Source: a virus
Taxonomy: Duplodnaviria; Heunggongvirae; Uroviricota; Caudoviricetes
IMG/VR virus record: IMGVR_UViG_3300042154_003418
Location: 40,218 to 104,217 of that record
Strand: one strand, 5' to 3'
Length of the DNA stretch: 64,000 nucleotides
The position numbers and the translations under genes are program-made. This document shows, in pieces, positions 1 through 64,000 of this stretch. Each line of letters starts with the position of its first letter. Positions within the stretch are counted from its first letter, which is position 1. The notes below the pieces were generated by a model. That model searched no databases, was not told the DNA's origin, and was given only the letters and a program-made list of their open reading frames with translations.

Positions 1-74
1 ACCTAGCCCGTTGGCACCTAGCACAAACAAAGTTACGTCCTGAAGTCTATACTCTTAACGTAGATTTTGAGTAC

Positions 75-1253
75 TTGGTGTGTAACCGCGGAGACCTAGT
101 GCGTGTAGCTCATGATGTACCTCTTTGGGGTACTGGCACAGGACGTATTGTAAGTGTTAGTGGAAGCACTATAACACTAAGTGAGCCAGTTTATCTAACT
201 ACCGGCACACAGTATCAGATACGTATTCGTACTAATTCACCGTCAACTCTGCCTAATTCAGAAAATAGTGAAACATATTTTCTAAATCCAATCAGTGCTT
301 CCGGAACATACACTACTCTTACAGCTAGCCAGGCTTTTGGTGATGCTGTGGAATCGGATAACCTGTATATGTTAGGTGAAATAGGAAAAGAATCTCAAGA
401 ACTTGTGGTAATATCCATAGAGCCCAGCGATAATACCAGCGCACGTTTAACACTAACAGACTACAGCCCAGAAATTTATACCATAAACATGAATTCGGAC
501 GACGATCTTCCAAGCTTTGATCCTAACATTAGTGGTGGCAGCAATCAATCTGTGCTGAATACTATCACACAGGCACCCGTTATTGTTGGAGCCAGCAGCG
601 GCAGTAGCCTAGCCGAAGAAATTGCCACTGGAACGTTTCAAAACGTATTGTTAATAAGTTTTGGTAATGTACCAGCATTAAGCGAAGCAGCGCAAAAAAT
701 TCAAGTTCAAGTTGTACTTGGCGATAGCGACTTTAGTTCTGGAAGCTTATTTGGTGTTTATGAAATAGACAAGTCTGCTGGTAGTTTGAGCTTAACAGGA
801 TTAAAGACTCTTACTATTTACAAAATTCGTGCACGTTATATAAATGCAACAGGCTCTATAAGTGGACCTTGGAGTCCTATCTTCTACACTACTTCCACAG
901 GTAAGGTAGACAACGACTATATTGTGGACTCGCTAATAGTCGAGCTAGAAGATATATTTGTTACTGCAATACCTGCTACCACACTGGATAAACCAGCAGA
1001 CTTTAAAACTTTTGAGTACAGGTTGTACAAAGACACTGGTAACGAAGACTTCTGGGAACTGGATCCAGCTACTAATGGAATCCTTGTAGTACAAACAACC
1101 GATGTTGCAAGATTTAACTTGTTAAACGTACCACAACCAAGAATTTCTACTGCGGGTATAACATATCGAGTAGCATGCAGAGCCTTGGATAACAACAACA
1201 ACTATAGCGCACAAAGTGCTTTGGGTACAATAGTTATTGCAACTATTAAATGA
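75..1253 (+). CDS. tail-associated structural protein, possibly 5'-truncated by the window edge (TTG start in ORF track)
   Basis: 392-aa ORF directly upstream of the tail-fibre genes. Ser/Thr-rich with beta-rich composition. No enzymatic motif found. Confidence 0.4.
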   Translation: MVCNRGDLVRVAHDVPLWGTGTGRIVSVSGSTITLSEPVYLTTGTQYQIRIRTNSPSTLPNSENSETYFLNPISASGTYTTLTASQAFGDAVESDNLYMLGEIGKESQELVVISIEPSDNTSARLTLTDYSPEIYTINMNSDDDLPSFDPNISGGSNQSVLNTITQAPVIVGASSGSSLAEEIATGTFQNVLLISFGNVPALSEAAQKIQVQVVLGDSDFSSGSLFGVYEIDKSAGSLSLTGLKTLTIYKIRARYINATGSISGPWSPIFYTTSTGKVDNDYIVDSLIVELEDIFVTAIPATTLDKPADFKTFEYRLYKDTGNEDFWELDPATNGILVVQTTDVARFNLLNVPQPRISTAGITYRVACRALDNNNNYSAQSALGTIVIATIK

Positions 1254-1263
1254 AAGAGATAAT

Positions 1264-4200
1264 ATGACAACATCAGCGGTGCTATCGCCAGGGATTAAAT
1301 CCCTGCACCTTAGCTTAGATACTCCTGTTGACCTCGTTACCGGAAAGGTCCGTCGTGACCTTTCTGGTATTCGTGTTTGGTATTCTACACAAAGCGGATT
1401 CAATCCCAATAATAGTGAAGGAACACAAGCTTTCAATGGTCTTAGTTCAGATATCACCATTAGCAACCTGCTAGAAAGTACTCAGTACTTTGTTAGATAT
1501 GCCTTTATTAGTGCTATAGACCCTACTGTTTATACAATCTCACCACAGCTATCAGCACTAACTTACGACGAAAACGTCAGCGTTTACGGAAACCTAACTA
1601 ATCCAAGTAGTATAATTCAAACAAATAATGCTGGAACTAATGGTGATTATACTGTAGCAGGCGGCGTATTTAAAGTATACAAGTACAGTACTGAAGTTAC
1701 CGGTATGGGGGTTGAGTATGCGCTAGAAAGTGGTACTATAGTAGGTGGCCTGGCAGTAAGCATTAATCCAAATACTGGAGCATACGCTGTAACTGGCCTA
1801 ACTGATGACTATGGTTCAGTTATCTTGTCTGCTACATATGACGGCGTTACTATTCAAACCACACTGTCAGTAATTAAAGCTCGTGCTGGTGTGGATGGTA
1901 CTAATGCGCAGCTATTAACAATTAATGCTGAAGGCACGGCCTTTGTGTTTAAAGATGCAGCAGCTAGCACCAGCGACACTGCCAAGCTAACGCTAATTGC
2001 TAACCTTAAAAATGTAACAGGCACAGTAACTTGGACAGCAACCGCTTTTAATGTTAATAATGTAAGTTTAGGTCCTATTACTTTTACCCAAACAGGTAAC
2101 GCAATTGATATTAGTGCCGCACAATTTAATCCACCCGCTTATGCTAACACAGTTGCTTATGTTACGGTAACTGCTAGTCGTGTACTGCTATCAGACACAG
2201 TTACACTATATCGTATTAACAACGGCACAGATCAGATAATTCTTGAGCTTACCAACGAGTCGCATACTATTCCTGCTTATTATGACGGAACTACCGTACC
2301 TGCTAGCTATATTGGTAGTGGTACAGAAATACGTGTAAAACAGGGCAATCAATATTTAACGGTTGATAACACAGTACCATACGCGCCAGGAACTTGGACA
2401 GTTACTGCTGCCAACGGTGTAAATATTACACCAGACACAACACCTGGTATTTTTAGCAGCTACATTAACTATGACACTCATAGTAACATGACAGCTGATC
2501 GTGCATACATTGACTATACTGTAACAGGTACCAGCTTAACTGGTGCGCCGTTTTCAATCTCACGTCGTCAAAGCTTTGCAAAGTCAGTGGCAGGTGAGCC
2601 AGGTGCAACAGCTACATTGGTTAGATTAACTACTACTGAGCTGGTATTTATTAAGTTCAAAGATGGTACCTACAGCAGCAATAGTGTTACCATATATGCC
2701 AATACACAAAATATTCCGACACCAGTGTTTGTGTGGAATGATGGTATTAATCCACCAGTTACAAAAGACAGTACTACAGATCCGGCAGCAAGTCAGTTTG
2801 TATTTAACCGTCCAGCGGAGCTGGGTGTTTACACAATCACAGTAAGCGTAACGGACAAAACTAACACCGCACTTGGTACAGCTGTGGATTCTATGTCTAT
2901 TGCTTTTATTGAAGAAGGCAGCGACGCTTACACATTTCTTTTCAAAGATCCTGTGGCTCAACTAAGTGCCAATAGTCTTGGAATCGTCGAAGGTGGAGTT
3001 ACCAGTGTTGTAAACCACATTATTGGTGCACAAGGTATTGCATTGTTAGTGCCTGGTGTGGACATTATATACACCGTGGATAGCACAGAAAATTGTACTG
3101 CTACATTGGGTAGTGTAACTGGAACGTGGAATCAGGAATTTACTGTTAGTGGGGCATTTTTTACTAATGCCAGCATTACTTCAGCTAGCGTAACCATCAA
3201 GTGTCAAGTTCCTGGTGGAATTTACTACTTGATGAAAACTTCGTACTCAAAAGTACGCAAAGGCGACACAGGTGCTGCCGGAGCTAATGCGGTTTTTGCA
3301 GACTTGGTTAGTGAAGCTGATGTGGTTACTGCACTAACGGATGGTACAGGATATACACTACCAACAGGCAACGCACTGCAGCTATACAGTGGTGGTAATA
3401 TTGTAACTGCTGGAGTTACCTATGGCGGCACTACAACAAAAAATGGTTTAACTTTAACCATCAACACTGCGGGTACAATTACGCTAAGCGGTGCGGCTTG
3501 GACCAGCAATCAAGAAACTTTTAACGTAACTGCAACACTTGGTGGTGTAGCATATACTGCTGCCTACACAATTGCAAAGTCACGTGCAGGTAGTGATGCT
3601 GTGTTTGTTGACCTGTTAAGCGAAGCCGAGGTAGTTAACAGCGCCGCAGACGGTACTGGGTATACTCTACCAACTGGCAACAGCATGCGCTTATTCAAAG
3701 GCGGGGTGCAGGTAACTACTGGGGTTGTATACAGCGGCGGTACTGTAAAAAATGGGTTAACACTGTCTATTGCGGGTAGCACTGGAGCAATCACACTAAG
3801 TGGTGCGGCTTGGACAAGCGACAGGGAAACTTTTACACTAACAGCTACTTTTGATAGCGTAGCGTATACCTATACCTACAAGATTACCAAGGCCAAGCAA
3901 GGTGTGCAAGGTGTAGCAGGTTCTACAGGTGCGGCAACAGCAACCGTAGCATTATATGCCAAGAATACTAGCAGCAGTACGCCACCAGCAGCATTTTCGG
4001 GGACTTTTACTTATACATTTAGTACTAGTCTGCTAAGTGGTGGCACATTAAACGGATGGGCTCAAACAGCTCCTGGTGTAGCAAACGGCGAGTATTTGTG
4101 GGTTCGTTATGCGGTAGCTAGCAGTGCAACTGCCACAGATACTATTGCCAGCACAGAGTTTAGCGGTGCTGTTGTAAGCTCAGTTGGCGGAGTTAATGGA

Positions 4201-5937
4201 GTTGCTGGAACTAACACTGCTACCATAGAACTGTTTGCTAAAAACACAAGCGCCAGCACAGCTCCCGCAGCATTCAGTGGAACTTTTACTTATACATTTA
4301 GTAACGCAACACTAACTGGCGGTACACTAAACGGCTGGAGTCGAACTGCTCCGGCTATTACCAATGGCGAATATTTATGGGCTCGTTACGCGGTTGCTGC
4401 TAGTAATACAGCAACTGACGCTGTTGACGCCAGTGAGTTTAGTGCAGCTGTTGTTCGAAGTATTGGGGGTACAAATGGTGCGCCTGGTACAAACGGTACA
4501 AACGGTACAAATGGTACTAATGGTGTAAACGCAGTAAAGTCCACAAGCGGGTATATTTATTATGCATTTGCTGGCGGAAGTCCAGGCACTCCAAGCGCCA
4601 GCAGCTTTAACTTTAGTACTGGTGCATTTACTGGTTTAAGCGGTGGTTGGGGTACTACAGTAAATATGACCGGTAATGGATCGTATTGGGCAGCACGTTA
4701 TATTGTAACAGAATCAGCTTTTGGCAGCAATACTGGAACCCCTAGTTTTAGCGCAGCGTTTAATCACCAAAACTTTGAAGGACTGGTGACTTTTACTAAC
4801 TTAAATGGTTATGCTACTCAAACATATGCCGGTCAAGTAGCAAATACTGCAGTAGCTAATGCTGCAGGTAATTACGCAACAAATAACCTATCCAACGTCA
4901 CAACAATTGATGGCGGAAAAATTAGTACAGGCACACTAAGCGTTGGATCAATACAAAGCAGTACTACTAATTCATCATACGGCGTAAATTGGGGTATTAA
5001 TACCTTTGCATTTGGAACCGGATCAGTTTTAGCAGGTATATCAACTGTAGGTTATTTTAAAACAACTGACTCAGGCACACTTGGCTTAGGGGTGCTATCT
5101 TCAAATAACGTTGCTTTTGCGGCATCAACTGTATGGTCAAGTTGGGCAGGTGGTTTTGGCAATCGTTGGGGCGTTGGTATAGATGACATTGCCGCAGGCA
5201 ATAACCGTACACTGGCAGAATTCTGTTCTAATACTGTAGCTGGTCGGTTCTTTCACCGAGATACAAACCATACCACAACCGTAGCTTCTAGTACTCATGC
5301 AATTAATGCAAGCGGACCAGTAAATATAAATGGTTCGCTAACAGTTAATGGTGTTGCTATTAATACTAATGGTGGCACTGGTTACGGCCCAGGATCTAGC
5401 CCTGTATTTGATGCTATTAGTGCTAGCACTATCACCACTAGCAGCAGCATAACTTCTAGTGGTAGGATATTTAGTCAAAGTATTAACGTTGGTGGTGCCA
5501 GTGGTTATACAGGAGATATTTATACTGGAGATATTGCTTGTGGCGGTAATTTTAGAGCCTTGGGCGGTGCGCTGCTCAATGGCAATGTTTATGCTAATTT
5601 CTTTTATAGTCAGGGAACTTACATTGGAAGTTCACGACGTCTTAAAGATAGTATCTTGCCGATTGATATCGGACTAGACTTTATTTTATCGCTAGAACCT
5701 GTTAAATATACGCTAAAATCTACTCAAGACCCTAAGGTGGGGTTTATTGCTGAAGATTTTCCAGACACAAGGTTTGTGCACCAAGGATTCATTGATCCAG
5801 CAGATGAATCCAAAGGCAAACAGATTAATGCTATTGATTACTCGTCTATGGTAGCGCCACTGGTAAAAGCAGTACAAGAATTAAACGCAAAAATCACTCA
5901 ACTAACACTCGAATTAAACGCGCTAAAAAATACTTAA
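1264..5937 (+). CDS. large L-shaped tail-fibre-like protein with C-terminal S74 intramolecular-chaperone autoproteolysis domain
   Basis: The ORF track gives 1237..5937. ATG at 1264 is preceded by aaagag, so 1264 is the likelier start. Protein is about 1560 aa and Thr/Gly/Ala/Ser-rich. Collagen-like GTNGTNGTNGTNGVN segment. Internal tandem domain duplications. C-terminus GSSRRLKDSILPIDIGLDFILSLEPVKY...LVKAVQELNAKITQL matches the endosialidase / T5 pb1-type chaperone-of-endosialidase module (SxxRxK cleavage motif). Confidence 0.8.
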   Translation: MTTSAVLSPGIKSLHLSLDTPVDLVTGKVRRDLSGIRVWYSTQSGFNPNNSEGTQAFNGLSSDITISNLLESTQYFVRYAFISAIDPTVYTISPQLSALTYDENVSVYGNLTNPSSIIQTNNAGTNGDYTVAGGVFKVYKYSTEVTGMGVEYALESGTIVGGLAVSINPNTGAYAVTGLTDDYGSVILSATYDGVTIQTTLSVIKARAGVDGTNAQLLTINAEGTAFVFKDAAASTSDTAKLTLIANLKNVTGTVTWTATAFNVNNVSLGPITFTQTGNAIDISAAQFNPPAYANTVAYVTVTASRVLLSDTVTLYRINNGTDQIILELTNESHTIPAYYDGTTVPASYIGSGTEIRVKQGNQYLTVDNTVPYAPGTWTVTAANGVNITPDTTPGIFSSYINYDTHSNMTADRAYIDYTVTGTSLTGAPFSISRRQSFAKSVAGEPGATATLVRLTTTELVFIKFKDGTYSSNSVTIYANTQNIPTPVFVWNDGINPPVTKDSTTDPAASQFVFNRPAELGVYTITVSVTDKTNTALGTAVDSMSIAFIEEGSDAYTFLFKDPVAQLSANSLGIVEGGVTSVVNHIIGAQGIALLVPGVDIIYTVDSTENCTATLGSVTGTWNQEFTVSGAFFTNASITSASVTIKCQVPGGIYYLMKTSYSKVRKGDTGAAGANAVFADLVSEADVVTALTDGTGYTLPTGNALQLYSGGNIVTAGVTYGGTTTKNGLTLTINTAGTITLSGAAWTSNQETFNVTATLGGVAYTAAYTIAKSRAGSDAVFVDLLSEAEVVNSAADGTGYTLPTGNSMRLFKGGVQVTTGVVYSGGTVKNGLTLSIAGSTGAITLSGAAWTSDRETFTLTATFDSVAYTYTYKITKAKQGVQGVAGSTGAATATVALYAKNTSSSTPPAAFSGTFTYTFSTSLLSGGTLNGWAQTAPGVANGEYLWVRYAVASSATATDTIASTEFSGAVVSSVGGVNGVAGTNTATIELFAKNTSASTAPAAFSGTFTYTFSNATLTGGTLNGWSRTAPAITNGEYLWARYAVAASNTATDAVDASEFSAAVVRSIGGTNGAPGTNGTNGTNGTNGVNAVKSTSGYIYYAFAGGSPGTPSASSFNFSTGAFTGLSGGWGTTVNMTGNGSYWAARYIVTESAFGSNTGTPSFSAAFNHQNFEGLVTFTNLNGYATQTYAGQVANTAVANAAGNYATNNLSNVTTIDGGKISTGTLSVGSIQSSTTNSSYGVNWGINTFAFGTGSVLAGISTVGYFKTTDSGTLGLGVLSSNNVAFAASTVWSSWAGGFGNRWGVGIDDIAAGNNRTLAEFCSNTVAGRFFHRDTNHTTTVASSTHAINASGPVNINGSLTVNGVAINTNGGTGYGPGSSPVFDAISASTITTSSSITSSGRIFSQSINVGGASGYTGDIYTGDIACGGNFRALGGALLNGNVYANFFYSQGTYIGSSRRLKDSILPIDIGLDFILSLEPVKYTLKSTQDPKVGFIAEDFPDTRFVHQGFIDPADESKGKQINAIDYSSMVAPLVKAVQELNAKITQLTLELNALKNT

Positions 5938-5945
5938 AAGTAAAA

Positions 5946-5973
5946 TACCTGTCCAATGGGCAGGTATTTTTTT
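5946..5973 (+). terminator. Rho-independent terminator after the tail-fibre gene
   Basis: Hairpin tacctgtcc-aatg-ggcaggta followed by a T7 run. Confidence 0.6.
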
Positions 5974-5976
5974 GTG

Positions 5977-6005
5977 TTGACAGTTATATGCCTCTGTGCT
6001 ATAAT
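5977..6005 (+). promoter_or_regulatory. consensus sigma70-type promoter (TTGACA-17-TATAAT)
   Basis: ttgaca at 5977-5982, a 17-nt spacer, tataat at 6000-6005, then a further atata extension. It lies upstream of the 6128 ORF. Confidence 0.6.
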
Positions 6006-6127
6006 ATACCAAAATGTCCACGAGCTCCCAATTTTTAGGTTAAATCAGAGTTACGTTGAACTTGATCAGTTAAATATACTAAGTGGCGGTAAGTATTACA
6101 GCCAGTAATAATAGGGAGTACTAACTT

Positions 6128-6490
6128 ATGTTGGAGTCTAATTTTGAGCAAACCTTACAAGCCGTCAGCCTGGTAGCATTAGCAGTAATCGGGGTTTTAT
6201 TAGGTGTGCAAAAAATCTTAAAGAATTGGCGAACTACTGAAGCAGAGACTTCGCTTATAACACTTATGCACACAGAGCTAGAGCGCATTAACGAGCAGAA
6301 CACTAAGCTTAGCGTAGAACTAGGCAGGTTGCATATAGAAATAATTGCTTTAAATAAAGAGTTGCAGAAACTAACAGTTGAAAATCAACACCTACGAAAC
6401 GAGGTTTGCGCCCTTACTCAAGAAGTAAGCAACTTCAAACAATTGTCGGTGGCACAGAAAGGCAAAATATATGCAGCCAGCAAAACTTAA
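6128..6490 (+). CDS. membrane-anchored coiled-coil protein
   Basis: N-terminal hydrophobic helix (VSLVALAVIGVLLGV) followed by a heptad-rich coiled coil. SD-like agggag lies upstream. Confidence 0.35.
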   Translation: MLESNFEQTLQAVSLVALAVIGVLLGVQKILKNWRTTEAETSLITLMHTELERINEQNTKLSVELGRLHIEIIALNKELQKLTVENQHLRNEVCALTQEVSNFKQLSVAQKGKIYAASKT

Positions 6491-7067
6491 TTATAAAATT
6501 TACCAAGGCAGCACCTTTGAAGAAATGTATCGCTGGGAATCTGAAACAAAAGTTTATGTACCCATAGAATCAGTTTCAAAAAGCGCACCTTGTGTAATAA
6601 CTACCGCGCAACCACATGCACTACCACAAGGTTGGAGGTTTCGTGTGATAGGTGCAGGCGGTATAAAAGAACTTAATAGTATTGGGGACAGTTTTTACTT
6701 AGCCACAAGTGTAACCGCAAGCACCGTTACCATTAATCAAACAAACAGCCTACAGTACACAGCTTATACAAGCGGCGGTGTCATAGAATACAATCAACCT
6801 GTTCCACTAGGCAGCTATAGTGCACGTATGCAAATTCGTGAAACAGTAGACAGCCCCACAGTAATATACTCTGGCACCAGCGGCACGGGCGGACACATTA
6901 GCTTAGACTTGGTTTCAAATACAATTAATATTCGTATACCTGCTGCAGTAACTCAAAATTTTGATTTTACCACAGCAGTATACAGTGTTGAGCTGTATGA
7001 GGCAGGTGGGTTAGTGATTCCGTTTTTAGCTGGTAACCTAACACTAGTGCCGGAGGTTACAAGATGA
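6471..7067 (+). CDS. hypothetical structural protein
   Basis: 198-aa ORF in the structural block, beta-rich, translationally coupled to its neighbours. Confidence 0.4.
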   Translation: MQPAKLNYKIYQGSTFEEMYRWESETKVYVPIESVSKSAPCVITTAQPHALPQGWRFRVIGAGGIKELNSIGDSFYLATSVTASTVTINQTNSLQYTAYTSGGVIEYNQPVPLGSYSARMQIRETVDSPTVIYSGTSGTGGHISLDLVSNTINIRIPAAVTQNFDFTTAVYSVELYEAGGLVIPFLAGNLTLVPEVTR

Positions 7068-7300
7068 ATCGAATTGTTGTAGTAGACGAAAACCAAACAG
7101 TAGTCGTACAAGCAAACGTACCTAAAACTATTGTAACAGGTATGATGGGACCCAGAGGTGCTGCTAGTTTTGCAGAGTTGCAAGACATTGATTTAGCACA
7201 ACTAGGGCCAGGATCATTACTAGTATATAATAACCAAACGCAGAGATGGACTGCAACCACACTCCTAGACCAGCAAACGGTTGAGTCTGGACAATTTTAA
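7064..7300 (+). CDS. hypothetical small protein
   Basis: 78-aa ORF with an ATGA start overlap to the upstream gene. Confidence 0.3.
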   Translation: MNRIVVVDENQTVVVQANVPKTIVTGMMGPRGAASFAELQDIDLAQLGPGSLLVYNNQTQRWTATTLLDQQTVESGQF

Positions 7301-7312
7301 AGGAAAAAGAAC

Positions 7313-8635
7313 ATGGCTTCTATTTTAAGAATAAAACGCAGTGAGGTTAGTGGCAACCCAGCTGTATTAGGTGCAGGTGAACTTGCATACTCAGCACTAG
7401 CTGATAACGGCTCCAATGGGGGTGATCGCTTATACATTGGTATGGGCACCGAAACCGCAGGAAACGCCGTTAATCGTATAGTAATTGGCGGTAAATATTT
7501 TACTGACTTAGTTACTGCTGCAACCCCACTAAACACTGCTTCAACTATTGTTCGTCGTGATGCTACCGGCAGCATTGTGGTTAACGTAACAGGTGCTCTA
7601 ACAGGCAACGCAAGCACTGCCACTGCGTGGCAGAATCCGCGATCAATTAGCTTAACTGGCGACGCAACTGCCAGCTTTGCGAGTGTTGATGGTACACAAA
7701 ATTTGTCAACAGGCATTACACTGGCCACTGTTAACGCAGATGTTGGTACCTATGGTGGAGCAACCTCGATTCCAGTATTTACTGTTAATGCAAAAGGTTT
7801 AATTACTGAGGTAACCACAGCAGCTGTAGCAAGTAGCTTAAGCATCTCAGGTGGAACTGGCAGCGATACTGTTGCACTATTAACAGACACATTAGTGTTT
7901 GAAGGTGGAACTGGCGTAGCCACAACAGTAACCAACAATAAAGTAAGTTTTGCAATTGGTCAACCAGTTGCAACAACAGACAACGTTACATTCAACAACT
8001 TAACAGTTAACGGTGTTTTCTCAAGCAACGACATTACTGCCACAAACGTTACCATTGACGGTAATGCGATTATTGTAGGTAACTTAACTGTTCAAGGTAC
8101 AACAACCACAGTTAACTCAACAACTGTGGCAATTGGCGACGCTAATATTACCTTAGCCAAAGACGCTACCACAAGTGCACAAGCAGATGGTGCTGGTTTA
8201 ACTGTTGGCGGTAGTGGTGCTACACTAACTTACTCCAGTGTTAACGATCGCTGGAACCTGAACCGTGACTTGGTTGTAGCCAATGTGTATGGTGCACTGC
8301 AAGGCAATGCTACAACTGCTACTGCGCTGCAAACAGCACGCACAATTGCAATCACTGGCGATATCAGTTACAACAGCGGCAATTTTGATGGTAGCGCAAA
8401 CGTAACTGCAGCTGCTACGCTAGCCACAGTTAATGCAAACGTGGGTAGCTTTGGTGATGCGGTAACAGTACCCAACTTTACAGTCAACGCCAAAGGCTTG
8501 ATTACTGCCGCTGGCAGCACAGTTATTCCCACAGCCACTGCACTAATCAATGGTTTAGCTAGTTTTAGCAGCACTAACTTTAGTGTTACAGGCGGATTGG
8601 TAGCCATCGCACAAGTGGACGGCGGAACGTATTAA
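7313..8635 (+). CDS. tail-fibre protein (beta-helix repeats)
   Basis: N-terminus MASILRIKRSEVSGNPAVLGAGELAYS resembles the N-termini of the other fibre genes. Repetitive NxT/TVN beta-strand repeats (TVNGVFSSNDITATNVTIDGNAIIVGNLTVQGTTTTVN). Two internal near-repeats (TATALQTARTIAITGD / TATAWQNPRSISLTGD). Confidence 0.6.
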   Translation: MASILRIKRSEVSGNPAVLGAGELAYSALADNGSNGGDRLYIGMGTETAGNAVNRIVIGGKYFTDLVTAATPLNTASTIVRRDATGSIVVNVTGALTGNASTATAWQNPRSISLTGDATASFASVDGTQNLSTGITLATVNADVGTYGGATSIPVFTVNAKGLITEVTTAAVASSLSISGGTGSDTVALLTDTLVFEGGTGVATTVTNNKVSFAIGQPVATTDNVTFNNLTVNGVFSSNDITATNVTIDGNAIIVGNLTVQGTTTTVNSTTVAIGDANITLAKDATTSAQADGAGLTVGGSGATLTYSSVNDRWNLNRDLVVANVYGALQGNATTATALQTARTIAITGDISYNSGNFDGSANVTAAATLATVNANVGSFGDAVTVPNFTVNAKGLITAAGSTVIPTATALINGLASFSSTNFSVTGGLVAIAQVDGGTY

Positions 8636-8679
8636 TATTGGAGGCTCTATAGTCTCTGCAATCCTTTTTAGGGCCAAAA

Positions 8680-11600
8680 ATGTCGAAAATTATACTTAAA
8701 AAATCTTCGGTAGTGGACAAGATTCCACTACCAGCTGACTTAGCTTATGGCGAACTAGCGCTTAACTACGCAGACAGCAAGCTGTTTTTCAAGAAACCAG
8801 ATAATACTATCGGTACTTTTAGTGCTGGTAGTGCTCTGCAAAATCGTTATAGCTATACTGCAACAGCAGCACAAACTACATTTTCGGCAAGCTACACACC
8901 ACCTTATGTTGATGTGTACCTAAACGGGCTACGCCTAAGTTCAGGAGTAGATTATACTGCTACCAGTGGTAGTTCAATTGTGTTAACTCCTGGAGCCTCT
9001 GTTAATGACTTGGTAGAAATTGTTGCACAAGTAGTTAGTACTACTGTGCTAGTAGATGCTACTAAATTAGCATTAGCTGGCGGCACAATGACTGGTGTGA
9101 TTGGTTTTGCAGCAGGCCAAACATTTCCAGGCACACAAACCGCATTGGTAAGTGGCACAAGCATTAAAACCATTAATGGTACTAGTGTGTTGGGTAGTGG
9201 CAACATAGAAATTGATGTTGGCGTTACCAGTTTTAACACTCGCACAGGTGCTGTTACACTATCTAGCAGTGATGTTACAACTGCACTGGGATTTACGCCT
9301 GTTACGCAAACAGCTGTAGATAGCAGCATAAGCGCACTTGTTGATAGTTCACCCGCTACACTAAACACGCTCAACGAACTGGCTGCTGCACTAGGCGACG
9401 ACCCTAATTTTGCAACAACTGTAACTAGTAATATCGCCAGTAAGCTTTCACTGTCCGGCGGTACCTTAACTGGTGCTTCAACCGTTAGTGTTGCATCTTG
9501 GGCGAAGTGGACTCTTGAAACAACCGGTACAACGGCCAAGGCTCGCCAAGGTTCTGACGCCAACGGACTAAACTTTACATCAAACGCACTTTGGAACGGC
9601 AGCTGGACCGAAGATGACTCTACCAAAAAGAAGTTTGCTTATATTCAGCATCTTGGTAATGGTCGTCACGAGTTCAGAACCGCCGCTAGCGGTGCTGGCA
9701 TTTCTTGGGTAACCGGCCTTACGGTTGATGAAGCTGCAGTCAACTCACTTGTTGCACTTCAGCAGGGCGGCAATCAAGTATTGCACGCAGGCAATTATAA
9801 CAGTTACGCATTACCATTAAGTGGTGGTAGCTTAACCGGCTCTTTAACACTAACAGCCAACTCTACTTCTATTCGTCAGAACAGCACTGCATCATGGTCT
9901 GGGGACGCTCCTAACGGCGTAGGTAAACTTGAATATCACAGCAACCGTTGGTATATTAACGCTGGAGCTGACTCCACAGAAATAGCAAACTTCCGTCGTG
10001 GCGCTACAAGCGTTGCAACTATCAGTAACACAGGTGTTTACAGTGGTAGTATTGCAGGTAATGCGGCTACGGCCACAACGCTTCAGACAGCTCGCACAAT
10101 CAACGGCACCAGTTTTAATGGTTCGGTCAATATCGACACAACGGAGTGGGTTCACTCTGATCGAGACTTTCCAAATGGAACCTTAATTACCACCAACATT
10201 AACTACGCTGTAAGTAGTGGCGATCCGTTTGTTCTGGAAATTCGAGGTAATACCTATGGAAACGTCGTGCCGTTAGATTTGCTCTACCAGGGCTACATCT
10301 ACGCCGACACGATTATCAACCACGGTGGCGTATCTAATGGATTAAATATTTCTGGTCTTGTTGCAATCAACAATGGTGGCAACCTATGCTTTTGGTTTCC
10401 AAGCCAAGGATACTGGAACGGTTACAATGTCAAAGTTTATACCGCATTAGCAACTCGCGCCACAAACCGCGTCACATCAATCACTGGCGTTGCAAAACCA
10501 ACCACAGCTAAAGAAGTAGCGCTTTCCGCCAACATCCGTCAGTCATTACATAGTGGAAACTACACCAGCTACGCCCCATCCCTAACTGGCTCTGGGGCAA
10601 GCGGCACTTGGGGTATTAGCGTTACTGGAGCATCTGCTAGAATAAGCGTACCAGATACCAGAGCAGTTAATGATCAGCCACAAAATAAAACGGGCTATGC
10701 AATAACAGCCGATTTTAAAGAAAATTCAGCGGTTAATAATCCTCCTGTTACTTCCAGTGGTCTATACTCCCACGTTATAACAGTTGCTGGATGGGATACA
10801 GCTGGAGGCAGCGGCGGTTGGCCTTCTCAATTAAGTATAGGCGATGGAATTGCTGTACGACAAGCTACAAATGCTACTACTTGGGGTGCTTGGAGAAATG
10901 TCCTACACAGTAATAACTACGGAAACTACTCAACTTTCAACCAAGTTGTGGTGGCCAGTCAAGCAGGCTTTCAAAGTGCAACATACTCCGCCGGACGAAA
11001 CAGGATTTGGAGTTTTGCAAACGCTGACGCATATGGCATCAGTTACTTTCAAGGCGGTACGGACACCATAGGCTTCCACTTTGGTACAGCCAGTCTTGCA
11101 GGCTCGGTAGGGCGAGTAACTGCCACTGGGCTTGCTTCATTTGCGACGCTTGGGCTAAATAACGGATTTGAAATTCAACAGGGTGGAAGTAATTACGGAC
11201 AGTTCAACACTTGGGTACATCTAAACGGAAGTTATGGGTTTTACGCAGCCACTAACGGTGCACATTTTTATCCCAATAACGGTAGTTACGGCTCGTGGAG
11301 GATTGATGGTAGTCGAAACGGCTGGGCAGGTATCGAGTTTGGTACAGGTACTAGCCTAATGATGAATGATGACTCTTACGGATTTCACAGAAATACTAGC
11401 GGCCAATGGAAATTTTATGTTTCTGGCGGTAATGGATATTTCCCTGGCAATGTAACAGCATACTGGTCAGATGCCAGACTAAAAGAAAATTTACGTGAAA
11501 TTAAACACGAGTCCTTAGATATCCTTAGCACGTTTACTGCATATAGGTTTAATTGGAATAGTAAAGTTGCAGAAATAGGTGACACTATACCTGTTGGCAA

Positions 11601-11838
11601 AGAAGAAATCGGACTAATTGCACAGCAAGTGCAAGCCACCCTACCTGATGCAGTTGTAGTTAATAAGGCTGGGGCAAAAGTTGGTGACAGTGATTTCGAC
11701 TATTTAACTATCAATTATGATCGTATTACTCCGCTGCTGGTAGAGGGTGTTAATATACACACGCAAGAAATATCAGAGCTAAGATCACAGGTCAGCGAAC
11801 TTAAAAATCTAGTGCAACAACTCATGAAAGCACAGTAA
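8680..11838 (+). CDS. tail-fibre/spike protein with C-terminal S74 intramolecular-chaperone domain
   Basis: 1052 aa. N-terminal fibre motif (ADLAYGELALNYADSKLFFKK). C-terminus AYWSDARLKENLREIKHESLDILSTFTAYRFNW...LVEGVNIHTQEISELRSQVSELKNL carries the SDxRxK autoproteolysis motif plus a coiled coil. Confidence 0.75.
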   Translation: MSKIILKKSSVVDKIPLPADLAYGELALNYADSKLFFKKPDNTIGTFSAGSALQNRYSYTATAAQTTFSASYTPPYVDVYLNGLRLSSGVDYTATSGSSIVLTPGASVNDLVEIVAQVVSTTVLVDATKLALAGGTMTGVIGFAAGQTFPGTQTALVSGTSIKTINGTSVLGSGNIEIDVGVTSFNTRTGAVTLSSSDVTTALGFTPVTQTAVDSSISALVDSSPATLNTLNELAAALGDDPNFATTVTSNIASKLSLSGGTLTGASTVSVASWAKWTLETTGTTAKARQGSDANGLNFTSNALWNGSWTEDDSTKKKFAYIQHLGNGRHEFRTAASGAGISWVTGLTVDEAAVNSLVALQQGGNQVLHAGNYNSYALPLSGGSLTGSLTLTANSTSIRQNSTASWSGDAPNGVGKLEYHSNRWYINAGADSTEIANFRRGATSVATISNTGVYSGSIAGNAATATTLQTARTINGTSFNGSVNIDTTEWVHSDRDFPNGTLITTNINYAVSSGDPFVLEIRGNTYGNVVPLDLLYQGYIYADTIINHGGVSNGLNISGLVAINNGGNLCFWFPSQGYWNGYNVKVYTALATRATNRVTSITGVAKPTTAKEVALSANIRQSLHSGNYTSYAPSLTGSGASGTWGISVTGASARISVPDTRAVNDQPQNKTGYAITADFKENSAVNNPPVTSSGLYSHVITVAGWDTAGGSGGWPSQLSIGDGIAVRQATNATTWGAWRNVLHSNNYGNYSTFNQVVVASQAGFQSATYSAGRNRIWSFANADAYGISYFQGGTDTIGFHFGTASLAGSVGRVTATGLASFATLGLNNGFEIQQGGSNYGQFNTWVHLNGSYGFYAATNGAHFYPNNGSYGSWRIDGSRNGWAGIEFGTGTSLMMNDDSYGFHRNTSGQWKFYVSGGNGYFPGNVTAYWSDARLKENLREIKHESLDILSTFTAYRFNWNSKVAEIGDTIPVGKEEIGLIAQQVQATLPDAVVVNKAGAKVGDSDFDYLTINYDRITPLLVEGVNIHTQEISELRSQVSELKNLVQQLMKAQ

Positions 11839-12011
11839 TGAATGAACAATTAAAAACACAAGTACTGGAAGCCAAAGAAGCCTTTAATCAGGCAGTAGCA
11901 GCCGCAAGGGCCGCAGGTGTAGCAGTAAATTTATGGGTTACTGGTACAGGACCCACAGCAATTGAACCAAGCCAGGTCGATCTAGATTTTGGAATTTCTC
12001 AAGGATAATCT

Positions 12012-12398
12012 ATGACAGAACCTACACAAACAATATCTCAACCACAAAATTTTACTGCTGACTTTGCTATCCGTATCACAGGACTACGAACCCAAACCGT
12101 AGCGGGCGTACCCAACGTAGTAAAGCAGGTAGCCTGGACAATCACGGGCACAGAAGCTGGCCAAACATTTGAGCTGCCACAAACTACCACAGTGCCAGAC
12201 CCTGACGCCGCAGACTTTGTTCCACTGGAACAGTTGACCGAACCACAAGTTGTGGCTTGGATTGAAGCACAGGATATTCGACTACCAAGTATCAAGCAGC
12301 ACATTCAGCTTGTGCTAGATCGTCAAGTTGAACAGGCAGTGCTGCAGTCGACACCAATGCCTTGGGCACCCGCCGAGCCTAATCCAACGGAGGTCTAA
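12012..12398 (+). CDS. hypothetical protein
   Basis: 128-aa ORF with an SD-like aaggataatc upstream, coupled to the next gene. Confidence 0.4.
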   Translation: MTEPTQTISQPQNFTADFAIRITGLRTQTVAGVPNVVKQVAWTITGTEAGQTFELPQTTTVPDPDAADFVPLEQLTEPQVVAWIEAQDIRLPSIKQHIQLVLDRQVEQAVLQSTPMPWAPAEPNPTEV

Positions 12399-13775
12399 AT
12401 GCCATTACCAAGTAGCGGGGCGATTTCGCTAAATCAAGTTAACGTAGAACTAGGTAAGTTGGCCACCTCCGTTATTAGTTTAAATGATACAGCAGTACGA
12501 GGTCTAGCAGGTGTGGCAAGTGGCACAATCAGCATGAGTAATTTACTTGGTAAAAGTGCAGGGCTATTTGCTACTATTAGCAGCTTAACGTTTTCGTCTG
12601 GTGGAGGGTTCTATTCACGTGAATACACTGAAGGCGGCATAGCAGTTGACTCTAGTGGAAATATTCATGTTGTTGGCACAACTGGAGCCAACATGTACGT
12701 TGCAAAAATATCTAACACAGGCACAATTTTATGGCAAAAAAGTTGTTCAATCCCTTTTAGATCCTTATATGGAACGTCATGTGATTTAGATTCTTCAGGA
12801 AATTTATACGTGGGTGGTAGAGATGGTAATTCTTCTTGGATATTACTTAAATTTAATTCGTCCGGAACACTACTTTTTAATAAAATAGGAAGCACCGTTT
12901 ACACAGGCGGAGTTGCTGATGTTGCAGTTGTAGGCCCACTGAATTTTGTAATGTGGGCCGGTACCGTGGGTTCAGAATCGTATGGCGGTAATGACGCCCA
13001 GATATATAACTCTCCTTTTGACGGGTCAACATTTTATGGTAATAACGGAGGAGCCGGAGGAATTGAGGCAGAAGAGTCTAGAAAAATTACTTTCAATTCA
13101 GCTACTCCTACAAGAGCACAACATTTATTTTGTGATCCCTATTATAATACAGGAAGTACTTGGAACACCTTAAGTTTCTATGCTAGTGGCAGCCAGACAT
13201 ATCTTAGTCAGGTAATCACAAAACGATATCAGGATGTTTATTTAACAGGAATAGATGGGGATGCAAGTTTTACGTATGTGTGTGGCTTAACACGACCCTC
13301 AGGTAATGCTTTTATAGCCAAACACGGTAGCACCGATAGTAACGGCGGAATAACCTGGCAAAAAGAATTTGCTGGCGCAGGTTTTAAAACACTAGTATTA
13401 AGTGGCGGTCACTTATATGCTGCAGGAGAATCTTCTGGGCGTGGTTTTTTAGTAAAAATGGACTTAAGTGGTAATTTGGTATGGCAAAGATTTGTTGGTA
13501 GTGCTTCGTCATCAAACATAGCAAACATTCGTGTAATTGGCGATAAAATATACGGTGTAGGCATGGCAGCAGGCTTGGGACTAGTATTTATTATGTCAAC
13601 AGATGCTCCACTGGCTACCAAAGGCAGCTATTCAATCAGTGACGGCAATTTGACCCTAAGCAACAGCACACAAGGAATTTCTGCACGTAGATCTGGTGGT
13701 GTTATTATAGGTATGGGTATCACAGATTACAGTACCACAGTGGGTACAGGCTCTTTAAGCACAGTACTGAGTTGA
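12399..13775 (+). CDS. beta-propeller repeat protein, likely tail or adhesin associated
   Basis: Repeated SSGN(I/L)YVVG / GxxxxxKxxxxGxxLW motifs typical of SBBP/PQQ-like propeller blades. Sits within the fibre cluster. Confidence 0.5.
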   Translation: MPLPSSGAISLNQVNVELGKLATSVISLNDTAVRGLAGVASGTISMSNLLGKSAGLFATISSLTFSSGGGFYSREYTEGGIAVDSSGNIHVVGTTGANMYVAKISNTGTILWQKSCSIPFRSLYGTSCDLDSSGNLYVGGRDGNSSWILLKFNSSGTLLFNKIGSTVYTGGVADVAVVGPLNFVMWAGTVGSESYGGNDAQIYNSPFDGSTFYGNNGGAGGIEAEESRKITFNSATPTRAQHLFCDPYYNTGSTWNTLSFYASGSQTYLSQVITKRYQDVYLTGIDGDASFTYVCGLTRPSGNAFIAKHGSTDSNGGITWQKEFAGAGFKTLVLSGGHLYAAGESSGRGFLVKMDLSGNLVWQRFVGSASSSNIANIRVIGDKIYGVGMAAGLGLVFIMSTDAPLATKGSYSISDGNLTLSNSTQGISARRSGGVIIGMGITDYSTTVGTGSLSTVLS

Positions 13776-13836
13776 ATGATACAATGCCTAAAACAACTCA
13801 GCAATTGGCTACACTTTAAAAACTCAAAGGACACTT

Positions 13837-14097
13837 ATGTCAAAATCAAGAATATTAAGCGGCTTAGTGTCCGATGGTGGTGCGCTGGCCGATGGGCAAC
13901 TAAATGCCCAAGATATTGGTGCACAGCCTGCGTTGGTGTCGGGCACCACGATCAAAACAGTAAATGGAGCTTCACTGCTGGGCTCAGGCAATATTACAGT
14001 TGAAGGCGGAGGAGGCGGTGGTGGTGGTGGCAGCGCACTGGATTTTGGTACTTTTACCGCACCACCAAGATTTACGCTTGACATGGGAGCCTTTTAA
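13837..14097 (+). CDS. small Gly-rich fibre-fragment-like protein
   Basis: Contains ALVSGTTIKTVNGASLLGSGNITVEGGGGGGGGGSALDFG, paralogous to a segment of the 8680 protein. Confidence 0.3.
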   Translation: MSKSRILSGLVSDGGALADGQLNAQDIGAQPALVSGTTIKTVNGASLLGSGNITVEGGGGGGGGGSALDFGTFTAPPRFTLDMGAF

Positions 14098-14114
14098 AGG
14101 TTTAGGAGAACACA

Positions 14115-14330
14115 ATGACATTACAAATTAGAAGAGGTCTACAAATAGACCTGCCCTCAGACCCAGCAGAAGGTGAATTGCTGTATACCACCAACACTAA
14201 AAAACTATTTATTGGCATTGGCGGAGCACCCCAAGAACTCTCAGGAGTTAACAGTGCTCCAAACATAGACGGAGGTTTTCCAGACAGTAGCTACGCCGGC
14301 ATATCGCCCATAGACGGAGGTAGTGCTTAA
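14115..14330 (+). CDS. small protein carrying only the conserved fibre N-terminal motif
   Basis: MTLQIRRGLQIDLPSDPAEGELLYTTNTKKLFIGIGG matches the N-termini of the three following genes. Confidence 0.35.
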   Translation: MTLQIRRGLQIDLPSDPAEGELLYTTNTKKLFIGIGGAPQELSGVNSAPNIDGGFPDSSYAGISPIDGGSA

Positions 14331-15253
14331 TGTCCACAGTAATACAATTTAGAAGAGGTTCAATCTCACAGTGGAAGCAAGCTAACCCTGTGTTGCTTAA
14401 CGGCGAACCCGGCATTGAGTTAGACACAGGTAGATTTAAGCTGGGTACAGGTACCTCTAACTGGAAAAACTTACCGTATGCTGGAGATCAGGGCCCCACC
14501 GGCACAGCTTCTACTGTTCCAGAAACCACTGGTGCAATAACTTATGCACCAACAGCCACAGCTCCTGCTGGATGGTTGTCTTGTAACGGAAGTTTCGTAT
14601 CAGCAGCAACATTTCCCGCACTACAGCCAGTGTTGCCTCCCAAACCTGGATTTAGTGGAGGCGTAGGGGCACAATATGGCCCGGGTACCTTGCAAGGTAT
14701 CGTGGTTTCTGCAAGCAGTGTAATCAGCACAGATAGTTGGGCTAGTGTAACAAACGTTGACGATGGTTTATCTGTGGGCACTACTTATCCCCGTAATGGT
14801 TGGCGAAGCCAGTACAACCCGTTTAACAATGATGGGCACTGGTTAAAGTTCGCTTTTCCAATACCAACAGTTATCAATACTTACTGGTTAGCAGATAATT
14901 CAGACGGTGACTGGAGCCCTACCGTTTGGACATTTCAAGGGTCTAATGATAACACCAATTGGACGGTATTGCACACAGTTGATAATGGTACTACAAGAAC
15001 TATAAACAACACAATTTATGGTGGAGCTATAACTACCAGCGGTATGGCTAACTATTCTTTTACCAATACTACCACATACCTGTACTATAGATGGGTTTTT
15101 ACTCAATCTAATTACGGTTATGAAAGTGTTGAATTAACGGAAGCAGCCATGGGCGGTACCGTTATTGGCCCAGATAATACACTGCTAGTTTTGCCTGCTT
15201 TAAGTCCAATTAGTTCCAATAATACAACGTTTTACCCATATATAAAGAGCTAA
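14330..15253 (+). CDS. receptor-binding / tail-fibre paralog 1
   Basis: N-terminus VIQFRRGSISQWKQANPVLLNGEPGIELDTGRFKLGTGTSNWKNLPY (Mtd_N-like fibre N-terminal motif). C-terminus ends ...FYPYIKS. Confidence 0.6.
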   Translation: MSTVIQFRRGSISQWKQANPVLLNGEPGIELDTGRFKLGTGTSNWKNLPYAGDQGPTGTASTVPETTGAITYAPTATAPAGWLSCNGSFVSAATFPALQPVLPPKPGFSGGVGAQYGPGTLQGIVVSASSVISTDSWASVTNVDDGLSVGTTYPRNGWRSQYNPFNNDGHWLKFAFPIPTVINTYWLADNSDGDWSPTVWTFQGSNDNTNWTVLHTVDNGTTRTINNTIYGGAITTSGMANYSFTNTTTYLYYRWVFTQSNYGYESVELTEAAMGGTVIGPDNTLLVLPALSPISSNNTTFYPYIKS

Positions 15254-15256
15254 ATT

Positions 15257-16123
15257 ATGCCAATCAATATACAACTAAGACGAGACACTGCCAGCGGCTG
15301 GACTGCAGAAAATCCTGTGTTAAAATCCAGTGAACTAGCAGCAGAAACAAACACTCGTAGAATAAAAATTGGTGATGGTAGTACTCCATGGAACTTACTA
15401 CCCTACTCAGGCACTATTGGACCTGCAGGACGTAATGGTGCGCCTAATAGTATTGCAGGAACACTGGCATATTTTCCAACAGCCACAGCCCCCGCCGGAT
15501 GGTTACGCACAGATGGTAGCACTATTTCTTCTACAGCATACCCAGAATTGTCCGCTCTACTTGCAAGTAGTAGCAACTTATTAGTAGCTCCTACAAGTAT
15601 AAATACAGAGGGTGCTTATGGGTTTAGCTGGGCACCCGGCCTTACACTATTCGATCCGTATGTGGATAGCGACGTATTTGGAACAGGAGAGTATTTAAGT
15701 AATCAGACTATGTCCGGAGAGCAAATTACCGCATTTAATTTTAGTTTTGCTCAACCTGTTGTACTGTCAGACTTAACAATATTGAACTTAGGTTACGGGA
15801 TTGCACCAACTTATTGGAAGCTAGTGAGCGGCACGGATATAATTGCAGAAACTGCACCAAATAGCTTGTTTTTGGCAGTGGGCGGAGTAACTACGTATAG
15901 CGGCAATGCTTTTATCCCTAACTGGTATAGTTTAAATAATACACTGGCAAGACAAACTTACACATTAATTGTTGCACACACACAAGGTTATCCTGTAGAC
16001 ATTGGTATCACACGAATACTTTTTAAACAAACTGTAACTGCTCCTGTGGGGTCCAAGATACTACCCACACTTCCTACACAGCCCGCTGGCTTAACCAGCC
16101 TATACCCATACATAAAGACTTAA
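15257..16123 (+). CDS. receptor-binding / tail-fibre paralog 2
   Basis: Same N-terminal motif (IQLRRDTASGWTAENPVLKSSELAAETNTRRIKIGDGSTPWNLLPY). Shares GWL..DGS in the middle. C-terminus ...LYPYIKT. Confidence 0.6.
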   Translation: MPINIQLRRDTASGWTAENPVLKSSELAAETNTRRIKIGDGSTPWNLLPYSGTIGPAGRNGAPNSIAGTLAYFPTATAPAGWLRTDGSTISSTAYPELSALLASSSNLLVAPTSINTEGAYGFSWAPGLTLFDPYVDSDVFGTGEYLSNQTMSGEQITAFNFSFAQPVVLSDLTILNLGYGIAPTYWKLVSGTDIIAETAPNSLFLAVGGVTTYSGNAFIPNWYSLNNTLARQTYTLIVAHTQGYPVDIGITRILFKQTVTAPVGSKILPTLPTQPAGLTSLYPYIKT

Positions 16124-16124
16124 A

Positions 16125-17027
16125 ATGGCTACATCTGTATACTTAAAAAGAGGTACGACTACACAGTGGGCAGCTCAAAATCCTGTGCTAGCGTCTGGAG
16201 AAATTGCCTATGATACTACCACACGAAATCTAAAATTAGGCCACCAAGGTTTGCCTTGGTCTGAATTATCTTCAGCATTTGTTGGTATAAAAGGACTTCC
16301 TGGAAGCTCACTGGGCTTAGCTAACAGAGTACAGTGGCTAGTTCAACCAACTGCACCCGATGGTTGGGTGGCATGTAATGGAAACATTTTATCAACAGAA
16401 CAGTATCCTGAGTTACAAAACTTACCTGAATTTCCTGGATTTGCTGGCGGTATTGGAAATTTTTCAATTATGCAAGGTGGTGGAACAAATTATGGATATG
16501 GTCCGGGACAATCTTTTGCTTCCACTGATGTTACTGGATTATTCCCTAATACTATAAACTCAGTGTTCTATCCCGCAGGTAGTGGTTTGCTACTAGATGG
16601 TCCTAGTTATTACTGGCAGGGTGCACAAAATTATGCAACATCTATTTGGGGGTACAAGTTTCACAGACCTGTTGTAATTAACAAGTTTGCAGTATCTTCT
16701 CAAAATTCGTCGTATGATTTTGGTAATATTCAGTTTCAAGGCTCCAATGATGGTCTTGCCTATGCAACTATTTGGAACCGTCCTGAAACTACATTTTTGC
16801 CACAACAAGGTACAGCAACCCCTATTACTGTTACTAATACAACAGCATACTTATATTACAGGTTTATTGTTGGATTTAATACGTTTTATTTTAATGGTAC
16901 CGTAGCTGCGGCAAAAATAGCTTTAGAAGGCGTACCTATTTTAACAGACCCGGAATTACGGCAAGTCCCTAATTTAGTGCCTATTGCTGCTGGTGCCAGC
17001 ACATTTTATCCATACCTCAAACTCTAA
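16125..17027 (+). CDS. receptor-binding / tail-fibre paralog 3
   Basis: Same N-terminal motif (VYLKRGTTTQWAAQNPVLASGEIAYDTTTRNLKLGHQGLPWSEL). C-terminus ...FYPYLKL. Confidence 0.6.
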   Translation: MATSVYLKRGTTTQWAAQNPVLASGEIAYDTTTRNLKLGHQGLPWSELSSAFVGIKGLPGSSLGLANRVQWLVQPTAPDGWVACNGNILSTEQYPELQNLPEFPGFAGGIGNFSIMQGGGTNYGYGPGQSFASTDVTGLFPNTINSVFYPAGSGLLLDGPSYYWQGAQNYATSIWGYKFHRPVVINKFAVSSQNSSYDFGNIQFQGSNDGLAYATIWNRPETTFLPQQGTATPITVTNTTAYLYYRFIVGFNTFYFNGTVAAAKIALEGVPILTDPELRQVPNLVPIAAGASTFYPYLKL

Positions 17028-17036
17028 GGAATTCCT

Positions 17037-17288
17037 ATGCAAATCACAAAACCAGAACAAGCAGAAATACGTAAGGTCCTAGAAATGGGGCAAGCTACTA
17101 CACTATCTCTTGCAGATATGTTAAAGATTGTTAGAAACTATAGATTAAAAGAATCTGACTGGACACAGCTACCTGACGTAAACTTACCTAACTTACAAGA
17201 GTGGGTTACTTATCGACAAGCACTGCGTGATATAACCAAGCAGTCAACTTTTCCACAAACAGTGGTGTGGCCCGTGCAACCACAATAA
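17037..17288 (+). CDS. hypothetical protein
   Basis: 83-aa ORF, SD aagga upstream. No transmembrane segment, so not an obvious holin. Confidence 0.35.
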   Translation: MQITKPEQAEIRKVLEMGQATTLSLADMLKIVRNYRLKESDWTQLPDVNLPNLQEWVTYRQALRDITKQSTFPQTVVWPVQPQ

Positions 17289-17299
17289 TTTAAAAACAC

Positions 17300-17719
17300 A
17301 TGTTTTGGATACTAGAAATTTTTCCAAATTGGATCTGGTGGGTGTTATTAACAGCTGGTTTATTCAGCTATTTTTTATCACACTTAATTCCACTAAAAAC
17401 TTACCAATTGCCAATTAAAATTGCAGGCGGTACGACGGTAGCTGTAGTAATTTTTATACTAGGACTCTTATACGCCAATGGCGTATGGCAGCAGGCGGCT
17501 CAAGAATTACAAGCCAAAGTTGCCATAGCCGAAGCAAAGTCGCAGGTGGTAAATGAAGTTATAAAAGAACGCGTAGTTACCAAAACTCAAGTTGTCAAGC
17601 AACGAGGCGAAGCCACTGTGGAATACATCACACGCGAAGTCGTCAAACACAACGCCGGTTGCACAATACCACCAGAATTTATTAATGCACACAATCGTGC
17701 AGCAGAAACACCGCCATGA
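17300..17719 (+). CDS. i-spanin-like membrane protein
   Basis: Two N-terminal hydrophobic segments, then a coiled coil (QAAQELQAKVAIAEAKSQ). Directly upstream of a lipoprotein gene and the endolysin. Confidence 0.45.
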   Translation: MFWILEIFPNWIWWVLLTAGLFSYFLSHLIPLKTYQLPIKIAGGTTVAVVIFILGLLYANGVWQQAAQELQAKVAIAEAKSQVVNEVIKERVVTKTQVVKQRGEATVEYITREVVKHNAGCTIPPEFINAHNRAAETPP

Positions 17720-17982
17720 AATTAGGTTTACTACTAACTACCATATTACTAGCAGGGTGTACAACTGTGGTGCCTGTTACACAATCATGGCCAGAACCAC
17801 CAGGTGTGTTAGCACAACAACCTTGCCCGCTGCTGGAAAAATTACAGCCTGATGCCAAGCTGTCTGATGTTGCCAACACTGTGGTAAAAAATTACACAGA
17901 GTACTATACGTGTGCTATTAAACTAGAAGCTTGGCAGCGTTGGTACACCGAGCAGCAAGTTATACACAAAGGATTGAAATGA
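17716..17982 (+). CDS. o-spanin-like outer-membrane lipoprotein
   Basis: Signal plus lipobox LLAGC in MKLGLLLTTILLAGCTT. ATGA overlap with the upstream gene. Pro-rich. Confidence 0.5.
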   Translation: MKLGLLLTTILLAGCTTVVPVTQSWPEPPGVLAQQPCPLLEKLQPDAKLSDVANTVVKNYTEYYTCAIKLEAWQRWYTEQQVIHKGLK

Positions 17983-18605
17983 CTGAACTAACGCTACAGC
18001 AACTGCAGCAACTTATTCCACGTAATCCGTATGTCAAACAATGGCACGGTGCCCTTGCACAGCTACTACCAGACTACGAGATCAATACGCCACAACGTAT
18101 TGCTGCTTTTGTTGCACAGTGTGCACACGAGTCCGGGAACTTTACCGCACTGCGCGAAAATTTAAACTATCGTTGGCAAACACTGCGTAAGATTTTCCCC
18201 AAGTATTTTCCCACAGATGAACTAGCACAGCAGTATGCCGCAATGCCCAACAAGCAGCAGGCAATTGCTAACCTGGTATATGCAAACCGCATGGGCAATG
18301 GACCACCAGAATCTGGTGACGGATATCGCTTTGCAGGCAAGGGCTTAATTCAGCTAACCGGCAAAGACAACTACACTTGGTTTGCAGCATCGCTGGAAAT
18401 TAGTGTAGAGGAAGCGGCCGAGTACTTGGAAACATTTGAAGGTGCTGCGCAAAGTGCTTGCTGGTTTTGGGAAACAAACAAACTCAATCAGTGGGCCGAC
18501 AAAGGCGATATCCTTACACTAACCAAGCGTATCAACGGCGGCACTATTGGCCTAGACGACCGCATCAAACACTATAACCATGCACTACATGTGCTAGGAG
18601 CCTAA
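17979..18605 (+). CDS. endolysin, glycoside hydrolase family 19 (chitinase-like lysozyme)
   Basis: ATG at 17979 is coupled to the o-spanin stop, while the ORF track's first Met is at 17931. Motifs CAHESGNFTALRENLNY and GKGLIQLTGKDNY match GH19 catalytic signatures. Confidence 0.7.
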   Translation: MTELTLQQLQQLIPRNPYVKQWHGALAQLLPDYEINTPQRIAAFVAQCAHESGNFTALRENLNYRWQTLRKIFPKYFPTDELAQQYAAMPNKQQAIANLVYANRMGNGPPESGDGYRFAGKGLIQLTGKDNYTWFAASLEISVEEAAEYLETFEGAAQSACWFWETNKLNQWADKGDILTLTKRINGGTIGLDDRIKHYNHALHVLGA

Positions 18606-18606
18606 G

Positions 18607-19179
18607 TTGCAGCTTTCTAAATATTTGTTACCACTTGTGCTCGCATTACAAGTTGGTTTAACTAATGCACAGCAGTTGGTAACACAACCAACTACTGAAA
18701 CCAATAATCAACTAGTTACTAATAGTTTAGTAACTACTAAATCTGATGCTACCACAACAGTTAAGTCACCACCAGCGTCGGCAATATCACCTACAATAAA
18801 TACCTCTAACACGGACTTGTGTACAGTGGGCGTTGCTGGTGCTGTACAAACTCAGATCCTGGGTATTAGTGCTGGCAGTACTGTTCGTGACATGAACTGT
18901 GAACGACTAAAGCTATCCAAAACACTATACGACATGGGTATGAAAGTAGCTGCTGTTAGCGCACTGTGTCAAGATCGACGTGTGTTTGATGCCATGATGC
19001 AAGCCGGCACACCTTGTCCATATGACGGAACAATCGGTGCCGAGGCTAAGGCGGCTTGGAAAGCCAATGAGTCGGAACAACCTGATCGTACCAAAAAATC
19101 CAAGGAACTAAGCAGTGAAACTAAAACACTTTTTGGCGGCGGTGCTATTCTTAGTTTGCTGCTCTTACTCTTACTCTGA
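18607..19179 (+). CDS. secreted Thr-rich protein with hydrophobic C-terminal tail
   Basis: TTG start. Signal-like MQLSKYLLPLVLALQVGLTNAQQ. Ends GGGAILSLLLLLLL. Overlaps the next ORF by 65 nt in another frame. Confidence 0.4.
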   Translation: MQLSKYLLPLVLALQVGLTNAQQLVTQPTTETNNQLVTNSLVTTKSDATTTVKSPPASAISPTINTSNTDLCTVGVAGAVQTQILGISAGSTVRDMNCERLKLSKTLYDMGMKVAAVSALCQDRRVFDAMMQAGTPCPYDGTIGAEAKAAWKANESEQPDRTKKSKELSSETKTLFGGGAILSLLLLLLL

Positions 19180-19966
19180 AGTAGTACGAGGCCAAACCCC
19201 AAATGCTGCAGCCAGTGGGCTGGCCTGGACCATGAACAACATACTTCCAAAGTACACAGGCCTGTCCGTTAATGCAGTTAACTATCAGTATACTGCACAA
19301 AAACAAACCCAAGACAGTTTTGTGGTAGGTGTGCAAAACTTGTCTGCAACCGGCACTGGCTATGTTTTCAGAAGTCAAGATGATTGGACAGGCTTGCCAG
19401 GCAATACTATAACAAAAACTGTGCCGGTAGCTAACATACCTGGAAAACAGTGGGGTCCTGGTGAGATTGCCACCAGTGGAACAGGCAGGGTTGTTGACTA
19501 CAGCGTATTCTACAGCTATACTTACGATACTTGCAGTGCTCAAGTTGTCACAGACCCAGCTTGTCCCAACTACAAGTCACCTAGCACATTTGGCTACAGT
19601 GAAGACGAGTTTGTTGTGCAAGGCTACCAAACCAAACAGTATGTACCAGATCCACAACAACAAGAAAACTCAGAAAAGTTTATGTTGGCCAATGCCAACA
19701 CAGGCTTAACTGCAAAATCAACCAACACAGCTCGTAATGCGCTGTTAACAGCACAAGCTACAGGATTGGCTCAGTCCTTGTTAGCTTTAAATAACATACC
19801 AGGTATTAGGGCGTATAGCCAGCAAATACCTGGAGGCGTGTACAAAGACGTACTCGAGTACGCAGATAAAAAGTTACCAGATAGCAGTAATAGTCGTAGA
19901 CTTAACCTGAGCCAACAACGTCTGCACAATCAACTAGTTGATTTGCAGTATATGATTAAAAAGTAA
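19115..19966 (+). CDS. secreted protein
   Basis: GTG start within the upstream ORF. N-terminus MKLKHFLAAVLFLVCCSYS is hydrophobic. 283 aa. Confidence 0.4.
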   Translation: MKLKHFLAAVLFLVCCSYSYSEVVRGQTPNAAASGLAWTMNNILPKYTGLSVNAVNYQYTAQKQTQDSFVVGVQNLSATGTGYVFRSQDDWTGLPGNTITKTVPVANIPGKQWGPGEIATSGTGRVVDYSVFYSYTYDTCSAQVVTDPACPNYKSPSTFGYSEDEFVVQGYQTKQYVPDPQQQENSEKFMLANANTGLTAKSTNTARNALLTAQATGLAQSLLALNNIPGIRAYSQQIPGGVYKDVLEYADKKLPDSSNSRRLNLSQQRLHNQLVDLQYMIKK

Positions 19967-19975
19967 GGAATTAAC

Positions 19976-20476
19976 ATGATTAAAAAACTTATCCTGGCAG
20001 CTGCACTAACACTGGGTTTTACTGCTGGTGCAACTGAAGTACCTATTCGTGGAGTGGTTACCTCAAAATGTATTATTAACGTAGATACTCCAGGTATTTA
20101 CGGTAACCCAACACCAGAAGTACTTAGTACATTTGCCGCTGACGGCGGCCGACCTGCTGTTGTACGTTATGACGTAATTCAAGCAGGCTACTACAAAGCA
20201 GTTATTACTACACCAGATAACTTTACTACTTCTCCTACGTTAGCAGACTCAGTAACCTGGTCTAGCAATGTTGATGTAAGTAAAGTTACAAATGCTGCTA
20301 TGTCTGCTTATACAACATCCAAACGTGTGTACAACGGTAACATGACTGAGATTAACTTAACAGTACAAGGCACTGTTTGGTTTTCTGCTACTTCAAAAGC
20401 TGAATATGGTTTTGGCAAATCATTTCCAATGGGCGAATACAAATCAGTTGTGTTAGCACAATGTATTGCACTATAA
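19976..20476 (+). CDS. secreted pilin-like protein (SCPU/Csu-type subunit-like fold guess)
   Basis: Signal peptide MIKKLILAAALTLGFTAGATE. About 145-aa mature beta-rich protein with Cys near the N- and C-termini (CIINV...AQCIAL). SD aaggaattaac upstream. Confidence 0.4.
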   Translation: MIKKLILAAALTLGFTAGATEVPIRGVVTSKCIINVDTPGIYGNPTPEVLSTFAADGGRPAVVRYDVIQAGYYKAVITTPDNFTTSPTLADSVTWSSNVDVSKVTNAAMSAYTTSKRVYNGNMTEINLTVQGTVWFSATSKAEYGFGKSFPMGEYKSVVLAQCIAL

Positions 20477-20479
20477 CCT

Positions 20480-20863
20480 ATGCACAAACTAGTAAAGAGC
20501 CTAGTATTTAGCCTATGCTTGCTTGGTGTGCCTGTTATGGCACACCAATTTACACCTACCTACCCTAAGTTTGGTGTTTCTTTTGTAGACGGAGTACTTA
20601 GTACTCGAATGGAACTTTTTAACAAACGCCAAGACGTTGAGTACTATGAACTAGATGTTTATGACGCAGATTGGAAACCATTGCCTTTTGCTACTGAAAA
20701 CAAGTTGATAGGCATCCGGTATCTTGAAACAAAACCTGTGAACGTGTACATTAAAGCCCAAGATTTATCTCGCATAGTCTATATCTGCACTGAGTCTAGA
20801 ATGCGTAAACAAGACGCAAAGGACACAGTGATTTCATCAAAAATATGTTCTAAGGTTAAATAA
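20480..20863 (+). CDS. small secreted protein
   Basis: Signal peptide MHKLVKSLVFSLCLLGVPVMAHQ. Confidence 0.4.
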   Translation: MHKLVKSLVFSLCLLGVPVMAHQFTPTYPKFGVSFVDGVLSTRMELFNKRQDVEYYELDVYDADWKPLPFATENKLIGIRYLETKPVNVYIKAQDLSRIVYICTESRMRKQDAKDTVISSKICSKVK

Positions 20864-21279
20864 TGCTTAGATTAGTATGTTGTGCACTACTCTTTGGTTT
20901 GTGGGTGCCTGCGTTTGCTCAAAACAACTCACTTAACCTAGCACTACCAGGTGCAACAGGCAGCTATCAATCCGATAGTTTTCGTGCTGACGGCCTGGAC
21001 TGTTCTATGGCAATAGGCAGTGCCACAAACTTGGAATTTGGTGTAATAGGTGTTATTAACCGAGCGCCTACAACAGTAACAACCGATTTAAATATGCAAC
21101 AACGTGATGTTGGTGTATATGGTAGAATTACAATACCAATAGGTGCACCCAAAACTCGCCTAGACTGTAACGAACTATATCAGTTAGAGTTAAAAAAGAA
21201 GCGTATGGAAGTTCAAAAGTTAGAACGCGAGTTGCAAAACTTGCGAGCACTAAAGTTTGAGAACGTGGTTAACAAATAA
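20863..21279 (+). CDS. secreted protein with C-terminal coiled coil
   Basis: Signal peptide MLRLVCCALLFGLWVPAFAQ. C-terminus KKKRMEVQKLERELQNLRALKFE. Confidence 0.4.
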   Translation: MLRLVCCALLFGLWVPAFAQNNSLNLALPGATGSYQSDSFRADGLDCSMAIGSATNLEFGVIGVINRAPTTVTTDLNMQQRDVGVYGRITIPIGAPKTRLDCNELYQLELKKKRMEVQKLERELQNLRALKFENVVNK

Positions 21280-21287
21280 AGGATATT

Positions 21288-21866
21288 ATGTCCACAGATA
21301 TAAACAAAAAAGTAGATGAGCTAGAATCTGCTACCAAAAAATACGCCAGCAAAGACACTGTTATTAGTATTGGTGGCTATGAGTTTACACCAGCTAAACT
21401 AATGGTAGCCTTTACACTGGTAAGCTCGCTGCTGGGCGGTCTTTATGGAGCTTTTGAAGTCTACAAAGACTACCAAGGCATGAAAAAGAAAATAGCCGAA
21501 TATGTTAGTCCTGACTTGTCACAGTTTGACAAGCGCCTGGCTGTTATTGAAGAAAACTCCTCAAAAACAACAGACTATACTCGTGATATAAAAACTGACC
21601 TAAAACAAGATATTCGCCGCAATGAGTCAGTAACTGAACAAGTTGAGCGCAGTGTAAAGCAAGCACAGCGTGAAACCGAGTCCGAAATGCGTCAAGCACG
21701 CAAAGATGTTCGCGAAGACTTGGACAAGGCAAAAAGTGAAGTTGATGCAATTCGTCGTGAAATGGCAACTGCTCGCCGTGAAATTTCACGTGAAGTTGAA
21801 ACACTGAAAAAAGAAGTGGACAGCAAAATACAAAAAGCCATTGATAACCCGCTAGCAGGAAAATAA
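21288..21866 (+). CDS. membrane-anchored coiled-coil protein
   Basis: Transmembrane segment LMVAFTLVSSLLGGLYGAF, then a long charged coiled coil. Confidence 0.4.
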   Translation: MSTDINKKVDELESATKKYASKDTVISIGGYEFTPAKLMVAFTLVSSLLGGLYGAFEVYKDYQGMKKKIAEYVSPDLSQFDKRLAVIEENSSKTTDYTRDIKTDLKQDIRRNESVTEQVERSVKQAQRETESEMRQARKDVREDLDKAKSEVDAIRREMATARREISREVETLKKEVDSKIQKAIDNPLAGK

Positions 21867-21867
21867 A

Positions 21868-22137
21868 ATGAACACAGACCTTAAATTATTTAAGTGGCTG
21901 GGAATACTTGTACTACTACCAGTTACACTGGCATTTTTTGGTGGCGATCGTTTTCGTTATCCTTGCCAGAATCCTGCAAATTGGGAAACAGCTCAATGCA
22001 AGCGACCACTCTGTGATGTAACACGTACTTGTCCAGACCATGTATTTAAAGGCCAGCGCGATCCGCGCATTGACCCACAAGCCACTGGTACGCCCGCAGC
22101 ACCAACCCCAACCTCAGGAGCCACTTGTGCAAAGTAA
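21868..22137 (+). CDS. small secreted Cys-containing protein
   Basis: Signal-like LGILVLLPVTLAFFGG with 4 Cys. Confidence 0.3.
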   Translation: MNTDLKLFKWLGILVLLPVTLAFFGGDRFRYPCQNPANWETAQCKRPLCDVTRTCPDHVFKGQRDPRIDPQATGTPAAPTPTSGATCAK

Positions 22138-22165
22138 TCAATTTTTATACAGTGACGAGCAGCTA

Positions 22166-22579
22166 ATGGCTCGTTTAAAATTCTTTATTGGGGTATGTCT
22201 AGCACTTACCCTAACAGGAATTGTGTTTGTTGTGTTATACAGCTTAATCTTTGTAACACAGCCACTAAATGCTATCAGCCCAATTGATCAGAAGTTTTTT
22301 GAACTAATTGTGCCAATTGCTACGTTTTTAACTGGTACACTAAGTGGTATTATGCTAGCAGGTGGATCAAAAGAAGAAGTAGATGCCAGTTTAGCACTAA
22401 TGAAGCAAGCGCAAGAAAACGCAGCTGCAGCAGCCAAAACCAGTTACGTACCAAAACAAGAACCAACATTTAGTCCAGGTTTAAGTACCACGCAAGGATT
22501 CAACGGCACAGCCACAGCCGAGATCAGATTTATAAACGGCAAGCCAGCTCCACAGCTTGCACCTCAACCGGAGATTTAA
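22166..22579 (+). CDS. membrane protein
   Basis: ATG at 22166 follows the upstream stop, while the ORF track's first Met is at 22040. Two transmembrane helices. Confidence 0.4.
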   Translation: MARLKFFIGVCLALTLTGIVFVVLYSLIFVTQPLNAISPIDQKFFELIVPIATFLTGTLSGIMLAGGSKEEVDASLALMKQAQENAAAAAKTSYVPKQEPTFSPGLSTTQGFNGTATAEIRFINGKPAPQLAPQPEI

Positions 22580-22777
22580 ATGAAACAACCACTGATTACA
22601 CTTGCATTAGTTTTAAGCTTATTGGCGCCAGCAGCAGTTTTTGCCACCGCTGAAACCAAGCGGGTATGTGTTGAGCAGGTCGATGCCAAAACCAAAAAGC
22701 CCAAAGAAGTGTGCAAAGAAGTAAAAGTTCATAAAAAGCTAGAAGGTACAAAAGTGCCAGAAAAGCAGGGTAAATAA
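22580..22777 (+). CDS. small secreted Lys-rich protein
   Basis: Signal MKQPLITLALVLSLLAPAAVFA. Confidence 0.35.
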   Translation: MKQPLITLALVLSLLAPAAVFATAETKRVCVEQVDAKTKKPKEVCKEVKVHKKLEGTKVPEKQGK

Positions 22778-22785
22778 TTTTTTAA

Positions 22786-22814
22786 TTGACACAGTACAAA
22801 TCCTGTGGTAAAAT
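22786..22814 (+). promoter_or_regulatory. sigma70-type promoter for phoH
   Basis: ttgaca at 22786-22791, a 17-nt spacer, taaaat at 22809-22814. SD aagga before the ATG at 22856. Confidence 0.55.
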
Positions 22815-22855
22815 AATGCGTTACCCAGGATTTTTATCAACCAACAAGGAAGTAC

Positions 22856-23614
22856 ATGGCAAGAAATAGTGGTAAATCCCATCGCACCTTTCCAGCAAAA
22901 AAGTCTAGTGAGCGCCCCACACAGGCAGAAAAGTCTAGACTGCGTCAAAGTAAGCACGAAGGCTTTGAAGAGCCTCAGCCTCAACGCAACTACACCTTTA
23001 AAGAAGTTCAACCACTAAACTTTGTACAAGGTGAATACTTAGATGCAATTGAGAACAATGACGTTATATTTGGAATAGGTAGTGCAGGCACTGGTAAAAC
23101 TTTTATTGCAGCCAACTATGCTGCTAGAGAGTTGTACTATAAACGCGTAGACAAGGTTATCTTAACCCGTCCAAATATTGAAACCGGCAGGGGCCTAGGC
23201 TTCCTACCCGGTACACTAGAAGAAAAATACGCACCATACTTGCTGCCTTTTGACGCAATCTTTACTCGTGCCCTAGGCAAAGGCTTTTATGAGTATTGTT
23301 TAAAGGCCAAAAACATTGACCCTACTCCACTAGGATTCTTACGCGGCACTACATTTGACAACTGCATTGTGCTTGTAGATGAGGCACAAAATTGCACTCG
23401 TGAAGAAATGAAAATGTTGCTTTCACGCATTGGCAAGAACTGCAAAATGATCTTTTCAGGCGACGAATGTCAAAGCGACATAGGCGACGCTTCTGGTTTA
23501 ATTGATGCCGTAGAGCGCCTAGATGGTATTGAAGGTATCGAAGTGGTAGAATTTCTTGACGAAGACATTGTTCGTTCAAAGATGTGTAAACAAATTATTA
23601 TGGCTTATAGATAA
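22856..23614 (+). CDS. phoH: PhoH-like ATPase
   Basis: Walker A GSAGTGKTF, Walker B VLVDEAQN, and the overall 252-aa PhoH architecture. Confidence 0.85.
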   Translation: MARNSGKSHRTFPAKKSSERPTQAEKSRLRQSKHEGFEEPQPQRNYTFKEVQPLNFVQGEYLDAIENNDVIFGIGSAGTGKTFIAANYAARELYYKRVDKVILTRPNIETGRGLGFLPGTLEEKYAPYLLPFDAIFTRALGKGFYEYCLKAKNIDPTPLGFLRGTTFDNCIVLVDEAQNCTREEMKMLLSRIGKNCKMIFSGDECQSDIGDASGLIDAVERLDGIEGIEVVEFLDEDIVRSKMCKQIIMAYR

Positions 23615-23616
23615 AT

Positions 23617-24252
23617 ATGGCAAAAACATACAAACCAACAACCGGCATGGCAACTGCCGCTAAACGTGCCTTAAAGTGGAAAGCAGACGGCGAGCCTGGC
23701 GGTACGCTAGTTGGTTTGGCCAGAGCTAATCAACTCAAAGATCGTGAACCACTTTCGGAAAGTGTTGTCTTACGCATGTACAGCTTTTTTAGCCGTCATG
23801 AACCTGATAAAAAAGCAACAGGATTTCGCAGTGGTGAAGAAGGTTTTCCAAGCAAAGGTCGAGTAGCCTGGGACTTGTGGGGTGGTGATGGTGGATACTC
23901 GTGGAGTACTAGCAAGCGTAATCAAATTATGCGTGCACGTGAAGCCAAAGCATTGCGCTTGGTAACAGTTACAAAATCGCAGATTCCACACATGATGCTA
24001 ATGGCAGCAGCACAAACCATAGAAAACTACGCTAACGAAAATATTTCCGAAAGCTTAGATGCTTTCGGTCAGTTTATGTATCATGCACAACTGCTACGCA
24101 ACAATCACTTAGACACTTACTTGTTAGACTTACATTTGGTCGAACAACCTTATCGTGATATATTAGTACTGGTATTTAGTGAGCTAGCACCTGAAGGTAT
24201 AATTGACTATGATGACGTTGACGACGAAGATAGTCTAGAGGACACACAATAA
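23617..24252 (+). CDS. hypothetical protein with acidic C-terminus
   Basis: 211-aa ORF coupled to phoH. Ends DYDDVDDEDSLEDTQ. Confidence 0.45.
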   Translation: MAKTYKPTTGMATAAKRALKWKADGEPGGTLVGLARANQLKDREPLSESVVLRMYSFFSRHEPDKKATGFRSGEEGFPSKGRVAWDLWGGDGGYSWSTSKRNQIMRAREAKALRLVTVTKSQIPHMMLMAAAQTIENYANENISESLDAFGQFMYHAQLLRNNHLDTYLLDLHLVEQPYRDILVLVFSELAPEGIIDYDDVDDEDSLEDTQ

Positions 24253-24290
24253 AAAAGCCCGCAACTAGCAATAGTTGCGGGCTTTTGTTT
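24251..24290. terminator. bidirectional Rho-independent terminator between convergent genes
   Basis: agcccgcaacta-gcaa-tagttgcgggct, flanked by A6 and T4GT3. Confidence 0.7.
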
Positions 24291-24747
24291 AAACAGCCAT
24301 GCTTGAGTAAAGCATCCAGCCATGTTTGCGATGTGCATCAATACGCTCACTTAAAAAAGCACTTAATCCATGCTCACCATACTGCTCAGCTAGCGCATAA
24401 GCCTTTATGAGTTCTTCGTGTACTTTTCCGTTGTCAACGTATAGCGTGCGCAACATTTCATTTTTTGGTAGCACTTCCAAAGTGTCAGCAATCGTTGAGT
24501 GTTCTGCAAGTTGTGAAAAGCTAGCAGGCACCCAGCAGCGCAAAGCGCGAACACGCTCAGCAAAATCGTCAAGCTCATCATCTACCTCATCATAAATTTT
24601 TCCAAACAGTTCATGATACTGCAAAAAGTCGGGGCCTGTTACGTTCCAGTGAAAGTTTTCAGCTTTGACTAAGAACGCATAAGTTGTTGCAAAAGCACTT
24701 TTAAGTGCCAGTTTTAGGTCTTCCATATTATTCCTTATATTGTCCAC
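24289..24747 (-). CDS. Dps-like ferritin-fold protein
   Basis: [35 protein letters not shown] matches the Dps ferroxidase-centre motif (HW..G..F..H..). 152 aa. Confidence 0.6.
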
Positions 24748-25334
24748 CAGTTGTTGTTGTTGTAAATTACATTAAGTGACTCATAAGGAGTCGTCATTGT
24801 AATTGCGGTAACACCATTTATTAGTGCTGGTGCTTCTGGCTGTACCGTTAATTTTCGATTACCAACAGGTGCTCCAAATTCTAATTTGATTGTGTGTTTG
24901 GTACCTGGAGGTACTGAGTTGAGCAGTGTAACCGTTGCTTTATCTTTTAGCTGTGCACCAATATAGCAATCGGTTTCACTAGCACAATAGTCTTCGGTAA
25001 TAGTCACAGTATTGCACACACAGCCTTTGCCAGGTCCAGGTGGTCCAGGTGGTCCAGGTGGTCCAGGTGGTCCAGGTGGCCCTATTACAGGGCCTGCATT
25101 CACTATTGTACCATCAGTTAGCAGTAATAGTAAGTCCCCTGGATTATCAGTTACTTCTGCTCCGGCAACTCCTACACCTGCCGGCCCTGGCGGACCTGCG
25201 GGCCCTTCTGGTCCAGGCGTACCTGGGCCGCCGTTTACCACACTGTTTATAAACAAGTCACGGTCATCAATTGTTGGAGGAAGCGGCAAGTACGGTGGCA
25301 TACTCCAGCCAAATGGCATTGTTTGATATTGCAT
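24735..25334 (-). CDS. collagen-like repeat protein
   Basis: [20 protein letters not shown] ... [18 protein letters not shown] Gly-X-Y tracts. Nucleotide repeat ggtccaggtggtccagg at 25023-25080. Confidence 0.6.
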
Positions 25335-25346
25335 GTTAGTTCCTTA

Positions 25347-25382
25347 ACAAAAAAGCCCCCACGGCTTGTGGCTGCGGGGGCT
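25347..25382 (-). terminator. Rho-independent terminator downstream of the 25390 gene
   Basis: agccccc...gggggct hairpin with an A-run on + (T-run on -). Confidence 0.5.
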
Positions 25383-25389
25383 AGCAATA

Positions 25390-26304
25390 TTAACGAATGT
25401 TAGTATTTGTGTTGCTTGGGTTAGCAGTTTGTGTTCCGCTTCCAACGTTGATTGCAGCATTTTCGCTGCGAATGCTCTGACCTAAGCTCCAGATCAAGTT
25501 GGCCAATTGGCCATACTGAGCTTGAGTTTGTTGCTGTTGTTGCATCTGGTTGATGTTGTTGGTTGTTGTAACCTCAACACCACGTGCAGCAGCGCCACTA
25601 AACTCACGGCTACGTAGCTCAATAATAGCTGCATTAGCATCAGCTAGTTGACGCTGTAGGTTTAATTCGTATTGCTGAGTAATCAGTGCACGAGTCTTTT
25701 CACCATCAGCACTAATATCCTTGCTTAGTTCATAACGGTTTTCCATTACGTTCTGGTTAATAGCTGCCTGACCTTGCATTAGTGCAACTGCGTTTGTGTT
25801 AACTACGTCTTTTACGTTGTCAATACGTAGAGACAATCCTTGAGTAACTGCATTTAGTGCTGCATTAATACCAATAGTTTGGTTAGCTTGTGAGGCTTCC
25901 ATTGCTGCTGTTGATACAGCTACTGCTTTGTCAACAGCGCCAATGCTTTGCATTAGGCTCATGTTAGCTTGGTTTTGTTCTGGTGGGTTACGTAGTGTGG
26001 CACCTAGTGCTGCTCCACCGCCTTCTCCACCTAGTAAGTTACCGTTGTTGCGTAGTAGGCTTCCTAGGATAAGACCGCCGATTAAACCGCCTCCGCCGAA
26101 ACCACCATCATTGCTACCGCCCATACCCATAATCATACCGGGTGTCATTACTTCTGCCATTTTAGGCTCCTTTAAAGTTTCTTTTGCTTGAGATACTAGT
26201 TGCTTGTAATATTGGTCAGCAAAACTAGCTTGTTTTTTAAGCGCTTCCATAACTTCCTCGGTTGCAGCCGGGGAAACAGGTACGCCAGTTGTGTTATCAT
26301 CCAT
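25390..26304 (-). CDS. hypothetical Gly/Gln-rich protein
   Basis: 304-aa ORF with GGSNDGGFGGGGLIGGLILG and QQQQQTQAQ segments. Confidence 0.45.
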   Translation of the reverse strand: MDDNTTGVPVSPAATEEVMEALKKQASFADQYYKQLVSQAKETLKEPKMAEVMTPGMIMGMGGSNDGGFGGGGLIGGLILGSLLRNNGNLLGGEGGGAALGATLRNPPEQNQANMSLMQSIGAVDKAVAVSTAAMEASQANQTIGINAALNAVTQGLSLRIDNVKDVVNTNAVALMQGQAAINQNVMENRYELSKDISADGEKTRALITQQYELNLQRQLADANAAIIELRSREFSGAAARGVEVTTTNNINQMQQQQQTQAQYGQLANLIWSLGQSIRSENAAINVGSGTQTANPSNTNTNIR

Positions 26305-26513
26305 ATAAATAAATTTCTGTGTTGTGGATAGATATGATACTGCGTATCACTGCGCAGTTCCTAAAATTTAAGAACTGATATAATTATACAACAAAATGGT
26401 ATGTAGTGCAACACAACTTTTAGGGTTCCAGGAGCAAAAATGCACGGTAATAAGAAATTATGCAGGATATTTTTGGGCAAGTGCACTGGCGCACCCTACA
26501 AAAATTTGACGAC

Positions 26514-26551
26514 AAAAAAGCCCCCGAATCTTCTGATGCGGGGGCTTTTTC
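26514..26551. terminator. Rho-independent terminator (bidirectional hairpin) downstream of the RNR gene
   Basis: aaaaaa-gcccccg-aatcttctgat-gcgggggc-ttttt. Confidence 0.6.
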
Positions 26552-26748
26552 TTTGCCTATTTATTCGGCTGCTGGCTGTGGTGCTGGTTGTGGCAACTGG
26601 GCTTCTGCTTGTGCGCGAACTTTTTGAGATAGCGGATTGCAGATTTTAGCAGGCAGTTCTTGCAGTCCGGCTAGGATAGCATTAACTTCGTCAACAGACA
26701 GGTCTGAAAGGTTGATTTTAATATCGTTCATGTTTATGGTTGGTTAGT

Positions 26749-28716
26749 TTATTTAATTGGGCAAGCACCAGTTGCGCACTCGGCATCGGTGATTTCGTCA
26801 AAACTGTTGGTGTTGTTTAAGTCAACTTCACCAACTGTGGCAACATACTCACGGTATGTTTGTTCGTCTACAACTTCTTGTGGAAGATATAAGTATCCAA
26901 GGTCTTTGGCAGTTTTAGTAGGGTCTGTGCGATAGATAAAACTCACGCCCACATAACAATCCCAGTTGTCTAGCAGCCAGTCAATGATTGCAGGAATTTC
27001 ACTAGGATCATAACTAATAGTTACCGATGTGTTTTGTTGATTCCAGCTAGTCTGTAACAGCTTATAACGCTCCAACTGTACCACAGCTGATTCGATATTA
27101 ACTTCTTTACCCTCAACTTTATCAAATGGAACTCCGTCCCACATTACTGGGAACGTAACAAGAACTCCAGAATCATCAACAGGATGATTAATAACACGGT
27201 AACCCGCTTGACGTAGCTTTTCAACCACCGGGTCATGTTTGCTAAACTGAACATTGTTGAAAATGTACTTTCCTAGTGGTTTGTGTACACCCTCAGTTGT
27301 ATCCATGATCTTGCTGAGAGTGCCTGAAGGCTTGATACAAGTTACGTTCTTGGGAGCAGGTAAACCCAGTTCCAAGCTCATACCCACAGCAGCCGATGTG
27401 GCAGTACGCTTTAAGTATTCATAGTCATAGCTGCCCATGTCAGGACGCATTGCAATACCAGTTAGGCCTACACCGCAAAGTCGTAAGAAATAGTTGTTAA
27501 GGTGCCAAGACTCTTGAAGAATGCCGTCCTGAAGGTTAACACACGTTTGTCGGTAGTTGGCACGAGCTGCCAGTCGTATAGCGTTGTGCAAACCGGCAGT
27601 GTCGCCTTTGAACTTGGCAATGTCAGTTTCGGTAAGGTTACAGAAAGCCTTGTTACCGAGTAAGATTTCAACGCATGGATTGGCTCCCTTAAACCACGGA
27701 GCGCGTCTGAGTGCTTCAACTTCATTGATAAATCCTGGTTCACTACCACCGGCTTCAGTCATCATCCCAAAGATGCGTTCTAAGTCGGCTTTTAGTGGTT
27801 TCTTTTTAAATACTAAACTGTTGTTTGATTGTGTGCGGTGCTGGTTATTATGCAACCACCAGTCTTTTTTGGCTACTGCGAATTCTTCCCATTCTGGCTG
27901 GTCATAGTCAAATAAAGCGATCTCGGCACTACGACGACTAGATAGAATAGTACCCAGGTGGTTAACAATATCGAGGATATCCATCCGAGTAAGTAAACTA
28001 TCAGCACGGCCGTTGAGGATATTTGCAATAGCCACGTATGCAGTGGATATAGCACTGTCGCCACTTGAAATCCATCCATAGCCTTTTAATCTTTCACCTG
28101 CTGGTCGTAGTTGCGAAAAGTCCAAGACGAGCGTATCAGCGGAATATTTTCCAGCCAGTAGTTTGCCAATTGACTTTGCCCAGGCTTCTGCACTGTCTCC
28201 GATTTGAATTGTCCAGGTTTTGGTGTCTGGTTCCCAGTACTCAACGTTGTGCTCATTGCCACCTTTGGCAGTGCGTGTGCTTCTAACCATCCGAATGTTC
28301 TTGATTGGCTTTGAAAATCCATTTAGCGTTCCTACAATTGGTTTAAATCCAACGCCGCAACCTTGTAGCAACAACCATAAGACGTCTACTACGTCATAGA
28401 TTGTTTCAACGTGTGTAAAGCTGCAATTGAACTGAGATGCTTCACGTGTTTTGGCTACGTTAGTGCCGCCAAGCCACAGTGTGCGACCACTCATTAGCAC
28501 TTTGCGATCTAGCATTAGTTGCTCAAGATCATAAAGTTCCGAGTATTCTAGGTCGTTTAAGTCACGACCAACTGCCCGCTCCCACAACCACTGTTGGTGG
28601 TCAATAACACGTGCAACTGTTTCTGCCCATGTTTCAAATTGTTTTCCGTCGTCTGAGGTAGGGCGGTTGTATGTACGACGTGTAATTACTTGTGCTCGTG
28701 TTGATGGTAGGTTCAT
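26749..28716 (-). CDS. ribonucleotide reductase large subunit, single-subunit type (class II-like guess)
   Basis: Active-site motif NPCVEILLGNKAFCNLTE (NxC.E). 655 aa. No NrdB-like gene nearby. C-terminal Cys pair CATGAC. Confidence 0.6.
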   Translation of the reverse strand: MNLPSTRAQVITRRTYNRPTSDDGKQFETWAETVARVIDHQQWLWERAVGRDLNDLEYSELYDLEQLMLDRKVLMSGRTLWLGGTNVAKTREASQFNCSFTHVETIYDVVDVLWLLLQGCGVGFKPIVGTLNGFSKPIKNIRMVRSTRTAKGGNEHNVEYWEPDTKTWTIQIGDSAEAWAKSIGKLLAGKYSADTLVLDFSQLRPAGERLKGYGWISSGDSAISTAYVAIANILNGRADSLLTRMDILDIVNHLGTILSSRRSAEIALFDYDQPEWEEFAVAKKDWWLHNNQHRTQSNNSLVFKKKPLKADLERIFGMMTEAGGSEPGFINEVEALRRAPWFKGANPCVEILLGNKAFCNLTETDIAKFKGDTAGLHNAIRLAARANYRQTCVNLQDGILQESWHLNNYFLRLCGVGLTGIAMRPDMGSYDYEYLKRTATSAAVGMSLELGLPAPKNVTCIKPSGTLSKIMDTTEGVHKPLGKYIFNNVQFSKHDPVVEKLRQAGYRVINHPVDDSGVLVTFPVMWDGVPFDKVEGKEVNIESAVVQLERYKLLQTSWNQQNTSVTISYDPSEIPAIIDWLLDNWDCYVGVSFIYRTDPTKTAKDLGYLYLPQEVVDEQTYREYVATVGEVDLNNTNSFDEITDAECATGACPIK

Positions 28717-28729
28717 TTATTTCCTTGAT

Positions 28730-29119
28730 TTATTGAGTACAGGGACCTGCTACGAATCCACTCGCATCTGGCTTGCAGGTAGAATCTAGTTTTACACAAG
28801 GTCCAACTACAAAACCGTCTGTGCAGTAGTTAATTGTGGGTTGGATAACTGGACTAGGCCCAATTACCACCGTAGGTGTTAGTGTAACCTGTGGGCCTTT
28901 TACCGGACCAATTACAAAAGGCAGTTGAGCTGCTGGACCTGGACCTACTACAGGGATTTCAGGCACTGCAACAGTTCCTGATGGGCCTAACACAAAAGGT
29001 GCGGGCAACTCAGCAACGGCTTTGTCAGACAGTGTTACTGCTTTGGGCAATTCTGGGGTGTTGCCACCGCCACAAGCTGTTAGTGTGGCCACTAACAGCA
29101 TTAATACAAAATGTTTCAT
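28730..29119 (-). CDS. lipoprotein
   Basis: MKHFVLMLLVATLTACGG lipobox. Pro/Gly-rich with 4 Cys. Confidence 0.5.
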   Translation of the reverse strand: MKHFVLMLLVATLTACGGGNTPELPKAVTLSDKAVAELPAPFVLGPSGTVAVPEIPVVGPGPAAQLPFVIGPVKGPQVTLTPTVVIGPSPVIQPTINYCTDGFVVGPCVKLDSTCKPDASGFVAGPCTQ

Positions 29120-29132
29120 AATATTTTCTCAG

Positions 29133-29594
29133 TTATTGTCCGGTACTACCAAAACCGCCAGTACCGCGTTGTGTGTCATTCCATGCATCACGGAATGTGG
29201 GAAGTTCTACTCGCTGCACTACCAGTTGTGCAATCCTGTCACCTGGCTCGATTGTATAAGGGTCTTCCGAAATATTTTTCAGCAAAACTTTTAAATTTCC
29301 ACGATAGTCAGCATCTATTACGCCAACACTGTGAGGGATTGTAATCCCACGTTTCCCTTGCGAGCTCCTGTTATAAATAAAGCCTGCGAACCCTCGTGGA
29401 ATTTTGACCGCTACTCCTGTATCCACAAGTTTTTGTTCGCCGGGATAAATTTCATGTGCTTCAAGTGCAAACAAATCTGCACCAGCGTCATTGGGATGTG
29501 CACGTTGTGGTAGTTTTGCGCCTGGCTGTAGTTGACAGTCAATTGTGGGTTCTGTGATGCAGCTGCCGCTGTTAATAAAATATTGGTTACTCAT
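29133..29594 (-). CDS. dut: dUTP diphosphatase
   Basis: Motifs GxIDxDYRG (GVIDADYRGNL) and C-terminal RGTGGFGSTG. Confidence 0.9.
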   Translation of the reverse strand: MSNQYFINSGSCITEPTIDCQLQPGAKLPQRAHPNDAGADLFALEAHEIYPGEQKLVDTGVAVKIPRGFAGFIYNRSSQGKRGITIPHSVGVIDADYRGNLKVLLKNISEDPYTIEPGDRIAQLVVQRVELPTFRDAWNDTQRGTGGFGSTGQ

Positions 29595-30436
29595 TGTAGG
29601 TAAAGTTCTAGGGTTTGGTCAATTGATTTGAGATTATCGTCACCAATGGCTTCACGGCAGTGTGTTACCAAGTCCATTAGTTGATAGTTTAGCATTAGTG
29701 TGTCTTTGCACTTGTTTAGCTCTTGAATATACTTGTACTTGCCTGGTAATGGAATACTTGCGATAATGTCGTAAGTGCTGCCATACTCAGCCACAAGTGA
29801 AACTGCTCGTTTAGGCCCAATACCAGGGACACCAGCAACATTGTCGCCAGTATCACCTGTAAGGCACTTAATACTAATGTAATCTTCAGGATTGAATTCA
29901 TAGTGGTCATTCCAGTTGTCAAGGGTAACTTCTTTGCGCGTAACGTAACTGAATCGACTGACGCCAGGTTGTACTAGCAAATCCCAGTCACGGTCTGAAC
30001 TGATAAGCCAGATATCGTCTGTGCTGAGTTTAGACTTTTGTGATACAATATAAGCAGCAATGTCGTCGGCTTCTACGCCTTGAAACTTTAGCACTGGATA
30101 GCTGGTTGTGGTTTCAATTGTGGCAATAGTTGCTAAAAAGTCTTCAAAGAACAATTCAAATGCTGCACGTTCTGCATCTGTTTGCTGTTCTTGTTTGTCT
30201 TTGCGGTTTTGCTTGTACTCAGGGCTAAGTGCCTTGCGATAGCTAGAGCTGCCTTGGTCGCAAGCAATAATAACATGCGATGCTTTATAGGACTTTTTTA
30301 AGCTGTCTACTGTGCGAATGTAATCAGTGGCAAAATCTGTGGCTCCACTATGCTTGTAGCGAAATGCCAAGTTTAAGGCATCAACAACCAGCAGCGTGTT
30401 GTTTGATTCTGTGGCTTTTTTAAATGTAATACTCAT
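29591..30436 (-). CDS. 5'-3' flap endonuclease (T5 D15 exonuclease-like)
   Basis: N-terminus LLVVDALNLAFRYKH. Acidic clusters and helical arch. 281 aa. Position next to dut. Confidence 0.8.
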   Translation of the reverse strand: MSITFKKATESNNTLLVVDALNLAFRYKHSGATDFATDYIRTVDSLKKSYKASHVIIACDQGSSSYRKALSPEYKQNRKDKQEQQTDAERAAFELFFEDFLATIATIETTTSYPVLKFQGVEADDIAAYIVSQKSKLSTDDIWLISSDRDWDLLVQPGVSRFSYVTRKEVTLDNWNDHYEFNPEDYISIKCLTGDTGDNVAGVPGIGPKRAVSLVAEYGSTYDIIASIPLPGKYKYIQELNKCKDTLMLNYQLMDLVTHCREAIGDDNLKSIDQTLELYLQ

Positions 30437-30462
30437 GGTGTATTCTTTGTGGTTAAGTGTAT

Positions 30463-30491
30463 ATTATACACTAAAAACCAAAGTATTTCAA
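30463..30491 (-). promoter_or_regulatory. T5-type early promoter (TTGAAA-17-TATAATATA) for the FEN/dut operon
   Basis: On the - strand: ttgaaa-N17-tataatatac. Confidence 0.5.
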
Positions 30492-30946
30492 GTTACAAAT
30501 TCTGGATGCTCATGCTGCAACCAATCTTCTAGGAGTGCTATATAGAACTCATGGCTTTCATGATTGTAGTAAATGCAGCGATAAGCATCGCTGTTTGGCA
30601 TATCTTCAAAAGCCACAAAAATCTTTGAGCGATTAAACTTAAATATTAACAGTGGCTTTTTACTAACTTGCTGGCCTTGACGTATGGTTTGCTGCCAAAA
30701 TTCCACTAGTTGCGGAGTTTTTGAGGTAAGCAGCTGTGAAGTAAGATGGTCTTCGGCATAGCCTTTTACTTCCACGCACCATAAGTTAGTGCGTCCTGGA
30801 ACGTATAAGTCGCCTTTTAGCAAATGCTTGGGGTCTAGGGCACCACTTCCAGGTATTCGCTCCCACCCTAAACCGGTGTGTTTACGCAAGAGGTCACGCG
30901 CCACAGTTTCTGTGCGCGCACCTTTTGCTCGTGCGTCAACGACCAT
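30488..30946 (-). CDS. putative nuclease / resolvase (D14-position protein)
   Basis: 152 aa. Its position between the SbcC-like gene and the FEN mirrors T5 D14. Acidic/Lys residues are compatible with a PD-(D/E)xK fold, but this is uncertain. Confidence 0.35.
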   Translation of the reverse strand: MVVDARAKGARTETVARDLLRKHTGLGWERIPGSGALDPKHLLKGDLYVPGRTNLWCVEVKGYAEDHLTSQLLTSKTPQLVEFWQQTIRQGQQVSKKPLLIFKFNRSKIFVAFEDMPNSDAYRCIYYNHESHEFYIALLEDWLQHEHPEFVT

Positions 30947-31287
30947 TACGCTTGCGTCGCACTGGCAGTTTTACGTGCAGGTTGTACGATGGGCTTGGCA
31001 ACCTTGGCCCCAGCCACAGGCTCAGCGGCGGGGGCGGTGTCAACCACTGGCTCAGGGGCGGGGACTGATCGAAAGTCAACAGTCTTAACCTCCAGTTCGT
31101 CTACACTGTAGGTAATCGTGCCACTTTCAGCAGTTAAGCTGGCTAGTTCCTCTGCGGTAACCGTCATGTTTAATGTTACTGGTTGGCGCACACCATTTCG
31201 CATAATGGTTGGTTTAACCGCAGTGCTTCGTTCAATTTTAATCATATTATACCTCGATTTGTGATATGTTGTTGTGTTTGACAACAT
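30946..31287 (-). CDS. hypothetical protein
   Basis: 113-aa ORF. Confidence 0.35.
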   Translation of the reverse strand: MLSNTTTYHKSRYNMIKIERSTAVKPTIMRNGVRQPVTLNMTVTAEELASLTAESGTITYSVDELEVKTVDFRSVPAPEPVVDTAPAAEPVAGAKVAKPIVQPARKTASATQA

Positions 31288-33085
31288 TTACCTTTTCCAG
31301 CAGTGGGTGAGTAAATCCATGTGATACTAAAAAGGTGTTTAAGTGTTCTTCGCCTAGTAGAACTTCTACTAGTCGCTCCTTGCCGTCCACATCCAATGCC
31401 TCAACTGTTTCGTCCAAGATCAACAAGTTAATTCTGCTTGAACTTAGGGTCTGCATTAGTTTGCGAATAGCTAACAATGTGGCTACGTTAACTCGGGCAC
31501 GTTCACCACCGCTTAGTGCCAGTATTTCAATATCACGACCATTGTCTGTGATAACCACATTTAGTTTATCACTAGCCGAAATTTTAAAACCAATTTGAAA
31601 ACGACCATCTGACAAGTCAACCAAGTAGCTGTTTGTGATTTCTTCTAGGTCTTTGACCAAGCACTCAATTTTGTAAGCTACTAGGCCAGTGGTTGAAAAC
31701 GTTTTTGTTAACACGTTAACAGTACTCATGCGCTCTGATAGCTCGTGTAAGTTTGTGCTGTAGGTTTCCAACTCACTATTCATTTCAGTGATCTGAGTGC
31801 TCAATGACTCCACACGCGCATTGTGTGCACTAGCAGCCAAGTTGTGCTTTTCGGCTTGTGCAATTGCTGTTTTTAAACCCGCTATTGCTTTTTGCAATGC
31901 TTGAAACTTTGAATCCAGTTCGTTTTTGTCTAATAGGTCTTCTGATAATTCTGTGTTAATAAGTGCATGGTACTTTTCCCATTCTTCACGGGATTTGCTC
32001 GCACTTTCCCAGGTTTGAGTACGTTTGACGATATCACTACGTAAGAGATCTAGCTGACTAATACGTGCTGTTAGTGCCATATTGCTGGTTTGTGCAAAGT
32101 CTTGAATTTTTTCTTGCTCAGCTACTAGTTCAGCAATCTTGGCTTCATCAATCTCTTGTAAACAAGTCGGGCACGTTCCGTGCAGTGCAGCAATCTTTTT
32201 AACAAATGCTTGCGAATCACGAATTGTTTTTGAATGCTCAACTACTTGTTTGTCTAGCTGAGTGCTCTCGGTAACCAATGGACGCACATCTTCACTGGGC
32301 TTTTCAGGAATTGGAAACAGCTTGATTTTTGACTGTAGCTGGCGATAAGTGTTGTTTTGCGTGATACGTTTATTAATAGCTTCTAAGCTACCAATTTGCG
32401 TTTCAAGCTCAGCACTGCCAGTTACCAGTTCATCTGGAACTGTGGGAACTGCTTGCAGCGGTTTAGGTAACAGGTTTGTGTTGGCATACTTGGTTAACCA
32501 AGCATTAACAGTGTCTACTTGAGCCTGCACTTTGGCAATATCACGGCTTAGCTCTTGAGCAGTTTCCTTAAAAACTTCTTGTGCTTGAGTATACTTGCCC
32601 AAGTTCAAGATTTCAATTAAGAATTTTTTACGTGCTGTGTCAGGTGCAGTTAAAAACTCTAGACTACCAGCATTTGACTGATACACAATCTGACTAAAGC
32701 TCTTGTGATCAAATCCCAAGATTTCTTCAATGGCTTTGTAAGTTTGTGTGCTTGTGTGTGCACTAATGTCTGTGCTACCACGAAACAGCTTAACGGTTTG
32801 AGTACTGCCACGACGTGTGTTGATTGTGTACTCTGTGCCGTCTTTTTCAAACACCAGTGAGATTTCGTAGTGTTTGCTGTCAACATAGCGATTGATAATA
32901 TCGGCTTTTTTAATTGACTTTGAATTCTTGTTGAACAGGACTTCTTCTAAGATAAGTGCAATAGAACTTTTACCGTGGCCGTTTTTGCCTACCAGCTGCG
33001 TTAGCTGTGCATTGGAAAAATCAATAGAATTGTCCGCGCCGTAACTGAAAGCATTAGACCATGCTAGTGTTTTTATTGTTATCAT
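31247..33085 (-). CDS. SbcC/Rad50-like recombination ATPase (T5 D13-like)
   Basis: Walker A GKNGHGKSS, long coiled coil, Walker B LLILDE. 612 aa. Confidence 0.8.
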   Translation of the reverse strand: MITIKTLAWSNAFSYGADNSIDFSNAQLTQLVGKNGHGKSSIALILEEVLFNKNSKSIKKADIINRYVDSKHYEISLVFEKDGTEYTINTRRGSTQTVKLFRGSTDISAHTSTQTYKAIEEILGFDHKSFSQIVYQSNAGSLEFLTAPDTARKKFLIEILNLGKYTQAQEVFKETAQELSRDIAKVQAQVDTVNAWLTKYANTNLLPKPLQAVPTVPDELVTGSAELETQIGSLEAINKRITQNNTYRQLQSKIKLFPIPEKPSEDVRPLVTESTQLDKQVVEHSKTIRDSQAFVKKIAALHGTCPTCLQEIDEAKIAELVAEQEKIQDFAQTSNMALTARISQLDLLRSDIVKRTQTWESASKSREEWEKYHALINTELSEDLLDKNELDSKFQALQKAIAGLKTAIAQAEKHNLAASAHNARVESLSTQITEMNSELETYSTNLHELSERMSTVNVLTKTFSTTGLVAYKIECLVKDLEEITNSYLVDLSDGRFQIGFKISASDKLNVVITDNGRDIEILALSGGERARVNVATLLAIRKLMQTLSSSRINLLILDETVEALDVDGKERLVEVLLGEEHLNTFLVSHGFTHPLLEKVNVVKHNNISQIEV

Positions 33086-33356
33086 GTGCGAGTTTTCGTT
33101 TTAGTTCTTGTAAGCCACCCACATACACACCATCTACAAAAATCTGTGGAACACTGCGTGCTTGTGGAACTAGCTCAATTAAGTCTTTTTTAGTGTAGCC
33201 GTTAATACCCAACATACGTTCTTCGATTGCAATACCATGCAAGTCCAGCAGTCGCTTGGCTTCGGTGCAGGCAGGGCAGTTTGTTTGTGACCATACTTGC
33301 GCTGATTTAGGTGAGTTTTTCTGCATGATTTTGCATCTCCTTGAGAACCTTGTCAA
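33054..33356 (-). CDS. glutaredoxin/NrdH-like redoxin
   Basis: CPAC active site. About 100 aa with a thioredoxin-fold layout. Confidence 0.7.
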   Translation of the reverse strand: MTRFSRRCKIMQKNSPKSAQVWSQTNCPACTEAKRLLDLHGIAIEERMLGINGYTKKDLIELVPQARSVPQIFVDGVYVGGLQELKRKLAHDNNKNTSMV

Positions 33357-34263
33357 TTGTGGGTTCTGGTAATTCTAAGATATAAGTTAAGTATTCGCGA
33401 ACTTCTGCATCCAGCGACATTTCAGGGTCTAGGATTAGTGCACTATCAGTATCACGTTTGAGAACTTTTGAAGAAATAAGCTCACTATCGGCTAATTCTC
33501 CAAGCTCTTGCATGTCGCCTTGGACTTCGTACATGGTATGATCAAAGTCTGTGGGAACGGGCGTTTCGTCTGCGGCAATTGTTCGCTTAATGAGTTGCGG
33601 CAAGTTGAATTTAAGCCACTGATGTTCCAAGCTACTAGCATCAAGCAGAATAGCACCGGTATCAACCCTGGAACGATGAAAGCTAGTAGTATAAGGGCTA
33701 CCAGGGTAAAGAATATTTCTTTGAGAGTTTTCATAACTGTGTAGGTCACCGGCTAAGACAACCTGCCAGCTGGCAAATATGTCCAAGTCTACTTCTGGTT
33801 TAACGTGTGGTGGAATCTCGCCACGAACGTGTGTGCAAAGAATACGGCCCACAAAAGCTCTGCCATTCTTTTCGTAATCTTTTAGCTTGTTGTAGGGAAT
33901 AATGTCAATGTCAAAGCCGCAATTTTGGTAGTAATCGTCAATTACACTTACCAGTGGGTTTAAGCGATGTGTGGACCTTTTTAGGTTTGTTAAAAATGTT
34001 GTGTCTTTTTTCAACATTTCGTGGTTGCCTGGATAGATCAGTGTGGGCTTTGTAAATGACTCCACAAAGTCAAAGTAGAGTTCTACTTCGTCCATGGTTG
34101 GTAGTCTGTCAAACACGTCACCGCCTATGATTACCAAGTCTGCTGATTCTTGCATTTCTGCAAACTGCTCAACAAACATTTTGAAGCGATTTTTAGCCCA
34201 AGCAACTGGAACATTCTTTTGACCTAGCTTGATGTGTACGTCTGCTGTAAAGAGTATTTTCAT
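33307..34263 (-). CDS. SbcD/Mre11-like nuclease (T5 D12-like)
   Basis: MKILFTADVHI, GDVFD and GNHE calcineurin-like phosphoesterase motifs. Confidence 0.85.
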   Translation of the reverse strand: MKILFTADVHIKLGQKNVPVAWAKNRFKMFVEQFAEMQESADLVIIGGDVFDRLPTMDEVELYFDFVESFTKPTLIYPGNHEMLKKDTTFLTNLKRSTHRLNPLVSVIDDYYQNCGFDIDIIPYNKLKDYEKNGRAFVGRILCTHVRGEIPPHVKPEVDLDIFASWQVVLAGDLHSYENSQRNILYPGSPYTTSFHRSRVDTGAILLDASSLEHQWLKFNLPQLIKRTIAADETPVPTDFDHTMYEVQGDMQELGELADSELISSKVLKRDTDSALILDPEMSLDAEVREYLTYILELPEPTIDKVLKEMQNHAEKLT

Positions 34264-34275
34264 ATTATACGAGAC

Positions 34276-34312
34276 AAAATAGCCCGCTAAGCTTTTAAGT
34301 TTAGCGGGCTAT
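34276..34312 (-). terminator. Rho-independent terminator
   Basis: tagcccgctaa-gcttttaagt-ttagcgggcta hairpin with flanking A and T runs. Confidence 0.55.
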
Positions 34313-34319
34313 GTGTTGT

Positions 34320-34961
34320 TTAACCTAGTTCTTTAACAGCTTCTTGTGCAGCGTCATCGCCTGCGTCGCCGTCATCAGTGTTTGTGGTAATTTTTACCAG
34401 GGTTGCTAGTACTTCGGCTTCGGTTGGACGTGGGTACTTTTCGTCAATTGACTTGGCTTCGTCAGCCGCAGCACGTTCAGCATCAGTTAGCTTGCGTGGC
34501 TTGCAACGTAACACACTCAGATCATAGCTGATGTTAAAAGCCAGTGGACCTGTTTTGGTACGCTTGAACACAACATCCCAGCCTGTGTCTGGATCGGTTG
34601 GGTCGCCCAAGTCTTCGGCTGCACTTACAATTTGCTCAAACAGTTTCTTTTTCAAGTTAAGTGCTTTGACTTTGCCGTCTTTGGGGTCAATACAGTTAAC
34701 TGTGTACGACCATGAGCACTTCAAGTCTGGAAAGTAGGTAGGAACGTGATCGACTTCCACATTGTCGAATTTTTCTTTGTCACGGCTAAAAGCCAAGCAT
34801 TCAACTGGAATGTCTTTGTTGTTTGCACCCTTCAACCAGTAAATATAACGGGGCAGTACGCCGCCAATCAATCTGACTGTGTTTTCGCCGTCTTTGTACT
34901 CAAAAGCCTCAACTTTGTTGGAAATTGCTTTGCCTTTGGTGTTTTTAAATGAAATTGCCAT
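34320..34961 (-). CDS. D11-position protein, possible ssDNA-binding protein
   Basis: 213 aa with an acidic C-terminal tail (DDGDAGDDAAQEAVKELG) reminiscent of phage SSBs. The assignment is tentative. Confidence 0.35.
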   Translation of the reverse strand: MAISFKNTKGKAISNKVEAFEYKDGENTVRLIGGVLPRYIYWLKGANNKDIPVECLAFSRDKEKFDNVEVDHVPTYFPDLKCSWSYTVNCIDPKDGKVKALNLKKKLFEQIVSAAEDLGDPTDPDTGWDVVFKRTKTGPLAFNISYDLSVLRCKPRKLTDAERAAADEAKSIDEKYPRPTEAEVLATLVKITTNTDDGDAGDDAAQEAVKELG

Positions 34962-34964
34962 TGT

Positions 34965-35339
34965 TTAATTCTCGTATTTGAAATATATTTTGTTTTGTGT
35001 TATTTTGAGCAGGGGATTGTGTGCAAGTGTATCTAAGTCTAGGTCTTTGAAATAACTCAAGTCTAAATGGGTAACTTTGTACAATTTGTACAAACTATAA
35101 TCGCGTCTTCCTGCTAGTCGAATATATTGTGCTTTAAAAGCTATATCCGTGGTGTCATCAAAAAGTGAAGCGGCGTCTAGTAAAAAACTGTGTCCGACAA
35201 GGTTGCGGTAATTATTTGTGTCGCGATGGTTTTTCGGTATTAGTTTTTTGCCAGAATGCCGTTCCAACATTTGTAGCATTAATTTAGGGTCACAGTTGGT
35301 TTCAGACTCCAGTAGTTCTAAGTTGAAGAATAAGGCCAT
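34965..35339 (-). CDS. hypothetical protein
   Basis: 124-aa ORF. Confidence 0.4.
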   Translation of the reverse strand: MALFFNLELLESETNCDPKLMLQMLERHSGKKLIPKNHRDTNNYRNLVGHSFLLDAASLFDDTTDIAFKAQYIRLAGRRDYSLYKLYKVTHLDLSYFKDLDLDTLAHNPLLKITQNKIYFKYEN

Positions 35340-35358
35340 AATGTGTTGCTAAGACTAT

Positions 35359-35387
35359 ATTATACTACATTGACCAACGTTTGACAA
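35359..35387 (-). promoter_or_regulatory. T5-type early promoter (TTGTCA-17-TATAATATAG)
   Basis: On the - strand: cttgtcaaacgttggtcaatgtagtataatatag. The same motif recurs at 44402-44430. Confidence 0.5.
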
Positions 35388-35398
35388 GTGTAAATTTA

Positions 35399-36718
35399 TC
35401 ATACCGTTATTACCTGCCAGCCTTTACGTAAGTAAAGCGCAAGTCTGTCATTGTTTTGTTTTTTATCTGCATATCCAGCAAAGTTAATGTCCACTACTAG
35501 TGGGTCTAATTTGCCGTCATGCATACGTTGTACACGACCCACAATTTGTTCAAGCAGTGAGTCGTTGCTCATTGGAGCAGCTAGGATAACACAGGACAAG
35601 CTGTTAATAGATATGCCTTCTGAGAAGATTTGCCGGCTTCCACATATGGCACGCTTTTCTCCACTAAGCACTTGCTGCTTAACAAGTTGTCGTTCTTCGT
35701 ATTCGGTATCGCCTGTAACAACCGCGCAATCTTCACCAATGTATTCCTTTACTTTGTGTAGAAATTCTACTCTGTCTGCAATAACCAACACACTGTGGCC
35801 TTCTTGAATATGCATAAGGGCTAGTGCAGCTATAAACTCACGATACTTTTCTGACTCCAACAGTTCCGATACTTTCTCCACCCAGGTTACTCCTGGCTTG
35901 AGTGTAATGCCACTTTTAACAATGTGTACGGTGGGTGTTAGTGTATGTGACTGTGGTGGTTTATAGACTAGTGGTCCAAAGTAATCGCCGAATAAAATGT
36001 GCTTGCCGTCTTTGCGAATCATTGTGCCACTTAGGGCGATTCTGTAACGTGCATGGAAAGCGTCCACTGTTTGTGCAAATGTAGTGGCAGGACAGTGGTG
36101 GGCTTCGTCAAGGATAATAGTACCGAACTCCTTAGCCAAGTCACCAGTGTGTTTGCTGAGCGTCTGTATATTGGCCACTGTGATAAAGTGGTCGGTGTGG
36201 TCAACTCGTCCACCACCAATAACTCCGCACTGCGTCCCGAATAACACTTCGACTTCTTCACACCACTGGTCTCGGAGTGCGGCAGTGTGGGTAATAACAA
36301 GAGTTTTTTGTCCGAACTTGTGTGCAAGGTGTAAGGCTGTAAAAGTCTTTCCCCATCCCACAAGGGCATTGATAAAACAGGTGTCGTCGATTGGGTCATA
36401 AACCACTTGCTGCTCGGGTCGTAAACCAAATTTAGGCGTTGGGAAAGGTACATTCTCAAGCACTCGTTTATCAATGATTTCATAATCTTCGGGCACTAAG
36501 TCTAAGCGGCCTTGTGGGATTGACAAGATACCTTTGGGCAGAACTTTGTAGTTTTTGATAGTTTCAATCGGACTAAACTTTTTAGCGCCAGTGTCTTTTT
36601 TGATTTTGTAGGTAAGTGCGCTGATAACTTTTTTGGTATGTTCTACACCAGGGTTATCCATGTAAATACGGTTTGATATTACTGCTTTGGCCATGCTATC
36701 CTTACACCAAACCACCAA
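35399..36718 (-). CDS. SF2 DEAH-box DNA helicase (T5 D10-like)
   Basis: Walker A GWGKTF, DEAH in ILDEAHH, and helicase C-terminal motifs. Confidence 0.75.
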   Translation of the reverse strand: MVVWCKDSMAKAVISNRIYMDNPGVEHTKKVISALTYKIKKDTGAKKFSPIETIKNYKVLPKGILSIPQGRLDLVPEDYEIIDKRVLENVPFPTPKFGLRPEQQVVYDPIDDTCFINALVGWGKTFTALHLAHKFGQKTLVITHTAALRDQWCEEVEVLFGTQCGVIGGGRVDHTDHFITVANIQTLSKHTGDLAKEFGTIILDEAHHCPATTFAQTVDAFHARYRIALSGTMIRKDGKHILFGDYFGPLVYKPPQSHTLTPTVHIVKSGITLKPGVTWVEKVSELLESEKYREFIAALALMHIQEGHSVLVIADRVEFLHKVKEYIGEDCAVVTGDTEYEERQLVKQQVLSGEKRAICGSRQIFSEGISINSLSCVILAAPMSNDSLLEQIVGRVQRMHDGKLDPLVVDINFAGYADKKQNNDRLALYLRKGWQVITV

Positions 36719-36809
36719 AAATCAACTCTAGCGAACCACGTATTCTCATTTTTACCAAAGCCTAATCTAAACATACGATTAGCTTTGTCTAACTCAATTT
36801 TTGTTAGTT

Positions 36810-37079
36810 TCATACCATTCCAAATGACTCTTTTATATCATCCCGAATTTCTTTTAGTGCAGCATACGTCCACTCACAGGCCAGCTCGCCGCTAGCACTA
36901 TTACCAACCGGAATACGGTAAGCTTCAATCTTGTCAATGCAGTGCTGCACAATAAATTCAGCAAATTTTTGTTCATCCAAGTAGTTGGTAAGATACCGGC
37001 CTTCATCGATACTCCAATGGTCTTTAATTCTAGCCTGTTCGGCAAGTCTTTTAATTTGTTCGTTCATACCATTCTCCAA
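36810..37079 (-). CDS. hypothetical protein
   Basis: 89-aa ORF. Confidence 0.35.
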   Translation of the reverse strand: MENGMNEQIKRLAEQARIKDHWSIDEGRYLTNYLDEQKFAEFIVQHCIDKIEAYRIPVGNSASGELACEWTYAALKEIRDDIKESFGMV

Positions 37080-37672
37080 CTATCAGGCTCTGATTTTTCA
37101 CAAAAGCCATAAAAAATAAATCCCATGCCGTGTTGTAAGACTCTGGCATAACTTTCAAACTCACTTGGGTGTCTCATACATTTAAAACGGCTGCTAATGC
37201 CCACAAGTTCAACCACACACCCTAGACCACTAGCAGGTAAAACTTGTTTGATCCGCTTTGTGGTCAGTTTGGCGCGTATAGTTTTGCGATACTGAAATAC
37301 ATGACCACTACTATCCACAAACCAAGTCTTTGATTTTGCAAGTTTAACCAAGTCTGCTAAAAAGTAAACCGCAGTGCGAATTGCAAACAGCTTTTCGCCT
37401 TGCGATTTTAGGTGTAGTCTGCGCAAGCCCAGTGTGCTACCAGGCACGGTTTTATCGTCTATGACTTTAAAGCTTACAGCAGCTTGATTTTGTTCATCAA
37501 CATAGTTGACCATGTAGTATATAACACCATCACGCTGCTGTGGCTCACGCTCACCTAGCCGGAACACGGGCCAGGTTATTTCCTGTAAATTCATAGAACT
37601 TTTCCCAGTCTCCAAAGCTATAGTCATCACCCACGTCTTGGTCAACACCAATGGGTGCTCCAGGGATTTCAC
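37064..37672 (-). CDS. hypothetical protein (start probably internal)
   Basis: 202-aa ORF overlapping the polymerase 3' end by about 120 nt in another frame. Internal Mets could trim the overlap. Confidence 0.3.
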   Translation of the reverse strand: MKSLEHPLVLTKTWVMTIALETGKSSMNLQEITWPVFRLGEREPQQRDGVIYYMVNYVDEQNQAAVSFKVIDDKTVPGSTLGLRRLHLKSQGEKLFAIRTAVYFLADLVKLAKSKTWFVDSSGHVFQYRKTIRAKLTTKRIKQVLPASGLGCVVELVGISSRFKCMRHPSEFESYARVLQHGMGFIFYGFCEKSEPDSWRMV

Positions 37673-39848
37673 AACCCCAACTGTGCTGAGTGTTACGCTT
37701 TAGGATCTCGCAGTATTCCACCACATCTTCGTCTTTTACAAGCGCAACAATCGAGTCATGAACCAACATAAAGATTTTAGCGTCTAAGCCCTTTGCCGAA
37801 ATCTCATTTGCTGTTCGCATAGCTCCAAGTAAGTTAACATCACTGGCAAGACTTTGTACTTCGGCATTAATGCCGCTACGGACTTCGTGAGCGGCAATGC
37901 CTTTATCTGAGCTAAACACATTAGGTAGTCTGCGTTTGCGTCCGAAGAATGAGTAAGTGTAACCGTTTTGCTCAATGAATCGTTTTCTGTCATTTAACCA
38001 CTGTTTTAGTTTGCTGAACTTTGTAAAGTATTGTTTGATATCGTCACGGGCTTGTTCTACTGGATAGCTTTCGCCTTCTGGTAAACCCTTGGTAACGGTT
38101 TCAGCAACTTTGTTAGCACCCGAACCGTACAAGATACCAAAGCTAATAGCTTTAGCACTTTGACGCATACTTCCATACAGCTTTTTAACATCTTCAACTG
38201 GACAAGGCAGCGAGAACACCATTTTGGCAATTGTTGAGTGAAAGTCGCCGCCACTAGAGAACACTTGTTGCAAGTTCTTGTCGCCCGACAACACAGCAGC
38301 ATAATACATTTCAGCTGTTGTCAAGTCTTGCGATACAATCTTATATCCTGCTGGAGCCTGTAAACAACCTTTGATAATAGGGTTGTCCCGAGGAATTTGC
38401 TGAGCGTTGAACTTCCCACTACTACTAAGACGACCACTAGTAGTAAAGATAAGATTAAAATTCGTGCGGATACGACCATCACGGTCAATCTCCGGTAGAA
38501 TCTTGGAAATGTAGGTATTTTGAATTTTACCAAGTTGACGTACCTTTAAAATCGCCGCTGGCAATGCATGCTCTTCGGACAGCTCACCGAGCACTTCTGC
38601 ATCGGTGGAGACGGCTCCGGTAGCAGTCTTTTTACCAGTAGGATTGAGTCCCAAATAATCAAATAACACAACACGAAGCTGCATAACTGAGTTGGGGTTA
38701 AATATCTTGCCGGAATCTTTTTCATACTGTTTTACCGCATCAAAGCTATAAACTAGTTTTTTAGCTTCTTCAATCTCATAGTCCAAGTACTTTTCTGCAG
38801 CAGCCATGCGTTCACGGCTAACAGGAATTCCTACTTCTTCCATGTCCATAAGGAACAGTGTGCCCGGAATCAAGATTTCACTATAAACCTTGAGTAGCTT
38901 GGGGTTCGCTTGAACAATAGGCCAGAATTTATGGAACAAGTCAAATGTAACCGCAGTGTCAATACTAGCGTATTGAGCAATTGTTTCAAACGGAATAAGG
39001 TCATAGGTAAAATCTTCTTGCAGCATACCGTGTTGGGCACAGTAGGACTTTTTGAACTCGTCTAGTGGCGTGTCGTAGTCACCGTAATCGGTGTACTTTA
39101 GGGCCAGTGGCTTTAAACCATGACTATCAGTTTCGTCAAGCACATAGTGCATAACCATTGTGTCGTGTACACGGTCACGTGGAAAGTCGATTGCAAGGTG
39201 ATATTTAATCATCTTGAAGTCGAACTTCATGTTGTGAAACACTGGATGGAATGTATTGGCAATTTTTTGTAAGAGTGCAATACAAAGTTCGTCTAGGCAG
39301 TCGGTTTCAATGTAACGACCCTGATGTGTGGCGTAGGTAAGCGATAGCCCTAGCACATAACCGTCACGGGGGTAAAGTGCAGTTGTTTCTGTGTCCCAGG
39401 CAACATAGCCTTGGGCTTTGTCCAAGATTTCACGCAAGTACCGCTTGGCTTCGGCAGTATCTTGAATACCTGCATAATCGCCAACTACTTTGCTGGCACG
39501 TAGTTCGCCACGAACATACTTGTGAATTTTGTCACAAGCACGTTGAAAGTCTGGTTTGCCTTCTGGCTTAAAAGCAAGCATAGCCGGATTACTAATGGCA
39601 ATAAACTTATCGTCCACTAGCTGACCGGCCATGTTTGTTACTGACGTAATCTTGGCGTATTCTTTGGCGGCTTCTGCACCTACCAGGATAACGAAATCAT
39701 AGGGCTCTAGGTCAACCACCAAGTCCACGTCTTTTTTAAGCAGTTTGGTAATTGGCACCGAACTCATGTGGTAGTGATCAAACTCAAAGTCAAAATAGTC
39801 GGTATACCGTGTACGGTTAGGTGCTTTGTCAATCAACGCAATTTTCAT
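37551..39848 (-). CDS. family A DNA polymerase with 3'-5' exonuclease domain
   Basis: Exonuclease motifs (VAWDTETT, YASID). Pol A motifs (RRLPN...K..NFGILYG; HDSIV as the C-motif). 765 aa. Confidence 0.9.
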   Translation of the reverse strand: MKIALIDKAPNRTRYTDYFDFEFDHYHMSSVPITKLLKKDVDLVVDLEPYDFVILVGAEAAKEYAKITSVTNMAGQLVDDKFIAISNPAMLAFKPEGKPDFQRACDKIHKYVRGELRASKVVGDYAGIQDTAEAKRYLREILDKAQGYVAWDTETTALYPRDGYVLGLSLTYATHQGRYIETDCLDELCIALLQKIANTFHPVFHNMKFDFKMIKYHLAIDFPRDRVHDTMVMHYVLDETDSHGLKPLALKYTDYGDYDTPLDEFKKSYCAQHGMLQEDFTYDLIPFETIAQYASIDTAVTFDLFHKFWPIVQANPKLLKVYSEILIPGTLFLMDMEEVGIPVSRERMAAAEKYLDYEIEEAKKLVYSFDAVKQYEKDSGKIFNPNSVMQLRVVLFDYLGLNPTGKKTATGAVSTDAEVLGELSEEHALPAAILKVRQLGKIQNTYISKILPEIDRDGRIRTNFNLIFTTSGRLSSSGKFNAQQIPRDNPIIKGCLQAPAGYKIVSQDLTTAEMYYAAVLSGDKNLQQVFSSGGDFHSTIAKMVFSLPCPVEDVKKLYGSMRQSAKAISFGILYGSGANKVAETVTKGLPEGESYPVEQARDDIKQYFTKFSKLKQWLNDRKRFIEQNGYTYSFFGRKRRLPNVFSSDKGIAAHEVRSGINAEVQSLASDVNLLGAMRTANEISAKGLDAKIFMLVHDSIVALVKDEDVVEYCEILKRNTQHSWGCEIPGAPIGVDQDVGDDYSFGDWEKFYEFTGNNLARVPAR

Positions 39849-40059
39849 GTAATAATCCTTGTGATACTTTATTATAGCGTATCTGGGCTAATAGTTCAAG
39901 TTTGTTTATGCTCTCGGGCACGGATAATTGTGTCCAGCAATTTGTATTCTGTTTCAGCTATCCAGTAGTGTGGGCGCAGTAGCCATATGTCTTTCCACTG
40001 GTCTCGCAGTATTTTAAGACGATAGGTTGGCAGGCTATCTAGGTATTCTTCTTTTTGCA

Positions 40060-40983
40060 TTATTTGTTTACATACTCTGCAATCGACCTAACATTTTCAC
40101 GATCTAAATCGCCAGGGTCTGTGCCGTCTGGTAAGTCGATGATTTCAACAACAAAGCCCTCGGCTTCAAGCACTGGCTTAAGAGCTTTTGCTGCACTGTT
40201 ACCTGCCTCGTCCCCGTCAAAAAGCAAGTAGATGTGCGTGATGCCTTGGGCTCGGAATGGTAACAGTTTTTGTTTTGTGTCATTTTGAAGAGTTTTAGTA
40301 CCAAAAGCGCATACTGCGTTTTCGCAGCCGTTGTCGTATAAGTTAAGCATATCAAATATGCCTTCCACCAATACCATGCTAGAATAACCACTGGGTAGGT
40401 GTGCTGGAAACAGCGGCATTGTTACACCTTGCGGGTAGTTAACATATCTGGGATTGCCAGCACTCATTGTGTGACGGCCAACAAATACCACTGTTTTTTG
40501 CGTAATATCACGAATGGGAAATACAATACGATCTTGTAGCTTTTCTACTTGATGGGTATAAAAAGCGCCAAAGTGCTTGAGTGTTGCTGGGCTAATGCCA
40601 CGAAACATTTTAGTCCAAGGCGTGTAACCTTGTGGCAACTCTAGCTCACGTCCAAATGATTTTAGTGTGGCCAGTTTTTCTTTGAGTGCTGCAATCTTTA
40701 CTGGAACCGGATTGGTAAAAACTCCGTAAAACTTGAAAAGGTTGGTTTTAAACCCACAAGCAAAACAGTGCGCAACTCCACTAACACGATCAACGCGAAA
40801 GCTAGGGTTTGAGTCAGGATGTTCTGGGTTCAAGCACTTGATCAAGTAGTCGCGGCCGCTGGCTTGATAGCCTAGGCCATTCTTTTGAATTAGTTCTAGT
40901 ACTGGGTCGCTCATATTAGTCTTGTATTTTGTAGAAGTCTTTGCAAGCCAACCAACCATTCTGAAAAGCCAGTAATTGTGCAT
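40060..40983 (-). CDS. DNA primase (CHC2 zinc finger + TOPRIM)
   Basis: CLNPEHPDSNPSFRVDRVSGVAHCFACG zinc finger. TOPRIM-like VLVEGIFD...DGDEAG. Confidence 0.8.
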   Translation of the reverse strand: MHNYWLFRMVGWLAKTSTKYKTNMSDPVLELIQKNGLGYQASGRDYLIKCLNPEHPDSNPSFRVDRVSGVAHCFACGFKTNLFKFYGVFTNPVPVKIAALKEKLATLKSFGRELELPQGYTPWTKMFRGISPATLKHFGAFYTHQVEKLQDRIVFPIRDITQKTVVFVGRHTMSAGNPRYVNYPQGVTMPLFPAHLPSGYSSMVLVEGIFDMLNLYDNGCENAVCAFGTKTLQNDTKQKLLPFRAQGITHIYLLFDGDEAGNSAAKALKPVLEAEGFVVEIIDLPDGTDPGDLDRENVRSIAEYVNK

Positions 40984-41119
40984 GTGCTGCTGTTGGTTGT
41001 GGTTTGTCAGGCACTATACGGTTATGGTACTTAACCCAAAAGTCCGCACTGATCATAGCCACAACTTCTTCGCCTAGTACTTCTAATATTTCGTCTGGTG
41101 TGTACATTATGCATTCCAA
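40916..41119 (-). CDS. small hypothetical protein
   Basis: 67-aa ORF bridging the primase and the helicase. Confidence 0.3.
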   Translation of the reverse strand: MECIMYTPDEILEVLGEEVVAMISADFWVKYHNRIVPDKPQPTAAHAQLLAFQNGWLACKDFYKIQD

Positions 41120-42495
41120 GGTAAATCTGCGCCACTATCATTAACTGCAACTGTTTCTTCTTGCGACTTTTTCACTCGCTTAACCGCTTCTTTAGCAGCA
41201 GGCTTGTCCACACTCTGTGGCGAGATGCGTAGTGTGTCCCAGTCAATTGGGCATGTGAAAGCCATCTCCTTGCCACCACGAATCTTAGTTGTTTCGAAAG
41301 AAACCGCATTCGTTTCTTTATCATGCGCTTCCATTGTAAGCGCGATATCCGCTGCGTCCAAGATGCCTTTGGCAAATCTCGCCTCGCCGTCTTTGTCAAT
41401 TTGATAAGGAGATACCATGACAATTTCGTATTTCCGGGCCAGGTTTTTGAGCTTCTTTGAGACTTCAATCTGTGGCTTCCAATCATACTGGTCGTTTCCT
41501 TCTAAGACAATTTGGTTCAAGTAGTCAACCACAGCAACCTTTAACTTATCACCAAACTTTGCCTTGGCTTTGCCAATATGCAAGTCGATGCTGCTTAGGG
41601 TCAGGTCACGGTCATCAACAATAATCATTTGATTATCTGCTTTTAACTGAAAGTTTCGTACTAGTGTTTCTTCAAACTTGAATCTGTCACGATGACGTAG
41701 GAACTCACTGATAGTTTCGTCAGCGCCTTCAAACATACCAGCACGAGCTTTTACAACTGCCAGAACTTCAGTGTCAGTTAACTTGTGTTGCTTGAGATTT
41801 TGAAGATTAACATTGGCTAGAATAGCCAAGTTACGCTCCATAGTCTCTTTGGCAGTCATTTCAATACTGAAATAAATGCAACTGTTACCAGACTCATATT
41901 GATTAATAAAAAGATTGCTACAACTAATAGATTTGCCGGAGCCTCGTTTACCCCCAATGAGAATGAGTTCTTGGCGAGCAACGCCACCAAGCACACTGTC
42001 AAAACTGTTATTAAGGCCAAGATAAACACGTTCGCGCTCCAAGTCTTCGGGGTGGCTAAACATCATCATGTCAGCCATTGTAAACACCTTTTCAGATGTA
42101 TGGGTTTTTTCTTCGATTGTTAGCGCAATTGTGGCTAAGTTTTCTTTTATTTCGTTTGTGTCGTAGAGTGGCAGTTTATCTACGAACTTATCTAGTAATT
42201 TTACCGTTTCACTCTGAGTGTACTGGTCGATTAGTGCGTCCAGTGCAACTTCGGCTGAAACGTCTGGTATCTCGGTTAACCGGAGAGTCGCCAGTGTTTT
42301 TGACGCCGGACCCTCCCTTAAGGTTAGTTCGAGTTCATCGAACGACGGAATAGCGCTGTACTTTTCATAGTACTTGTTAACCACGCTATACAAGGAAGAA
42401 TACGCAGGATCTAAAAACACTAACTTGAGCTTGGCCCAGATATCTAGGTTACGTTCTGTTAATAATTTGTTTAAGACTACTGCTGATGTATCCAA
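41107..42495 (-). CDS. DnaB-like replicative helicase
   Basis: Walker A GGKRGSGKS, Walker B IVDDRD. RecA-fold C-terminal domain. Confidence 0.8.
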   Translation of the reverse strand: MDTSAVVLNKLLTERNLDIWAKLKLVFLDPAYSSLYSVVNKYYEKYSAIPSFDELELTLREGPASKTLATLRLTEIPDVSAEVALDALIDQYTQSETVKLLDKFVDKLPLYDTNEIKENLATIALTIEEKTHTSEKVFTMADMMMFSHPEDLERERVYLGLNNSFDSVLGGVARQELILIGGKRGSGKSISCSNLFINQYESGNSCIYFSIEMTAKETMERNLAILANVNLQNLKQHKLTDTEVLAVVKARAGMFEGADETISEFLRHRDRFKFEETLVRNFQLKADNQMIIVDDRDLTLSSIDLHIGKAKAKFGDKLKVAVVDYLNQIVLEGNDQYDWKPQIEVSKKLKNLARKYEIVMVSPYQIDKDGEARFAKGILDAADIALTMEAHDKETNAVSFETTKIRGGKEMAFTCPIDWDTLRISPQSVDKPAAKEAVKRVKKSQEETVAVNDSGADLPWNA

Positions 42496-42496
42496 G

Positions 42497-42796
42497 TTAC
42501 CCTACTTTCGCTTCATTGTCAATAATAACTTGATCTACGATTTCGGTAACTTTGTACATTATCTGATCTCGTAATTTTTTAATATCTTGCTGATACGTTG
42601 CACCACTGTCATACAACAAACTCAATTGCTCGTGAGTTAGTAGCTGTTGTAGCCCAAAATAAATGTGGTCATAAGCCATTGTAGATTCTGGAGTGATTTC
42701 TATCTGAGCAGCTTTACCGTAATTTTTAACTGCAAAAGAAACTACTTCCTCTACTGTTAAAGATTCATTGTCGTGGTATGTGATTGTAACACGCAT
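42497..42796 (-). CDS. hypothetical protein
   Basis: 99-aa ORF. Confidence 0.4.
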   Translation of the reverse strand: MRVTITYHDNESLTVEEVVSFAVKNYGKAAQIEITPESTMAYDHIYFGLQQLLTHEQLSLLYDSGATYQQDIKKLRDQIMYKVTEIVDQVIIDNEAKVG

Positions 42797-42814
42797 ACTT
42801 TGACCTCCTAAAAC

Positions 42815-42852
42815 AGAAAAAGCCCGGGAGCTTTATGGGACTCCCGGGCTAT
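42815..42852 (-). terminator. Rho-independent terminator
   Basis: agcccgggag-ctttatggga-ctcccgggct with an A5 run on + (T-run on -). Confidence 0.6.
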
Positions 42853-42866
42853 TGGTTTAAACCAGA

Positions 42867-43616
42867 TTAAGCTGCTGCTTTAGCTTCGGCTTTGGCTTTT
42901 TTAGCTGCACCATCATAGTCAGCAACTTTGATACCACGGCGAGTCAGCAATGTACGCAGACCACGTTCTGTTTTGTCAACAGCAGCTGCAATTTCTGCAA
43001 CTGTCATGGTGTGAATACGATCACCAAGGGCAACCACCGGATCAACGGATTCTTTGGCATGAGATTCGCGCTGTGCTGGAATCTTGCTAATCTGACCTTT
43101 GCGTGTCAAGCTCAGGGCTTTACCACGAACACTGGCAACAGTCTTGTTGAGCTTGGCAGCGATATCTTCAATAAAGTTACCGGCATCAGCCATTTTCACA
43201 AAAGTGGCTTCTTCGGCTTCGGTATAAGTACGAGCCACTTCCACTTTTTCAGCTGGCTTTACACTGCCAGTTAGTTCCAGGGCCAGCAATTTGCCTTGGA
43301 TTTGTTTTGCAGTGAACTTGCCGTCAGCAAAGTTTTCAGCAATTTCTTTGTAAGTCAAGTTACCTGCATTAGCACTCACGAAATCGGCAAGATCAGCGCC
43401 TTCGTCGGGTGTAAATGCACTGGTTTTTTCTTTTGCAAGACTAGCAACTTCACGGTCAAGTTGACGCAGTTTAGATGCAATACTGCGAGTAGTTTTACCC
43501 AGTTGTTCAGCAGCACGCTCAACGCTATCAACGCTAACGGGGCTTTCGCTTCCAACGATTTGCATCAGTTGGTCAACAGCTTCGTCAGACCAGTTTTTAG
43601 TAGCTTTTTCAGTCAT
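42867..43616 (-). CDS. repeat-containing putative DNA-binding protein
   Basis: 249 aa with three about 60-aa internal repeats (..KLRQL.., ..QGKLLALEL.., ..RGKALSLTRKG.., ..LRTLLTRRG..) and an Ala/Lys tail. Confidence 0.4.
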   Translation of the reverse strand: MTEKATKNWSDEAVDQLMQIVGSESPVSVDSVERAAEQLGKTTRSIASKLRQLDREVASLAKEKTSAFTPDEGADLADFVSANAGNLTYKEIAENFADGKFTAKQIQGKLLALELTGSVKPAEKVEVARTYTEAEEATFVKMADAGNFIEDIAAKLNKTVASVRGKALSLTRKGQISKIPAQRESHAKESVDPVVALGDRIHTMTVAEIAAAVDKTERGLRTLLTRRGIKVADYDGAAKKAKAEAKAAA

Positions 43617-44376
43617 TTGTATTTTCTTTCAAGAAAGTATTTAGGTTTGTTATAATTGGGATGCCAAGTGATTCGGCTTTTTTGCGTTTTGTACTAGCCT
43701 TATCTTCTTCATCAACCAAATAGTCAGTGGTTTTAGTCACAGACTCTACTGCTCTGTATCCGGCAGCTTCCAGTGCTTGATAAGCATCTGCTTTGGTTTT
43801 GTAAGAAGATAGTTTTCCAGTGATACAAACAGTTTTAGAATTGTTGTTACTGATTGTATTGGAATTTCTATTAGACTTAAAAGAGAACGGCAAAAACTCT
43901 CGTAAGTCAGGGAAATCTGTTTGTAACCAACCAACTAGGTTTTCGGTTACTTTGTCGCCTAAACCGGCTTGTTTGCAGGTTTCGTATGTGATTTGATCAA
44001 TATGCTCAACCACTTCACAAATCTTTTTTGATGCTGTGCTGCCAACTAGGGTAATCGAGAAACTTGCTAATACTGTGGCTAAGTCAACAGCTTTGGCACG
44101 TTCAATTTCATCAAGTAGTTTTGCGGCAGTTTTTTCACTGCCCAAGGCTTCTGTTACAGCGTCTAGATCAAGATAGAACAGCTCAGTTAAATCTTGTAAG
44201 TCAAGCTTTTCTACTGTCTTTGGGCCCATGCCTTTGATGCCAAGGGTCTTACAAAAGTGCTCTAGTTTTTTACCCAGCTGTGCACCGCAAGCTGTGTTGC
44301 GGCAAAAGAGTTGGTCATTGACCAATTCAAGTGTGTAGCTACAGCAGGGGCAAACGGTTGGGATTTCGATCTTCAT
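43609..44376 (-). CDS. NAD-dependent DNA ligase C-terminal fragment (Zn finger - HhH - BRCT)
   Basis: CPCCSYTLELVNDQLFCRNTAC zinc finger. HhH GIKGMGPKTVEKL. BRCT-like VCITGKL...LGIPIIT. Confidence 0.7.
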   Translation of the reverse strand: MKIEIPTVCPCCSYTLELVNDQLFCRNTACGAQLGKKLEHFCKTLGIKGMGPKTVEKLDLQDLTELFYLDLDAVTEALGSEKTAAKLLDEIERAKAVDLATVLASFSITLVGSTASKKICEVVEHIDQITYETCKQAGLGDKVTENLVGWLQTDFPDLREFLPFSFKSNRNSNTISNNNSKTVCITGKLSSYKTKADAYQALEAAGYRAVESVTKTTDYLVDEEDKASTKRKKAESLGIPIITNLNTFLKENTND

Positions 44377-44401
44377 AGTGGTTTATTGCTTTGTAGACTA
44401 T

Positions 44402-44430
44402 ATTATAACTGATTGGGACGGCTTTGACAA
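44402..44430 (-). promoter_or_regulatory. T5-type early promoter in front of the ligase C-fragment
   Basis: On the - strand: cttgtcaaagccgtcccaatcagttataatatag. Confidence 0.5.
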
Positions 44431-44447
44431 GTGTAAATTTTTAGTGC

Positions 44448-45128
44448 TTAAGCTAATGTCCAGCCTTTGTGATGGTTTCTAGTACCTTTTAAAACTTCCG
44501 TGAGTTTTGGTTGTAGTAGTCCGTGTTCTTTGGCAAAATTTGTAACGTGAGTAACTTCATAGACTTTGCCTTCTGGTGATTTTATGGAAGGGTATTGCTT
44601 GCCGTAATAGTAAGGTAACTCTTGTTTTATTCGTATCAGCTCTGCATATTCGTTAGGACATACTTCTGATAGCCAGCAGTGGCTTTCTAAGGCAGCTATG
44701 TGCCTTATTGTATATATAGATATACCTGTTATTTCCTCTATTTCACGCTTACTTAATGTAGGAGCTTTCTGTATTAATAATCGTAATACTGAAATATACT
44801 GCTCATTAGTATACTTTGCAGTACCTGATCTTTCTCCAAACATAATGGGATTACCAGACTCACTAAGAGTATTAAATCCGTTATTTACGGAGTCAAATAT
44901 TTCTATAGCTTCTTTTTCAGTACTATTTAGAGCAGCTATGTTAGCTTCTACCAATAGCTCTAGATTAGGCATTCCGTAGGTATTAAATGCTTGCTGTAAT
45001 TTAGGTGCAGCTGCATTTCTATTAAAAGCACTTTTGTGCTTAATAAATCTATCCTCTATATCCAAGGACTGACCTATATAAACCTTATTTGTATAATTAA
45101 ATCTTAACACATAAATTCCAGTAGTCAT
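44448..45128 (-). CDS. GIY-YIG homing endonuclease
   Basis: N-terminus TGIYVLRFNYTNKVYIGQSLDIEDRFIKH carries the GIY...YIG motif with the conserved R and E. C-terminal DNA-binding region. AT-rich codon usage distinct from its neighbours. Confidence 0.8.
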   Translation of the reverse strand: MTTGIYVLRFNYTNKVYIGQSLDIEDRFIKHKSAFNRNAAAPKLQQAFNTYGMPNLELLVEANIAALNSTEKEAIEIFDSVNNGFNTLSESGNPIMFGERSGTAKYTNEQYISVLRLLIQKAPTLSKREIEEITGISIYTIRHIAALESHCWLSEVCPNEYAELIRIKQELPYYYGKQYPSIKSPEGKVYEVTHVTNFAKEHGLLQPKLTEVLKGTRNHHKGWTLA

Positions 45129-45187
45129 ATTTACCTCACTTGCTTATATTATAGCACATGAGGTATAATTTGTCCAACCAAAATTTT

Positions 45188-46138
45188 TTATGCATCAACT
45201 TTATGTAAAATACACGGAATAATCATGCCTGCGCGAATAACGGCCACGGTGTCGCCAATACGCAAGTCTAGCATTTGAATAAAACCAGGATTATTAAGAG
45301 TAGCACGACTGACGAGAGCATCGCCAATAAGCACAGGTTCAAGAATTGCCACTGGGCTAACTTTGCCACTCTTGCCGACTTGCCACTCAACTGCAACAAG
45401 TTTGGTTTCAACGTGGGCTGCTCGTTCTTTTTTAGCATACGCACCGCGCGGATGCTTGGCCGTATACCCCATCTCGTAGAACTGACTATTGTTATTGACT
45501 CGGAAGACAACACCATCGCACGGGAATATTTTGTCGAGATCTGGTTCATTGATTACTCCAAAACCTGCCAGTTGCAGTGCTGCCAAGTCTGCGTTAAATG
45601 TTTCGTGTAGGCTAGGCTGAACGCCATAGGCAAAGAAACTCAGTGCTCGTGATTGAAATTCCGACACATCTTTTAAGTTAAGTGCGCCTGCTGCATAGTT
45701 GCGAGCATTTTCAATATTGAGTGGAGCCACAATCTCGCCAGTGATCTGGTAAACGCCTGGCCACGGCACAGTTTGTGGCACAATAGGATTGCCCAAGAAC
45801 TTGTCAGTTACAATCTGACCTTCTACACCATCCCCACGGGTAAGAACTCGAACAAGATTACCGTCAACATAAAGTAAGCTAAGAGCTGCCCCATCAAGCT
45901 TAATGCTTGTAGCAACCGATCTAATACCTTGGAGTGGTTGGGTACCTTCATCTTCGTAATACTTTTGCAGTGAATACATTTGATACAAGTGACGCTCAGT
46001 TTTTGAGTTCTGCTTAGCGCCCACAGCATTATAGCCTACTGACGCAGCAAGCGCATCAAACTGTGCGTCAGTGATAAATGGGCTACCTGCGTAATACGCG
46101 GCTGAAGCTGAGTCGAGATATTGTGTGATTTTGTTCAT
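45188..46138 (-). CDS. NAD-dependent DNA ligase N-terminal fragment (adenylation + OB domains)
   Basis: AAYYAGSPFITDAQFDAL N-terminal motif. KLDG adenylation lysine motif. OB-fold segment VEWQVGKSGKVSPVAILEPVLIGDALVSRATLNN...IGDTV. Confidence 0.75.
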   Translation of the reverse strand: MNKITQYLDSASAAYYAGSPFITDAQFDALAASVGYNAVGAKQNSKTERHLYQMYSLQKYYEDEGTQPLQGIRSVATSIKLDGAALSLLYVDGNLVRVLTRGDGVEGQIVTDKFLGNPIVPQTVPWPGVYQITGEIVAPLNIENARNYAAGALNLKDVSEFQSRALSFFAYGVQPSLHETFNADLAALQLAGFGVINEPDLDKIFPCDGVVFRVNNNSQFYEMGYTAKHPRGAYAKKERAAHVETKLVAVEWQVGKSGKVSPVAILEPVLIGDALVSRATLNNPGFIQMLDLRIGDTVAVIRAGMIIPCILHKVDA

Positions 46139-46318
46139 AGCAACTATTATAGCAGTTTAGGGTCGCGGCTTCAAGTGTATTTTTAAAAGTGCTTGCCAAA
46201 TGCACAGTAAATAGCAAACCACTTATTAGTGGGATTGCCTTCGTGTGCAGGGTTATAGTGCCAAGCAATATAAGGCATATTTCTACTAATTTGAAAATGC
46301 CTACAACCAAAACGTATA

Positions 46319-46618
46319 TTAAAGAGTAGGTTGCTCATGCTTTTCCTTGATTTTGTTGTAGTAGTGCGTGATAATTTCTTCACCTTCGGCACGGGCACAG
46401 ATATCCAACATACCATCAATAATGCCGCGCATGTTTTCCAGCGAGGCTGGAATGCTTACACCTTCACGGCTAGGAACCCACTCACCTTCATACGACAAAA
46501 AGTACTTGCGTAGTTGGATGTAAGTGGTTTCGCGAAAGTCGTTTACCACTAGTCGAACCTGAAAACCTTTGTCCATGTTTTCTTCGATTAGTTTTTCGTA
46601 TTGTATATTAGCGTCCAT
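46319..46618 (-). CDS. hypothetical protein
   Basis: 99-aa ORF. Confidence 0.35.
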   Translation of the reverse strand: MDANIQYEKLIEENMDKGFQVRLVVNDFRETTYIQLRKYFLSYEGEWVPSREGVSIPASLENMRGIIDGMLDICARAEGEEIITHYYNKIKEKHEQPTL

Positions 46619-46620
46619 AA

Positions 46621-46866
46621 TTATTCCGGTTTTGGCGCCTGTATAATTTTCTGCAGGCTTTCGCTATCTGCTGGCCAAGCCCAGTGCACAGCTGTCCAAT
46701 CAGTAATACAATTATTTTCTGAGATTTGCGACTCCCGACCTACTGCACGCATGGTACTAGACCAATAGTCCCAGTAGGTATCGAGTATTGCACGATCTGA
46801 GTAAATCTGGTATACTGCTTCGCTGGAAGTTTCTGATGCGGGTTCGCAATAAATCCAGTATCTCAT
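46621..46866 (-). CDS. hypothetical protein
   Basis: 81-aa ORF. Confidence 0.35.
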   Translation of the reverse strand: MRYWIYCEPASETSSEAVYQIYSDRAILDTYWDYWSSTMRAVGRESQISENNCITDWTAVHWAWPADSESLQKIIQAPKPE

Positions 46867-47252
46867 TTCTTGGCCTTTTCTACAGCTTTTTCAATGCCTT
46901 CGTCAATATAGCCGTCTAGTTTTTGATTAATAATGGTAAGTACTTTGGAACCCATTTGCTCCACCTTAGGGTCTTGAGCAATTTTTTGTGCAGCATAAGC
47001 ACCTACCATAGTGTATGCTGTCTTCTGACTGGGAAGAATCACTACTAAGAATACTGCCGCTAGACCAATACCAAACCACATTTTGACTCGTTTCCAAGCC
47101 CAGAGCTTGTTCTTATTATCGTCGCCATACTGATCGCCCATATAGAGGAATAAGCCTAATACAATCAGTGCAGATAGTCCAACTAAGGCACCAAGAATGC
47201 CACGGATACCTGATAATGTATTAATTGCGTAAACAAGTAGTGCTAAATCCAT
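46863..47252 (-). CDS. small integral membrane protein, possible NfeD-like partner of the SPFH protein
   Basis: 2-3 transmembrane helices. Coupled downstream of the SPFH gene. Confidence 0.4.
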   Translation of the reverse strand: MDLALLVYAINTLSGIRGILGALVGLSALIVLGLFLYMGDQYGDDNKNKLWAWKRVKMWFGIGLAAVFLVVILPSQKTAYTMVGAYAAQKIAQDPKVEQMGSKVLTIINQKLDGYIDEGIEKAVEKAKK

Positions 47253-47253
47253 A

Positions 47254-48051
47254 TTACTTGTTCATCATGAGTGCTGTGAAGTTGCTGGGCACAACAATAG
47301 TCTGTACTTTGCCGTTCTTGATACCTTCTGAGATATTCAACATGGCTTGTGCTTCCATAAACTTGATAGAACTACCACTGTTGTTGGCCAGTGCTGCCAT
47401 ACGGCGGCTTTCAGCTTCAGCAGTTTTAACTTCAACTTCTTTTTGCTTCAATTCGTTCTTGCTTCGAACCAGAGCATTAGCACTTTCAACAACTGTGTCA
47501 CTTGGAACCACGTTACGAATCATAACTTGACTAATCATGATTGCGCCGTCCAACTTTTCTTCGGCAAGGTTGCGAACGATTTCTTCTTGGATGAATCGTT
47601 CCATTTCATTACGCTTGTCTGCCATATCCAGTGCTTCGTACTTGCGAGCTGCCTTGTAGATAGCGTTACGAGCATTTTGAACAATGTAGTTATACATCAC
47701 ATAAGTATCACCTTTGAACTCAGCGTGGAAGCTTTTGTTCTTGGTTGAGTACAGTTCAGAAACTTGTTGTGGATTGATGTTGTAGACAACCACAGCATCC
47801 AAGTCTTTCATGGTAGAATTGTCAGCAGCCACTGGAGTCATGTTATCCATAGTAACATTAACATCTTTGATGGGAAAGGTCAATACCGTGCCAACAAGAG
47901 TTTGGTTGAAACTGCCGGGCAACAGTTCACCACTTTGCACCTGTTTGTCAAAACCAACGCGCACGCCGACTTCGCCGGTTTCGATACGAGTACAGCCAGT
48001 AGCAGCAACAATAACAGCGGAAAGAGCAAGAAGTTTAAAAGTATTTTTCAT
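47254..48051 (-). CDS. SPFH/band-7 (stomatin/HflC-like) lipoprotein
   Basis: Lipobox AATGC. IETGEVGVRVGFDK... SPFH-domain pattern and a C-terminal coiled coil. Confidence 0.6.
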   Translation of the reverse strand: MKNTFKLLALSAVIVAATGCTRIETGEVGVRVGFDKQVQSGELLPGSFNQTLVGTVLTFPIKDVNVTMDNMTPVAADNSTMKDLDAVVVYNINPQQVSELYSTKNKSFHAEFKGDTYVMYNYIVQNARNAIYKAARKYEALDMADKRNEMERFIQEEIVRNLAEEKLDGAIMISQVMIRNVVPSDTVVESANALVRSKNELKQKEVEVKTAEAESRRMAALANNSGSSIKFMEAQAMLNISEGIKNGKVQTIVVPSNFTALMMNK

Positions 48052-48212
48052 TTAGAATAGTTGTGTGATAACAAAAAGAATTATTAGAGAAGCTGTAGCA
48101 AATGCTCCAACCTTAAACGCAAGTTTATACTCGCGTAGTGTAAATTTGCTAACAGCGTTATAAACAAAAGCTACTAGTAGAGTTACTAGTACAAATGCTA
48201 TGAATATTTGAA

Positions 48213-48839
48213 TCAAATTCGTACTCCTAGTTCACGAAGATGTTGAAGGCTGGCAAGCTCGTAAGCTTCTTGGTTTGCAGATTGCAGCCACTTATCAGCT
48301 AGCAGCCACACACGGTAGATATAACCGTATTTTTCGGTTTTGGTTTCAGTGTCAATACGAGCCAAGCTGTCGTAACGGGCACTGTAAACAATCTCGCCTA
48401 CTTGGAATCGGTCACGCACTGCACCGTCTGGAATAAGTTCTGGGCTAAAGTAAGTATGGCCGGGCACACGAATTGGCACTGCGTGTGTTTCAAGAATGTT
48501 CTTGATAAAGGTTGGACTTCGATAAGTCATTTTTGAAATAGCATCCACTGTTTCACCGTTCAAGTACTCCGAAATAATGTACACAATGTCTTCGCGACTG
48601 GCAGGTTTGCCGCGCAGCTCAGCACGCCGCTGTGCGTTGCGTGCTTGAGTCTTTTTGAACTCGTCAATGATCGTACCAAGACGTGTGGTGTTGTATGCCA
48701 TGCCTAGAATCTGGCAGGCATCTTTTTTAGTAATAGGTTTTACACCCTGTTCGGTGGGCTCAAGCAATCGAATAACTCTGCTAATGTTAGCATCAGTCAT
48801 CAATTCTGCTTCCAAGTCGCTTCGTTTTTTCGTTGCCAT
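48213..48839 (-). CDS. hypothetical protein
   Basis: 208-aa ORF. Confidence 0.4.
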   Translation of the reverse strand: MATKKRSDLEAELMTDANISRVIRLLEPTEQGVKPITKKDACQILGMAYNTTRLGTIIDEFKKTQARNAQRRAELRGKPASREDIVYIISEYLNGETVDAISKMTYRSPTFIKNILETHAVPIRVPGHTYFSPELIPDGAVRDRFQVGEIVYSARYDSLARIDTETKTEKYGYIYRVWLLADKWLQSANQEAYELASLQHLRELGVRI

Positions 48840-49018
48840 TATTTTACCTTTATAATAGATTTACATATAGGGCACACAATACCTTGCACTACGTCAAAAT
48901 CACCTAAGTAATCATGATTTATTCTGTGCTCTTGTATTTCCTCGTAGCTGTAGGCTAGCTCAGAATTACATTTCGGGCAAGTACAAGTAAAATTATTGCG
49001 CCGTACTAGGTGTACCAT
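48839..49018 (-). CDS. zinc-ribbon micro-protein (59 aa), not in the ORF track
   Basis: Manual translation gives MVHLVRRNNFTCTCPKCNSELAYSYEEIQEHRINHDYLGDFDVVQGIVCPICKSIIKVK, with CxxC...CxxC. Its stop overlaps the start of the 48213..48839 gene. Confidence 0.4.
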   Translation of the reverse strand: MVHLVRRNNFTCTCPKCNSELAYSYEEIQEHRINHDYLGDFDVVQGIVCPICKSIIKVK

Positions 49019-49019
49019 A

Positions 49020-49232
49020 TTAATACATGCCTTTGGTTTTAATGCCGTACTTCTCTAGATGTTTTGACTTTTGTTTTGCATCATAGACTGCGATAGCTGT
49101 GCGTACTTCTTGCAGCAGCGCTTCGTCATCCCACACTAGCTCTGTACTACCATCTTGGTGTGTGGTAACTGTTAAGTGGCTGCCACGTACTACACGGGGC
49201 CACTTTTCTTTGGATTTTTTAAGTGTTGCCAT
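49020..49232 (-). CDS. hypothetical small protein
   Basis: 70-aa ORF. Confidence 0.35.
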   Translation of the reverse strand: MATLKKSKEKWPRVVRGSHLTVTTHQDGSTELVWDDEALLQEVRTAIAVYDAKQKSKHLEKYGIKTKGMY

Positions 49233-49258
49233 AATAACAAAGGCGGCACGGAGCCGCC
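49232..49258 (-). terminator. Rho-independent terminator
   Basis: ggcggc-acgga-gccgcc with an A-rich run on + (T-rich on -). Confidence 0.45.
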
Positions 49259-49263
49259 TGAGA

Positions 49264-49629
49264 TTAGCCTTTGATAACGCCCAAGAAGTAAACAGCGGCT
49301 TTGCCAGTCAATTTACTCAAGATATCAGCATCAACTGTTTTGCCTGCATCTTCGATAGCAGCAGTTAGGTCAGCAATAGCCGACTCTTTTGAAACGCGAG
49401 CAGGCTTGTCGCCAGTGCCAGCAGTTTTGGTTTTGCCTGGAGCAGCACCAGGGTCTTTTTTCACATACACGCCAGCTTGCACCAGCACCATACGCACGCC
49501 GTTAGCAGACATTTCGATTTCTTCGGCAATGTCTTTGATAATTTCGGTTGAGTTTTCAGGAGTTGGGCCAGCACCTTCGTACTTGGCAATAACTTCCGCT
49601 TTCAATTCATCAGTCCATGTAGCAGCCAT
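49264..49629 (-). CDS. hypothetical protein
   Basis: 121-aa ORF. Confidence 0.4.
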   Translation of the reverse strand: MAATWTDELKAEVIAKYEGAGPTPENSTEIIKDIAEEIEMSANGVRMVLVQAGVYVKKDPGAAPGKTKTAGTGDKPARVSKESAIADLTAAIEDAGKTVDADILSKLTGKAAVYFLGVIKG

Positions 49630-49650
49630 TTTGTTTTCTTTCAGTTTTGT

Positions 49651-49944
49651 TTAAATGTGGTTTGTAGTTACGTCGGTCATTTTTTCTGGAAGGAATCGAC
49701 GATAGTTATGCTTTAAGTCATACTTTTGCATAATACTAATTTTAGCATTATACTGCTGGGCAAGCAAGTCACGATATTCGCTGGTGAATTCGGCAAACAC
49801 TTCTTCTGGCATATCAGAAACGTCAATGCCTTCAAAGTGCTTGCAAGGTTGCAGGACTTCGATTACTGCACGATCACTGGTTGTGCCATCTGCTTTTGTG
49901 TATTTGAATTCTACGAGTTTCATGTGGTTTGCCTTTTGTATCAA
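49651..49944 (-). CDS. hypothetical protein
   Basis: 97-aa ORF. TATAATATA -10 motif upstream at 49956. Confidence 0.4.
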   Translation of the reverse strand: MIQKANHMKLVEFKYTKADGTTSDRAVIEVLQPCKHFEGIDVSDMPEEVFAEFTSEYRDLLAQQYNAKISIMQKYDLKHNYRRFLPEKMTDVTTNHI

Positions 49945-49995
49945 TCTAAGTATATATTATACAGCGATTGACATTGTGACTCAAGATAGAAATTC

Positions 49996-50256
49996 TTAAT
50001 CTTGTTTGAATATTTCACGATGCAGCCCAGCTTGAAATCGCTGGGCCATAGTCTCGCTGAGCATGGGCGGTAGCAGCAGTGGAGCAACCACAGCACTAAC
50101 CAAGATGTACACTATGGTACTAATCTTGGGATATTGTGTAAAACTGTTTTGGATGCCAGCAGTTTTAGCCTGTTGCACCATTGGCCAAAACCACAAATAA
50201 CACGCGGCAATTGCAATACTAAGTGCAAAAAGCAAATAGTACCCAATCAATTCCAT
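49996..50256 (-). CDS. small membrane protein
   Basis: Two hydrophobic helices. Confidence 0.35.
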   Translation of the reverse strand: MELIGYYLLFALSIAIAACYLWFWPMVQQAKTAGIQNSFTQYPKISTIVYILVSAVVAPLLLPPMLSETMAQRFQAGLHREIFKQD

Positions 50257-50633
50257 GTGCTGGCCTTACGCATAAAAGCACGAGCGCCTAGTGAGAAGTC
50301 AACTTTGCCTTGTGGCAGGTTGACAAACTGTTTGGTACCTGGCGTGCTTAGTGCCGCTTGCTGCACCTTAGGGTTGCTTGAGAACAGCTCTTTGGGAGCA
50401 CAGCCACGAAACAGTTTAAACAGCTTGGCCAGGCGAATAGCGGTATGTGACCACTGTGGGTTGTTGGGCTTCTTACGCACCTGGCCAGACTCCAACACAG
50501 CATTTTGCAACTGCTTGTTATTAGGCTGAGACTTCAGCAAACGGGTAAGTCTACGCTTGCGATTGGCTTGAGTACGCAGTACTGCCTGAGAAGGGCCAGT
50601 GCTTGCTGCGGCTTTTTGAGGTTTTGTTGCCAT
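50247..50633 (-). CDS. basic (Lys/Arg-rich) hypothetical protein
   Basis: 128-aa ORF. Confidence 0.35.
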   Translation of the reverse strand: MATKPQKAAASTGPSQAVLRTQANRKRRLTRLLKSQPNNKQLQNAVLESGQVRKKPNNPQWSHTAIRLAKLFKLFRGCAPKELFSSNPKVQQAALSTPGTKQFVNLPQGKVDFSLGARAFMRKASTWN

Positions 50634-50634
50634 T

Positions 50635-50886
50635 TTATAACTTTCGGATTTTGAATTGAGTTTTGTTGCTGTCTAGTGGCATAAGCTCTACTGCACCAGC
50701 GTTGGCTAAGAATTGCAGTGTTAAAAAGGCTTCGCCATAAGTTTGTATGGTTTCACCAGGCTCGTTTACTATACGGGTTACACCGTCTAACATTTGCAGT
50801 GTAACCGGCTGGAATTCACCAGTAACAAGCTCGCTGAGCAACTTCTTGAACGGATTTGGGGTCGTGTCGGACTTGGTCATTTTCCA
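50635..50886 (-). CDS. hypothetical protein (trimmed to an internal Met to avoid overlap)
   Basis: The ORF track gives 50635..50979, which overlaps 50816..51181 in another frame. An internal Met is used here. Confidence 0.3.
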   Translation of the reverse strand, partial: WKMTKSDTTPNPFKKLLSELVTGEFQPVTLQMLDGVTRIVNEPGETIQTYGEAFLTLQFLANAGAVELMPLDSNKTQFKIRKL

Positions 50887-51181
50887 CATAGGCTTCTGAG
50901 GTACTTTCTGCATACATTTCAAGTTGTCGGGCAAGGGTAAGGGTATCGCTGATACGTGCAACTTCTGTGAGTGCAGCAATCAGGTCTGGAATGTTGTTAA
51001 CCGCAATAGGCATATAGCGACCACAACCGTCTGTGATAGCTACTTCATCAGTGCCGCCTGGATTGGTACCAAACTCAACATAGTTGTAGTAAAAGTTGCC
51101 GGATTTATCGGGGCCAAAAAGGTTGTCATCACCAAAGGTGTCAACGTCTTGGGCTGGAACTTGTGCGAAATTAATTTTCAT
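50816..51181 (-). CDS. hypothetical protein
   Basis: 121-aa ORF. Confidence 0.35.
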   Translation of the reverse strand: MKINFAQVPAQDVDTFGDDNLFGPDKSGNFYYNYVEFGTNPGGTDEVAITDGCGRYMPIAVNNIPDLIAALTEVARISDTLTLARQLEMYAESTSEAYVENDQVRHDPKSVQEVAQRACYW

Positions 51182-51261
51182 GTGATTTTCTAGTAGAGTT
51201 GCGTTGTTAAAGAATAATTATATCAAAAAGTAACACACACTTCAAGTGAATATTTCTGCAA

Positions 51262-51289
51262 ACAAAAAACCCACCTGGATGGTGGGTTT
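51262..51289 (-). terminator. Rho-independent terminator closing the tRNA transcription unit
   Basis: aaacccacc-tggat-ggtgggttt hairpin, with a T-run on the - strand. Confidence 0.55.
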
Positions 51290-51299
51290 GGTGTGGTTG

Positions 51300-51376
51300 T
51301 GGTACGCCGAACAGGACTTGAACCTGTGACCAACGGCTTATGAGGCCGCTGCTCTAACCAACTGAGCTATCAGCGC
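51300..51376 (-). tRNA. tRNA-Met (anticodon CAT), CCA encoded
   Basis: Cloverleaf. Acceptor gcgctga / tcggcgt. Anticodon loop CUCAUAA. T-loop TTCAAGT. Confidence 0.8.
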
Positions 51377-51894
51377 ACTTGTTTTTTAACTTCTTCTAGT
51401 GAAACGGGTGTATAATTGATTCGTTCCATACAAACGCTAAAATAGCGTTTATCAGGTATTTGTGATAGTGGCAAGCGCACTACATTGTGGTGTAAATGCC
51501 CGTGTACATTTAATCCCCAGCGAGCTAGTGACTCACTATGAATGGGGATGTGTGTCATGATCAAGCCTTCAAACTGGTGGCTACCACGAATGTCTTTGAA
51601 GTACTTGAGGTAGTCGGATGCTTTGCACTGATCGTGATTGCCCTTGACCAGTATCTTTTCACCATTCATGCGTGCAAGAATCTCTAGCCCACGACCTTTG
51701 CGATCCATGCAAACATCACCTAGAAAATAAACCTTGTCACCTGGTTTAACCACACTGTTGTGCGAATTAACCATGTGTTCATTCATGTGACTTACACTTT
51801 CAAACTCACGCAGTGCTGTACCATCGTCACGCTTAAACGTCAAGATGTTAGCATGATCAAAGTGGTGGTCTGATGCAAAAAAGATATTAGCCAT
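51370..51894 (-). CDS. Ser/Thr protein phosphatase (calcineurin-like metallophosphoesterase)
   Basis: DHHFDH, GDV...D and GNHD motifs. Confidence 0.75.
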   Translation of the reverse strand: MANIFFASDHHFDHANILTFKRDDGTALREFESVSHMNEHMVNSHNSVVKPGDKVYFLGDVCMDRKGRGLEILARMNGEKILVKGNHDQCKASDYLKYFKDIRGSHQFEGLIMTHIPIHSESLARWGLNVHGHLHHNVVRLPLSQIPDKRYFSVCMERINYTPVSLEEVKKQVR

Positions 51895-52190
51895 TAGTAC
51901 TGCTGCCAGCTAGTATCGCCACCAACACGATAACCATCGTGCTTGTCTGGGTTGTAGTCCTGGAAACTACCTTCGATGTTGTCGCTGTACTGTTCATCGT
52001 CCTCATCAAAGTCGGGTTCTTCGGCATATTCTGAATATGGGTAGATACCGTATGCCTCTGCATTTTCTTTGGCACGCTCCCAGCACAGTTCGTTGAGTTC
52101 GTCATCAGTTGCAGTCTCGGATACTTCCCAGAACTCGTGTGAGTCCATGCCGCAATAGCCAGTATGTAAAAACAATACAATTTTACGCAT
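51894..52190 (-). CDS. acidic hypothetical protein
   Basis: 98-aa ORF. Confidence 0.35.
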   Translation of the reverse strand: MRKIVLFLHTGYCGMDSHEFWEVSETATDDELNELCWERAKENAEAYGIYPYSEYAEEPDFDEDDEQYSDNIEGSFQDYNPDKHDGYRVGGDTSWQQY

Positions 52191-52198
52191 ATGATTCC

Positions 52199-52486
52199 TT
52201 AGATACTAATAGTTTGTGGTTGCGCAACGGTCATTTCAGCACCTTCCAAGCACACAAACAAATATGTTTTGCCTGGGTTTAGTTTTGCTAGACGACGGCA
52301 CTCAGTACGAGCGTCTGCACGGTAATTGTGTAACACAGGGATTGCACTAAAACTAAGGCCTACACCTGGTTGGTAACTGCCAACAATATAACGCTTGTTG
52401 CGTACGGCTTCGTGTGCAGAGTTTTGGTTGTCAATTTTTTGTGGTGTCATAGCATGAGTTAATTCGTTTATCTGTTCTGGATTCAT
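52199..52486 (-). CDS. hypothetical protein
   Basis: 95-aa ORF. A TATAATATA motif sits upstream inside a hairpin at 52489-52533. Confidence 0.4.
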   Translation of the reverse strand: MNPEQINELTHAMTPQKIDNQNSAHEAVRNKRYIVGSYQPGVGLSFSAIPVLHNYRADARTECRRLAKLNPGKTYLFVCLEGAEMTVAQPQTISI

Positions 52487-52561
52487 AATGCAAAATCCCC
52501 TAAAGAAGTATATATTATACTCAGTTTAGGGGATTTGTTCAAGTTTAAAATTCTTGTTGTT

Positions 52562-52636
52562 TGGTACACGATGACGGGATTGAACCGCCGACCCGCTCCG
52601 TGTAAAAGAGCCGCTCTACCGCTGAGCTAATCGTGC
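52562..52636 (-). tRNA. tRNA-Val (anticodon TAC)
   Basis: Acceptor gcacgat / atcgtgt. D-arm gctcagcggtagagc. Anticodon stem gctct/ggagc, loop TTTACAC. Confidence 0.7.
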
Positions 52637-52643
52637 ATTATTT

Positions 52644-52717
52644 TGGAGCGGCCAGGGGGAGTCGAACCCCACTCAGCGCAGCTTGGAAGGCTGGCGTCGC
52701 ACCTTGCGCTTGGCCGC
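52644..52717 (-). tRNA. tRNA-Gly (anticodon TCC)
   Basis: Acceptor gcggcca / tggccgc. Loop CTTCCAA. T-loop TTCGACT. Confidence 0.65.
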
Positions 52718-52721
52718 AAGA

Positions 52722-52928
52722 TTAATTTAACATTTGGGGCACATAACTTGTGCCTGGGCCGCTAACGCCGGGCTTGCCTACCATGTGCTGGTAGTCACTG
52801 ACCATGGTAACAAACTCAAAGCCATGGTTACGATAGTACTCACACTCTCCGATAGCACATTCAATACTGACTACGTCTTTGGCTTTAGCTTGCCCCGACT
52901 CAGGGTCTGTGAAATAAATTCGATACAT
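52722..52928 (-). CDS. hypothetical small protein
   Basis: 68-aa ORF between tRNAs. Confidence 0.3.
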   Translation of the reverse strand: MYRIYFTDPESGQAKAKDVVSIECAIGECEYYRNHGFEFVTMVSDYQHMVGKPGVSGPGTSYVPQMLN

Positions 52929-52961
52929 TGTAATTTTGGCACTTTGGCGCCGGGGTAAATG

Positions 52962-53037
52962 TGGTGCGGGCTACAGGGTTCGAACCTGCGACATCCTCGT
53001 TGGCAACGAGGTGCTCTACCAGCTGAGCTAAGCACGC
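52962..53037 (-). tRNA. tRNA-Gly (anticodon GCC)
   Basis: Anticodon stem cctcg/cgagg, loop TTGCCAA. T-loop TTCGAAC. CCA encoded. Confidence 0.8.
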
Positions 53038-53038
53038 A

Positions 53039-53362
53039 TTAAAATGGGATATCGTCATCAAAACTGGTATCATAGTCTTGACGACTGGCAATTTCTGCTA
53101 GATATTGGTATTTGTTGCCGTCCATGTAAGGAGCAACTTCTTCGATTTCATTGATCTGCCAGCGAGCAAAACTAGCTTGCTCTTGGATAAGTTCAATTGT
53201 CTCAGGCTGAAACTTAACATAACCTTGCTTTTCAGCCCAGATCAAGTATTCATAGTGATCTTGTGCAACATCACAAATACGGCAACCCTTTAGTTTGCCA
53301 AATGTCAGGGTGTCGGTTAGCCCCAGCTTGGGATTTTTTAGTTTTGAGAATCCAATAGCCAT
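53039..53362 (-). CDS. hypothetical protein
   Basis: 107-aa ORF. Confidence 0.4.
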   Translation of the reverse strand: MAIGFSKLKNPKLGLTDTLTFGKLKGCRICDVAQDHYEYLIWAEKQGYVKFQPETIELIQEQASFARWQINEIEEVAPYMDGNKYQYLAEIASRQDYDTSFDDDIPF

Positions 53363-53530
53363 TACCAGTGCTTTATAACGCCTGCTATAATAAAGCAGTT
53401 AGTAGTCATGTAACTTAGTACAATTATGGTTCTGATAAATGCCACAGCGTCTGCTTCACAATCGTTTTTTCCGGCTTTGTGGCCGAGGGCATTTGCCCAA
53501 AGTGTCCATAATTTTTTTTGCCATACATAT

Positions 53531-53606
53531 ACCCACAAAGGACTCGAACCTCATATGCGGGCGGCCTACCCGTAGTTCCAAACTATCATAGCGACTGACT
53601 GTGGGC
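53531..53606 (-). ncRNA. tRNA-like element with a good acceptor and T-arm but a non-canonical D/anticodon region. It is flanked by an 11-bp perfect inverted repeat that extends the acceptor helix.
   Basis: Acceptor gcccaca / tgtgggt. T-loop TTCGAGT. Inverted repeat gccatacatat (53520-53530) / atatgtatggc (53607-53617). Confidence 0.35.
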
Positions 53607-53617
53607 ATATGTATGGC

Positions 53618-53704
53618 GGGTGGCAGAGGAGTCGAACCCCATCCCGGTTAAGAGAACCTGGTTTTCAAGGCCAGTCGCAGGACCAACCCCGCTGCATTAC
53701 CACC
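53618..53704 (-). tRNA. tRNA-Ser (anticodon TGA), type II with long variable arm
   Basis: Acceptor ggtggta / tgccacc. Loop CTTGAAA. Long variable arm. T-loop TTCGACT. Confidence 0.7.
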
Positions 53705-53783
53705 CAAACCCGCTTACGATTATGCGGAGTATGTATTGATGCCCTATAGTTACCAAGGTAACTTTGGCTCATACCGATTAAAA

Positions 53784-54377
53784 TTATTCTTTTGTTTCTG
53801 CGGCTTCTTGTGCACGAGCTGCCTGCAACTTTTCCAGTCGCTGCGCAACTTCGTCGCTAGTCATCCAAATGTCTTTGTTGTGCAACATGCTGGAAATTTC
53901 TTCACTGGTCAAGAAGTCTTTGTATACCGCACTCATAAAGTTTTCCGACCAACGACGTTCAAAGTGCAGTTGATCGTACATTTCACCGCCTTTGCCAAAT
54001 GTTCCAGCACTATAGTTGTGAAACATAAAAAGACTGTGCGGTGTGATCTCGTGTGCATGACCGTGTAAGAAGATCATGGTTGCTGCACTCATGCAAGCGC
54101 CTTCAACACTGGTAACAATAGTTGCTTCTGTGTCGGACATTACTCGCAAGAATTGTAGTGTGGTATACAGGTCACCACCAGGCGAGTTGATATAAATACG
54201 AACGGTATCTACTTCGGATGCATTGCGAATGCAATCAAACCACTCAATGTATTCTTCAGCATCTAGCACAGGGCCGCTTAGGTAAAACTCATGAAGCTGT
54301 GCAACTGGCTTTGAAAAGCTATTTGTGTACTTTTCAGGTTGAAACAATTTAGGGTCGAGATAATTGTCTTTGTTCAT
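53784..54377 (-). CDS. ClpP-family serine peptidase
   Basis: INSPGGDLYT, the GACMSAA Ser region and MFHNY His region align with the ClpP catalytic triad layout. Confidence 0.6.
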   Translation of the reverse strand: MNKDNYLDPKLFQPEKYTNSFSKPVAQLHEFYLSGPVLDAEEYIEWFDCIRNASEVDTVRIYINSPGGDLYTTLQFLRVMSDTEATIVTSVEGACMSAATMIFLHGHAHEITPHSLFMFHNYSAGTFGKGGEMYDQLHFERRWSENFMSAVYKDFLTSEEISSMLHNKDIWMTSDEVAQRLEKLQAARAQEAAETKE

Positions 54378-54387
54378 GCGTTCCTTT

Positions 54388-54471
54388 AATATAATTAAGC
54401 ACTCTAGCTAGCCGTGGAGCCCTTGCTGTTATGCGCGGTGGGGTTTTAACCCAAAAGTGCTTAATTATATT
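54388..54471. repeat. 15-bp perfect inverted repeat enclosing 54 nt, just upstream of the ClpP-like gene
   Basis: aatataattaagcac ... gtgcttaattatatt. Confidence 0.6.
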
Positions 54472-54852
54472 TGCCAGCTTATTCTGTTACGAGGGAAGCC
54501 GAGCGAGAAACCCTAAGCAGTTTTTAAGCTGCTAGTGCGTACGTTTGATCGTTTGCGTTTATTTTTGTTTTGTGTCTGCGGCCAGGTAGAGCGTCTTTTT
54601 GTGCTATATGCACAACGACTACACTTTGCCCCCAACCCTACGGCTTCTACATTGCCGAGTTGTCTACTTTGCTACTCTTAGCCCGGTCGATCCTGTGTCA
54701 GGCCCATCAAAAGCATACTACTAGCATATAAGCTAAAAGAGCCGATCCTTCCAACCGCTGTCGGCCACCCTTTGGGTAGGGTAATATACTTATGGTGGAC
54801 CTGGCGGGCACTGCCCCCGCGTGTCGAACTCTTTTGGGTCTGCTTCATACAA

Positions 54853-54940
54853 CCATATTTTAGCACACTAACGGACATGCGTCGTAACCACTTTCTAAGC
54901 CTGTGCACAGGCAGCGGGCTTCTAGTATGCTAAAATATGG
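54853..54940. repeat. 13-bp perfect inverted repeat enclosing 62 nt, abutting the 3' end of the 54938 tRNA
   Basis: ccatattttagca ... tgctaaaatatgg. Confidence 0.6.
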
Positions 54941-55013
54941 TGCCGGTTGCATGAATCGAACACGCGACCTTCTCGTTACAAGGGAGTTGCTCTACCAACT
55001 GAGCTAAACCGGC
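54938..55013 (-). tRNA. type-I tRNA with GTA anticodon and a weak anticodon stem (possible pseudo or atypical tRNA)
   Basis: Good acceptor gccggtt / aaccggc, D-arm and T-arm. Anticodon arm actcc-CTTGTAA-cgaga has only 3 Watson-Crick pairs. Confidence 0.5.
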
Positions 55014-55058
55014 ATTAATTGACTATTTATTCCGCCGCCCGTCAATTAAGGGAACTAC

Positions 55059-55135
55059 TGGAGTCGGTGACAGGATTCGAACCTGCATAATACGGATTTG
55101 CAATCCGTGGCCTAGCCGTTCAGCTACACACCGAC
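55059..55135 (-). tRNA. tRNA-Cys (anticodon GCA)
   Basis: Anticodon stem acgga/tccgt, loop TTGCAAA. T-loop TTCGAAT. CCA encoded. Confidence 0.85.
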
Positions 55136-55136
55136 A

Positions 55137-55340
55137 TTAAATTTGTTGAGTACTTATACAAGTCTCAAAACCGTTCCACAGTCGCTCAAACTTCATTTGA
55201 TACATTTGCTTGAGTCCGATCAAGTAATTCATACGTTGATCTTCGTCCATGTTGTCATACATATCTAGATACAACTGAATGTCGTCAGTTACATTCCAGC
55301 ATTGCATGATATTTTGTTCTAGGTCAAAGCGATCAGTCAT
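55137..55340 (-). CDS. hypothetical small protein
   Basis: 67-aa ORF. Confidence 0.35.
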   Translation of the reverse strand: MTDRFDLEQNIMQCWNVTDDIQLYLDMYDNMDEDQRMNYLIGLKQMYQMKFERLWNGFETCISTQQI

Positions 55341-55341
55341 T

Positions 55342-55869
55342 TTAAGCCAATATAAATTTTAAACGGTCAGCAGCATAGCTTGCTGCAAAAGCATTTGGTT
55401 TTACTTGAGCATCTACATTACAAGTGCCCTTGATATAACCAATAGCCTGCTGCACAACACAGCTAGAGCCGTACAGTAGGTTTGGATTAATATCCAGGTG
55501 AACTTCAACGTGACGATCTTGTAGTACATCACTTAGTTCATGAAATAGGTCTGAAACCTTGTAAACTTCTTGCATTAACCTGAGTGCAGGTTTAGATACA
55601 CGTTGATCAAAGTCGCGTTCACGACTAATGCTACCAAAAATTTTGCAACCGTGATTGCCGTCAATGTGTACTACAACTGCTAAGGTATAGTCAGCGTGCC
55701 ATACACCATTAACTTTAACACGTTCGCTATCCGCACCAAGATAAACCTTTGTTTCTGCGCTCTGTGCTTGAATGAAGTCTTTGACTTCTTGTAAGTTAAA
55801 TTCGTGCATAGTTGTGGTTGTGTAAAGTATATTATGGTAGGCCCTGAGAGAATCAAACTCCCACTTCAA
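55342..55869 (-). CDS. hypothetical protein
   Basis: 175-aa ORF. The likely start is the internal MHEFNL. Has two Cys/His clusters. Confidence 0.4.
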   Translation of the reverse strand: MKWEFDSLRAYHNILYTTTTMHEFNLQEVKDFIQAQSAETKVYLGADSERVKVNGVWHADYTLAVVVHIDGNHGCKIFGSISRERDFDQRVSKPALRLMQEVYKVSDLFHELSDVLQDRHVEVHLDINPNLLYGSSCVVQQAIGYIKGTCNVDAQVKPNAFAASYAADRLKFILA

Positions 55870-55891
55870 CGTTCGTAGCGTTGTGTAATAT

Positions 55892-56485
55892 TCATTTTAC
55901 TAAAGGCCTATTGTCTAGTTCTACGGCAATATCTAAAAATATCTTATCACTATTTATTCTGTGAATGTACGCATGGTGTGTAGGACATAAATATACTAAG
56001 TTAGATAGGTCATTATTATACCTATTCTCATCTATATGATGTACGTCTAGTATTAGGTTTTCTTCACATGAACAGCATTTAATTTTAAGATCGTTGTCTT
56101 TATAAAATCTATTTAAATACTCTACGTAGCTATAGCTTCCGTCTTTCCTGTTTTTTGCCCCTTGAGTATGAGCAAAAAACTTATTACCACAGTTATAAGA
56201 GCATGTAGTCGGCTCTTTACCAGAAGATAAAAACTCAAATTCATTGTTACACTGTGGGCAAACTTTACTAATTAATTTAGCAGGCTCTTTGCCGTTAGCT
56301 GTAAAGTGAGAAGTACTAATATTGTGTAAAAGACAATAGTCTTTTATCATCTTACCGTACCTGTAGTTTTTGGAATAACCTAATGCTTGTGCAACTATTA
56401 CGGCAGCGTGAGCGTTAGATATTAGTTCTAGTAGTTCTCCAGATTTATGGCTATCTTCTAAAACTTTTAAAAATGTTGTTGACAT
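55892..56485 (-). CDS. HNH homing endonuclease
   Basis: C-terminal NLVYLCPTHHAYIHR HNH motif and Cys-rich zinc-binding segments. Low-GC codon usage. Confidence 0.75.
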   Translation of the reverse strand: MSTTFLKVLEDSHKSGELLELISNAHAAVIVAQALGYSKNYRYGKMIKDYCLLHNISTSHFTANGKEPAKLISKVCPQCNNEFEFLSSGKEPTTCSYNCGNKFFAHTQGAKNRKDGSYSYVEYLNRFYKDNDLKIKCCSCEENLILDVHHIDENRYNNDLSNLVYLCPTHHAYIHRINSDKIFLDIAVELDNRPLVK

Positions 56486-56508
56486 AAACTTTCCTATGTA
56501 TAAGCTAT

Positions 56509-56537
56509 ATTATACAATAAAAGCATTTAAAAGTCAA
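56509..56537 (-). promoter_or_regulatory. T5-type early promoter (TTGACT-17-TATAATATA) for the HNH gene
   Basis: On the - strand: ttgact-N17-tataatatagc. Confidence 0.5.
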
Positions 56538-56563
56538 TCGAAAATTTTTTGAACTACCAAAAT

Positions 56564-56637
56564 TGGCAGAGGATAGAAGAATCGAACTTCTGACAACGGA
56601 ATCAAAATCCGTGGTTATACCATTTAACTAATCCCCA
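56564..56637 (-). tRNA. tRNA-Gln (anticodon TTG)
   Basis: Anticodon stem acgga/tccgt, loop TTTTGAT. D-arm gtta..taac. T-loop TTCGATT. Confidence 0.7.
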
Positions 56638-56644
56638 ACAAAAC

Positions 56645-56719
56645 TGGCTCCACAGGCAGGGATCGAACCTACGACCAATTGATTAACAGTCAACTGCACT
56701 ACCGCTGTGCTACTGTGGA
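56645..56719 (-). tRNA. tRNA-Asn (anticodon GTT)
   Basis: Acceptor tccacag / ctgtgga. Loop CTGTTAA. T-loop TTCGATC. Confidence 0.8.
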
Positions 56720-56723
56720 ATAC

Positions 56724-56817
56724 TTAATACTAGCGCCCGGTACGCCATCCCCGAGTGAGCTTCAGTGGCAGAGAAGGATGCCACTTACACACTATAGCGC
56801 ATTCTCGCTAGTATTAA
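56724..56817. repeat. 12-bp perfect inverted repeat enclosing 70 nt
   Basis: ttaatactagcg ... cgctagtattaa. Confidence 0.6.
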
Positions 56818-56991
56818 ATATGCTGCTTACGATATACAGCGTGACATTGTCGTAGTCACCGATTGGATTACGGACGCTCTAACCGGAACGGCACGGACCT
56901 AAGGCAGGTTTTGGCGGTCTAGAGGGGTAACGATCCCCTTCTACAGCAGTGACAGTGCTGTGTGCGTCCATGAACACTTCTAAACCATATT

Positions 56992-57076
56992 TGGTACCCC
57001 CACCCGGACTCGAACCGGGAAGCCGAAGCGAGGCATTTTAAGTGCCTTGTGTTTACCAGGATTTCACCATAGGGGC
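56992..57076 (-). tRNA. tRNA-Leu (anticodon TAA), type II
   Basis: Anticodon stem aggca/tgcct, loop CTTAAAA. Long variable arm. T-arm cccgg-TTCGAGT-ccggg. Confidence 0.75.
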
Positions 57077-57081
57077 ATATT

Positions 57082-57167
57082 TGGTGGAGAAGGAGGGGAT
57101 CGAACCCACTTGCCTCTTGAGGCCACGGATTTACAATCCGCTGTCCTACCATTAGAACATCTTCTCC
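57082..57167 (-). tRNA. tRNA-Tyr (anticodon GTA), type II
   Basis: Acceptor ggagaag / cttctcc. Loop TTGTAAA. Long variable arm. T-loop TTCGATC. Confidence 0.8.
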
Positions 57168-57218
57168 GTTTAAAGAATAATTATACCGCAAATAGCAAAT
57201 CACGGCAAATCTAAATTT

Positions 57219-57293
57219 TGGCACCCCTCCAGGGACTCGAACCCTGACCAACGGTTTTGGAGACCGCGATGCTGCCAATTACACCAAAGAGAT
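57219..57293 (-). tRNA. tRNA-Trp (anticodon CCA)
   Basis: Anticodon stem gcggt/accgt, loop CTCCAAA. T-arm caggg-TTCGAGT-ccctg. The acceptor is G-U-rich, which is unusual. Confidence 0.6.
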
Positions 57294-57299
57294 AAAATG

Positions 57300-57660
57300 C
57301 TTGGAATTATGCGTTACAGAGTTTTGTCGGGCTTTCACACCCGGTGCCATACCACTTGGCGAATTTCCCAATGGGAGATAAAAGAATCGAACTTTTGATG
57401 AAACTGTAACTATCGCCAAAGCAATAATAATAAAAAACCTTAGAACAACTATTGCAGCGATTTGGTTAGATTAGAAGTCTAGAAGTAACTGCAAAAAACA
57501 CTAAAGGCTTAGAATAAGACTAGAAAAAGCAACGCGGGTATTTGTTTTTCAAACCATATTGAGAAGTAACCGCATCTAGCACTAAGTCCTATTCTAAGCC
57601 TTCGCTTAGAGCCCCACCTTTCTTACACCTGACTGGCTACAGGCTTGGGTCGTGGGTTAG
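57300..57660 (-). ncRNA. non-coding region 3' of the rsr-like gene: a T-arm/acceptor remnant (57366-57390), a 5' half-tRNA-like segment (57300-57365), and a long imperfect hairpin (57504-57602). This is the 3'-side candidate Y-RNA-like transcript.
   Basis: aaaagttcgattcttttatctccca (T-arm + 3' acceptor) is followed by gggaaattcgccaagtggtatggcacc. The aaggcttagaataagactag ... ctagcactaagtcctattctaagcctt helix is about 20 bp. No ORF longer than 60 aa. Confidence 0.35.
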
Positions 57661-57665
57661 TATTA

Positions 57666-59042
57666 TTAAAGCACTTCTGCTTCGAGGGCTTGAATGTAAT
57701 CAATCACAGCTTCGGAGAAACCAGTAATGGTTTCCCACTCAGCACTGTTGATGCCATTCTGATAAGAACCAACGTTCAGGATGTAGTTTTTGTCACGGGA
57801 CAAACGCTTGGCTTTGTGAGGTTCGAAACCTCGGCCACCTGTGTCTTGTTCATCTGTAAACACGATTACTCGGTCTACAAAATTATCATGTTCTTGGCTG
57901 GCGATATAGTCCATAGCTTGCACTAAGAAGATACCGCCACCGCCGATTTTTCGGCCGACCTCTGCACTGCGGATGTAGTCGCTGAGTGCAAAACCACGTC
58001 GATTTGGAATCAACATAGTTGCATGTTTGCGAGTACCATCATTACCGGCTGTTGCGTAGATAACTACTTCTTCGCAGATTTCTCGTGCCAAGATAGCCAG
58101 TGAACAAGCAGCATCAAGACGAGAAATCTCGCTTTTAGCGCTTATTGTTTGCCCCATAGAGCCGCTAGTGTCAACCACCAAAACTGTACGTCCTGGTAGT
58201 TTAGCTTGTGTTGACAAGCTTGCTAGCATCATGCGCTCAAGCATACCCTCAAATTGAGGGACTTGACGGGCCGCAGAAATGTACCGGAAAGGCAACACTT
58301 TTGAAGCGTCAATGGTTTTTGAGTAAGCCTCAATCTCGGACTGAGAAATACCTGCTTGAGTCATGTTACGCAAGTTACGTAAGAATGCTAGTGCACCCAA
58401 TTTGTTTTCACGCATAAGACGTGAGAATGTTTCACGCTTATCAGCGCCCGCACTTAGTTGAGTTTCCCAGGTATCTGGAGTTTCCAACTTGTCTTCAGCA
58501 ATTCGTTTGAATAGCTCGGCTTGCACAGCCGTTTGCGGTTTAGGGTGGCTCAGGAACATAACATCACGCAAGCGAATCGCTGCTGAGTTTTTGTCCCACT
58601 TGGCCAGCTGATACTCGCTGAACTTGTTAAAACAAGCAGCAAGACCACGTTTAACCTGATTGCTCAGGGCTGACTTGCCGTCTTTCCAGTAAATGCTCAG
58701 GAATTCAGACATTTCGTCTGGACGCTGAATAACACTGGTAAGGGCATTTGCTTGTAGTTTACCGTGACGTGCGAGTTCACGAACAAGCAGCAGAGGAACG
58801 TGACGAAGTTTGAACTTAGTACGAGCCTCTAGTGCTAGTGCGGCAACCCGATCAGGGTTCACACTAGCTACCACGCTTTTAATCAGTTCAGCATGGCTTT
58901 TTCCATCAACATAAAACTGGTCTTCCCACAGCATTGCTGCCAGGGTCAAGCGACGCAGTTGTCGTTCTGGATTAATAGTGCGTACTGGAGTACCAACACT
59001 GTTAACAGTCATTGAAGCGGATTTGCGATTAATCGCGGACAT
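57666..59042 (-). CDS. rsr: Ro60/Rsr-like protein (TROVE-like N-terminal region + C-terminal von Willebrand A domain)
   Basis: C-terminal vWA MIDAS motif VLVVDTSGSMG with downstream T and D residues. N-terminal LRRLTLAAMLWEDQFYVDGKS parallels the Ro60 RFLCFGSEGGTYY region. About 460 aa. Embedded among tRNA and tRNA-like genes. Confidence 0.6.
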   Translation of the reverse strand: MSAINRKSASMTVNSVGTPVRTINPERQLRRLTLAAMLWEDQFYVDGKSHAELIKSVVASVNPDRVAALALEARTKFKLRHVPLLLVRELARHGKLQANALTSVIQRPDEMSEFLSIYWKDGKSALSNQVKRGLAACFNKFSEYQLAKWDKNSAAIRLRDVMFLSHPKPQTAVQAELFKRIAEDKLETPDTWETQLSAGADKRETFSRLMRENKLGALAFLRNLRNMTQAGISQSEIEAYSKTIDASKVLPFRYISAARQVPQFEGMLERMMLASLSTQAKLPGRTVLVVDTSGSMGQTISAKSEISRLDAACSLAILAREICEEVVIYATAGNDGTRKHATMLIPNRRGFALSDYIRSAEVGRKIGGGGIFLVQAMDYIASQEHDNFVDRVIVFTDEQDTGGRGFEPHKAKRLSRDKNYILNVGSYQNGINSAEWETITGFSEAVIDYIQALEAEVL

Positions 59043-59073
59043 GGATTTTTCCTTGTAAATAAGTAAGAACTAG

Positions 59074-59120
59074 GCGAAACAGAGATTTTAGCGCTCTACC
59101 AACTGAGCTACTCGACACAC
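59074..59120 (-). ncRNA. tRNA 5'-half fragment (acceptor + intact D-arm) lacking anticodon and T arms
   Basis: The - strand reads gtgtgtcgag-ta-gctcagttggtagagcg, then diverges. Confidence 0.4.
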
Positions 59121-59125
59121 TAAAG

Positions 59126-59213
59126 TGCCAGAGGATGGACTCGAACCACCGACCTCTCGTTTAACAGACGAAGTAACTGTTTCTTTCACTATACCTAAAT
59201 TAAACACACTGGC
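59126..59213 (-). ncRNA. 88-nt tRNA-like RNA: acceptor + T-arm + GTT anticodon-like arm, with a 14-nt expansion in the D region. This is the 5'-side candidate Y-RNA-like (YrlA-type) element.
   Basis: Acceptor gccagtg / ctctggc (1 mismatch). T-arm ggtgg-TTCGAGT-ccatc. Arm ttcgt-CTGTTAA-acgag. Its 5' part is duplicated at 59330-59375. Confidence 0.4.
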
Positions 59214-59429
59214 TAAGAATCTGCGAAAGCAGTTCTTGGAATTGTTTAGCGTCTACATCGCCTAAGACGTTTGCACGGTTTAAAGTGTGTGGCTACCACA
59301 ATTTGTGTGCCACAAGGGCAGACAGCTTTAGTTATGAAGTAACTGACTTCTATCACTATAGCCAAAGTGTTTAATTTAAGTATAAATTATATCAAATATA
59401 ACTTACACTGGCAAGTTTGTATTTTTAGT

Positions 59430-59503
59430 GGTGGACATAGCAGGATTCGAACCGGCGACCTAGGCCGTATGAAGACCGTGCACTACCACTGTGCTATATG
59501 TCC
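59430..59503 (-). tRNA. tRNA-Met/Ile2 (anticodon CAT), second CAT tRNA
   Basis: Acceptor ggacata / tatgtcc. D-arm gcac..gtgc. Loop TTCATAC. T-loop TTCGAAT. CCA encoded. Confidence 0.7.
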
Positions 59504-59889
59504 AGGTGCCGGTTACATTCTCCGGCGGCACATTTCGTTGTGTCTGAAGACATTGACGCTGTTTAAAGTCCACGAGGGGGCATAGTCTGTAGCCATTAGG
59601 TAAACAGATACCTTTACTTGTGTGTTATTTTTGTGTCAGGAAACATCAAACCCCGTGAGAGCAGCCCATCTTGTTTTCGCTTCAGCGGACGCAGGGTGGT
59701 CAATATACTTACCACTGATTACAAGCCTGCAAATGACAATGTAGCGTGGTGCTTATATCCACACATAGACGGGATACACCGGCGAGTTTCCTCAGATAAG
59801 CAATCGTATCTATTGTCAAAAATATGGTGGCGAGCCAATGCCAGGTTTACCAGCTCACTATGCGGCTGCAGAAGTGCTGGAGGGCTAAT

Positions 59890-59960
59890 TTGGTTGCGGG
59901 GGAAGGACTCGAACCTTCTAAGCGGAGCTTATGAGACTTGCTTCTACCCTGACTCCCCGC
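59890..59960 (-). ncRNA. 71-nt degenerate tRNA-like gene: good acceptor, T-arm, CCA and a CUCAUAA loop, but no proper anticodon stem and a shortened D-arm
   Basis: T-arm gaagg-TTCGAGT-ccttc. Acceptor cgcgggg / cccgcaa. The loop ctcataa is flanked by non-pairing caagt/gctcc. Confidence 0.4.
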
Positions 59961-60111
59961 GATATTTTAGTAGTAGCCGTGGAATTCGTTTTTGTAACGA
60001 AACCAGGTACGCTCTAGCTCTTTTAACTGTGACCAAGTTTGTGGATTGTTGTCGGTGACAAAATCTTCAAAGCTATAAGGTTGCAGAGCTTTTTGTAGCT
60101 GAGCCAGTAAA

Positions 60112-60387
60112 TCACTTAGCATTCACAAACTCATAGAATTGCTTTGATTTGGCCAGTACTTCTCCAAAGTCAAAAGGCTTGGGCATAAACTTGGCAATCA
60201 TTTCGGAAGTGTTTTGACCTTTGCTGGCCAGACTTTCTTGCATTTCGGTAATGAACTCCATGTTGGAGGCGTACTCAGCTTGCATTAGCTCTGCGGTCAT
60301 TTTCAAGATTTCAAGACGAATCTCAAAAGGTGATTTATTACTCATTGTAGTTCCTGTGTTGTGATGTGTAAGGTGTAGGCTTTTCAC
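60112..60387 (-). CDS. hypothetical protein
   Basis: 91-aa ORF. Confidence 0.35.
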   Translation of the reverse strand: MKSLHLTHHNTGTTMSNKSPFEIRLEILKMTAELMQAEYASNMEFITEMQESLASKGQNTSEMIAKFMPKPFDFGEVLAKSKQFYEFVNAK

Positions 60388-60438
60388 CTACTTGGAGCGT
60401 TATTTCAGCTCATGTTTGGTACTGAGGGAGGAAGTGTT

Positions 60439-60512
60439 TGGTACCCAGTAGAGGTATCGATCCTCTGATTAACGCTTATCAAGCGTTTGTTATACCATTT
60501 AACTAACCGGGC
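60439..60512 (-). tRNA. tRNA-Ile (anticodon GAT)
   Basis: Anticodon stem aacgc/gcgtt, loop TTGATAA. D-arm gtta..aaca. CCA encoded. Confidence 0.8.
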
Positions 60513-60517
60513 GTATT

Positions 60518-60592
60518 TGGTACTCCGAACGGGTTTCGATCCCGCTTCTCCAACTTGAAAGGCTGGCGTCCTAGCCACTAGACGACCGGAGT
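60518..60592 (-). tRNA. tRNA-Glu (anticodon TTC)
   Basis: Acceptor actccgg / ccggagt. Loop CTTTCAA. T-arm cggg-ATCGAAA-cccg. Confidence 0.8.
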
Positions 60593-60773
60593 GTTTGCGT
60601 AAAGATTAATTATACAGAGATTAGGCTGCGTGTTCAAGACAATATTTATAAGTTTAACCCTAACCACGGGCGAGTATGAGTCGAGACGTGGGCCTATAGC
60701 AACTACTAGGTGGATTAGTCCGTTCGTAAAGGATTGGTAATCACTCCAACTTAGGGTCAAACTTATAAATACT

Positions 60774-60849
60774 TGGTGCAACCTACAGGAATCGAACCTG
60801 TTTCCATCGCTCTTCAGGCGACCGCTATGACCACATCAGCTAAAGTTGC
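60774..60849 (-). tRNA. tRNA-Phe (anticodon GAA)
   Basis: Acceptor gcaactt / aggttgc. Anticodon stem gtcgc/gcgat, loop CTGAAGA. T-loop TTCGATT. CCA encoded. Confidence 0.75.
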
Positions 60850-61068
60850 TTAAAATACTGGATTTTGTGCTTGCCATGTTTCTGCTTCATGACCATCACA
60901 GTCAATACGCCAAGGGCAAGTACTGAGAATTTGTGTTGAGCAATCGTCGTTACCCCAGCATACTGGAGGTTGAGTACCACGCAAGACTTTAATCTGCTTG
61001 TGCACTAAGTCACGACGATTTGCTAGATTGGCTTCTTTGTCTAGCAATACTTGAATTTCAGTCATATA
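60850..61068 (-). CDS. small Cys-rich protein (trimmed to avoid the tRNA overlap)
   Basis: The ORF track gives 60850..61236, which runs through tRNA-His and tRNA-Ser. The internal Met product MTEIQVLLDKEANLANRRDLVHKQIKVLRGTQPPVCWGNDDCSTQILSTCPWRIDCDGHEAETWQAQNPVF is more plausible. Confidence 0.35.
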   Translation of the reverse strand, partial: YMTEIQVLLDKEANLANRRDLVHKQIKVLRGTQPPVCWGNDDCSTQILSTCPWRIDCDGHEAETWQAQNPVF

Positions 61069-61074
61069 AACCTT

Positions 61075-61150
61075 TGGGCAGTCGTTACGGATTCGATCCG
61101 TTCCTACGAGTTTCACAGACTCGGGTGCTTCCACTACACTAAACGCTGCA
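61075..61150 (-). tRNA. tRNA-His (anticodon GTG), acceptor with a one-nucleotide bulge
   Basis: Anticodon stem cgagt/actcg, loop CTGTGAA. T region acggATCGAATccgt. 3' strand acgActgc pairs with gcagcgt. Confidence 0.65.
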
Positions 61151-61154
61151 TATT

Positions 61155-61241
61155 TGGCGGGAGATACAGGAATCGAACCTGTCAGCCTATTTCTAAACGA
61201 AGGCTTAGCAAGCCTCTGTTGCACCTTGCAACACATCTCCC
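61155..61241 (-). tRNA. tRNA-Ser (anticodon GCT), type II
   Basis: Acceptor gggagat / atctccc. Loop TTGCTAA. Long variable arm. T-loop TTCGATT. CCA encoded. Confidence 0.8.
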
Positions 61242-61355
61242 AGTACCATATTTGAGCATACTAACATCCACTTTTCGAACTTGTACTTTGTTCGCGAATA
61301 CGTGTAGTCTTGCAAAACCAGTGGTTGAACGCCAACTGTTAATATGCTCAAATAT

Positions 61356-61427
61356 GGTAGGACTGAAGGGTAACGATCCCTTTTCTACTGGTTAAAAGCC
61401 AGTTGCTTCACCTTAAAGCTTCAATCC
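61356..61427 (-). tRNA. tRNA-Lys (anticodon TTT), compact (about 68 nt before the 3' tail)
   Basis: Acceptor ggattga / tcagtcc. D-arm gctt-taaggtg-aagc. Anticodon stem actgg/ccagt, loop CTTTTAA. T-arm aaggg-ATCGTTA-ccctt. Confidence 0.65.
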
Positions 61428-61569
61428 CATTAACCGCCCCAACCTTCTCGGTTAAGTTTTCCGCGCAATTGCTTGTGCGATTTTTTATGAGAACCAGCAC
61501 CGTTGCGCTTTAACAACGCTAAATGCACATGGTTCCGAGGTTTTCGTGTTTTCATTATATTCCTAAAAT

Positions 61570-61647
61570 TGGTGGAGAATATCGGATTCGAACCGATCTG
61601 TGTCCTGCTTGCAAAGCAGGTGTCCACCCCAAGCAGACCCATTCCCC
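61570..61647 (-). tRNA. tRNA-Ala (anticodon TGC)
   Basis: Anticodon stem cctgc/gcagg, loop TTTGCAA. T-arm atcgg-TTCGAAT-ccgat. CCA encoded. Confidence 0.85.
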
Positions 61648-61653
61648 AAATTG

Positions 61654-61738
61654 TGGTGCGTCGAGAGAGACTCGAACTCTCAATCCTTTCGGCACTGGCT
61701 TCTAAGACCAGCGTGTATACCATTTCCACCACCAACGC
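61654..61738 (-). tRNA. tRNA-Leu (anticodon TAG), type II
   Basis: Acceptor gcgttgg / tcgacgc. Loop CTTAGAA. Long variable arm. T-arm gagag-TTCGAGT-ctctc. Confidence 0.75.
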
Positions 61739-61739
61739 A

Positions 61740-61934
61740 TTATACTTTAATGTCTACGTTTACGCCTTTAGTACTATCAACTGGTCTGTAGTAGACCGTT
61801 TGCTGTACAAACTGAGCACCATTGTTATCAACTTTGGTTGCGTAGACTATCTCACGTATTTTATCAAAATACGGAGTAAATGTTCTTGAAACGCTTTTTG
61901 TTTCCATATTGTTGTACCTACTGTTTGCTACCAC
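61740..61934 (-). CDS. hypothetical small protein
   Basis: 64-aa ORF between tRNAs. Confidence 0.3.
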   Translation of the reverse strand: MVANSRYNNMETKSVSRTFTPYFDKIREIVYATKVDNNGAQFVQQTVYYRPVDSTKGVNVDIKV

Positions 61935-62088
61935 ACCCGCTAAGGCATCGGCTTAGTTTTGCAAAGATTAATTACTTCTCGCTATATACTAGGCTCAAGG
62001 TATAGACAGTACTTATCTAGAAAGTAAAGTCACTTCTGCTTGTAAGGCTCCGAAACTAAATCAGAGACGCGCAATAGATACAACAATA

Positions 62089-62162
62089 TGGTCTCGATGG
62101 TAAGAATCGAACTTACGCTTCATGGTCCCAAACCACGGGTGATGCCATTTCACTACACCGAG
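62089..62162 (-). tRNA. tRNA-Pro (anticodon TGG)
   Basis: Anticodon stem cgtgg/ccatg, loop TTTGGGA with G37. T-arm gtaag-TTCGATT-cttac. CCA encoded. Confidence 0.8.
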
Positions 62163-62265
62163 ATAACCTTTTTGATAACTCAGAGCTGGTAATCTGAGAC
62201 ACTTTTTAGAACTGTGTGAAATCTACTGGAATACGCAAAACTGTCCAGTGCAACAAAGAATAATA

Positions 62266-62294
62266 ATTATACTTGAAAAAGCATTTAACCACAA
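62266..62294 (-). promoter_or_regulatory. T5-type early promoter (TTGTGG-17-TATAATTAT) driving the tRNA-Pro unit
   Basis: On the - strand: acttgtggttaaatgctttttcaagtataattat. Confidence 0.45.
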
Positions 62295-62378
62295 GTGTAA
62301 ATTTTTAAAGCCATAAGTTAACACACTAAACTAGTTAGGCTGCAATAGGAGCCATTGTTCATAGAGTGTGTTAAATTA

Positions 62379-62552
62379 TGGTGGATCGGGCAGGACTCGA
62401 ACCTGCGTCTCTATAATTCTATAACCCGTGGCCATGTATTCGAACTCAGGCTGAACTGTAGCTGATTACGCCGTTGCAGGGCCAGGGTCAACTATCTACG
62501 TTCAAAGGGTTATAGTCCGGATTTGCGCTTTCGCCACCTAAGCTACCGATCC
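62379..62552 (-). ncRNA. split/interrupted tRNA-like gene. Acceptor + D-arm at the 5' end and T-arm + acceptor + CCA at the 3' end are separated by about 120 nt instead of an anticodon arm.
   Basis: 5' ggatcgg-ta-gctt-aggtggcga-aagc. 3' gcagg-TTCGAGT-cctgc-ccgatcc-a-cca. The internal 9-bp helix ctataaccc / gggttatag encloses about 80 nt, which includes a second TTCGAAT box. Confidence 0.4.
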
Positions 62553-62636
62553 ATATAAAAGCACATTTAAACAGTCCTTCAACGCTAGTCGCTATCTCCC
62601 TTACTAGAGGGCGGAACAGTATGTGCTTTTATATGG
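62551..62636. repeat. 16-bp perfect inverted repeat enclosing 54 nt, immediately 5' (on the - strand) of the split tRNA-like gene
   Basis: ccatataaaagcacat ... atgtgcttttatatgg. Confidence 0.65.
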
Positions 62637-62643
62637 ATTCTAA

Positions 62644-62764
62644 CCATATATTAGCATAATCAATATTACCATGTTGACGCATGGCTTTTCGCAGTTCGTC
62701 AAAACCACCGAATAACGCACCGCGCCTTGCGATGCCATTACCCGTCAATTACGCTAATATATGG
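62644..62764. repeat. 12-bp perfect inverted repeat enclosing 97 nt, followed by a small hairpin (62765-62781)
   Basis: ccatatattagc ... gctaatatatgg, then tctccc-ttgc-gggagc. Confidence 0.6.
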
Positions 62765-62825
62765 TCTCCCTTGCGGGAGCCATAATCTATCATTTAAAGA
62801 ACAAATTATACAGGATTAACTACGA

Positions 62826-63026
62826 TCAGTCAACTGTATTTTTATAGACTCGAAGTGCTTCAGCATCTAAGCTGGCATAACTACGAAAGCTATCGCGACC
62901 TACTCGATCATAAAGATCATTTGCCATTTGTTCTAGCCGTACCAGTTGCTCGATGGTAATTTTCGTGCAATGAATATAACGGCTTAAGAAAGCATCTATA
63001 AGAAAGTCACGTGAATAGCCTGACAT
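62826..63026 (-). CDS. hypothetical small protein
   Basis: 66-aa ORF with the T5-type promoter ttgacg-17-tataatata at 63048-63076. Confidence 0.35.
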   Translation of the reverse strand: MSGYSRDFLIDAFLSRYIHCTKITIEQLVRLEQMANDLYDRVGRDSFRSYASLDAEALRVYKNTVD

Positions 63027-63038
63027 AAGTTCTCCAAA

Positions 63039-63383
63039 TCAGTCTATATTATAAAGCATTTCAGCTACTTCGTCAAGTGTCAAAACACGAATCTTAGTAT
63101 CACCACGCTCATTGGCCTGTTTTAGCCAATTTGCTAACACACTGTGCATTAGGCCACTCAAGTGGTAGTTGTTGTTATGGCAGCGGTATGTGCTACCACT
63201 ATACCCGTCGAATTCAAACCAGTCTTCAACTTTACGTGTAACAGTAATTCCTGAATTTAGTTTCCAGCTATTCGACCCAGTGTATCCGCCGTACCAGCCA
63301 GCAAATACTTTGCGTGTTGGGGTTTCCAGTTCAGGTGCGTCAAATTCTAACACAACCCAAACGTCTGGTGTGTATTCATTCAT
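63039..63383 (-). CDS. hypothetical protein
   Basis: 114-aa ORF. Promoter motif at 63407-63435 lies inside the hairpin aaatcaga...tctgattt. Confidence 0.4.
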   Translation of the reverse strand: MNEYTPDVWVVLEFDAPELETPTRKVFAGWYGGYTGSNSWKLNSGITVTRKVEDWFEFDGYSGSTYRCHNNNYHLSGLMHSVLANWLKQANERGDTKIRVLTLDEVAEMLYNID

Positions 63384-63447
63384 ATTATTTCTCCAAATCA
63401 GACTATATTATAATCTGATTTAAGCAAACAATCAAGTCTAAATTTCT

Positions 63448-63522
63448 TGGCCCGGCTAGCAGGAATCGAACCCACATTAAGGGCTTAGAAGACCCCTGTA
63501 TTATCCGTTATACGATAGCCAG
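63448..63522 (-). tRNA. tRNA-Arg (anticodon TCT)
   Basis: Acceptor ctggcta / tagccgg. D-arm gtat..atac. Anticodon stem ggggt/gccct, loop CTTCTAA. T-loop TTCGATT. CCA encoded. Confidence 0.75.
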
Positions 63523-63527
63523 ATTTG

Positions 63528-63980
63528 TTACATTGTTACTGGGCTATAAGGCACAAACAGCTCGTCATGCAACATTTGCTGCAGTTCAGGGTCCATGTAC
63601 TCAAAGTTGTCTGGAATGTTTAGCACAATTTGCTTTTGTTCAATTTGTGTTAGCAGCTCGTTGTGTCCCAAGAAGTTATCCTCAAGCTGCCACAAGTTTT
63701 CACGATTAACAAACACAATCTTTTCAGCCCAGCTAATCAAGTTGGCACTACAAGGCACTAGTGCGTAGTTGAAGTTTGAGCCGCAACTGCGAGCGTTAAT
63801 ACCACGCTGAACGGCCATAGCAGCACCAGTAGGACTGCGAAGCAATCCAGCACTGCAAACAAACAACCAGCGCGGAGCTTGGCCTTGATAAGGATTGCTG
63901 TAAGGTGCCGATGTTTTAAAGATTGTGTCATTTTTAGTTCCGGCTGCAAATTCGCGTAAGTTTGGATTAGTTGGATTCAT
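63528..63980 (-). CDS. low-molecular-weight phosphatase-like protein (CX5R P-loop)
   Basis: WLFVCSAGLLRSP fits the C-X5-R(S/T) P-loop of LMW protein-tyrosine phosphatases and ArsC. 150 aa. Confidence 0.45.
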   Translation of the reverse strand: MNPTNPNLREFAAGTKNDTIFKTSAPYSNPYQGQAPRWLFVCSAGLLRSPTGAAMAVQRGINARSCGSNFNYALVPCSANLISWAEKIVFVNRENLWQLEDNFLGHNELLTQIEQKQIVLNIPDNFEYMDPELQQMLHDELFVPYSPVTM

Positions 63981-64000
63981 GGTATTATGTTAGTTGTTTG

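Follow-up and report, generated by a model that had tools for sequence, protein, structure and literature searches.

A gene for a GIY-YIG homing endonuclease lies between two genes that each encode part of an NAD+-dependent DNA ligase, and the locus raises the question of whether the endonuclease made two genes out of one or entered a ligase that was already divided. The DNA analysed here, referred to as the window, is a whole stretch of 64,000 nucleotides from a virus of the Caudoviricetes (IMG/VR record IMGVR_UViG_3300042154_003418). Three open reading frames (ORFs) follow one another along its minus strand: ligase adenylation and OB domains (316 aa), GIY-YIG endonuclease (226 aa), and ligase Zn-HhH-BRCT (255 aa). 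They lie at 45188-46138, 44448-45128 and 43609-44376, in agreement with the first-pass annotation, which took the ligase to have been split by the endonuclease gene.

In this study, we examine the two ligase genes, the endonuclease cassette and the regulatory elements between them, and compare the locus with its relatives. Very probably, the two-gene ligase was inherited and the endonuclease is a later selfish insertion in the gap, made by intronless homing.

Results

Two ligase genes meet in the linker between the OB fold and the zinc finger

The ligA subunit gene (45188-46138, minus strand) encodes an adenylation domain and an OB fold with motif VI, as assigned by Pfam, structure alignment and PHROG. 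Its product scores above the gathering thresholds for DNA_ligase_aden (PF01653, 86 bits) and DNA_ligase_OB (PF03120, 89 bits), carries KLDG (KxDG) at residue 80 (K80) and RAGMIIP at its C-terminus, and covers positions 1-315 of the 325-position profile phrog_3359. The N-terminus, AAYYAGSPFITDAQFDAL, is similar to the domain Ia motif and, from residue 4 onwards, can be aligned with a chain of Providencia phage vB_PreS_PR1 (PR1) named 'DNA ligase (NAD(+))'; it looks like a short domain Ia, the NMN-binding domain that confers NAD+ specificity.

The ligB subunit gene (43609-44376, minus strand), assigned by the same three means, encodes a C4 zinc finger, an HhH region and a BRCT domain, and its product covers positions 1-253 of the 256-position profile phrog_3498. 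The protein begins 8 residues ahead of the first zinc-finger cysteine; cysteines lie at 9, 11, 12, 25 and 30, and the C4 finger is counted from 9, 12, 25 and 30. In the first-pass description of this fragment, the zinc finger and BRCT (22.4 bits against a Pfam cut-off of 21.3) stand, whereas HhH is seen only through full-length alignments, Pfam giving no HhH match. D5-like and DnaB-like genes lie downstream of ligB in the window, in synteny with the T5 replication module, and the source of the window is a T5-like phage of Demerecviridae type, though a distant one. When the 3-kb region was compared with cultured phages by Megablast, no match appeared; relatives were found at the protein level.

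The break had been placed at the OB/zinc-finger boundary, and alignment to E. coli LigA (2owo) agrees. The ligA piece aligns as far as residue 390 and ends ~3 residues past that equivalent, and the ligB piece starts at about residue 400 and aligns to residues 402-662 (400-660 of 1dgs), with about six linker residues missing between the pieces. Because alignment stops at 390 and resumes at 402, the break lies within the OB|Zn linker.

Many GIY-YIG genes are carried by introns, and the closest database matches of the endonuclease N-terminal domain are annotated 'group I intron endonuclease'. Both facts would suit a ligase whose halves are joined after transcription or translation, whether by a group I or II intron enclosing the endonuclease, by a split intein or by ribosomal bypassing. 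Such joining is extremely improbable. An Rfam search of 43000-47000 on both strands at E<=10 found no group I or II intron, and hence no cryptic group I core around the endonuclease, its sole match being one chance miRNA. In the alignments to 2owo, neither ligase fragment has the extra residues that intein halves would need. Each half has its own ATG, the ligB promoter is kept across relatives (see below), the spacers of 65-97 nt are variable and not frame-preserving, and the solved homologue was deposited as two chains. The earlier reading of two genes, rather than an intron or intein arrangement, is thus upheld.

That homologue, PDB 9hu3/9i5i, consists of two chains of 339 aa and 248 aa; the shorter is named 'DNA ligase subunit B' and is 100% identical in sequence to that of phage PR1, by which the source phage was identified. 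By analogy with this two-chain structure, the two polypeptides of the window presumably assemble non-covalently. A two-subunit ligase is already known, from T5 ligA/ligB and from the PR1 homologue in PDB; a literature search on split-ligase biochemistry or on 9hu3/9i5i found nothing beyond genome-annotation mentions.

The endonuclease occupies a discrete cassette

The inserted cassette (44454-45187, minus strand) is ~734 nt long (roughly 740) plus a duplicated GCWTAA, sits directly 3' of the ligA stop codon, and is flanked by 12-20 nt direct repeats of the ligA terminus. Its free-standing GIY-YIG gene (44448-45128, minus strand; identified through PDB, PHROG and Pfam) has its stop codon within the duplicated copy of that terminus. 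The N-terminus of the product is an I-TevI-like GIY-YIG domain (PDB 1mk0, E 1e-4), the C-terminus is I-HmuI/NUMOD-like and putatively DNA-binding, and PHROG homing-endonuclease families match at E 5e-11 to 3e-8. Pfam scores fall just under gathering, at 20.9 against 22.6 for GIY-YIG and 22.7 against 27 for the NUMOD-like domain. The homologues conserve the GIY, YIG, R, H, E and N positions; the comparison includes a sequence taken to be that of I-TevI. As annotated earlier, the gene is AT-rich (31-35% GC, against 45-49% in ligA).

With a dN/dS of 0.07-0.16, comparison among homologues shows purifying selection on the endonuclease, and a 42%-identical paralogue lies at another intergenic site in contig L059. 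Together, the conserved core residues, the low dN/dS and this paralogue indicate that the endonuclease is probably functional and mobile. A weak endonuclease-like tblastn match at 4696-4788 of the window falls within a 1566-aa ORF that resembles a tail fibre and was taken as chance.

The ligase is split in relatives with and without the endonuclease

Three observations would favour the idea that this GIY-YIG gene made two genes by entering a contiguous ligA, in the manner of Aeh1 nrdA/mobE: the endonuclease lies exactly between the two halves, phage genes split by homing endonuclease genes (HEGs) are documented (PMC2988022), and fused compact LigA proteins of 555-586 aa occur in metagenomes. 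The relatives argue otherwise. Separate ligA and ligB genes, broken at the same OB|Zn linker, are present in all 65 IMG/VR relatives (48-99% ligA identity), about 56 of which have only a spacer of 65-97 nt and no endonuclease; the 22 closest (89-99% ligA identity) all lack it. This clade holds only four independent HEG+ alleles. The split without an endonuclease in the gap also occurs in T5, S124, TS3, D239, PR1, Slocum and Kpn24-P2, and, among cultured T5-like phages, hundreds have the split but not the GIY-YIG gene. The breaks of all split forms fall within about 2 residues of one another, and PHROGs treats the A and B subunits as separate families. The similar arrangement that the first-pass annotation ascribed to T5 is borne out for the genes, ligA (T5.116) and ligB (T5.117), but no endonuclease lies between them.

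The closest comparison is with contigs L007 and L055, which match the window at ~97% identity on either flank and in which the ligA stop is followed by a 71-nt spacer with the conserved ligB promoter and then by the ligB ATG. The window differs from both at the gap by exactly the cassette, with clean boundaries. A contiguous ligA, which the first-pass annotation suggested seeking in related phages, did not turn up in any close relative; the fused forms are all more distant (<=48% identity), and no bootstrap-supported grouping unites any of them with this clade.

Judged by gene arrangement across these genomes, the split is shown to be ancestral and older than the endonuclease. Since every examined relative is split with or without the endonuclease, and empty sites exist at ~97% identity, the endonuclease is very probably a secondary insertion into an existing spacer. 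The lower GC content of the cassette, compared with ligA, also speaks for insertion. Sites that are empty yet split refute an insertion-made split by this gene for this lineage, and we regard that origin as highly improbable. The endonuclease is an ordinary free-standing homing endonuclease, intergenic, in a gene that had been split beforehand.

The 3' end of ligA is recoded beside the cassette

The last 14 codons of ligA (45191-45232, minus strand), including the motif VI residues A-G-M-I-I-P, form a recoded tract, putatively the recognition or cleavage region in HEG-less alleles and a co-conversion or immunity tract in the window. Between the window and L007, 12 of the 29 ligA mismatches fall within 45191-45230, the last 40 nt, and 17 are spread over the other ~950 nt of the aligned segment; across 8 kb, divergence this dense occurs in only 0.7% of 43-nt windows. 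All four HEG+ alleles deviate from GEIIPC, as against 3 of 43 HEG-less ones (Fisher p = 2e-4, phylogeny ignored). Within the tract, GCAGGNATGATTATTCCG also occurs in the distant HEG+ contigs L047-49 and not in the window's own near relatives. An independent, cultured pair behaves alike: Kamaji (HEG+) and Slocum (HEG-) differ at 12 positions over the final 43 nt of ligA, where six motif VI codons in a row carry synonymous changes, and are 99.1% identical over ligB and the downstream flank.

The window and L007 also have other dense mismatch patches, at 42689-42776 and, smaller and on the ligB side, at 44158-44176; because the two are mosaic elsewhere too, the recoded patch could lie beside the cassette by chance. 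In the wider family, the acidic position of motif VI is variable (G/D/E/S/M), and the HEG-less contig L065 also has M. On the pattern of recoding, the endonuclease target is likely the 3' end of ligA, over the motif VI codons.

The mismatch cluster at 44158-44176 was considered as a second target.

Promoter-like sites and a predicted hairpin frame the endonuclease gene

Three promoter-like sites lie on the minus strand. The site upstream of ligA (46146-46174; TTGAAG-17-TG-TATAAT, 10/12) is also present in L007 and L008, and that of the cassette itself (45148-45176; TGGACA-17-TG-TATAAT, 11/12) is kept in all four HEG+ alleles. The ligB promoter proposed at 44402-44430 (TTGTCA-17-TATAAT) proved sound: it matches at 11/12, is preceded by AAAAATTT, and is the positional equivalent of the annotated T5 promoter P-K28a. 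Of 54 distinct relatives, 53, T5 being one of them, have a TTGnnn-17-TATAAT site upstream of ligB, at a distance of ~25 nt (range 9-30).

Folding places an RNA hairpin at 45132-45165 (minus strand), with the -10 hexamer of the cassette promoter in its loop and a right arm that pairs with the endonuclease Shine-Dalgarno sequence (GAGG). Its dG is -16.3 kcal/mol (z -4.4), none of 200 shuffles folds as well, and the hairpin with its embedded promoter is conserved. The hairpin is predicted to block translation of the endonuclease on read-through transcripts from ligA, and this control by hairpin plus promoter matches the published I-TevI/segB/mobE scheme (PMC2988022).

Discussion

Proposed homing into an inherited gap

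The anatomy of the locus, the filled/empty polymorphism and the recoded tract are shown by the sequences, and we propose the following. The phage inherited its ligase in two genes, ligA (Ia-NTase-OB) and ligB (Zn-HhH-BRCT), the second driven by its own conserved sigma-70-type promoter. A selfish ~740-nt cassette, comprising a promoter, an RBS-sequestering hairpin and an I-TevI-like GIY-YIG gene, would then have entered the short ligA/ligB spacer. During co-infection, the endonuclease would cut HEG-less genomes within or close to the codons for motif VI, ~5-45 nt upstream of where the cassette is inserted. Repair off the HEG+ genome would then bring in the cassette and, along with it, a short recoded piece of ligA, which would make the carrier immune to its own endonuclease. 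The hairpin probably limits endonuclease translation to transcripts from the cassette's own promoter.

By parsimony only, we infer gain rather than loss of the cassette. If the endonuclease were ancestral in the clade and precisely lost many times, the window would keep the old state; the direct repeats of the ligA terminus could allow such clean excision, and among HEG+ contigs the divergence of the endonuclease (68-77% aa) roughly tracks that of the ligase. Repeated loss is nevertheless improbable, since the 22 closest relatives are all empty and have consensus motif VI codons, and since GCAGGNATGATTATTCCG is common to the window and the distant L047-49, as expected of a tract imported with the cassette.

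How the T5-like ligase came to be split is a separate matter. An ancient HEG insertion at the base of the T5-like lineage may have made the split, the gap serving since as a landing pad from which most lineages lost the HEG; we hold this to be possible, though unlikely. The gap has been colonised repeatedly, by this GIY-YIG family and a 25%-related one in Kamaji, by an unrelated Zn-ribbon/T5orf172 nuclease in Klebsiella phage Kpn24-P3, and by small ORFs in Vibrio phages and contig L056, and the split forms share nearly the same break point. Against this, the founding event has left no direct trace, and a stop/start mutation or a promoter insertion at the domain linker could equally have split the gene. 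A neighbour-joining tree interleaves fused and split forms, with no mixed clade at >=60% bootstrap support. For the fused homologue P0016, the best cultured-phage matches are all split T5-like ligases, and a search for its IMG/VR locus found none. A broader version, slightly more doubtful still, would make the OB|Zn linker of compact phage LigA a long-lived landing pad, at which an ancient insertion made the two-subunit ligase of all T5-like phages and unrelated nucleases (I-TevI-like GIY-YIG, Zn-ribbon/T5orf172) re-invade via conserved motif VI or zinc-finger codons. If true, selfish elements would have given an essential replication enzyme a permanently altered quaternary structure throughout a whole virus family.

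For the later insertion that we favour in the window, the consequences are nearer at hand. An attractive causal story is corrected: a position between two halves is no ground for inferring cause, whether in annotation pipelines or by readers. Filled and empty sites at ~97% identity, with the cultured Kamaji/Slocum pair, constitute a natural experiment that predicts a ~40-nt target over the motif VI codons. The T4-style promoter inside an RBS-sequestering hairpin would extend to a T5-like phage with a sigma-70-type promoter. Why T5-like phages have retained an NAD+ ligase of two subunits is a broader question, about a family-wide property for which structural entries exist already.

Comparison with known systems

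T5 and PR1 resemble the window in the domain split (Ia-NTase-OB / Zn-HhH-BRCT), in the gene order regulator, ligA, ligB, D5, DnaB helicase, and in having a promoter in the gap ahead of ligB, at identities of 42-47% for the A subunit and 38-42% for the B subunit. Their gap of ~190-200 nt, where the clade of the window normally has 65-97 nt, holds promoters only or a terminator and a promoter, and no endonuclease; in T5, two promoters stand instead of it.

Two cultured T5-like pairs have a filled and an empty ligA|ligB gap: Serratia phages Kamaji (HEG+) and Slocum (HEG-), and Klebsiella phages vB_Kpn24-P3 and P2. The Kamaji GIY-YIG gene is a distant homologue of that in the window (25% identity, full length) and accompanies the same recoded motif VI tract, but it overlaps the ligA stop codon and lacks its own promoter. 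Kpn24-P3 differs further in that its nuclease (Zn-ribbon plus T5orf172) is unrelated and its divergent tract lies on the ligB side.

In Aeh1 nrdA-a/mobE/nrdA-b and T4 gene 39/mobA/gene 60, an endonuclease likewise lies between the halves of an enzyme that functions as separate polypeptides, and mobE also has an RBS-sequestering hairpin with an embedded promoter. However, mobE and mobA are HNH-type, whereas the endonuclease of the window is GIY-YIG, and HEG-less relatives are contiguous there, meaning that the insertion made the split, whereas here they are split. The 43A/seg43(25)/43B locus of Aeromonas phage 25 has a GIY-YIG seg-type gene between the halves of an essential replication gene already split in relatives (PMC2988022); its host gene is a DNA polymerase, and its hairpin leaves the RBS uncovered, whereas the hairpin predicted in the window covers it.

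I-TevI and the T4 seg genes share with the window a GIY-YIG catalytic domain followed by a DNA-binding module at the C-terminus, an intergenic position between conserved genes, sporadic occurrence among relatives and, as proposed for the window, flanking co-conversion and control of translation by a hairpin and promoter. The cassette promoter is sigma-70-like, whereas the T4 scheme uses a T4 late promoter. The inferred target in the window lies <=~45 nt from the insertion, as for intron-encoded I-TevI, whereas the T4 segs cut hundreds of bp away.

Results

The ligase is divided between the OB fold and the zinc finger

The first-pass annotation had placed three ORFs in this region, and all three were found where it put them, on the minus strand. 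The ligA gene (45188-46138, minus strand) encodes a 316-aa product carrying the Pfam NAD-dependent ligase adenylation and OB domains, both scoring above the cut-offs, with KLDG at residue 80 and motif VI (RAGMIIP) at the C-terminus. The 255-aa product of ligB (43609-44376, minus strand) starts with MKIEIPTVCPCC, has its C4 zinc finger eight residues further on, and ends in a BRCT domain. Alignment of both pieces to the E. coli LigA structure (2owo) bore out the proposed break at the OB/Zn boundary: the N-terminal piece aligns as far as residue 390 and the C-terminal piece over residues 402-662 (400-660 of 1dgs), with only about 6 linker residues missing between them. In all split forms, 6-8 residues lie between the IIP of motif VI and the ligA C-terminus.

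These pieces had been read as a two-subunit ligase rather than an intron or intein arrangement, and that reading held. A cryptic group I intron core around the homing endonuclease gene (HEG) had been raised as the alternative, and an Rfam search of 43000-47000 on both strands at E<=10 found no intron family. The alignments contain no surplus residues that could represent intein halves in either ligase fragment, and the spacers between ligA and ligB vary in length and do not preserve the reading frame.

The split is a trait of T5-like phages and predates the endonuclease

No nucleotide-level match to the region was found among cultured phages; protein searches with each of the two ligase pieces matched more than 900 T5-like (Demerecviridae) phages, at 38-47% identity. 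The genes follow the order seen in T5 (regulator, ligA, ligB, D5-like factor, small ORF, DnaB-type helicase), and the similar split attributed to T5 is indeed present there: T5.116 (ligA) and T5.117 (ligB) are separate genes, and the 202 nt between them contain two annotated promoters, P-K28b and P-K28a, but no endonuclease. The ligase is also split in Salmonella phage S124, Aeromonas phage TS3, Vibrio phage D239, Providencia phage PR1, Serratia phage Slocum and Klebsiella phage Kpn24-P2. PHROGs has one family per subunit, with the full-length phage profile cut between positions 381 and 388, and the PDB has, under 9hu3/9i5i, a chain of 339 aa named "DNA ligase (NAD(+))" and one of 248 aa named "DNA ligase subunit B", the latter identical in sequence to that of Providencia phage vB_PreS_PR1. 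By these T5-like annotations, PHROGs families and PDB entries, the two-subunit enzyme is already annotated and structurally deposited; no paper describing a two-subunit phage ligase was found in the literature searched.

An IMG/VR scan returned 65 related loci with ligA identities of 48-99%, and ligA and ligB are separate in every one; in about 56 of them the spacer is 65-97 nt long and has no ORF. Of 54 distinct relatives, 53 have a ligB promoter, TTGnnn-17-TATAAT, some 25 nt (range 9-30) ahead of the ATG; T5 is among them, and its copy corresponds to P-K28a. The promoter previously marked at 44402-44430 (minus strand) is the window's copy, TTGTCA-17-TATAAT, an 11/12 match. Between the -10 hexamer and the ligB start codon, a box, AAATTGATAA, is conserved from T5 (4500-4538 of its locus) to most metagenomic relatives; the window (44377-44401) and its closest relatives have CAAAGCAATAAAC in its place.

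The view that the endonuclease had split the ligase is contradicted by these relatives, in which the two genes are already separate without it, including two metagenomic loci (L007 and L055) about 97% identical to the window. On comparative sequence grounds, with the empty sites also split and the ligB promoter conserved in the spacer, the division into two genes and the independent transcription of ligB are older than the cassette. An event of the Aeh1 nrdA/mobE type is ruled out, as the HEG-less relatives are not contiguous.

The contiguous ligA anticipated in related phages was sought among 1.84 billion representative proteins, where the top matches were split forms of 304-340 aa and fused forms appeared only at <=48% identity. 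The latter are compact LigA proteins of 555-586 aa (39-48% identical to the window's ligA) in metagenomes, one of which, P0016, reads ...IIPKIINVLSSGTGRIIAPTECPSC... The fused NAD+ ligases comprise P0016, P0033, P0060, P0064, P0065, P0068, P0072-P0074, P0076, P0077 and P0080, and their length approximates that of ligA and ligB summed. Fused and split forms look interleaved in a neighbor-joining tree, in which no clade mixing the two has >=60% bootstrap support; by this tree, the split may have arisen once or several times.

The endonuclease cassette occupies a preexisting gap

The 226-aa AT-rich ORF between the ligase pieces (44448-45128, minus strand) is, as first described, a GIY-YIG endonuclease, with an I-TevI-like N-terminal domain (PDB 1mk0, E 1e-4), an I-HmuI/NUMOD-like C-terminus, and a GC content of 31-35% versus 45-49% for ligA. 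The empty sites of L007 (96.3-97.6% identical by segment on both flanks) and L055 (96.0-97.4%) read ligA stop, 71 nt, ligB ATG. Alignment of filled and empty sites places the insert of about 740 nt directly 3' of the ligA stop codon, with GCWTAA duplicated at both ends. In the HEG+ contig L047 the end of the endonuclease ORF, ...GTAGATGCTTAA|ATTTCCGG, duplicates the ligA terminus, ...GTGGACGCTTAA|ATTTTGG. Homologues in the gap were confined to five contigs (L033, L044 and L047-49; 68-77% identity) and Serratia phage Kamaji (25%). The genes are intact in four diverged lineages, with conserved catalytic positions; a dN/dS of 0.07-0.16 indicates selection to keep a functional protein. In another locus, L059, a paralogue of 231 aa (42% identity) lies at 3842-4537, flanked by a 99-aa small ORF and the DnaB-type helicase gene; there the ligA|ligB gap is empty (87 nt).

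The 3' end of ligA is recoded in HEG carriers

Of 29 ligA mismatches between the window and L007, 12 fall within the last 40 nt (45191-45230), where the alleles read GCTGGTGAAATCATTCCTTGCATCTTGCAC... in L007 and GCAGGCATGATTATTCCGTGTATTTTACAT... in the window. Nine codons in a run of ten over motif VI are altered, all synonymously except for E to M. Only 0.7% of 43-nt segments in an 8-kb comparison with L007 are equally divergent, the sole other place being 42689-42776. The recoded tract includes GCAGGNATGATTATTCCG, which is common to the distant HEG+ contigs L047-49 and absent from the window's close relatives. None of the four distinct HEG+ alleles has the HEG-less consensus GEIIPC, from which 3 of 43 HEG-less alleles deviate (Fisher p = 2e-4, with alleles treated as independent of phylogeny). 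Between Kamaji (HEG+) and Slocum (HEG-), ligB and the downstream flank are 99.1% identical and the last 43 nt of ligA have 12 differences, with six consecutive motif VI codons (A-G-G-I-I-P) synonymously recoded; this pair is, at the sequence level, an independent replicate of the recoded tract.

Such a tract would be expected from an endonuclease that recognises or cuts the sequence coding for motif VI. The enzyme would then target, and we infer cleave, this sequence in HEG-less genomes, and HEG+ carriers would hold a resistant, co-converted ligA allele.

Two further divergent patches were seen. The one at 42689-42776 (minus strand), in the 5' part of a 99-aa ORF (42497-42796), has about 27 mismatches to L007 in 60 nt (>=12 per 43 nt) and is mosaic; the paralogous GIY-YIG gene of L059 lies just downstream of the homologous small ORF. 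At 44158-44176 (minus strand), some 200 nt from the start of ligB, 19 nt of an otherwise nearly identical gene contain eight mismatches to L007; this cluster may be either a further conversion patch or just a variable loop.

A promoter-like site and a predicted hairpin precede the endonuclease gene

The cassette has its own promoter-like site (45176..45148, minus strand; TGGACA-17-TG-TATAAT, 11/12), kept in all four HEG+ alleles. A hairpin (45132-45165, minus strand) has the -10 hexamer of this site in its loop, and its 3' arm pairs with the Shine-Dalgarno GAGG; the predicted dG is -16.3 kcal/mol (z = -4.4), none of 200 shuffles folds as well, and the stem is also kept in the other HEG+ alleles. 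The hairpin probably serves in expression control: transcripts reading through from ligA would contain both arms and mask the ribosome-binding site, while the 5' arm would be missing from those initiated within the cassette.

The ligA|ligB gap and its surroundings vary

Klebsiella phage vB_Kpn24-P3 carries an unrelated nuclease in the gap (2459-3157 of its locus), with a Zn-ribbon or treble-clef Zn finger and a T5orf172 domain, which is absent from its sibling Kpn24-P2. The eight nearest mismatches between the two lie within about 70 nt of the insert on the ligB side, versus one mismatch in 2.4 kb on the ligA side. Vibrio phages have one or two small ORFs in the gap, and a further locus, L056, has three, one encoding a DUF7736 protein. 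By comparison of these loci, the gap is a hot spot.

Variation was also noted nearby. About 150 nt at 46183-46344 (minus strand), between the 99-aa transcriptional-regulator gene and the ligA promoter, are absent from L007 and from every other fetched locus save for a 36-nt partial match in L011; this segment alters the regulator C-terminus and contains a possible 31-aa ORF (MPYIAWHYNPAHEGNPTNKWFAIYCAFGKHF). A 63-aa ORF at 40915-41104 (minus strand; MYTPDEILEVLGEEVV...) separates the DnaB-type helicase gene from the next gene and is tightly packed against both, overlapping as TAATG at the upstream junction and reading TAATATG at the downstream one. Its absence from L007 and L055 and presence at about 75% identity in L011, L012 and L021 mark it as a variable accessory gene.

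Discussion

The combination of ligase and endonuclease at this locus is a fresh example of a kind already known. The locus is useful in that filled and empty sites occur naturally, the recoded tract, which predicts the target, is replicated, and a T5-like phage carries a putative regulatory hairpin of the T4 style. The ligase belongs to the T5-type two-subunit LigA/LigB family; by its sequence, the endonuclease falls among the free-standing GIY-YIG homing endonucleases of the seg/I-TevI kind. Among published systems, gene 43A/seg43(25)/43B of Aeromonas phage 25 comes closest to the combination. A hairpin and promoter arrangement of the same sort, in which an RBS-masking hairpin accompanies an internal promoter as predicted here, has been described for I-TevI, segB and Aeh1 mobE (PMC2988022). 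The geometry of the putative target, within about 45 nt of the insertion point, is more like that of I-TevI than that of the T4 seg enzymes (PMC2988022).

What the first reader, a model, noticed from the sequence alone, without database searches (positions are those of the whole stretch)
53520..62764. Family of long perfect inverted repeats (CCATAT-NNN-AGCA core) bracketing 54-97 nt segments across the tRNA island
Six loci carry 11-16 bp perfect inverted repeats with 54-97 nt loops: 53520-53617, 54388-54471, 54853-54940, 56724-56817, 62551-62636 and 62644-62764. Four share the arm core CCATAT(w3)AGCA (gccatacatat; ccatattttagca; ccatataaaagcacat; ccatatattagc). One of them encloses a tRNA-like element exactly (53531-53606). 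Two directly abut tRNA ends. These are not Rho-independent terminators, since the loops are too long and there is no T-run. They could be RNase III-type processing helices for the polycistronic tRNA precursor, small structured ncRNAs, or target/insertion scars of the local homing endonucleases.
Basis: seen in the sequence. Interest (0 to 1): 0.6.

Follow-up and report, generated by a model that had tools for sequence, protein, structure and literature searches.

The report
Helix-clamped small RNAs in phage tRNA island
The inverted repeats are real: twelve roughly 19-base-pair RNA helices in the tRNA gene cluster of an uncultured T5-like phage each enclose a small folded RNA, much like the "stable RNAs of unknown function" long annotated in phage T5, and related phages swap the enclosed RNAs like cassettes.

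Summary
The window holds 12 long-armed inverted repeats, not 6, all within 53.5-62.8 kb, against about 0.05 expected by chance.

They are RNA helices on the tRNA (minus) strand. Non-Watson-Crick positions in the arms are G.U on that strand 76 times versus 19 on the other, and compensatory changes are frequent. "CCATAT" is the encoded 3' CCA of the upstream tRNA plus the AU-rich spacer; the partner "ATATGG" lies just 5' of the next gene.

Across 19 related loci there are 146 such helices (mode 19 bp) with 77 unrelated cores. Slots and outer arms are conserved. Cores are conserved within families but replaced between phages or moved between slots, never inverted.

Two cores next to a phage Ro60/Rsr gene (59190-59384, 57504-57602) are Y-RNA-like.

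The closest known relatives are T5 RNAIII, RNAIV and RNA2H. They have the same architecture, and their annotated ends lie inside the helix with a 1-2 nt 3' overhang.

Best reading: RNase III-type processing helices that release small stable RNAs from polycistronic tRNA transcripts. The functions of most cores are unknown. No expression data were available.

The parts
53520..53617 (-). Clamp helix (17/18 bp) around a 62-nt core with a T-arm-like hairpin. The 5' arm starts at the discriminator and CCA of a class II tRNA-like gene (53618-53705).
   Evidence: no homologue in the 38 related loci
54388..54471 (-). Clamp helix (16/16 bp) with a 52-nt core, lying between the 3' end of the two-piece tmRNA and the ribosome-binding site of the ClpP-like ORF.
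   Evidence: in relative L008 the same slot holds a different core
54852..54941 (-). Clamp helix (18/19 bp) with a 52-nt core. The 5' arm overlaps the ACCA of the tRNA at 54938-55013, and the 3' arm ends at the start of the tmRNA acceptor piece.
   Evidence: homologous core in L004, L042 and L044, but five other unrelated cores occupy this slot in relatives
56720..56821 (-). Clamp helix (15/16 bp) with a 70-nt core. The 3' arm ends 0 nt before tRNA-Asn.
   Evidence: 7 of 36 pairs are compensatory in 4 sequences
57504..57602 (-). Clamp helix (17/18 bp) around a Y-RNA-like core (UAGUG...GUUACUUC), 63 nt downstream of rsr.
   Evidence: 20 of 29 pairs compensatory, 95.9% paired against 76% in shuffles (0/500)
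59190..59384 (-). Clamp helix (17/18 bp, up to 23/26) around a 159-nt Y-RNA-like core whose centre varies between relatives. The first nucleotide lies about 7 nt after the -10 element of a near-consensus promoter (59414-59386).
60643..60771 (-). Clamp helix (20/21 bp) with an 87-nt core that folds as a four-way junction, 2 nt after tRNA-Phe. A promoter follows.
61244..61359 (-). Clamp helix (22/23 bp) with a 70-nt core. The 5' arm overlaps the UACCA of tRNA-Lys, and the 3' arm ends 2 nt before tRNA-Ser.
   Evidence: at least 8 unrelated cores occupy this slot in relatives
61904..62091 (-). Clamp helix (16/17 bp) with a 154-nt core. The 5' arm overlaps the CCA of tRNA-Pro, and the 3' arm contains the AUG of a small ORF (61907-61740).
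62311..62381 (-). Clamp helix (16/17 bp) with a 37-nt core. The 5' arm overlaps the CCA of the tRNA-like gene 62383-62551.
   Evidence: the same core sits in the post-tRNA-Lys slot of L001
62549..62638 (-). Clamp helix (18/18 bp) with a 54-nt core. The 3' arm overlaps the first 4 nt of the tRNA-like gene 62383-62551.
   Evidence: compensatory G-C to A-U change in L003
62643..62765 (-). Clamp helix (17/18 bp, extending to about 22) with an 87-nt cloverleaf-like core. It is the first RNA after the promoter at 62833-62805.
59064..59183 (-). YrlA-like Y RNA (permuted tRNA-like module: T arm, closed acceptor, D arm) immediately 5' of rsr. It has no clamp of its own, and its 5' end overlaps the 3' arm of the 59190-59384 clamp.
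57437..57505 (-). Fourth copy of the Y-like motif (UAGUG-N-GCAGUUACUUC...CUGCA), without a clamp, directly after the 57504-57602 hairpin.
   Evidence: read from the sequence
57666..59042 (-). Ro60/Rsr-like protein (TROVE plus vWA domains). This is context for the two Y-like cores.

Best explanation
The inverted repeats are terminal 'clamp' helices of small non-coding RNA genes embedded in the polycistronic tRNA transcripts of a T5-like phage.

In the transcript of the minus strand, each clamp pairs the encoded 3' CCA of the upstream tRNA plus an AU-only stretch (CCA-UAUUUUA) and a G/C-containing inner stretch (GCACACU) with the complementary sequence that ends just 5' of the next tRNA, RNA or ORF. 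This gives a helix of about 19 bp around a 30-200 nt folded core.

Inferred step: host RNase III cuts inside the helix, about 8-11 bp from its base, as the annotated ends of T5 RNAIII, RNA2H and RNAIV suggest. This frees the core with a stem of about 10 bp and a 3' overhang. The AU-only outer halves then melt. The short trailer on the upstream tRNA is trimmed back to CCA by 3' exonucleases, and the short leader on the downstream tRNA is removed by RNase P. The clamp is thus both punctuation for the precursor and an end-protecting stem that makes the released RNA stable.

The cores are independent functional RNAs of several kinds. Two are Y-RNA paralogues, presumably bound by the phage Ro60/Rsr. 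One is tRNA-like. In relatives some clamps enclose real tRNAs. Most have unknown function.

Because tRNAs and clamp arms are conserved while cores differ, recombination between co-infecting relatives exchanges cores like cassettes. The island's homing endonucleases may stimulate this.
For: Non-randomness: 12 helices in 9.3 kb against 0.05 expected, and none elsewhere in the window.

RNA on the sense strand: 76 G.U-type versus 19 A.C-type non-Watson-Crick positions in the arms of 132 distinct hairpins. Compensatory changes occur in arms and cores. For the post-rsr family, 20 of 29 pairs are compensatory, 0 of 500 shuffles reach the observed values, and slid controls pair at 51% or less.

Length constraint: uninterrupted helix length peaks at 19 bp (37 of 132), with most between 16 and 23 bp. 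Pairing is at least 94% to position 16 after the CCA, about 85% at positions 17-18, then collapses.

Two-part arm: positions 4-10 are almost only A/U, while positions 11-16 are about 40% G/C.

Placement: the arms start at encoded CCA ends and stop 0-8 nt before the next gene. Plain tRNA-tRNA junctions read CCA-AAUAU-G, the same leader that ends the 3' arm.

Cores are functional units. Within a family they are 80-97% identical with covariation, in phages whose Rsr proteins are only 62-64% identical. They are 45% GC, against 29% for arms and 42% for the background. Orientation is never inverted: 0 versus 402 matches.

Cassette behaviour: 146 helices fall into 77 core clusters. The same slot holds unrelated cores, and the same core appears in different slots.

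Precedent: the T5 record annotates 'stable RNA with unknown functions' inside its tRNA cluster. RNAIII, RNAIV and RNA2H fold with 17-22 bp terminal helices and multibranch cores. Their annotated ends lie 8-11 bp inside the precursor helix with a 2, 1 and 2 nt 3' overhang.

The window is T5-like in gene content.

Y-like cores: the motif GUG-N9-10-GUUACUUC occurs four times on the minus strand, only beside rsr, and is invariant in relatives.
Against: There are no transcript data for this phage, so neither accumulation of the small RNAs nor any cleavage site is shown.

The RNase III step rests on helix geometry and on T5 coordinates whose experimental provenance I could not check. The 3' end of RNAIII also coincides with the RNase P site of tRNA-His.

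No sequence similarity to the T5 RNAs was found.

The host, and hence its RNase repertoire, is unknown.

RNase III alone does not explain why the arm sequence, and not only its pairing, is conserved across slots and even in an unrelated 239-kb phage contig.

Some cores are short (29-40 nt) and may carry no function.

Related Rsr-plus-tRNA islands in other phage lineages lack the clamps (L018, L020, L027, L038), so the clamps are not required for tRNA island expression.
Confidence: 0.6

Rival explanations
1. Structural punctuation only. The helices insulate or stabilise the polycistronic transcript, acting as folding insulators, exonuclease blocks or RNase III sites, and the enclosed sequences are neutral filler with no function of their own.
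For: Several cores are short with little predicted structure, for example 62311-62381 (37 nt) and L015 15746-15818 (29 nt). Cores are replaceable between relatives. No core matches any Rfam family.
Against: Core families are conserved with compensatory changes in internal hairpins. Cores are more GC-rich than the genome. The same core is kept when it sits in different slots with different arms. Two cores carry the Y-RNA motif next to rsr. T5 analogues accumulate as stable RNAs according to the record.
Confidence: 0.15
2. Selfish miniature DNA elements with terminal inverted repeats, comparable to Correia or ERIC elements. These would insert next to tRNA CCA ends and merely be co-transcribed.
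For: Arms share a consensus across slots. The same core occurs in different slots. The same arm sequence occurs in an unrelated 239-kb phage contig. Homing endonuclease genes lie in the island.
Against: There are 77 unrelated cores among 146 elements, rather than families of near-identical copies. No target-site duplication is seen at the junctions. Orientation is always the same relative to transcription: 0 inverted pairs against 402. Mismatches are tolerated as G.U on the sense strand only. No transposase is present in the island ORFs.
Confidence: 0.1
3. All of the hairpins are Y RNAs: ligands of the phage Ro60/Rsr that use the long stem as the Ro-binding stem and the cores as effector modules.
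For: rsr lies in the middle of the island. Y RNAs are defined by a long stem formed by the 5' and 3' ends (PMC4201824). Two cores plus two unclamped RNAs carry a shared Y-like motif.
Against: The GUUACUUC motif is absent from the other ten cores. T5 has clamp RNAs but no rsr in the region examined. The 239-kb contig with clamps was not retrieved by the Rsr search. Rsr-plus-tRNA islands in L018, L020, L027 and L038 have no clamps. The YrlA-like RNA itself has no clamp.
Confidence: 0.05
4. DNA-level features: cruciforms, attC-like recombination sites or homing-endonuclease scars, or promoter or terminator elements.
For: The arms are AT-rich and contain TGnTAAAAT-like strings. The island is mosaic between relatives.
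Against: The G.U asymmetry points to a single-stranded sense-strand fold. Near-consensus promoters lie elsewhere. The loops are 30-200 nt and no U-run follows the helix. No integrase is present.
Confidence: 0.04

Closest known systems
Phage T5 small stable RNAs RNAIII, RNAIV and RNA2H (with RNAI and RNA1-3), annotated in NC_005859 as 'stable RNA with unknown functions'
   Same: They lie inside the tRNA gene cluster on the tRNA strand and measure 100-170 nt. They have a 17-22 bp terminal helix around a multibranch core. They directly follow a CCA end or precede a tRNA 5' end. Their phage has the same T5-like gene order.
   Different: There is no sequence similarity. T5 has three, against 10-12 per genome here. 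The arm consensus differs: T5 arms do not carry CCAUAUUUUAGCA. Here some cores are Y-RNA-like and the cores are exchanged between relatives. T5 has no rsr in the region examined.
RNase III processing helices (16S/23S rRNA flanking stems; T7 early-transcript sites)
   Same: Sequences on either side of a functional RNA pair into a helix of about two turns within a polycistronic transcript. A cut would give staggered ends, and the T5 analogues show a 1-2 nt 3' overhang.
   Different: Cleavage is not demonstrated here. T7 sites are short hairpins with internal loops and no cargo. Here the helix also includes the CCA end of a tRNA.
Bacterial and phage Y RNAs (YrlA/YrlB; Rfam RF02553; Chen et al. 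2014, PMC4201824)
   Same: They are encoded next to a Ro60/Rsr gene and have a long stem formed by the 5' and 3' ends. They carry a 5'-strand motif resembling GNCGAAN0-1G (here UAGUGAAAG / GGUGAUAG). One copy has the permuted tRNA-like module.
   Different: This applies to only 2 of the 12 clamps. Those two carry an extra outer helix not described for Y RNAs. The Rfam score is below the gathering threshold (27 versus 69 bits).
Correia / ERIC-type miniature inverted-repeat elements that are co-transcribed and cut by RNase III (from my own knowledge)
   Same: They have terminal inverted repeats forming long RNA hairpins in transcripts, and copies occur at several sites.
   Different: Here the cores are highly diverse, the orientation is fixed, there is no target duplication, and the elements are confined to tRNA islands.

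Membership tests
T5-type stable small RNAs of the tRNA region | Encoded within the phage tRNA gene cluster on the tRNA strand, in a T5-like genome | tested here: met
   All 12 lie between tRNA genes on the minus strand. Replication and repair gene content is T5-like.
T5-type stable small RNAs of the tRNA region | 70-190 nt RNA whose ends pair in a long terminal helix around a branched core | tested here: met
   Folds, compared with T5 RNAIII, RNAIV and RNA2H
T5-type stable small RNAs of the tRNA region | Accumulates as a discrete stable RNA in infected cells | not testable with these tools
   No expression data are available for this uncultured phage
T5-type stable small RNAs of the tRNA region | Sequence homology to the T5 RNAs | tested here: not met
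   blastn of all cores against the T5 20-60 kb region gave one 17-nt chance match
RNase III substrate | Largely uninterrupted dsRNA of about two helical turns | tested here: met
   Helix length mode is 19 bp, with most between 16 and 23 bp. Pairing is at least 94% through 16 positions after the CCA.
RNase III substrate | Cleavage on both strands leaving a 2-nt 3' overhang | not testable with these tools
   Only indirect evidence: the annotated ends of T5 RNAIII and RNA2H give a 2-nt overhang and RNAIV a 1-nt overhang, each 8-11 bp inside the helix
Y RNA (YrlA, RF02553) | Reaches the Rfam gathering score | tested here: not met
   59073-59183 scores 27.2 bits against a threshold of 69. No clamp core is reported.
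Y RNA (YrlA, RF02553) | Encoded next to a Ro60/Rsr gene, with a conserved 5'-strand motif in a stem formed by the RNA ends | tested here: met
   Met for 59190-59384 and 57504-57602 (and for the unclamped 59064-59183 and 57437-57505). Not met for the other ten clamps.
Y RNA (YrlA, RF02553) | Bound by Rsr | not testable with these tools
   Requires a pull-down
Intrinsic (Rho-independent) terminator | Short GC-rich hairpin with a 3-8 nt loop followed by a U-run | tested here: not met
   Loops are 37-159 nt, arms are 29% GC, and no U-run follows
tRNA (for the core of 53520-53617) | Recognised by tRNA models | tested here: not met
   Not reported by ARAGORN or by the Rfam tRNA model at E<=10. Only a T-arm-like hairpin is present.
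Miniature inverted-repeat transposable element | Many near-identical copies, target-site duplication, both orientations | tested here: not met
   77 core clusters among 146 elements. No duplication at the junctions. 0 inverted core matches against 402 direct.

The most novel reading that the evidence does not exclude
The clamp helix is a universal docking and processing module. It lets T5-like and other tRNA-island phages carry, express and horizontally exchange a hypervariable repertoire of small structured RNAs, an RNA counterpart of protein anti-defence islands. Under this reading the cores act as decoys, sponges or guides against host RNA-targeting defences, or as specificity modules for the phage Ro60/Rsr. 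This would also explain the 40-year-old 'stable RNAs of unknown function' of T5.
Probability: 0.2. Interest if true: 0.85.

Novelty: new variant of a known kind. Interest (0 to 1): 0.55.

Why it matters
T5 has been annotated for decades with small stable RNAs of unknown function in its tRNA cluster. This window shows that they belong to a wider, recognisable class. The class has a length-constrained clamp helix tied to tRNA CCA ends and cores that are conserved as RNAs yet swapped between phages. At least two members can be linked to a protein partner, the phage Ro60/Rsr.

That gives concrete handles for experiments: defined precursors for RNase III assays, motif-bearing versus motif-free cores for Rsr pull-downs, and natural cassette variants to test against defence systems. 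The T5 tRNA region is already known to be an anti-defence island (bioRxiv 10.1101/2023.03.15.532788; PMC11555353).

It also matters for annotation. These loci are currently invisible to tRNA and Rfam scans.

Tried and rejected
- **Rfam.** At E<=1 on the island, E<=10 on sub-regions, and gathering thresholds on 15 related loci, only tRNA, permuted tmRNA, a weak YrlA hit and one group I intron appeared. No family matched any core.
- **Near relatives among cultured phages.** There are none. megablast gave tRNA-sized hits only. The best Rsr tblastn match was 52% identical.
- **Arms as promoter elements (TGnTAAAAT).** Rejected. Near-consensus promoters lie elsewhere, and promoter-like sites are not enriched (31 versus 24.9 expected).
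- **Terminators.** Rejected.
- **tRNA identity of the 53520-53617 core.** Rejected.
- **Homology to T5 RNAs.** None found.
- **Inverted copies of cores.** None found.
- **A clade-specific processing enzyme.** The PF04308 RNase H-like ORF is common in the clade but was not detected in L015, L017 or L034, which carry clamps, within the ±10 kb examined. This is uninformative.
- **Literature on processing of T5 stable RNAs.** Nothing was retrievable in the open library.
- **A possible fifth Y-like, tRNA-like RNA at 57296-57400.** It was seen by eye and not recognised by any model. I left it as a note.
- **A shared 'UAGUG' element in other cores and 3' arms.** It is too short to evaluate and I did not pursue it.

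Full report

Yes, and it is larger than reported. All six inverted repeats exist at the stated places. Using one definition (at least 14 Watson-Crick pairs, loop 25-200 nt), the 64-kb window contains 12 such repeats, all between 53520 and 62765. Random sequences of the same first-order composition give 0.47 per window and 0.05 per 10 kb of island. The six extra members are 57504-57602, 59190-59384, 60643-60771, 61244-61359, 61904-62091 and 62311-62381.

**2. Context**

Every tRNA (22-25, depending on the caller) and every credible ORF of 50-64 kb lies on the minus strand. The rest of the window encodes a family A DNA polymerase, a primase, a DnaB-type helicase, SbcCD-like proteins, a flap endonuclease and an NAD ligase interrupted by a GIY-YIG gene. 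This is the T5 type of genome. No cultured phage is close.

The island also holds a Ro60/Rsr-like protein with TROVE and vWA domains (57666-59042), a ClpP-like protease, an HNH endonuclease and a PF04308 RNase H-like protein. It holds a two-piece tmRNA as well (Rfam 91 bits; tag ANDQTYALAA). Near-consensus sigma-70 promoters divide the island into several short transcription units.

**3. What 'CCATAT...AGCA' is**

Read on the transcribed strand, the 5' arm begins with, or just after, the encoded 3' CCA of the upstream tRNA...ACCA-UAUUUUAGCA... The 3' arm ends ...UGCUAAAAUAUGG(U), 0-8 nt before the next tRNA, RNA or ORF.

Where two tRNAs are directly adjacent, the spacer is CCA-AAUAU-G. This is the same AU leader that ends the 3' arm. 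So the clamp looks like an elaboration of the ordinary spacer.

Over 64 distinct arms the consensus is CCAUAUUUUAGCACACU. Positions 4-10 are almost exclusively A/U, and positions 11-16 are about 40% G/C. Pairing is at least 94% through position 16, about 85% at positions 17-18, and near random from position 19.

**4. RNA or DNA, and which strand?**

I retrieved 38 loci from IMG/VR with the Rsr protein. The clade that shares the island's ORFs with the window (L001-L017 and L034) has the same kind of helices: 146 in 19 loci.

In 132 distinct hairpins, the non-Watson-Crick positions inside the arms are G.U on the tRNA strand 76 times. They are A.C, which would be G.U on the other strand, only 19 times. 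The uninterrupted helix, with G.U allowed, peaks sharply at 19 bp (37 of 132), and most fall between 16 and 23 bp.

Compensatory changes are frequent in both arms and cores:

| Family | Compensatory pairs |
|---|---|
| One pre-tmRNA family | 8 of 37 |
| The 56720 family | 7 of 36 |
| The post-rsr family | 20 of 29 |

For the post-rsr family, 95.9% of cells are paired against 76% in shuffles. None of 500 shuffles reaches the observed values, and slid controls pair at 51% or less.

These are therefore helices of the sense-strand RNA, under selection for pairing and for length.

**5. The cores**

The enclosed sequences average 45% GC, against 29% for the arms and 42% for the background. They fold into two- to four-way junctions.

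They fall into 77 sequence clusters. Within a cluster they are well conserved, at 80-97% identity, in phages whose Rsr proteins are only 62-64% identical. They also show covariation in internal hairpins.

Between phages, the same slot carries unrelated cores. Examples are the slot after tRNA-Lys, the slot before the tmRNA and the slot after the tRNA-like gene at 62383-62551. The post-Lys slot has at least eight unrelated cores and the pre-tmRNA slot at least six.

Conversely, the same core occurs in different slots with different flanks and different, still complementary, arms.

No core is ever found inverted: 0 reverse-strand matches against 402 direct ones.

Island ORFs are mosaic between relatives. 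The RNase H-like protein, for example, is 92-96% identical in loci whose Rsr is 63% identical. So recombination is rife. Together these facts describe conserved docking helices with exchangeable, orientation-dependent RNA cargo.

**6. Two cores are Y-RNA-like**

Immediately 5' of rsr lies a YrlA-type RNA (59064-59183). It has a permuted tRNA-like module consisting of a T arm, a closed acceptor stem and a D arm. Rfam scores it at 27 bits, below the gathering threshold of 69. However, it is conserved at this position in 15 loci from several phage lineages, with covariation in the T arm and the closed acceptor stem.

Its 5' motif, UAGUGAAAGAAACAGUUACUUC, resembles the GNCGAAN0-1G Rsr-binding motif of Chen et al. 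2014 (PMC4201824). The pattern GUG-N9-10-GUUACUUC occurs four times on the minus strand of the window, all next to rsr:

- in the YrlA-like RNA
- inside the 59190-59384 clamp
- inside the 57504-57602 clamp
- in an unclamped RNA at about 57437-57505

GUUACUUC is invariant in the relatives of the post-rsr clamp family and nearly so in those of the 59190-59384 family. The other ten cores lack the motif.

The clamps are also independent of Rsr:

- T5 has clamp RNAs and no rsr in the region examined.
- Rsr-plus-tRNA islands of other lineages have no clamps (L018, L020, L027, L038).
- A 239-kb contig shares no island ORF with the window and was not retrieved by the Rsr search. It carries at least seven clamps with the same arm consensus in its own tRNA island.

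**7. The closest known thing**

The T5 reference record annotates RNAIII, RNAI, RNA1, RNA2H, RNAIV, RNA2 and RNA3 inside its tRNA cluster as 'stable RNA with unknown functions' or 'tRNA-like stable RNA'.

RNAIII, RNAIV and RNA2H fold exactly like the present elements, with a 17-22 bp terminal helix and a branched core. RNAIII starts 4 nt after the CCA end of RNAI and ends at the 5' end of tRNA-His.

Placed in genomic context, their annotated ends lie 8-11 bp inside a longer precursor helix. The ends are staggered, with a 2-nt (RNAIII, RNA2H) or 1-nt (RNAIV) 3' overhang. This is the geometry that RNase III leaves.

I could not verify how those ends were determined. From memory, they derive from RNA sequencing by the Ksenzenko and Bayev groups in the 1980s. 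No open paper on this was retrievable. There is no sequence similarity between the T5 RNAs and any core here.

**8. Mechanism: shown versus inferred**

Shown:
- sense-strand RNA helices of constrained length
- anchoring at CCA ends and tRNA leaders
- conserved, covarying, orientation-fixed cores
- cassette-like replacement
- the Y-like identity of two cores
- architectural identity with the T5 stable RNAs

Inferred:
- RNase III cuts the helix near its middle.
- The AU-only outer halves dissociate. They are removed by 3' exonucleases back to the CCA on the upstream tRNA, and by RNase P on the downstream tRNA.
- The G/C-containing inner half remains as the closing stem that stabilises the released RNA.

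The split of the arm into an AU-only outer part and a mixed inner part fits this model. So does the fact that two clamps sit just ahead of ORFs. The 3' arm of 61904-62091 contains the start codon of a small ORF. 54388-54471 ends about 10 nt before the ClpP-like ORF. T7-type RNase III sites likewise separate stable RNAs from mRNAs.

Core exchange is most simply explained by homologous recombination in the conserved tRNAs and arms during co-infection. The island's homing endonucleases may stimulate it, as shown for T4 SegB in its tRNA region (PMC2330249).

**9. Rivals**

- **Pure punctuation with neutral filler.** Core conservation and covariation weaken this.
- **MITE-like selfish elements.** Core diversity, fixed orientation, the lack of target duplication and the G.U asymmetry argue against this.
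- **All are Y RNAs.** The motif distribution and the independence of clamps from rsr contradict this.
- **DNA-level sites, promoters or terminators.** The strand asymmetry, the separate promoters and the absence of U-runs exclude these.

The conservation of the arm sequence across slots and lineages is not explained by RNase III alone. It leaves room for a sequence-specific factor or for horizontal spread of the module.

**10. Verdict**

This is a real, highly non-random and conserved feature. It is not categorically new, because T5 has had such RNAs on its map for decades and RNase III punctuation and phage Y RNAs are known. New here are:

- the defined clamp (CCA-anchored, about 19 bp, two-part)
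- its abundance (10-12 per genome)
- the cassette-like turnover of the cores
- the wrapping of Y-RNA paralogues in the same clamp

The functions of most cores remain unknown. An anti-defence role is a reasonable speculation, given that the T5 tRNA region is an anti-defence island (10.1101/2023.03.15.532788).

Noticed in passing
window 57666-59042 (-), with 59064-59183, 57437-57505 and the cores of 59190-59384 and 57504-57602: A T5-like phage encodes a Ro60/Rsr (TROVE plus vWA) protein flanked by four Y-RNA-like genes that share the motif UAGUG-N-GUUACUUC. One of them is a YrlA type with a permuted tRNA-like module, and it scores below the Rfam threshold.
   Followed up: partly
window 54524-54854 (-), tag ORF 54556-54524; ORF 53784-54377 (-): A phage-encoded two-piece (permuted) tmRNA with tag ANDQTYALAA is followed, after one clamp, by a ClpP-like protease gene. 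The pair is conserved in relatives; the L041 tag is ANESVYALAA.
   Followed up: partly
window 62383-62551 (-): A tRNA-like gene with canonical acceptor, D and T arms carries an insertion of about 76-100 nt in or near the anticodon arm. It is conserved in relatives. ARAGORN calls it (as Ser-cga with a 76-nt intron) only with its intron option and relaxed thresholds.
   Followed up: partly
window 53618-53705, 61079-61147, 52644-52717 (-): Three likely tRNA genes were missed by the default ARAGORN run. They are a class II tRNA with a UGA anticodon loop (Rfam tRNA-Sec model, 33 bits), an Rfam tRNA hit of 37 bits, and Gly(tcc) found at a relaxed threshold.
   Followed up: partly
window 57296-57400 (-): This stretch has a T-arm-like hairpin (AAAAGUUCGAUUCUUUU), a D-arm-like hairpin and a GGCGAUAGUUACAG 5' motif enclosed by GUUACAG/CUGUAAC. 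It may be a fifth Y-like or tRNA-like RNA. No model recognises it.
   Followed up: partly
window minus-strand promoters at 63076-63048, 62833-62805, 59414-59386, 56537-56509, 60637-60609, 57208-57180: Near-consensus TTGACx-17-TATAAT promoters split the island into short units. The one at 59414-59386 places the transcription start at the first nucleotide of the 59190-59384 clamp.
   Followed up: partly
L043 (IMGVR_UViG_3300032214_000715, 239 kb) 9872-12291: An unrelated large phage contig shares no island ORF with the window and shows only tRNA-level similarity. It carries at least seven clamps with the same CCATATTTGAGCACA-type arms in its own tRNA island.
   Followed up: partly
L017 15344-15458; L015 7462-7565: In two relatives a clamp encloses a bona fide tRNA (His at 57 bits; Asn), giving a tRNA with an acceptor stem extended by more than 15 bp.
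   Followed up: no
window 43609-46138 (-): The NAD-dependent DNA ligase appears split. The adenylation and OB domains are at 45188-46138 and a BRCT-containing ORF is at 43609-44376, with a GIY-YIG/NUMOD endonuclease gene (44448-45128) between them.
   Followed up: no
L039 (T5 NC_005859) 30284-30389, 31808-31979, 32838-32940: The annotated ends of T5 RNAIII, RNA2H and RNAIV lie 8-11 bp inside a longer precursor helix, with a 2, 2 and 1 nt 3' overhang. This is an RNase III-like signature that the record does not mention.
   Followed up: yes

What the first reader, a model, noticed from the sequence alone, without database searches (positions are those of the whole stretch)
57300..59215. Ro60/Rsr-like (TROVE-vWA) gene inside a phage tRNA island, flanked on both sides by tRNA-like fragments: candidate phage Ro60 / Y-RNA module
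The 458-aa - strand ORF at 57666-59042 has a canonical vWA MIDAS motif (VLVVDTSGSMG) at its C-terminus. Its N-terminal region is alpha-helical with a Ro60-like RLxL...YVDGKS motif. Bacterial Rsr proteins partner with Y RNAs whose effector module mimics tRNA (YrlA-type), and those RNAs are encoded next to rsr. Both flanks of this gene are non-coding and hold tRNA-derived but non-canonical elements. Upstream at 59074-59213 are a 5' half-tRNA and an 88-nt tRNA-like RNA with an expanded D region. Downstream at 57300-57660 are a T-arm/acceptor remnant, a 5' tRNA-like segment and a roughly 20-bp long hairpin at 57504-57602 that could serve as a Ro-binding stem. A Ro60-like RNP in a T5-like lytic phage, next to about 24 phage tRNAs, would suggest a phage-encoded RNA quality-control or tRNA-processing device. 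Alternatively it could be a decoy against host tRNA-targeting defences.
Basis: partly seen in the sequence, partly recalled or inferred. Interest (0 to 1): 0.8.

Follow-up and report, generated by a model that had tools for sequence, protein, structure and literature searches.

The report
Phage Ro60 gene with Y-RNA array
A T5-like phage carries, inside its tRNA gene cluster, a gene for a Ro60-type ring-shaped RNA-binding protein, flanked by five small structured RNAs that probably bind it; this kind of phage module is already known, but these RNAs belong to a widespread subclass that current databases miss.

Summary
ORF 57666-59042(-) is a full-length Ro60/Rsr orthologue. It passes the Pfam TROVE cut-off and matches the Thermus phage phiLo Ro60 crystal structure over its whole length. 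Its AlphaFold model hits only Ro60 structures.

Both flanks are non-coding and hold five paralogous structured RNAs on the gene's strand (A, B upstream; C, D, E downstream). All share one module: lower helix, bulged U, conserved internal loop, 7-bp upper helix, then UUACUUC.
- B and E carry circularly permuted tRNA-like heads.
- B is a divergent YrlA (Rfam 27 bits, cut-off 69).

Helices covary across dozens of related phage loci. The same RNAs sit upstream of related TROVE genes in about 55 of 80 bacterial genomes.

Phage Ro60/Y-RNA modules were described in 2014 and studied biochemically in 2025, so the kind is known. The new points are the divergent binding motif, which replaces GNCGAA, the five-member array, and the fact that tRNA finders and Rfam mislabel or miss these RNAs.

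Binding, expression and function were not tested. The likeliest role is a Ro60/Y-RNA particle that redirects host RNA decay or counters a host defence.

The parts
59386..59414 (-). Sigma-70-like promoter, TTGCCA-17 nt-TATAAT with an upstream TG. It lies between tRNA-Met and RNA A.
   Evidence: 11 of 12 hexamer matches. The sequence is conserved in relatives (alignment A4). Function is inferred only.
59195..59380 (-). RNA A: about 185 nt, closed by a 20-bp terminal helix (59359-59380 with 59195-59215). It carries the shared module (UAGUGAUAGAAGUCAG-UUACUUC at 59336-59358) and a roughly 105-nt insert.
   Evidence: 100% of cells paired in 8 sequences, 6 pairs with compensatory changes, slid controls 20-44%. 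Motif.
59060..59197 (-). RNA B, a divergent YrlA-type Y RNA. In 5' to 3' order:
- lower helix UAGGUA/UACUUA (59192-59197 with 59060-59065)
- bulged U 59191; AG/CU pairs
- 5' loop UGAAA
- upper helix GAAACAG/CUGUUUC (59177-59183 with 59076-59082)
- UUACUUC 59170-59176
- anticodon-like arm 59156-59172
- variable loop AGGUC
- T arm 59134-59150
- closed acceptor hairpin 59111-59133
- D arm 59093-59108
- linker GCUAAAAUCU
- 3' loop GCCUAGUU

The lower helix ends 5 nt before the AAGGAA ribosome-binding site of the TROVE gene.
   Evidence: Rfam YrlA 27.2 bits, local E 8e-4. Own model R1 scores it 139 bits and finds full-length homologues in about 33 of 38 loci. In A7, 98.5% of cells are paired and 91 are compensatory against 23 in shuffles. 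G15:C48 / A15:U48 covariation.
57666..59042 (-). Ro60/Rsr orthologue, 458 aa: HEAT-repeat TROVE ring plus a vWA domain with MIDAS motif DTSGS.
   Evidence: Pfam TROVE 50.9 bits against a cut-off of 23. phrog_850, E 8e-40. PDB 9l5y/9kop, E 3e-19 over residues 24-454. AF2 pLDDT 83. The top 13 Foldseek hits are all Ro60, TM 0.73-0.54.
57613..57656 (-). C0: a hairpin inside a hairpin, starting 10 nt after the stop codon. Outer helix CCCAC/GUGGG; inner helix CCUG/CAGG; conserved loop UAG(C/U)CAG. It lacks the shared module. Role unknown.
   Evidence: Alignment A2. RNAalifold gives 9 pairs, 2 with compensatory changes.
57506..57600 (-). RNA C, a long hairpin like YrlB/Yrn2.
- 19-bp lower helix; internal loop
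- upper helix GAUGCGG/CCGCGUU (57570-57576 with 57531-57537)
- apical loop starting UUACUUC (57563-57569)

A U6 run follows at 57493-57498. [quoted passage not shown]
   Evidence: (18 such modules from 17 loci): 85.7% of cells paired against 41-55% for slid controls; 121 compensatory cells against 45±5; 0 of 500 shuffles as high.
57438..57507 (-). RNA D, a minimal module.
- lower helix CCUU/AAGG
- upper helix UUUGCAG/CUGCAAU
- UUACUUC 57482-57488
- insert: a single anticodon-arm-like hairpin, UAGA-CUUCUAA-UCUA

A U run follows at 57432-57437.
   Evidence: The upper helix covaries in relatives (GCAG/CUGC, AUCGG/CCGAU, AACGG/CCGUU; alignment A2). R1 gives a weak hit of 15.2 bits.
57298..57423 (-). 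RNA E, a second permuted tRNA-like Y RNA.
- lower helix UGCUU/AAGCA; GG/CC
- upper helix GUUACAG/CUGUAAC (57404-57410 with 57313-57319)
- degenerate motif UUUCAUC
- T arm AAAAG-UUCGAUU-CUUUU
- acceptor-like hairpin UCCC-AUU-GGGA
- D arm GCC-AAGUGGUAU-GGC
- anticodon-like arm CGGG..CCCG

It ends 5 nt before tRNA-Trp.
   Evidence: homologues in L003-L011 have compensatory changes in the T stem, acceptor hairpin and upper helix. L011 carries a perfect UUACUUC. R1 scores it 21.5 bits.

Best explanation
This is a phage copy of the Ro60/Y-RNA ribonucleoprotein system. The 458-aa protein is a Ro60/Rsr orthologue. The five RNAs around it (A, B, C, D, E) are its cognate Y RNAs.

**Proposed mechanism (inferred).**
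- The RNAs are transcribed on the same strand as the surrounding tRNA island and are probably cut out of the same precursors.
- Each RNA offers the same 'handle': lower helix, bulged U, conserved internal loop, 7-bp upper helix, then UUACUUC. This handle sits where YrlA has its Ro60-binding stem.
- Each RNA offers a different 'head': two permuted tRNA mimics (B, E), a hairpin with a pyrimidine-rich loop (C), a lone anticodon-arm-like hairpin (D) and a large insert (A).
- The ring protein binds the handle. The heads recruit or occupy host factors that recognise tRNA-like shapes or Y RNAs, above all PNPase.
- The phage thereby redirects or dampens host RNA decay and RNA surveillance during infection, or blocks a host defence.

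**Shown here:** the protein family and fold; the RNA structures and their conservation; the linkage of these RNAs to TROVE genes in phages and bacteria.

**Inferred only:** expression and processing, Ro60 binding to the handle, and the effector and biological role.
For: **Protein.**
- TROVE domain above the Pfam cut-off.
- Full-length match to phiLo Ro60.
- Model matches only Ro60 structures.
- At least 7741 homologues, all carrying PF05731.

**RNAs.**
- B matches Rfam YrlA at E 8e-4. Its outer stem and the following loop align with YrlA's cggCga-AUGCuu.
- Covariation supports the helices of B, of the shared module and of A.
- The tRNA tertiary signature is kept: U8, A14, G18G19, the T loop and G15:C48 / A15:U48.

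**Linkage to TROVE genes.**
- Model R1 finds B-type RNAs on the TROVE strand in about 33 of 38 viral loci.
- It gives 75 hits, all upstream and on the same strand, in about 55 of 80 bacterial loci.
- The motif occurs 149 times in sense and 18 times in antisense.
- In an independent motif scan, only the 4 hits next to a TROVE gene are confirmed by the model.

**Precedent.**
- YrlA lies next to Ro60 in 254 bacterial species and 22 phages. [quoted passage not shown]
- phiLo Ro60 binds two upstream Y-like RNAs and host PNPase, and attenuates PNPase (PMC12135203).
- Ro60-like gp130 of phage Bas63 lies next to that phage's tRNA genes and counters the Ppl defence (PMC11482910).
Against: - There are no expression, processing or binding data for this locus.
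- B is far below Rfam's YrlA cut-off (27 against 69 bits) and lacks the GNCGAA motif thought to contact Ro60.
- That the shared module is the Ro60 site rests only on its position and conservation.
- Adjacent modules overlap by 4-6 nt (A/B, C/D), so not all structures can form on one transcript.
- B's lower helix abuts the ribosome-binding site, and C is followed by a U run. Some elements could therefore act in cis.
- The anticodon-like arm is thermodynamically weak and not uniform.
- Homology between this protein and Bas63 gp130 was not tested.
Confidence: 0.85

Rival explanations
1. The flanking structures are cis-acting leader and trailer elements of the TROVE mRNA, such as autoregulatory operators, attenuators, terminators or RNase processing sites. 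They are not trans-acting Y RNAs.
For: - B's lower helix ends 5 nt before the AAGGAA ribosome-binding site.
- In L003 and L005, B is cleanly deleted but the helix next to the ribosome-binding site is kept.
- C and D are each followed by U runs.
- CUCUAAGC / GCUUAGA / UCUAAGCC offers a mutually exclusive pairing of the kind attenuators use.
Against: - The same RNAs occur in 1-4 tandem copies up to 2.4 kb upstream of bacterial TROVE genes.
- In phages they occur on either side of the gene, and even between distant tRNA genes.
- They keep full tRNA tertiary signatures, which a leader has no need for.
- Homologous YrlA RNAs are known stable Ro60-bound RNAs (PMC4201824).
- The two roles are not exclusive.
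Confidence: 0.07
2. The RNAs are tRNA mimics that work without Ro60. They would act as decoys or sponges for host anticodon nucleases, tRNA-modifying enzymes or other tRNA-targeting defences. Their linkage to the TROVE gene would reflect only shared residence in tRNA islands.
For: - The heads mimic tRNA elbows.
- In many members they also mimic anticodon loops of the form YU-NNN-RA. All 8 clean 7-nt loops have U33 and R37, and the 'anticodons' vary among orthologues.
- 23 of 36 related loci lie inside tRNA islands.
Against: - The RNAs follow the TROVE gene into bacterial chromosomes and into phage loci that have no tRNA genes nearby (L021-L031, L035-L037).
- The most conserved part is the non-tRNA handle shared by all five RNAs, not the heads.
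Confidence: 0.05
3. The flanks are decaying tRNA pseudogenes and chance hairpins left in a tRNA island. The protein has no dedicated RNA partner encoded nearby.
For: ARAGORN calls none of them in the window. Rfam scores are below cut-off.
Against: There are compensatory changes in every helix across loci whose proteins are only 40-65% identical. Strand bias and linkage to the gene are strict.
Confidence: 0.01

Closest known systems
Thermus phage phiLo Ro60 with Yrl1/Yrl2 (Hu et al. 2025, PMC12135203; PDB 9KOP, 9L5Y)
   Same: - A phage-encoded Ro60.
- It is the best sequence match (E 3e-19, full length) and the best structural match (TM 0.73) to the window protein.
- Y-like RNAs are encoded next to the gene.
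- It gives the only biochemical model so far: the RNP binds host PNPase and attenuates it.
   Different: - Only 23% identity.
- The phiLo RNAs were picked by their CGAA motif and are simple stem-bulge-stem RNAs, both upstream.
- Here the motif is CRG-UUACUUC, there are five RNAs on both sides, two have tRNA-like heads, and the locus sits in a tRNA island.
Bacterial Rsr with YrlA/YrlB (S. Typhimurium, M. smegmatis; Chen et al. 2014, PMC4201824; Rfam RF02553)
   Same: - The RNA is encoded next to the Ro60 gene.
- A terminal stem carries a tRNA-like head in the order T arm, closed acceptor, D arm, with Levitt-pair covariation.
- A companion long-hairpin RNA has a pyrimidine-rich loop.
- Several RNAs come from one precursor.
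- The phage motif aligns column for column with YrlA's outer stem and loop.
   Different: - All members of this subclass score 27-56 bits, below the 69-bit cut-off.
- GNCGAA is replaced.
- YrlA's 7-bp middle stem is absent, and a short anticodon-like hairpin sits 5' of the T arm.
- There is an extra conserved lower helix and internal loop.
- The locus has no link to rtcBA or RtcR.
Escherichia phage Bas63 gp130 (PhageMaP preprint, PMC11482910)
   Same: A Ro60-like protein encoded directly beside the phage's tRNA genes. The authors suspect that some of those 'tRNAs' are Y RNAs. It is the only genetic phenotype known for a phage Ro60: it counters the Ppl defence.
   Different: The similarity reported there is structural. 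I did not retrieve gp130, so neither sequence homology nor presence of this RNA module was tested.
Deinococcus radiodurans Rsr with Yrn1/Yrn2 (RYPER complex with PNPase)
   Same: Same protein fold (2NVO, TM 0.68). Several Y RNAs lie upstream of the gene. According to PMC4201824, Yrn1 has a T arm and a possible anticodon arm.
   Different: The Ro-binding helix of Yrn1 resembles the metazoan GGUCCGA helix, which is not seen here. The arm order differs.
Vertebrate Y RNAs (Rfam RF00019)
   Same: Several paralogous small RNAs share one Ro60-binding handle and differ in their heads. Y1 and Y3 contain the strings CAGUUAC and UUGUUC.
   Different: There is no Rfam Y_RNA hit at E up to 10. Profiles of the phage modules give no match to mouse Y1, mouse Y3 or human Y4. 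I treat the shared strings as chance.

Membership tests
Ro60/Rsr (TROVE) proteins | TROVE domain (Pfam PF05731) at or above the gathering score | tested here: met
   50.9 bits against a cut-off of 23, E 1.9e-13. All listed homologues carry PF05731.
Ro60/Rsr (TROVE) proteins | C-terminal vWA domain with a MIDAS motif (DxSxS) | tested here: met
   DTSGS lies at residues 291-295 and is invariant in alignments A8 and A9. The vWA Pfam models fall below their cut-offs (VWA_2 21.8/27; vWA_Ro60 17.4/27.7). The fold search nevertheless matches vWA domains, and the full-length alignment to phiLo Ro60 covers this region.
Ro60/Rsr (TROVE) proteins | Overall fold of solved Ro60 structures (HEAT-repeat ring closed by the vWA domain) | tested here: met
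   AF2 pLDDT 83, pTM 0.76. The top 13 Foldseek PDB hits are all Ro60: 9kop 0.73, 2nvo 0.68, 2i91 0.61. Ring closure was not measured directly.
Ro60/Rsr (TROVE) proteins | Binds Y RNA on the outer surface and misfolded RNA ends in the central hole | not testable with these tools
   Needs EMSA, co-immunoprecipitation or a complex structure.
YrlA (Rfam RF02553; Chen et al. 2014) | Covariance-model score at or above Rfam's gathering score (69 bits) | tested here: not met
   Window RNA B scores 27.2 bits. Relatives in phages and bacteria score 32-56 bits.
YrlA (Rfam RF02553; Chen et al. 2014) | Encoded next to (within about 2 kb of) a Ro60 gene | tested here: met
   B ends 18 nt upstream of the start codon on the same strand. 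The same linkage holds in about 33 of 38 viral loci and about 55 of 80 bacterial loci.
YrlA (Rfam RF02553; Chen et al. 2014) | tRNA-like module in the order T arm, closed acceptor stem, D arm, with conserved T and D loops and 15:48 covariation | tested here: met
   G15:C48 in 19 sequences; A15:U48 in 4, plus 2 more depending on the alignment register.
YrlA (Rfam RF02553; Chen et al. 2014) | GNCGAAN0-1G motif near the 5' end (the proposed Ro60 contact) | tested here: not met
   The aligned position reads AACAGUUAC in the window and ACGGUUAC or GCAGUUAC in relatives. The conserved motif is RG-UUACUUC.
YrlA (Rfam RF02553; Chen et al. 2014) | 5' and 3' ends pair in a stem that carries the protein-binding site | tested here: met
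   The 7-bp helix GAAACAG/CUGUUUC has compensatory changes at all 7 pairs across 28 RNAs. Protein binding itself was not tested.
[quoted passage not shown] | Long hairpin encoded beside the Ro60 gene and the YrlA gene | tested here: met
   RNA C, 57506-57600; covariation. This class has no sequence model, so the match is descriptive.
Canonical tRNA | Cloverleaf in the standard order, detected by tRNA finders | tested here: not met
   ARAGORN calls nothing at B or E. Rfam tRNA scores B 23.5 bits against a cut-off of 29. The arm order is permuted and the acceptor is closed by a loop.
Metazoan-type Y RNA (Rfam RF00019) | Match to the Y_RNA covariance model or to the GGUCCGA helix | tested here: not met
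   No hit at E up to 10 in either flank. nhmmer profiles give no match to mouse Y1, mouse Y3 or human Y4.

The most novel reading that the evidence does not exclude
The UUACUUC-type RNAs would be an unannotated Y-RNA class: the cognate ligands of a very large TROVE subfamily found in phages, Acidobacteriota and other bacteria.

In phage tRNA islands the class would have expanded into arrays that mount different tRNA-like or anticodon-arm-like heads on one Ro60 handle. Such arrays would serve as a set of adaptors or decoys in phage-host conflict. Possible uses are sponging PNPase, anticodon nucleases or other tRNA-sensing defences, in line with Bas63 gp130 countering Ppl.
Probability: 0.25. Interest if true: 0.7.

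Novelty: new variant of a known kind. Interest (0 to 1): 0.45.

Why it matters
Work on phage Ro60 has only just begun: one structure with biochemistry, and one genetic hint of a counter-defence role. This locus and its relatives give that work a concrete RNA target set.
- A conserved protein-binding handle can be mutated.
- A range of heads can be swapped.
- A covariance model recovers these RNAs next to TROVE genes in most of the 118 related phage and bacterial loci searched, where Rfam's cut-off misses them.

It also corrects annotation. tRNA finders call the 5' two-thirds of some of these RNAs tRNAs, so tRNA counts for phages may be inflated.

It does not change the picture of what Ro60 systems are.

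Tried and rejected
- **Nucleotide matches to deposited phages.** Megablast of the locus and of 25 kb of the window found nothing. The phage has no close cultured relative.
- **TATAGT as a promoter.** The TATAGT before RNAs A and B is not a -10 box. In distant relatives the same position reads GUGGCGUAG or AUGGUGUAG and lies inside a hairpin.
- **Local hairpin in RNA A.** The hairpin CUGC-UUUC-GCAG was set aside in favour of the shared-module pairing, because all modules share the 3' loop consensus. This point stays uncertain.
- **UUGGCGA/UCGCCAA pairing in E.** Rejected in favour of the D arm and the module helices.
- **Deep homology with vertebrate Y1/Y3.** These share the strings CAGUUAC and UUGUUC, with sequences verified in PMC6060611, but profile searches give no hit at all.
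- **Motif-only scan of viral contigs.** 13 of 17 exact matches are chance, with no model hit and no TROVE gene. This is consistent with the shortness of the pattern.
- **Anticodon-arm mimicry as a firm feature.** Downgraded to tentative, because the arm is weak and its register varies.
- **Bas63 gp130.** Guessing its accession failed, so homology was not tested.
- **Structure prediction from locus translations.** It was redone with database homologues.
Full report
**The protein**

The ORF at 57666-59042(-) encodes 458 aa.
- It passes Pfam's TROVE cut-off (50.9 against 23 bits). It has sub-threshold vWA matches, including the Ro60-specific vWA model.
- It matches phrog_850 'RNA-binding protein' end to end, E 8e-40.
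- It aligns over residues 24-454 with PDB 9L5Y/9KOP, E 3e-19. That entry is the Ro60 of Thermus phage phiLo (PMC12135203).
- An AlphaFold2 model built on 27 homologues (pLDDT 83, pTM 0.76) hits only Ro60 structures in its first 13 Foldseek matches: phiLo TM 0.73, D. radiodurans Rsr 0.68, Xenopus and human Ro60 0.54-0.61. After those come isolated vWA domains.
- The MIDAS residues DTSGS are invariant in relatives.

The family is very large: at least 7741 proteins at E≤1e-10, all with PF05731, some named '60 kDa SS-A/Ro ribonucleoprotein'.

**The phage**

The window encodes tail fibre proteins, ribonucleotide reductase, an SbcC-like nuclease subunit, a family A DNA polymerase, helicases and an HNH endonuclease. 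The polymerase is 50% identical to those of vibriophages such as pVp-1, which I know to be T5-like. No deposited phage matches at the nucleotide level. The gene lies in a same-strand island of 22 tRNA genes plus a permuted tmRNA.

**Upstream flank**

- Rfam's YrlA model matches 59073-59183(-) at 27.2 bits, local E 8e-4, against a cut-off of 69.
- Read directly, B has a 7-bp helix formed by its two ends, GAAACAG/CUGUUUC.
- After that come UUACUUC, a short anticodon-like hairpin, the variable loop AGGUC, a canonical T arm, an acceptor stem closed by a loop, and a canonical D arm.
- This is a circularly permuted tRNA.

It is closed by a 20-bp helix. All cells are paired in 8 sequences, and 6 pairs show compensatory changes. 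A strong sigma-70-like promoter precedes it.

**Downstream flank**

Four elements follow the stop codon:
- C0, a small conserved hairpin.
- D, a minimal RNA with a single anticodon-arm-like hairpin.
- E, a second permuted tRNA-like RNA in the order T arm, acceptor hairpin, D arm, anticodon-like arm.

**The shared module**

CAGTTACTTC or a one-mismatch variant occurs four times on the minus strand, and all four copies flank the gene. Comparing 98 motif instances from 38 IMG/VR loci gives a common architecture:
- a lower helix,
- a bulged U,
- two pairs, R-Y and G-C, of which the first covaries A-U with G-C,
- a 5' loop YGNWR,
- a 7-bp upper helix ending CRG,
- UUACUUC,
- a variable insert,
- the 3' strand of the upper helix,
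- a 3' loop YRNUURUU,
- the 3' strand of the lower helix.

A, B, C, D and E all fit this architecture. E carries a degenerate UUUCAUC, which is a perfect UUACUUC in L011.

On 18 short-insert modules from 17 loci, 85.7% of cells are paired against 41-55% when partners are slid. There are 121 compensatory cells against 45±5 in shuffles, and 0 of 500 shuffles reach the observed value.

A profile of the 5' motif built without the window places four of its five best window hits in these flanks, on the gene's strand.

**Conservation of B**

A covariance model built from ten B-type RNAs finds full-length matches in about 33 of 38 viral loci. All are on the TROVE strand, and they lie upstream or downstream of the gene.
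- On 28 of them, 98.5% of cells are paired, with 91 compensatory cells against 23±3.6 in shuffles. That alignment was fitted to the model, which favours the structure.
- U8, A14, G18G19 and the T loop are kept.
- Position 15 covaries with position 48: G:C in 19 sequences, A:U in 4 to 6.
- The anticodon-like arm is weaker. Only 8 of 28 fold cleanly as 5 bp plus a 7-nt loop, although all 8 have U33 and R37. I treat this arm as tentative.

**Linkage to TROVE genes beyond these phages**

- *Cultured phages.* Xanthomonas phage 10KY502B has three tandem B-type RNAs upstream of its TROVE gene, and one of them is annotated tRNA-Thr. Caulobacter phage CcrColossus has several, and one hit overlaps an annotated tRNA-Gln. 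ARAGORN likewise calls the 5' part of B-type RNAs tRNAs in L017, L018 and L019.
- *Independent motif scan.* A motif-only scan of viral contigs gave 17 exact matches. Only the four next to a TROVE gene are confirmed by the model.
- *Bacteria.* In bacterial genomes, mostly Acidobacteriota MAGs but also Alphaproteobacteria, Patescibacteria and Bacillota, the model gives 75 hits at E≤1e-4 in about 55 of 80 TROVE loci. All are upstream and on the gene's strand, with up to four in tandem. The motif is 149 sense to 18 antisense.

The RNA class therefore belongs to a TROVE subfamily and is not specific to phages.

**Relation to YrlA**

In Rfam's alignment the YrlA outer stem and the loop that follows it (cggCga-AUGCuu) line up with the upper helix and UUACUU (ACGACGG-UUACUU). 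The T, acceptor and D order is the same. However:
- every member tested scores 27-56 bits, below the 69-bit cut-off;
- the GNCGAA motif that Chen et al. propose as the Ro60 contact is replaced;
- YrlA's middle stem is missing;
- there is an extra conserved lower helix and internal loop.

I therefore file these RNAs as a divergent YrlA-like subclass that probably works like YrlA, not as members of RF02553.

**What is known**

- Chen et al. 2014 (PMC4201824) found YrlA-like RNAs beside Ro60 genes in 254 bacterial species and 22 phages. [quoted passage not shown]
- Hu et al. 2025 (PMC12135203) showed that phiLo Ro60 binds two upstream Y-like RNAs and host PNPase, and attenuates PNPase.
- A 2024 preprint (PMC11482910) found that Ro60-like gp130 of phage Bas63, which lies beside that phage's tRNA genes, counters the Ppl defence. 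The authors guessed that some of those 'tRNAs' are Y RNAs.
- A jumbo-phage survey noted TROVE proteins with tRNA-like partners (PMC7824862).

The kind of system is thus established. This locus is a clear, RNA-rich example with a variant RNA class.

**Mechanism**

The best-supported reading is that the protein binds the shared handle and the heads engage host factors.
- PNPase is the only partner with experimental precedent in a phage.
- tRNA-modifying or tRNA-processing enzymes are plausible partners for B and E.
- The net effect would be control of host RNA decay or surveillance, or counter-defence.

None of this was tested here. Cis-regulatory roles are possible in addition: B's helix lies beside the ribosome-binding site, and C has an attenuator-like alternative pairing and a U run.

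**Verdict**

- Novelty is modest: a new variant of a known kind.
- Interest is 0.45. The main value lies in the defined handle, the model that recovers the class, and the annotation fix.

Noticed in passing
window 54524-54854 (-): A permuted (two-piece) tmRNA gene sits in the phage tRNA island. Rfam tmRNA_permuted scores it 91.3 bits against a cut-off of 47. ARAGORN misses it in the window but calls permuted tmRNAs at the syntenic place in relatives (L001, L007-L010, L012, L013; tag peptides such as ANDTQFALAA).
   Followed up: partly
L020 47-368: A related viral contig carries a bacterial class A RNase P RNA (148.8 bits against a cut-off of 100) directly before about 25 tRNA genes and the TROVE gene. 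A phage-encoded RNase P RNA next to Y RNAs with acceptor-like stems may be relevant to their processing.
   Followed up: no
L040 2795-2862 (Xanthomonas phage 10KY502B); L042 2173-2240 (CcrColossus); L017 2791-2858; L018 4382-4458; L019 4269-4340: Features annotated as tRNAs, or called as tRNAs by ARAGORN, overlap B-type Y RNAs. In most cases they cover the 5' two-thirds of the RNA. They are probably miscalls.
   Followed up: partly
window 57602-57609, 57593-57600 and 57506-57513 (-): CUCUAAGC, GCUUAGA and UCUAAGCC can form two mutually exclusive helices: a short upstream hairpin, or the base of long hairpin C. C is followed by a U6 run. All three segments are almost invariant in close relatives. 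This looks like an attenuator or antiterminator.
   Followed up: no
window 57613-57656 (-): Conserved hairpin C0 lies just after the TROVE stop codon, with an invariant loop UAG(C/U)CAG. It lacks the shared module, and its role is unknown.
   Followed up: partly
L003 and L005 about 2985-3000; L012 2916-2974; L014 2915-2978: RNA B is gained, lost or swapped among close relatives. It is cleanly deleted in L003 and L005, truncated in L012, and replaced in L014 by a minimal D-like module with a compensated helix (GAAACGG/CCGUUUC).
   Followed up: partly
L004 5899-6003, L005 5818-5922, L007 5783-5887, L008 4850-4954, L011 6309-6414, L012 5386-5490: Relatives carry a sixth module-bearing RNA 1-2 kb downstream. 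In five of the six loci it lies between tRNA-Asn and tRNA-Gln; in L012 it lies before tRNA-Gln and ARAGORN calls no tRNA-Asn there. In the window those two tRNA genes are only 7 nt apart, so this RNA is absent.
   Followed up: no
window 61079-61147 (-), 53619-53704 (-), 52647-52718 (-): Further tRNA-like signals that ARAGORN does not call: Rfam tRNA at 37 bits (above its cut-off), and tRNA-Sec-like matches at 32.9 and 26.2 bits (below cut-off).
   Followed up: no
window 55892-56485 (-): An HNH endonuclease ORF of 197 aa lies among the tRNA genes (PHROG HNH families, E about 3e-10).
   Followed up: no
L064-L143 (bacterial genome contigs): The closest cellular homologues of this phage Ro60 (48-54% identity) lie on large contigs of Acidobacteriota (Terriglobia) MAGs, with tandem arrays of the same RNA class upstream. 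I did not examine whether these are prophages or chromosomal rsr loci.
   Followed up: partly
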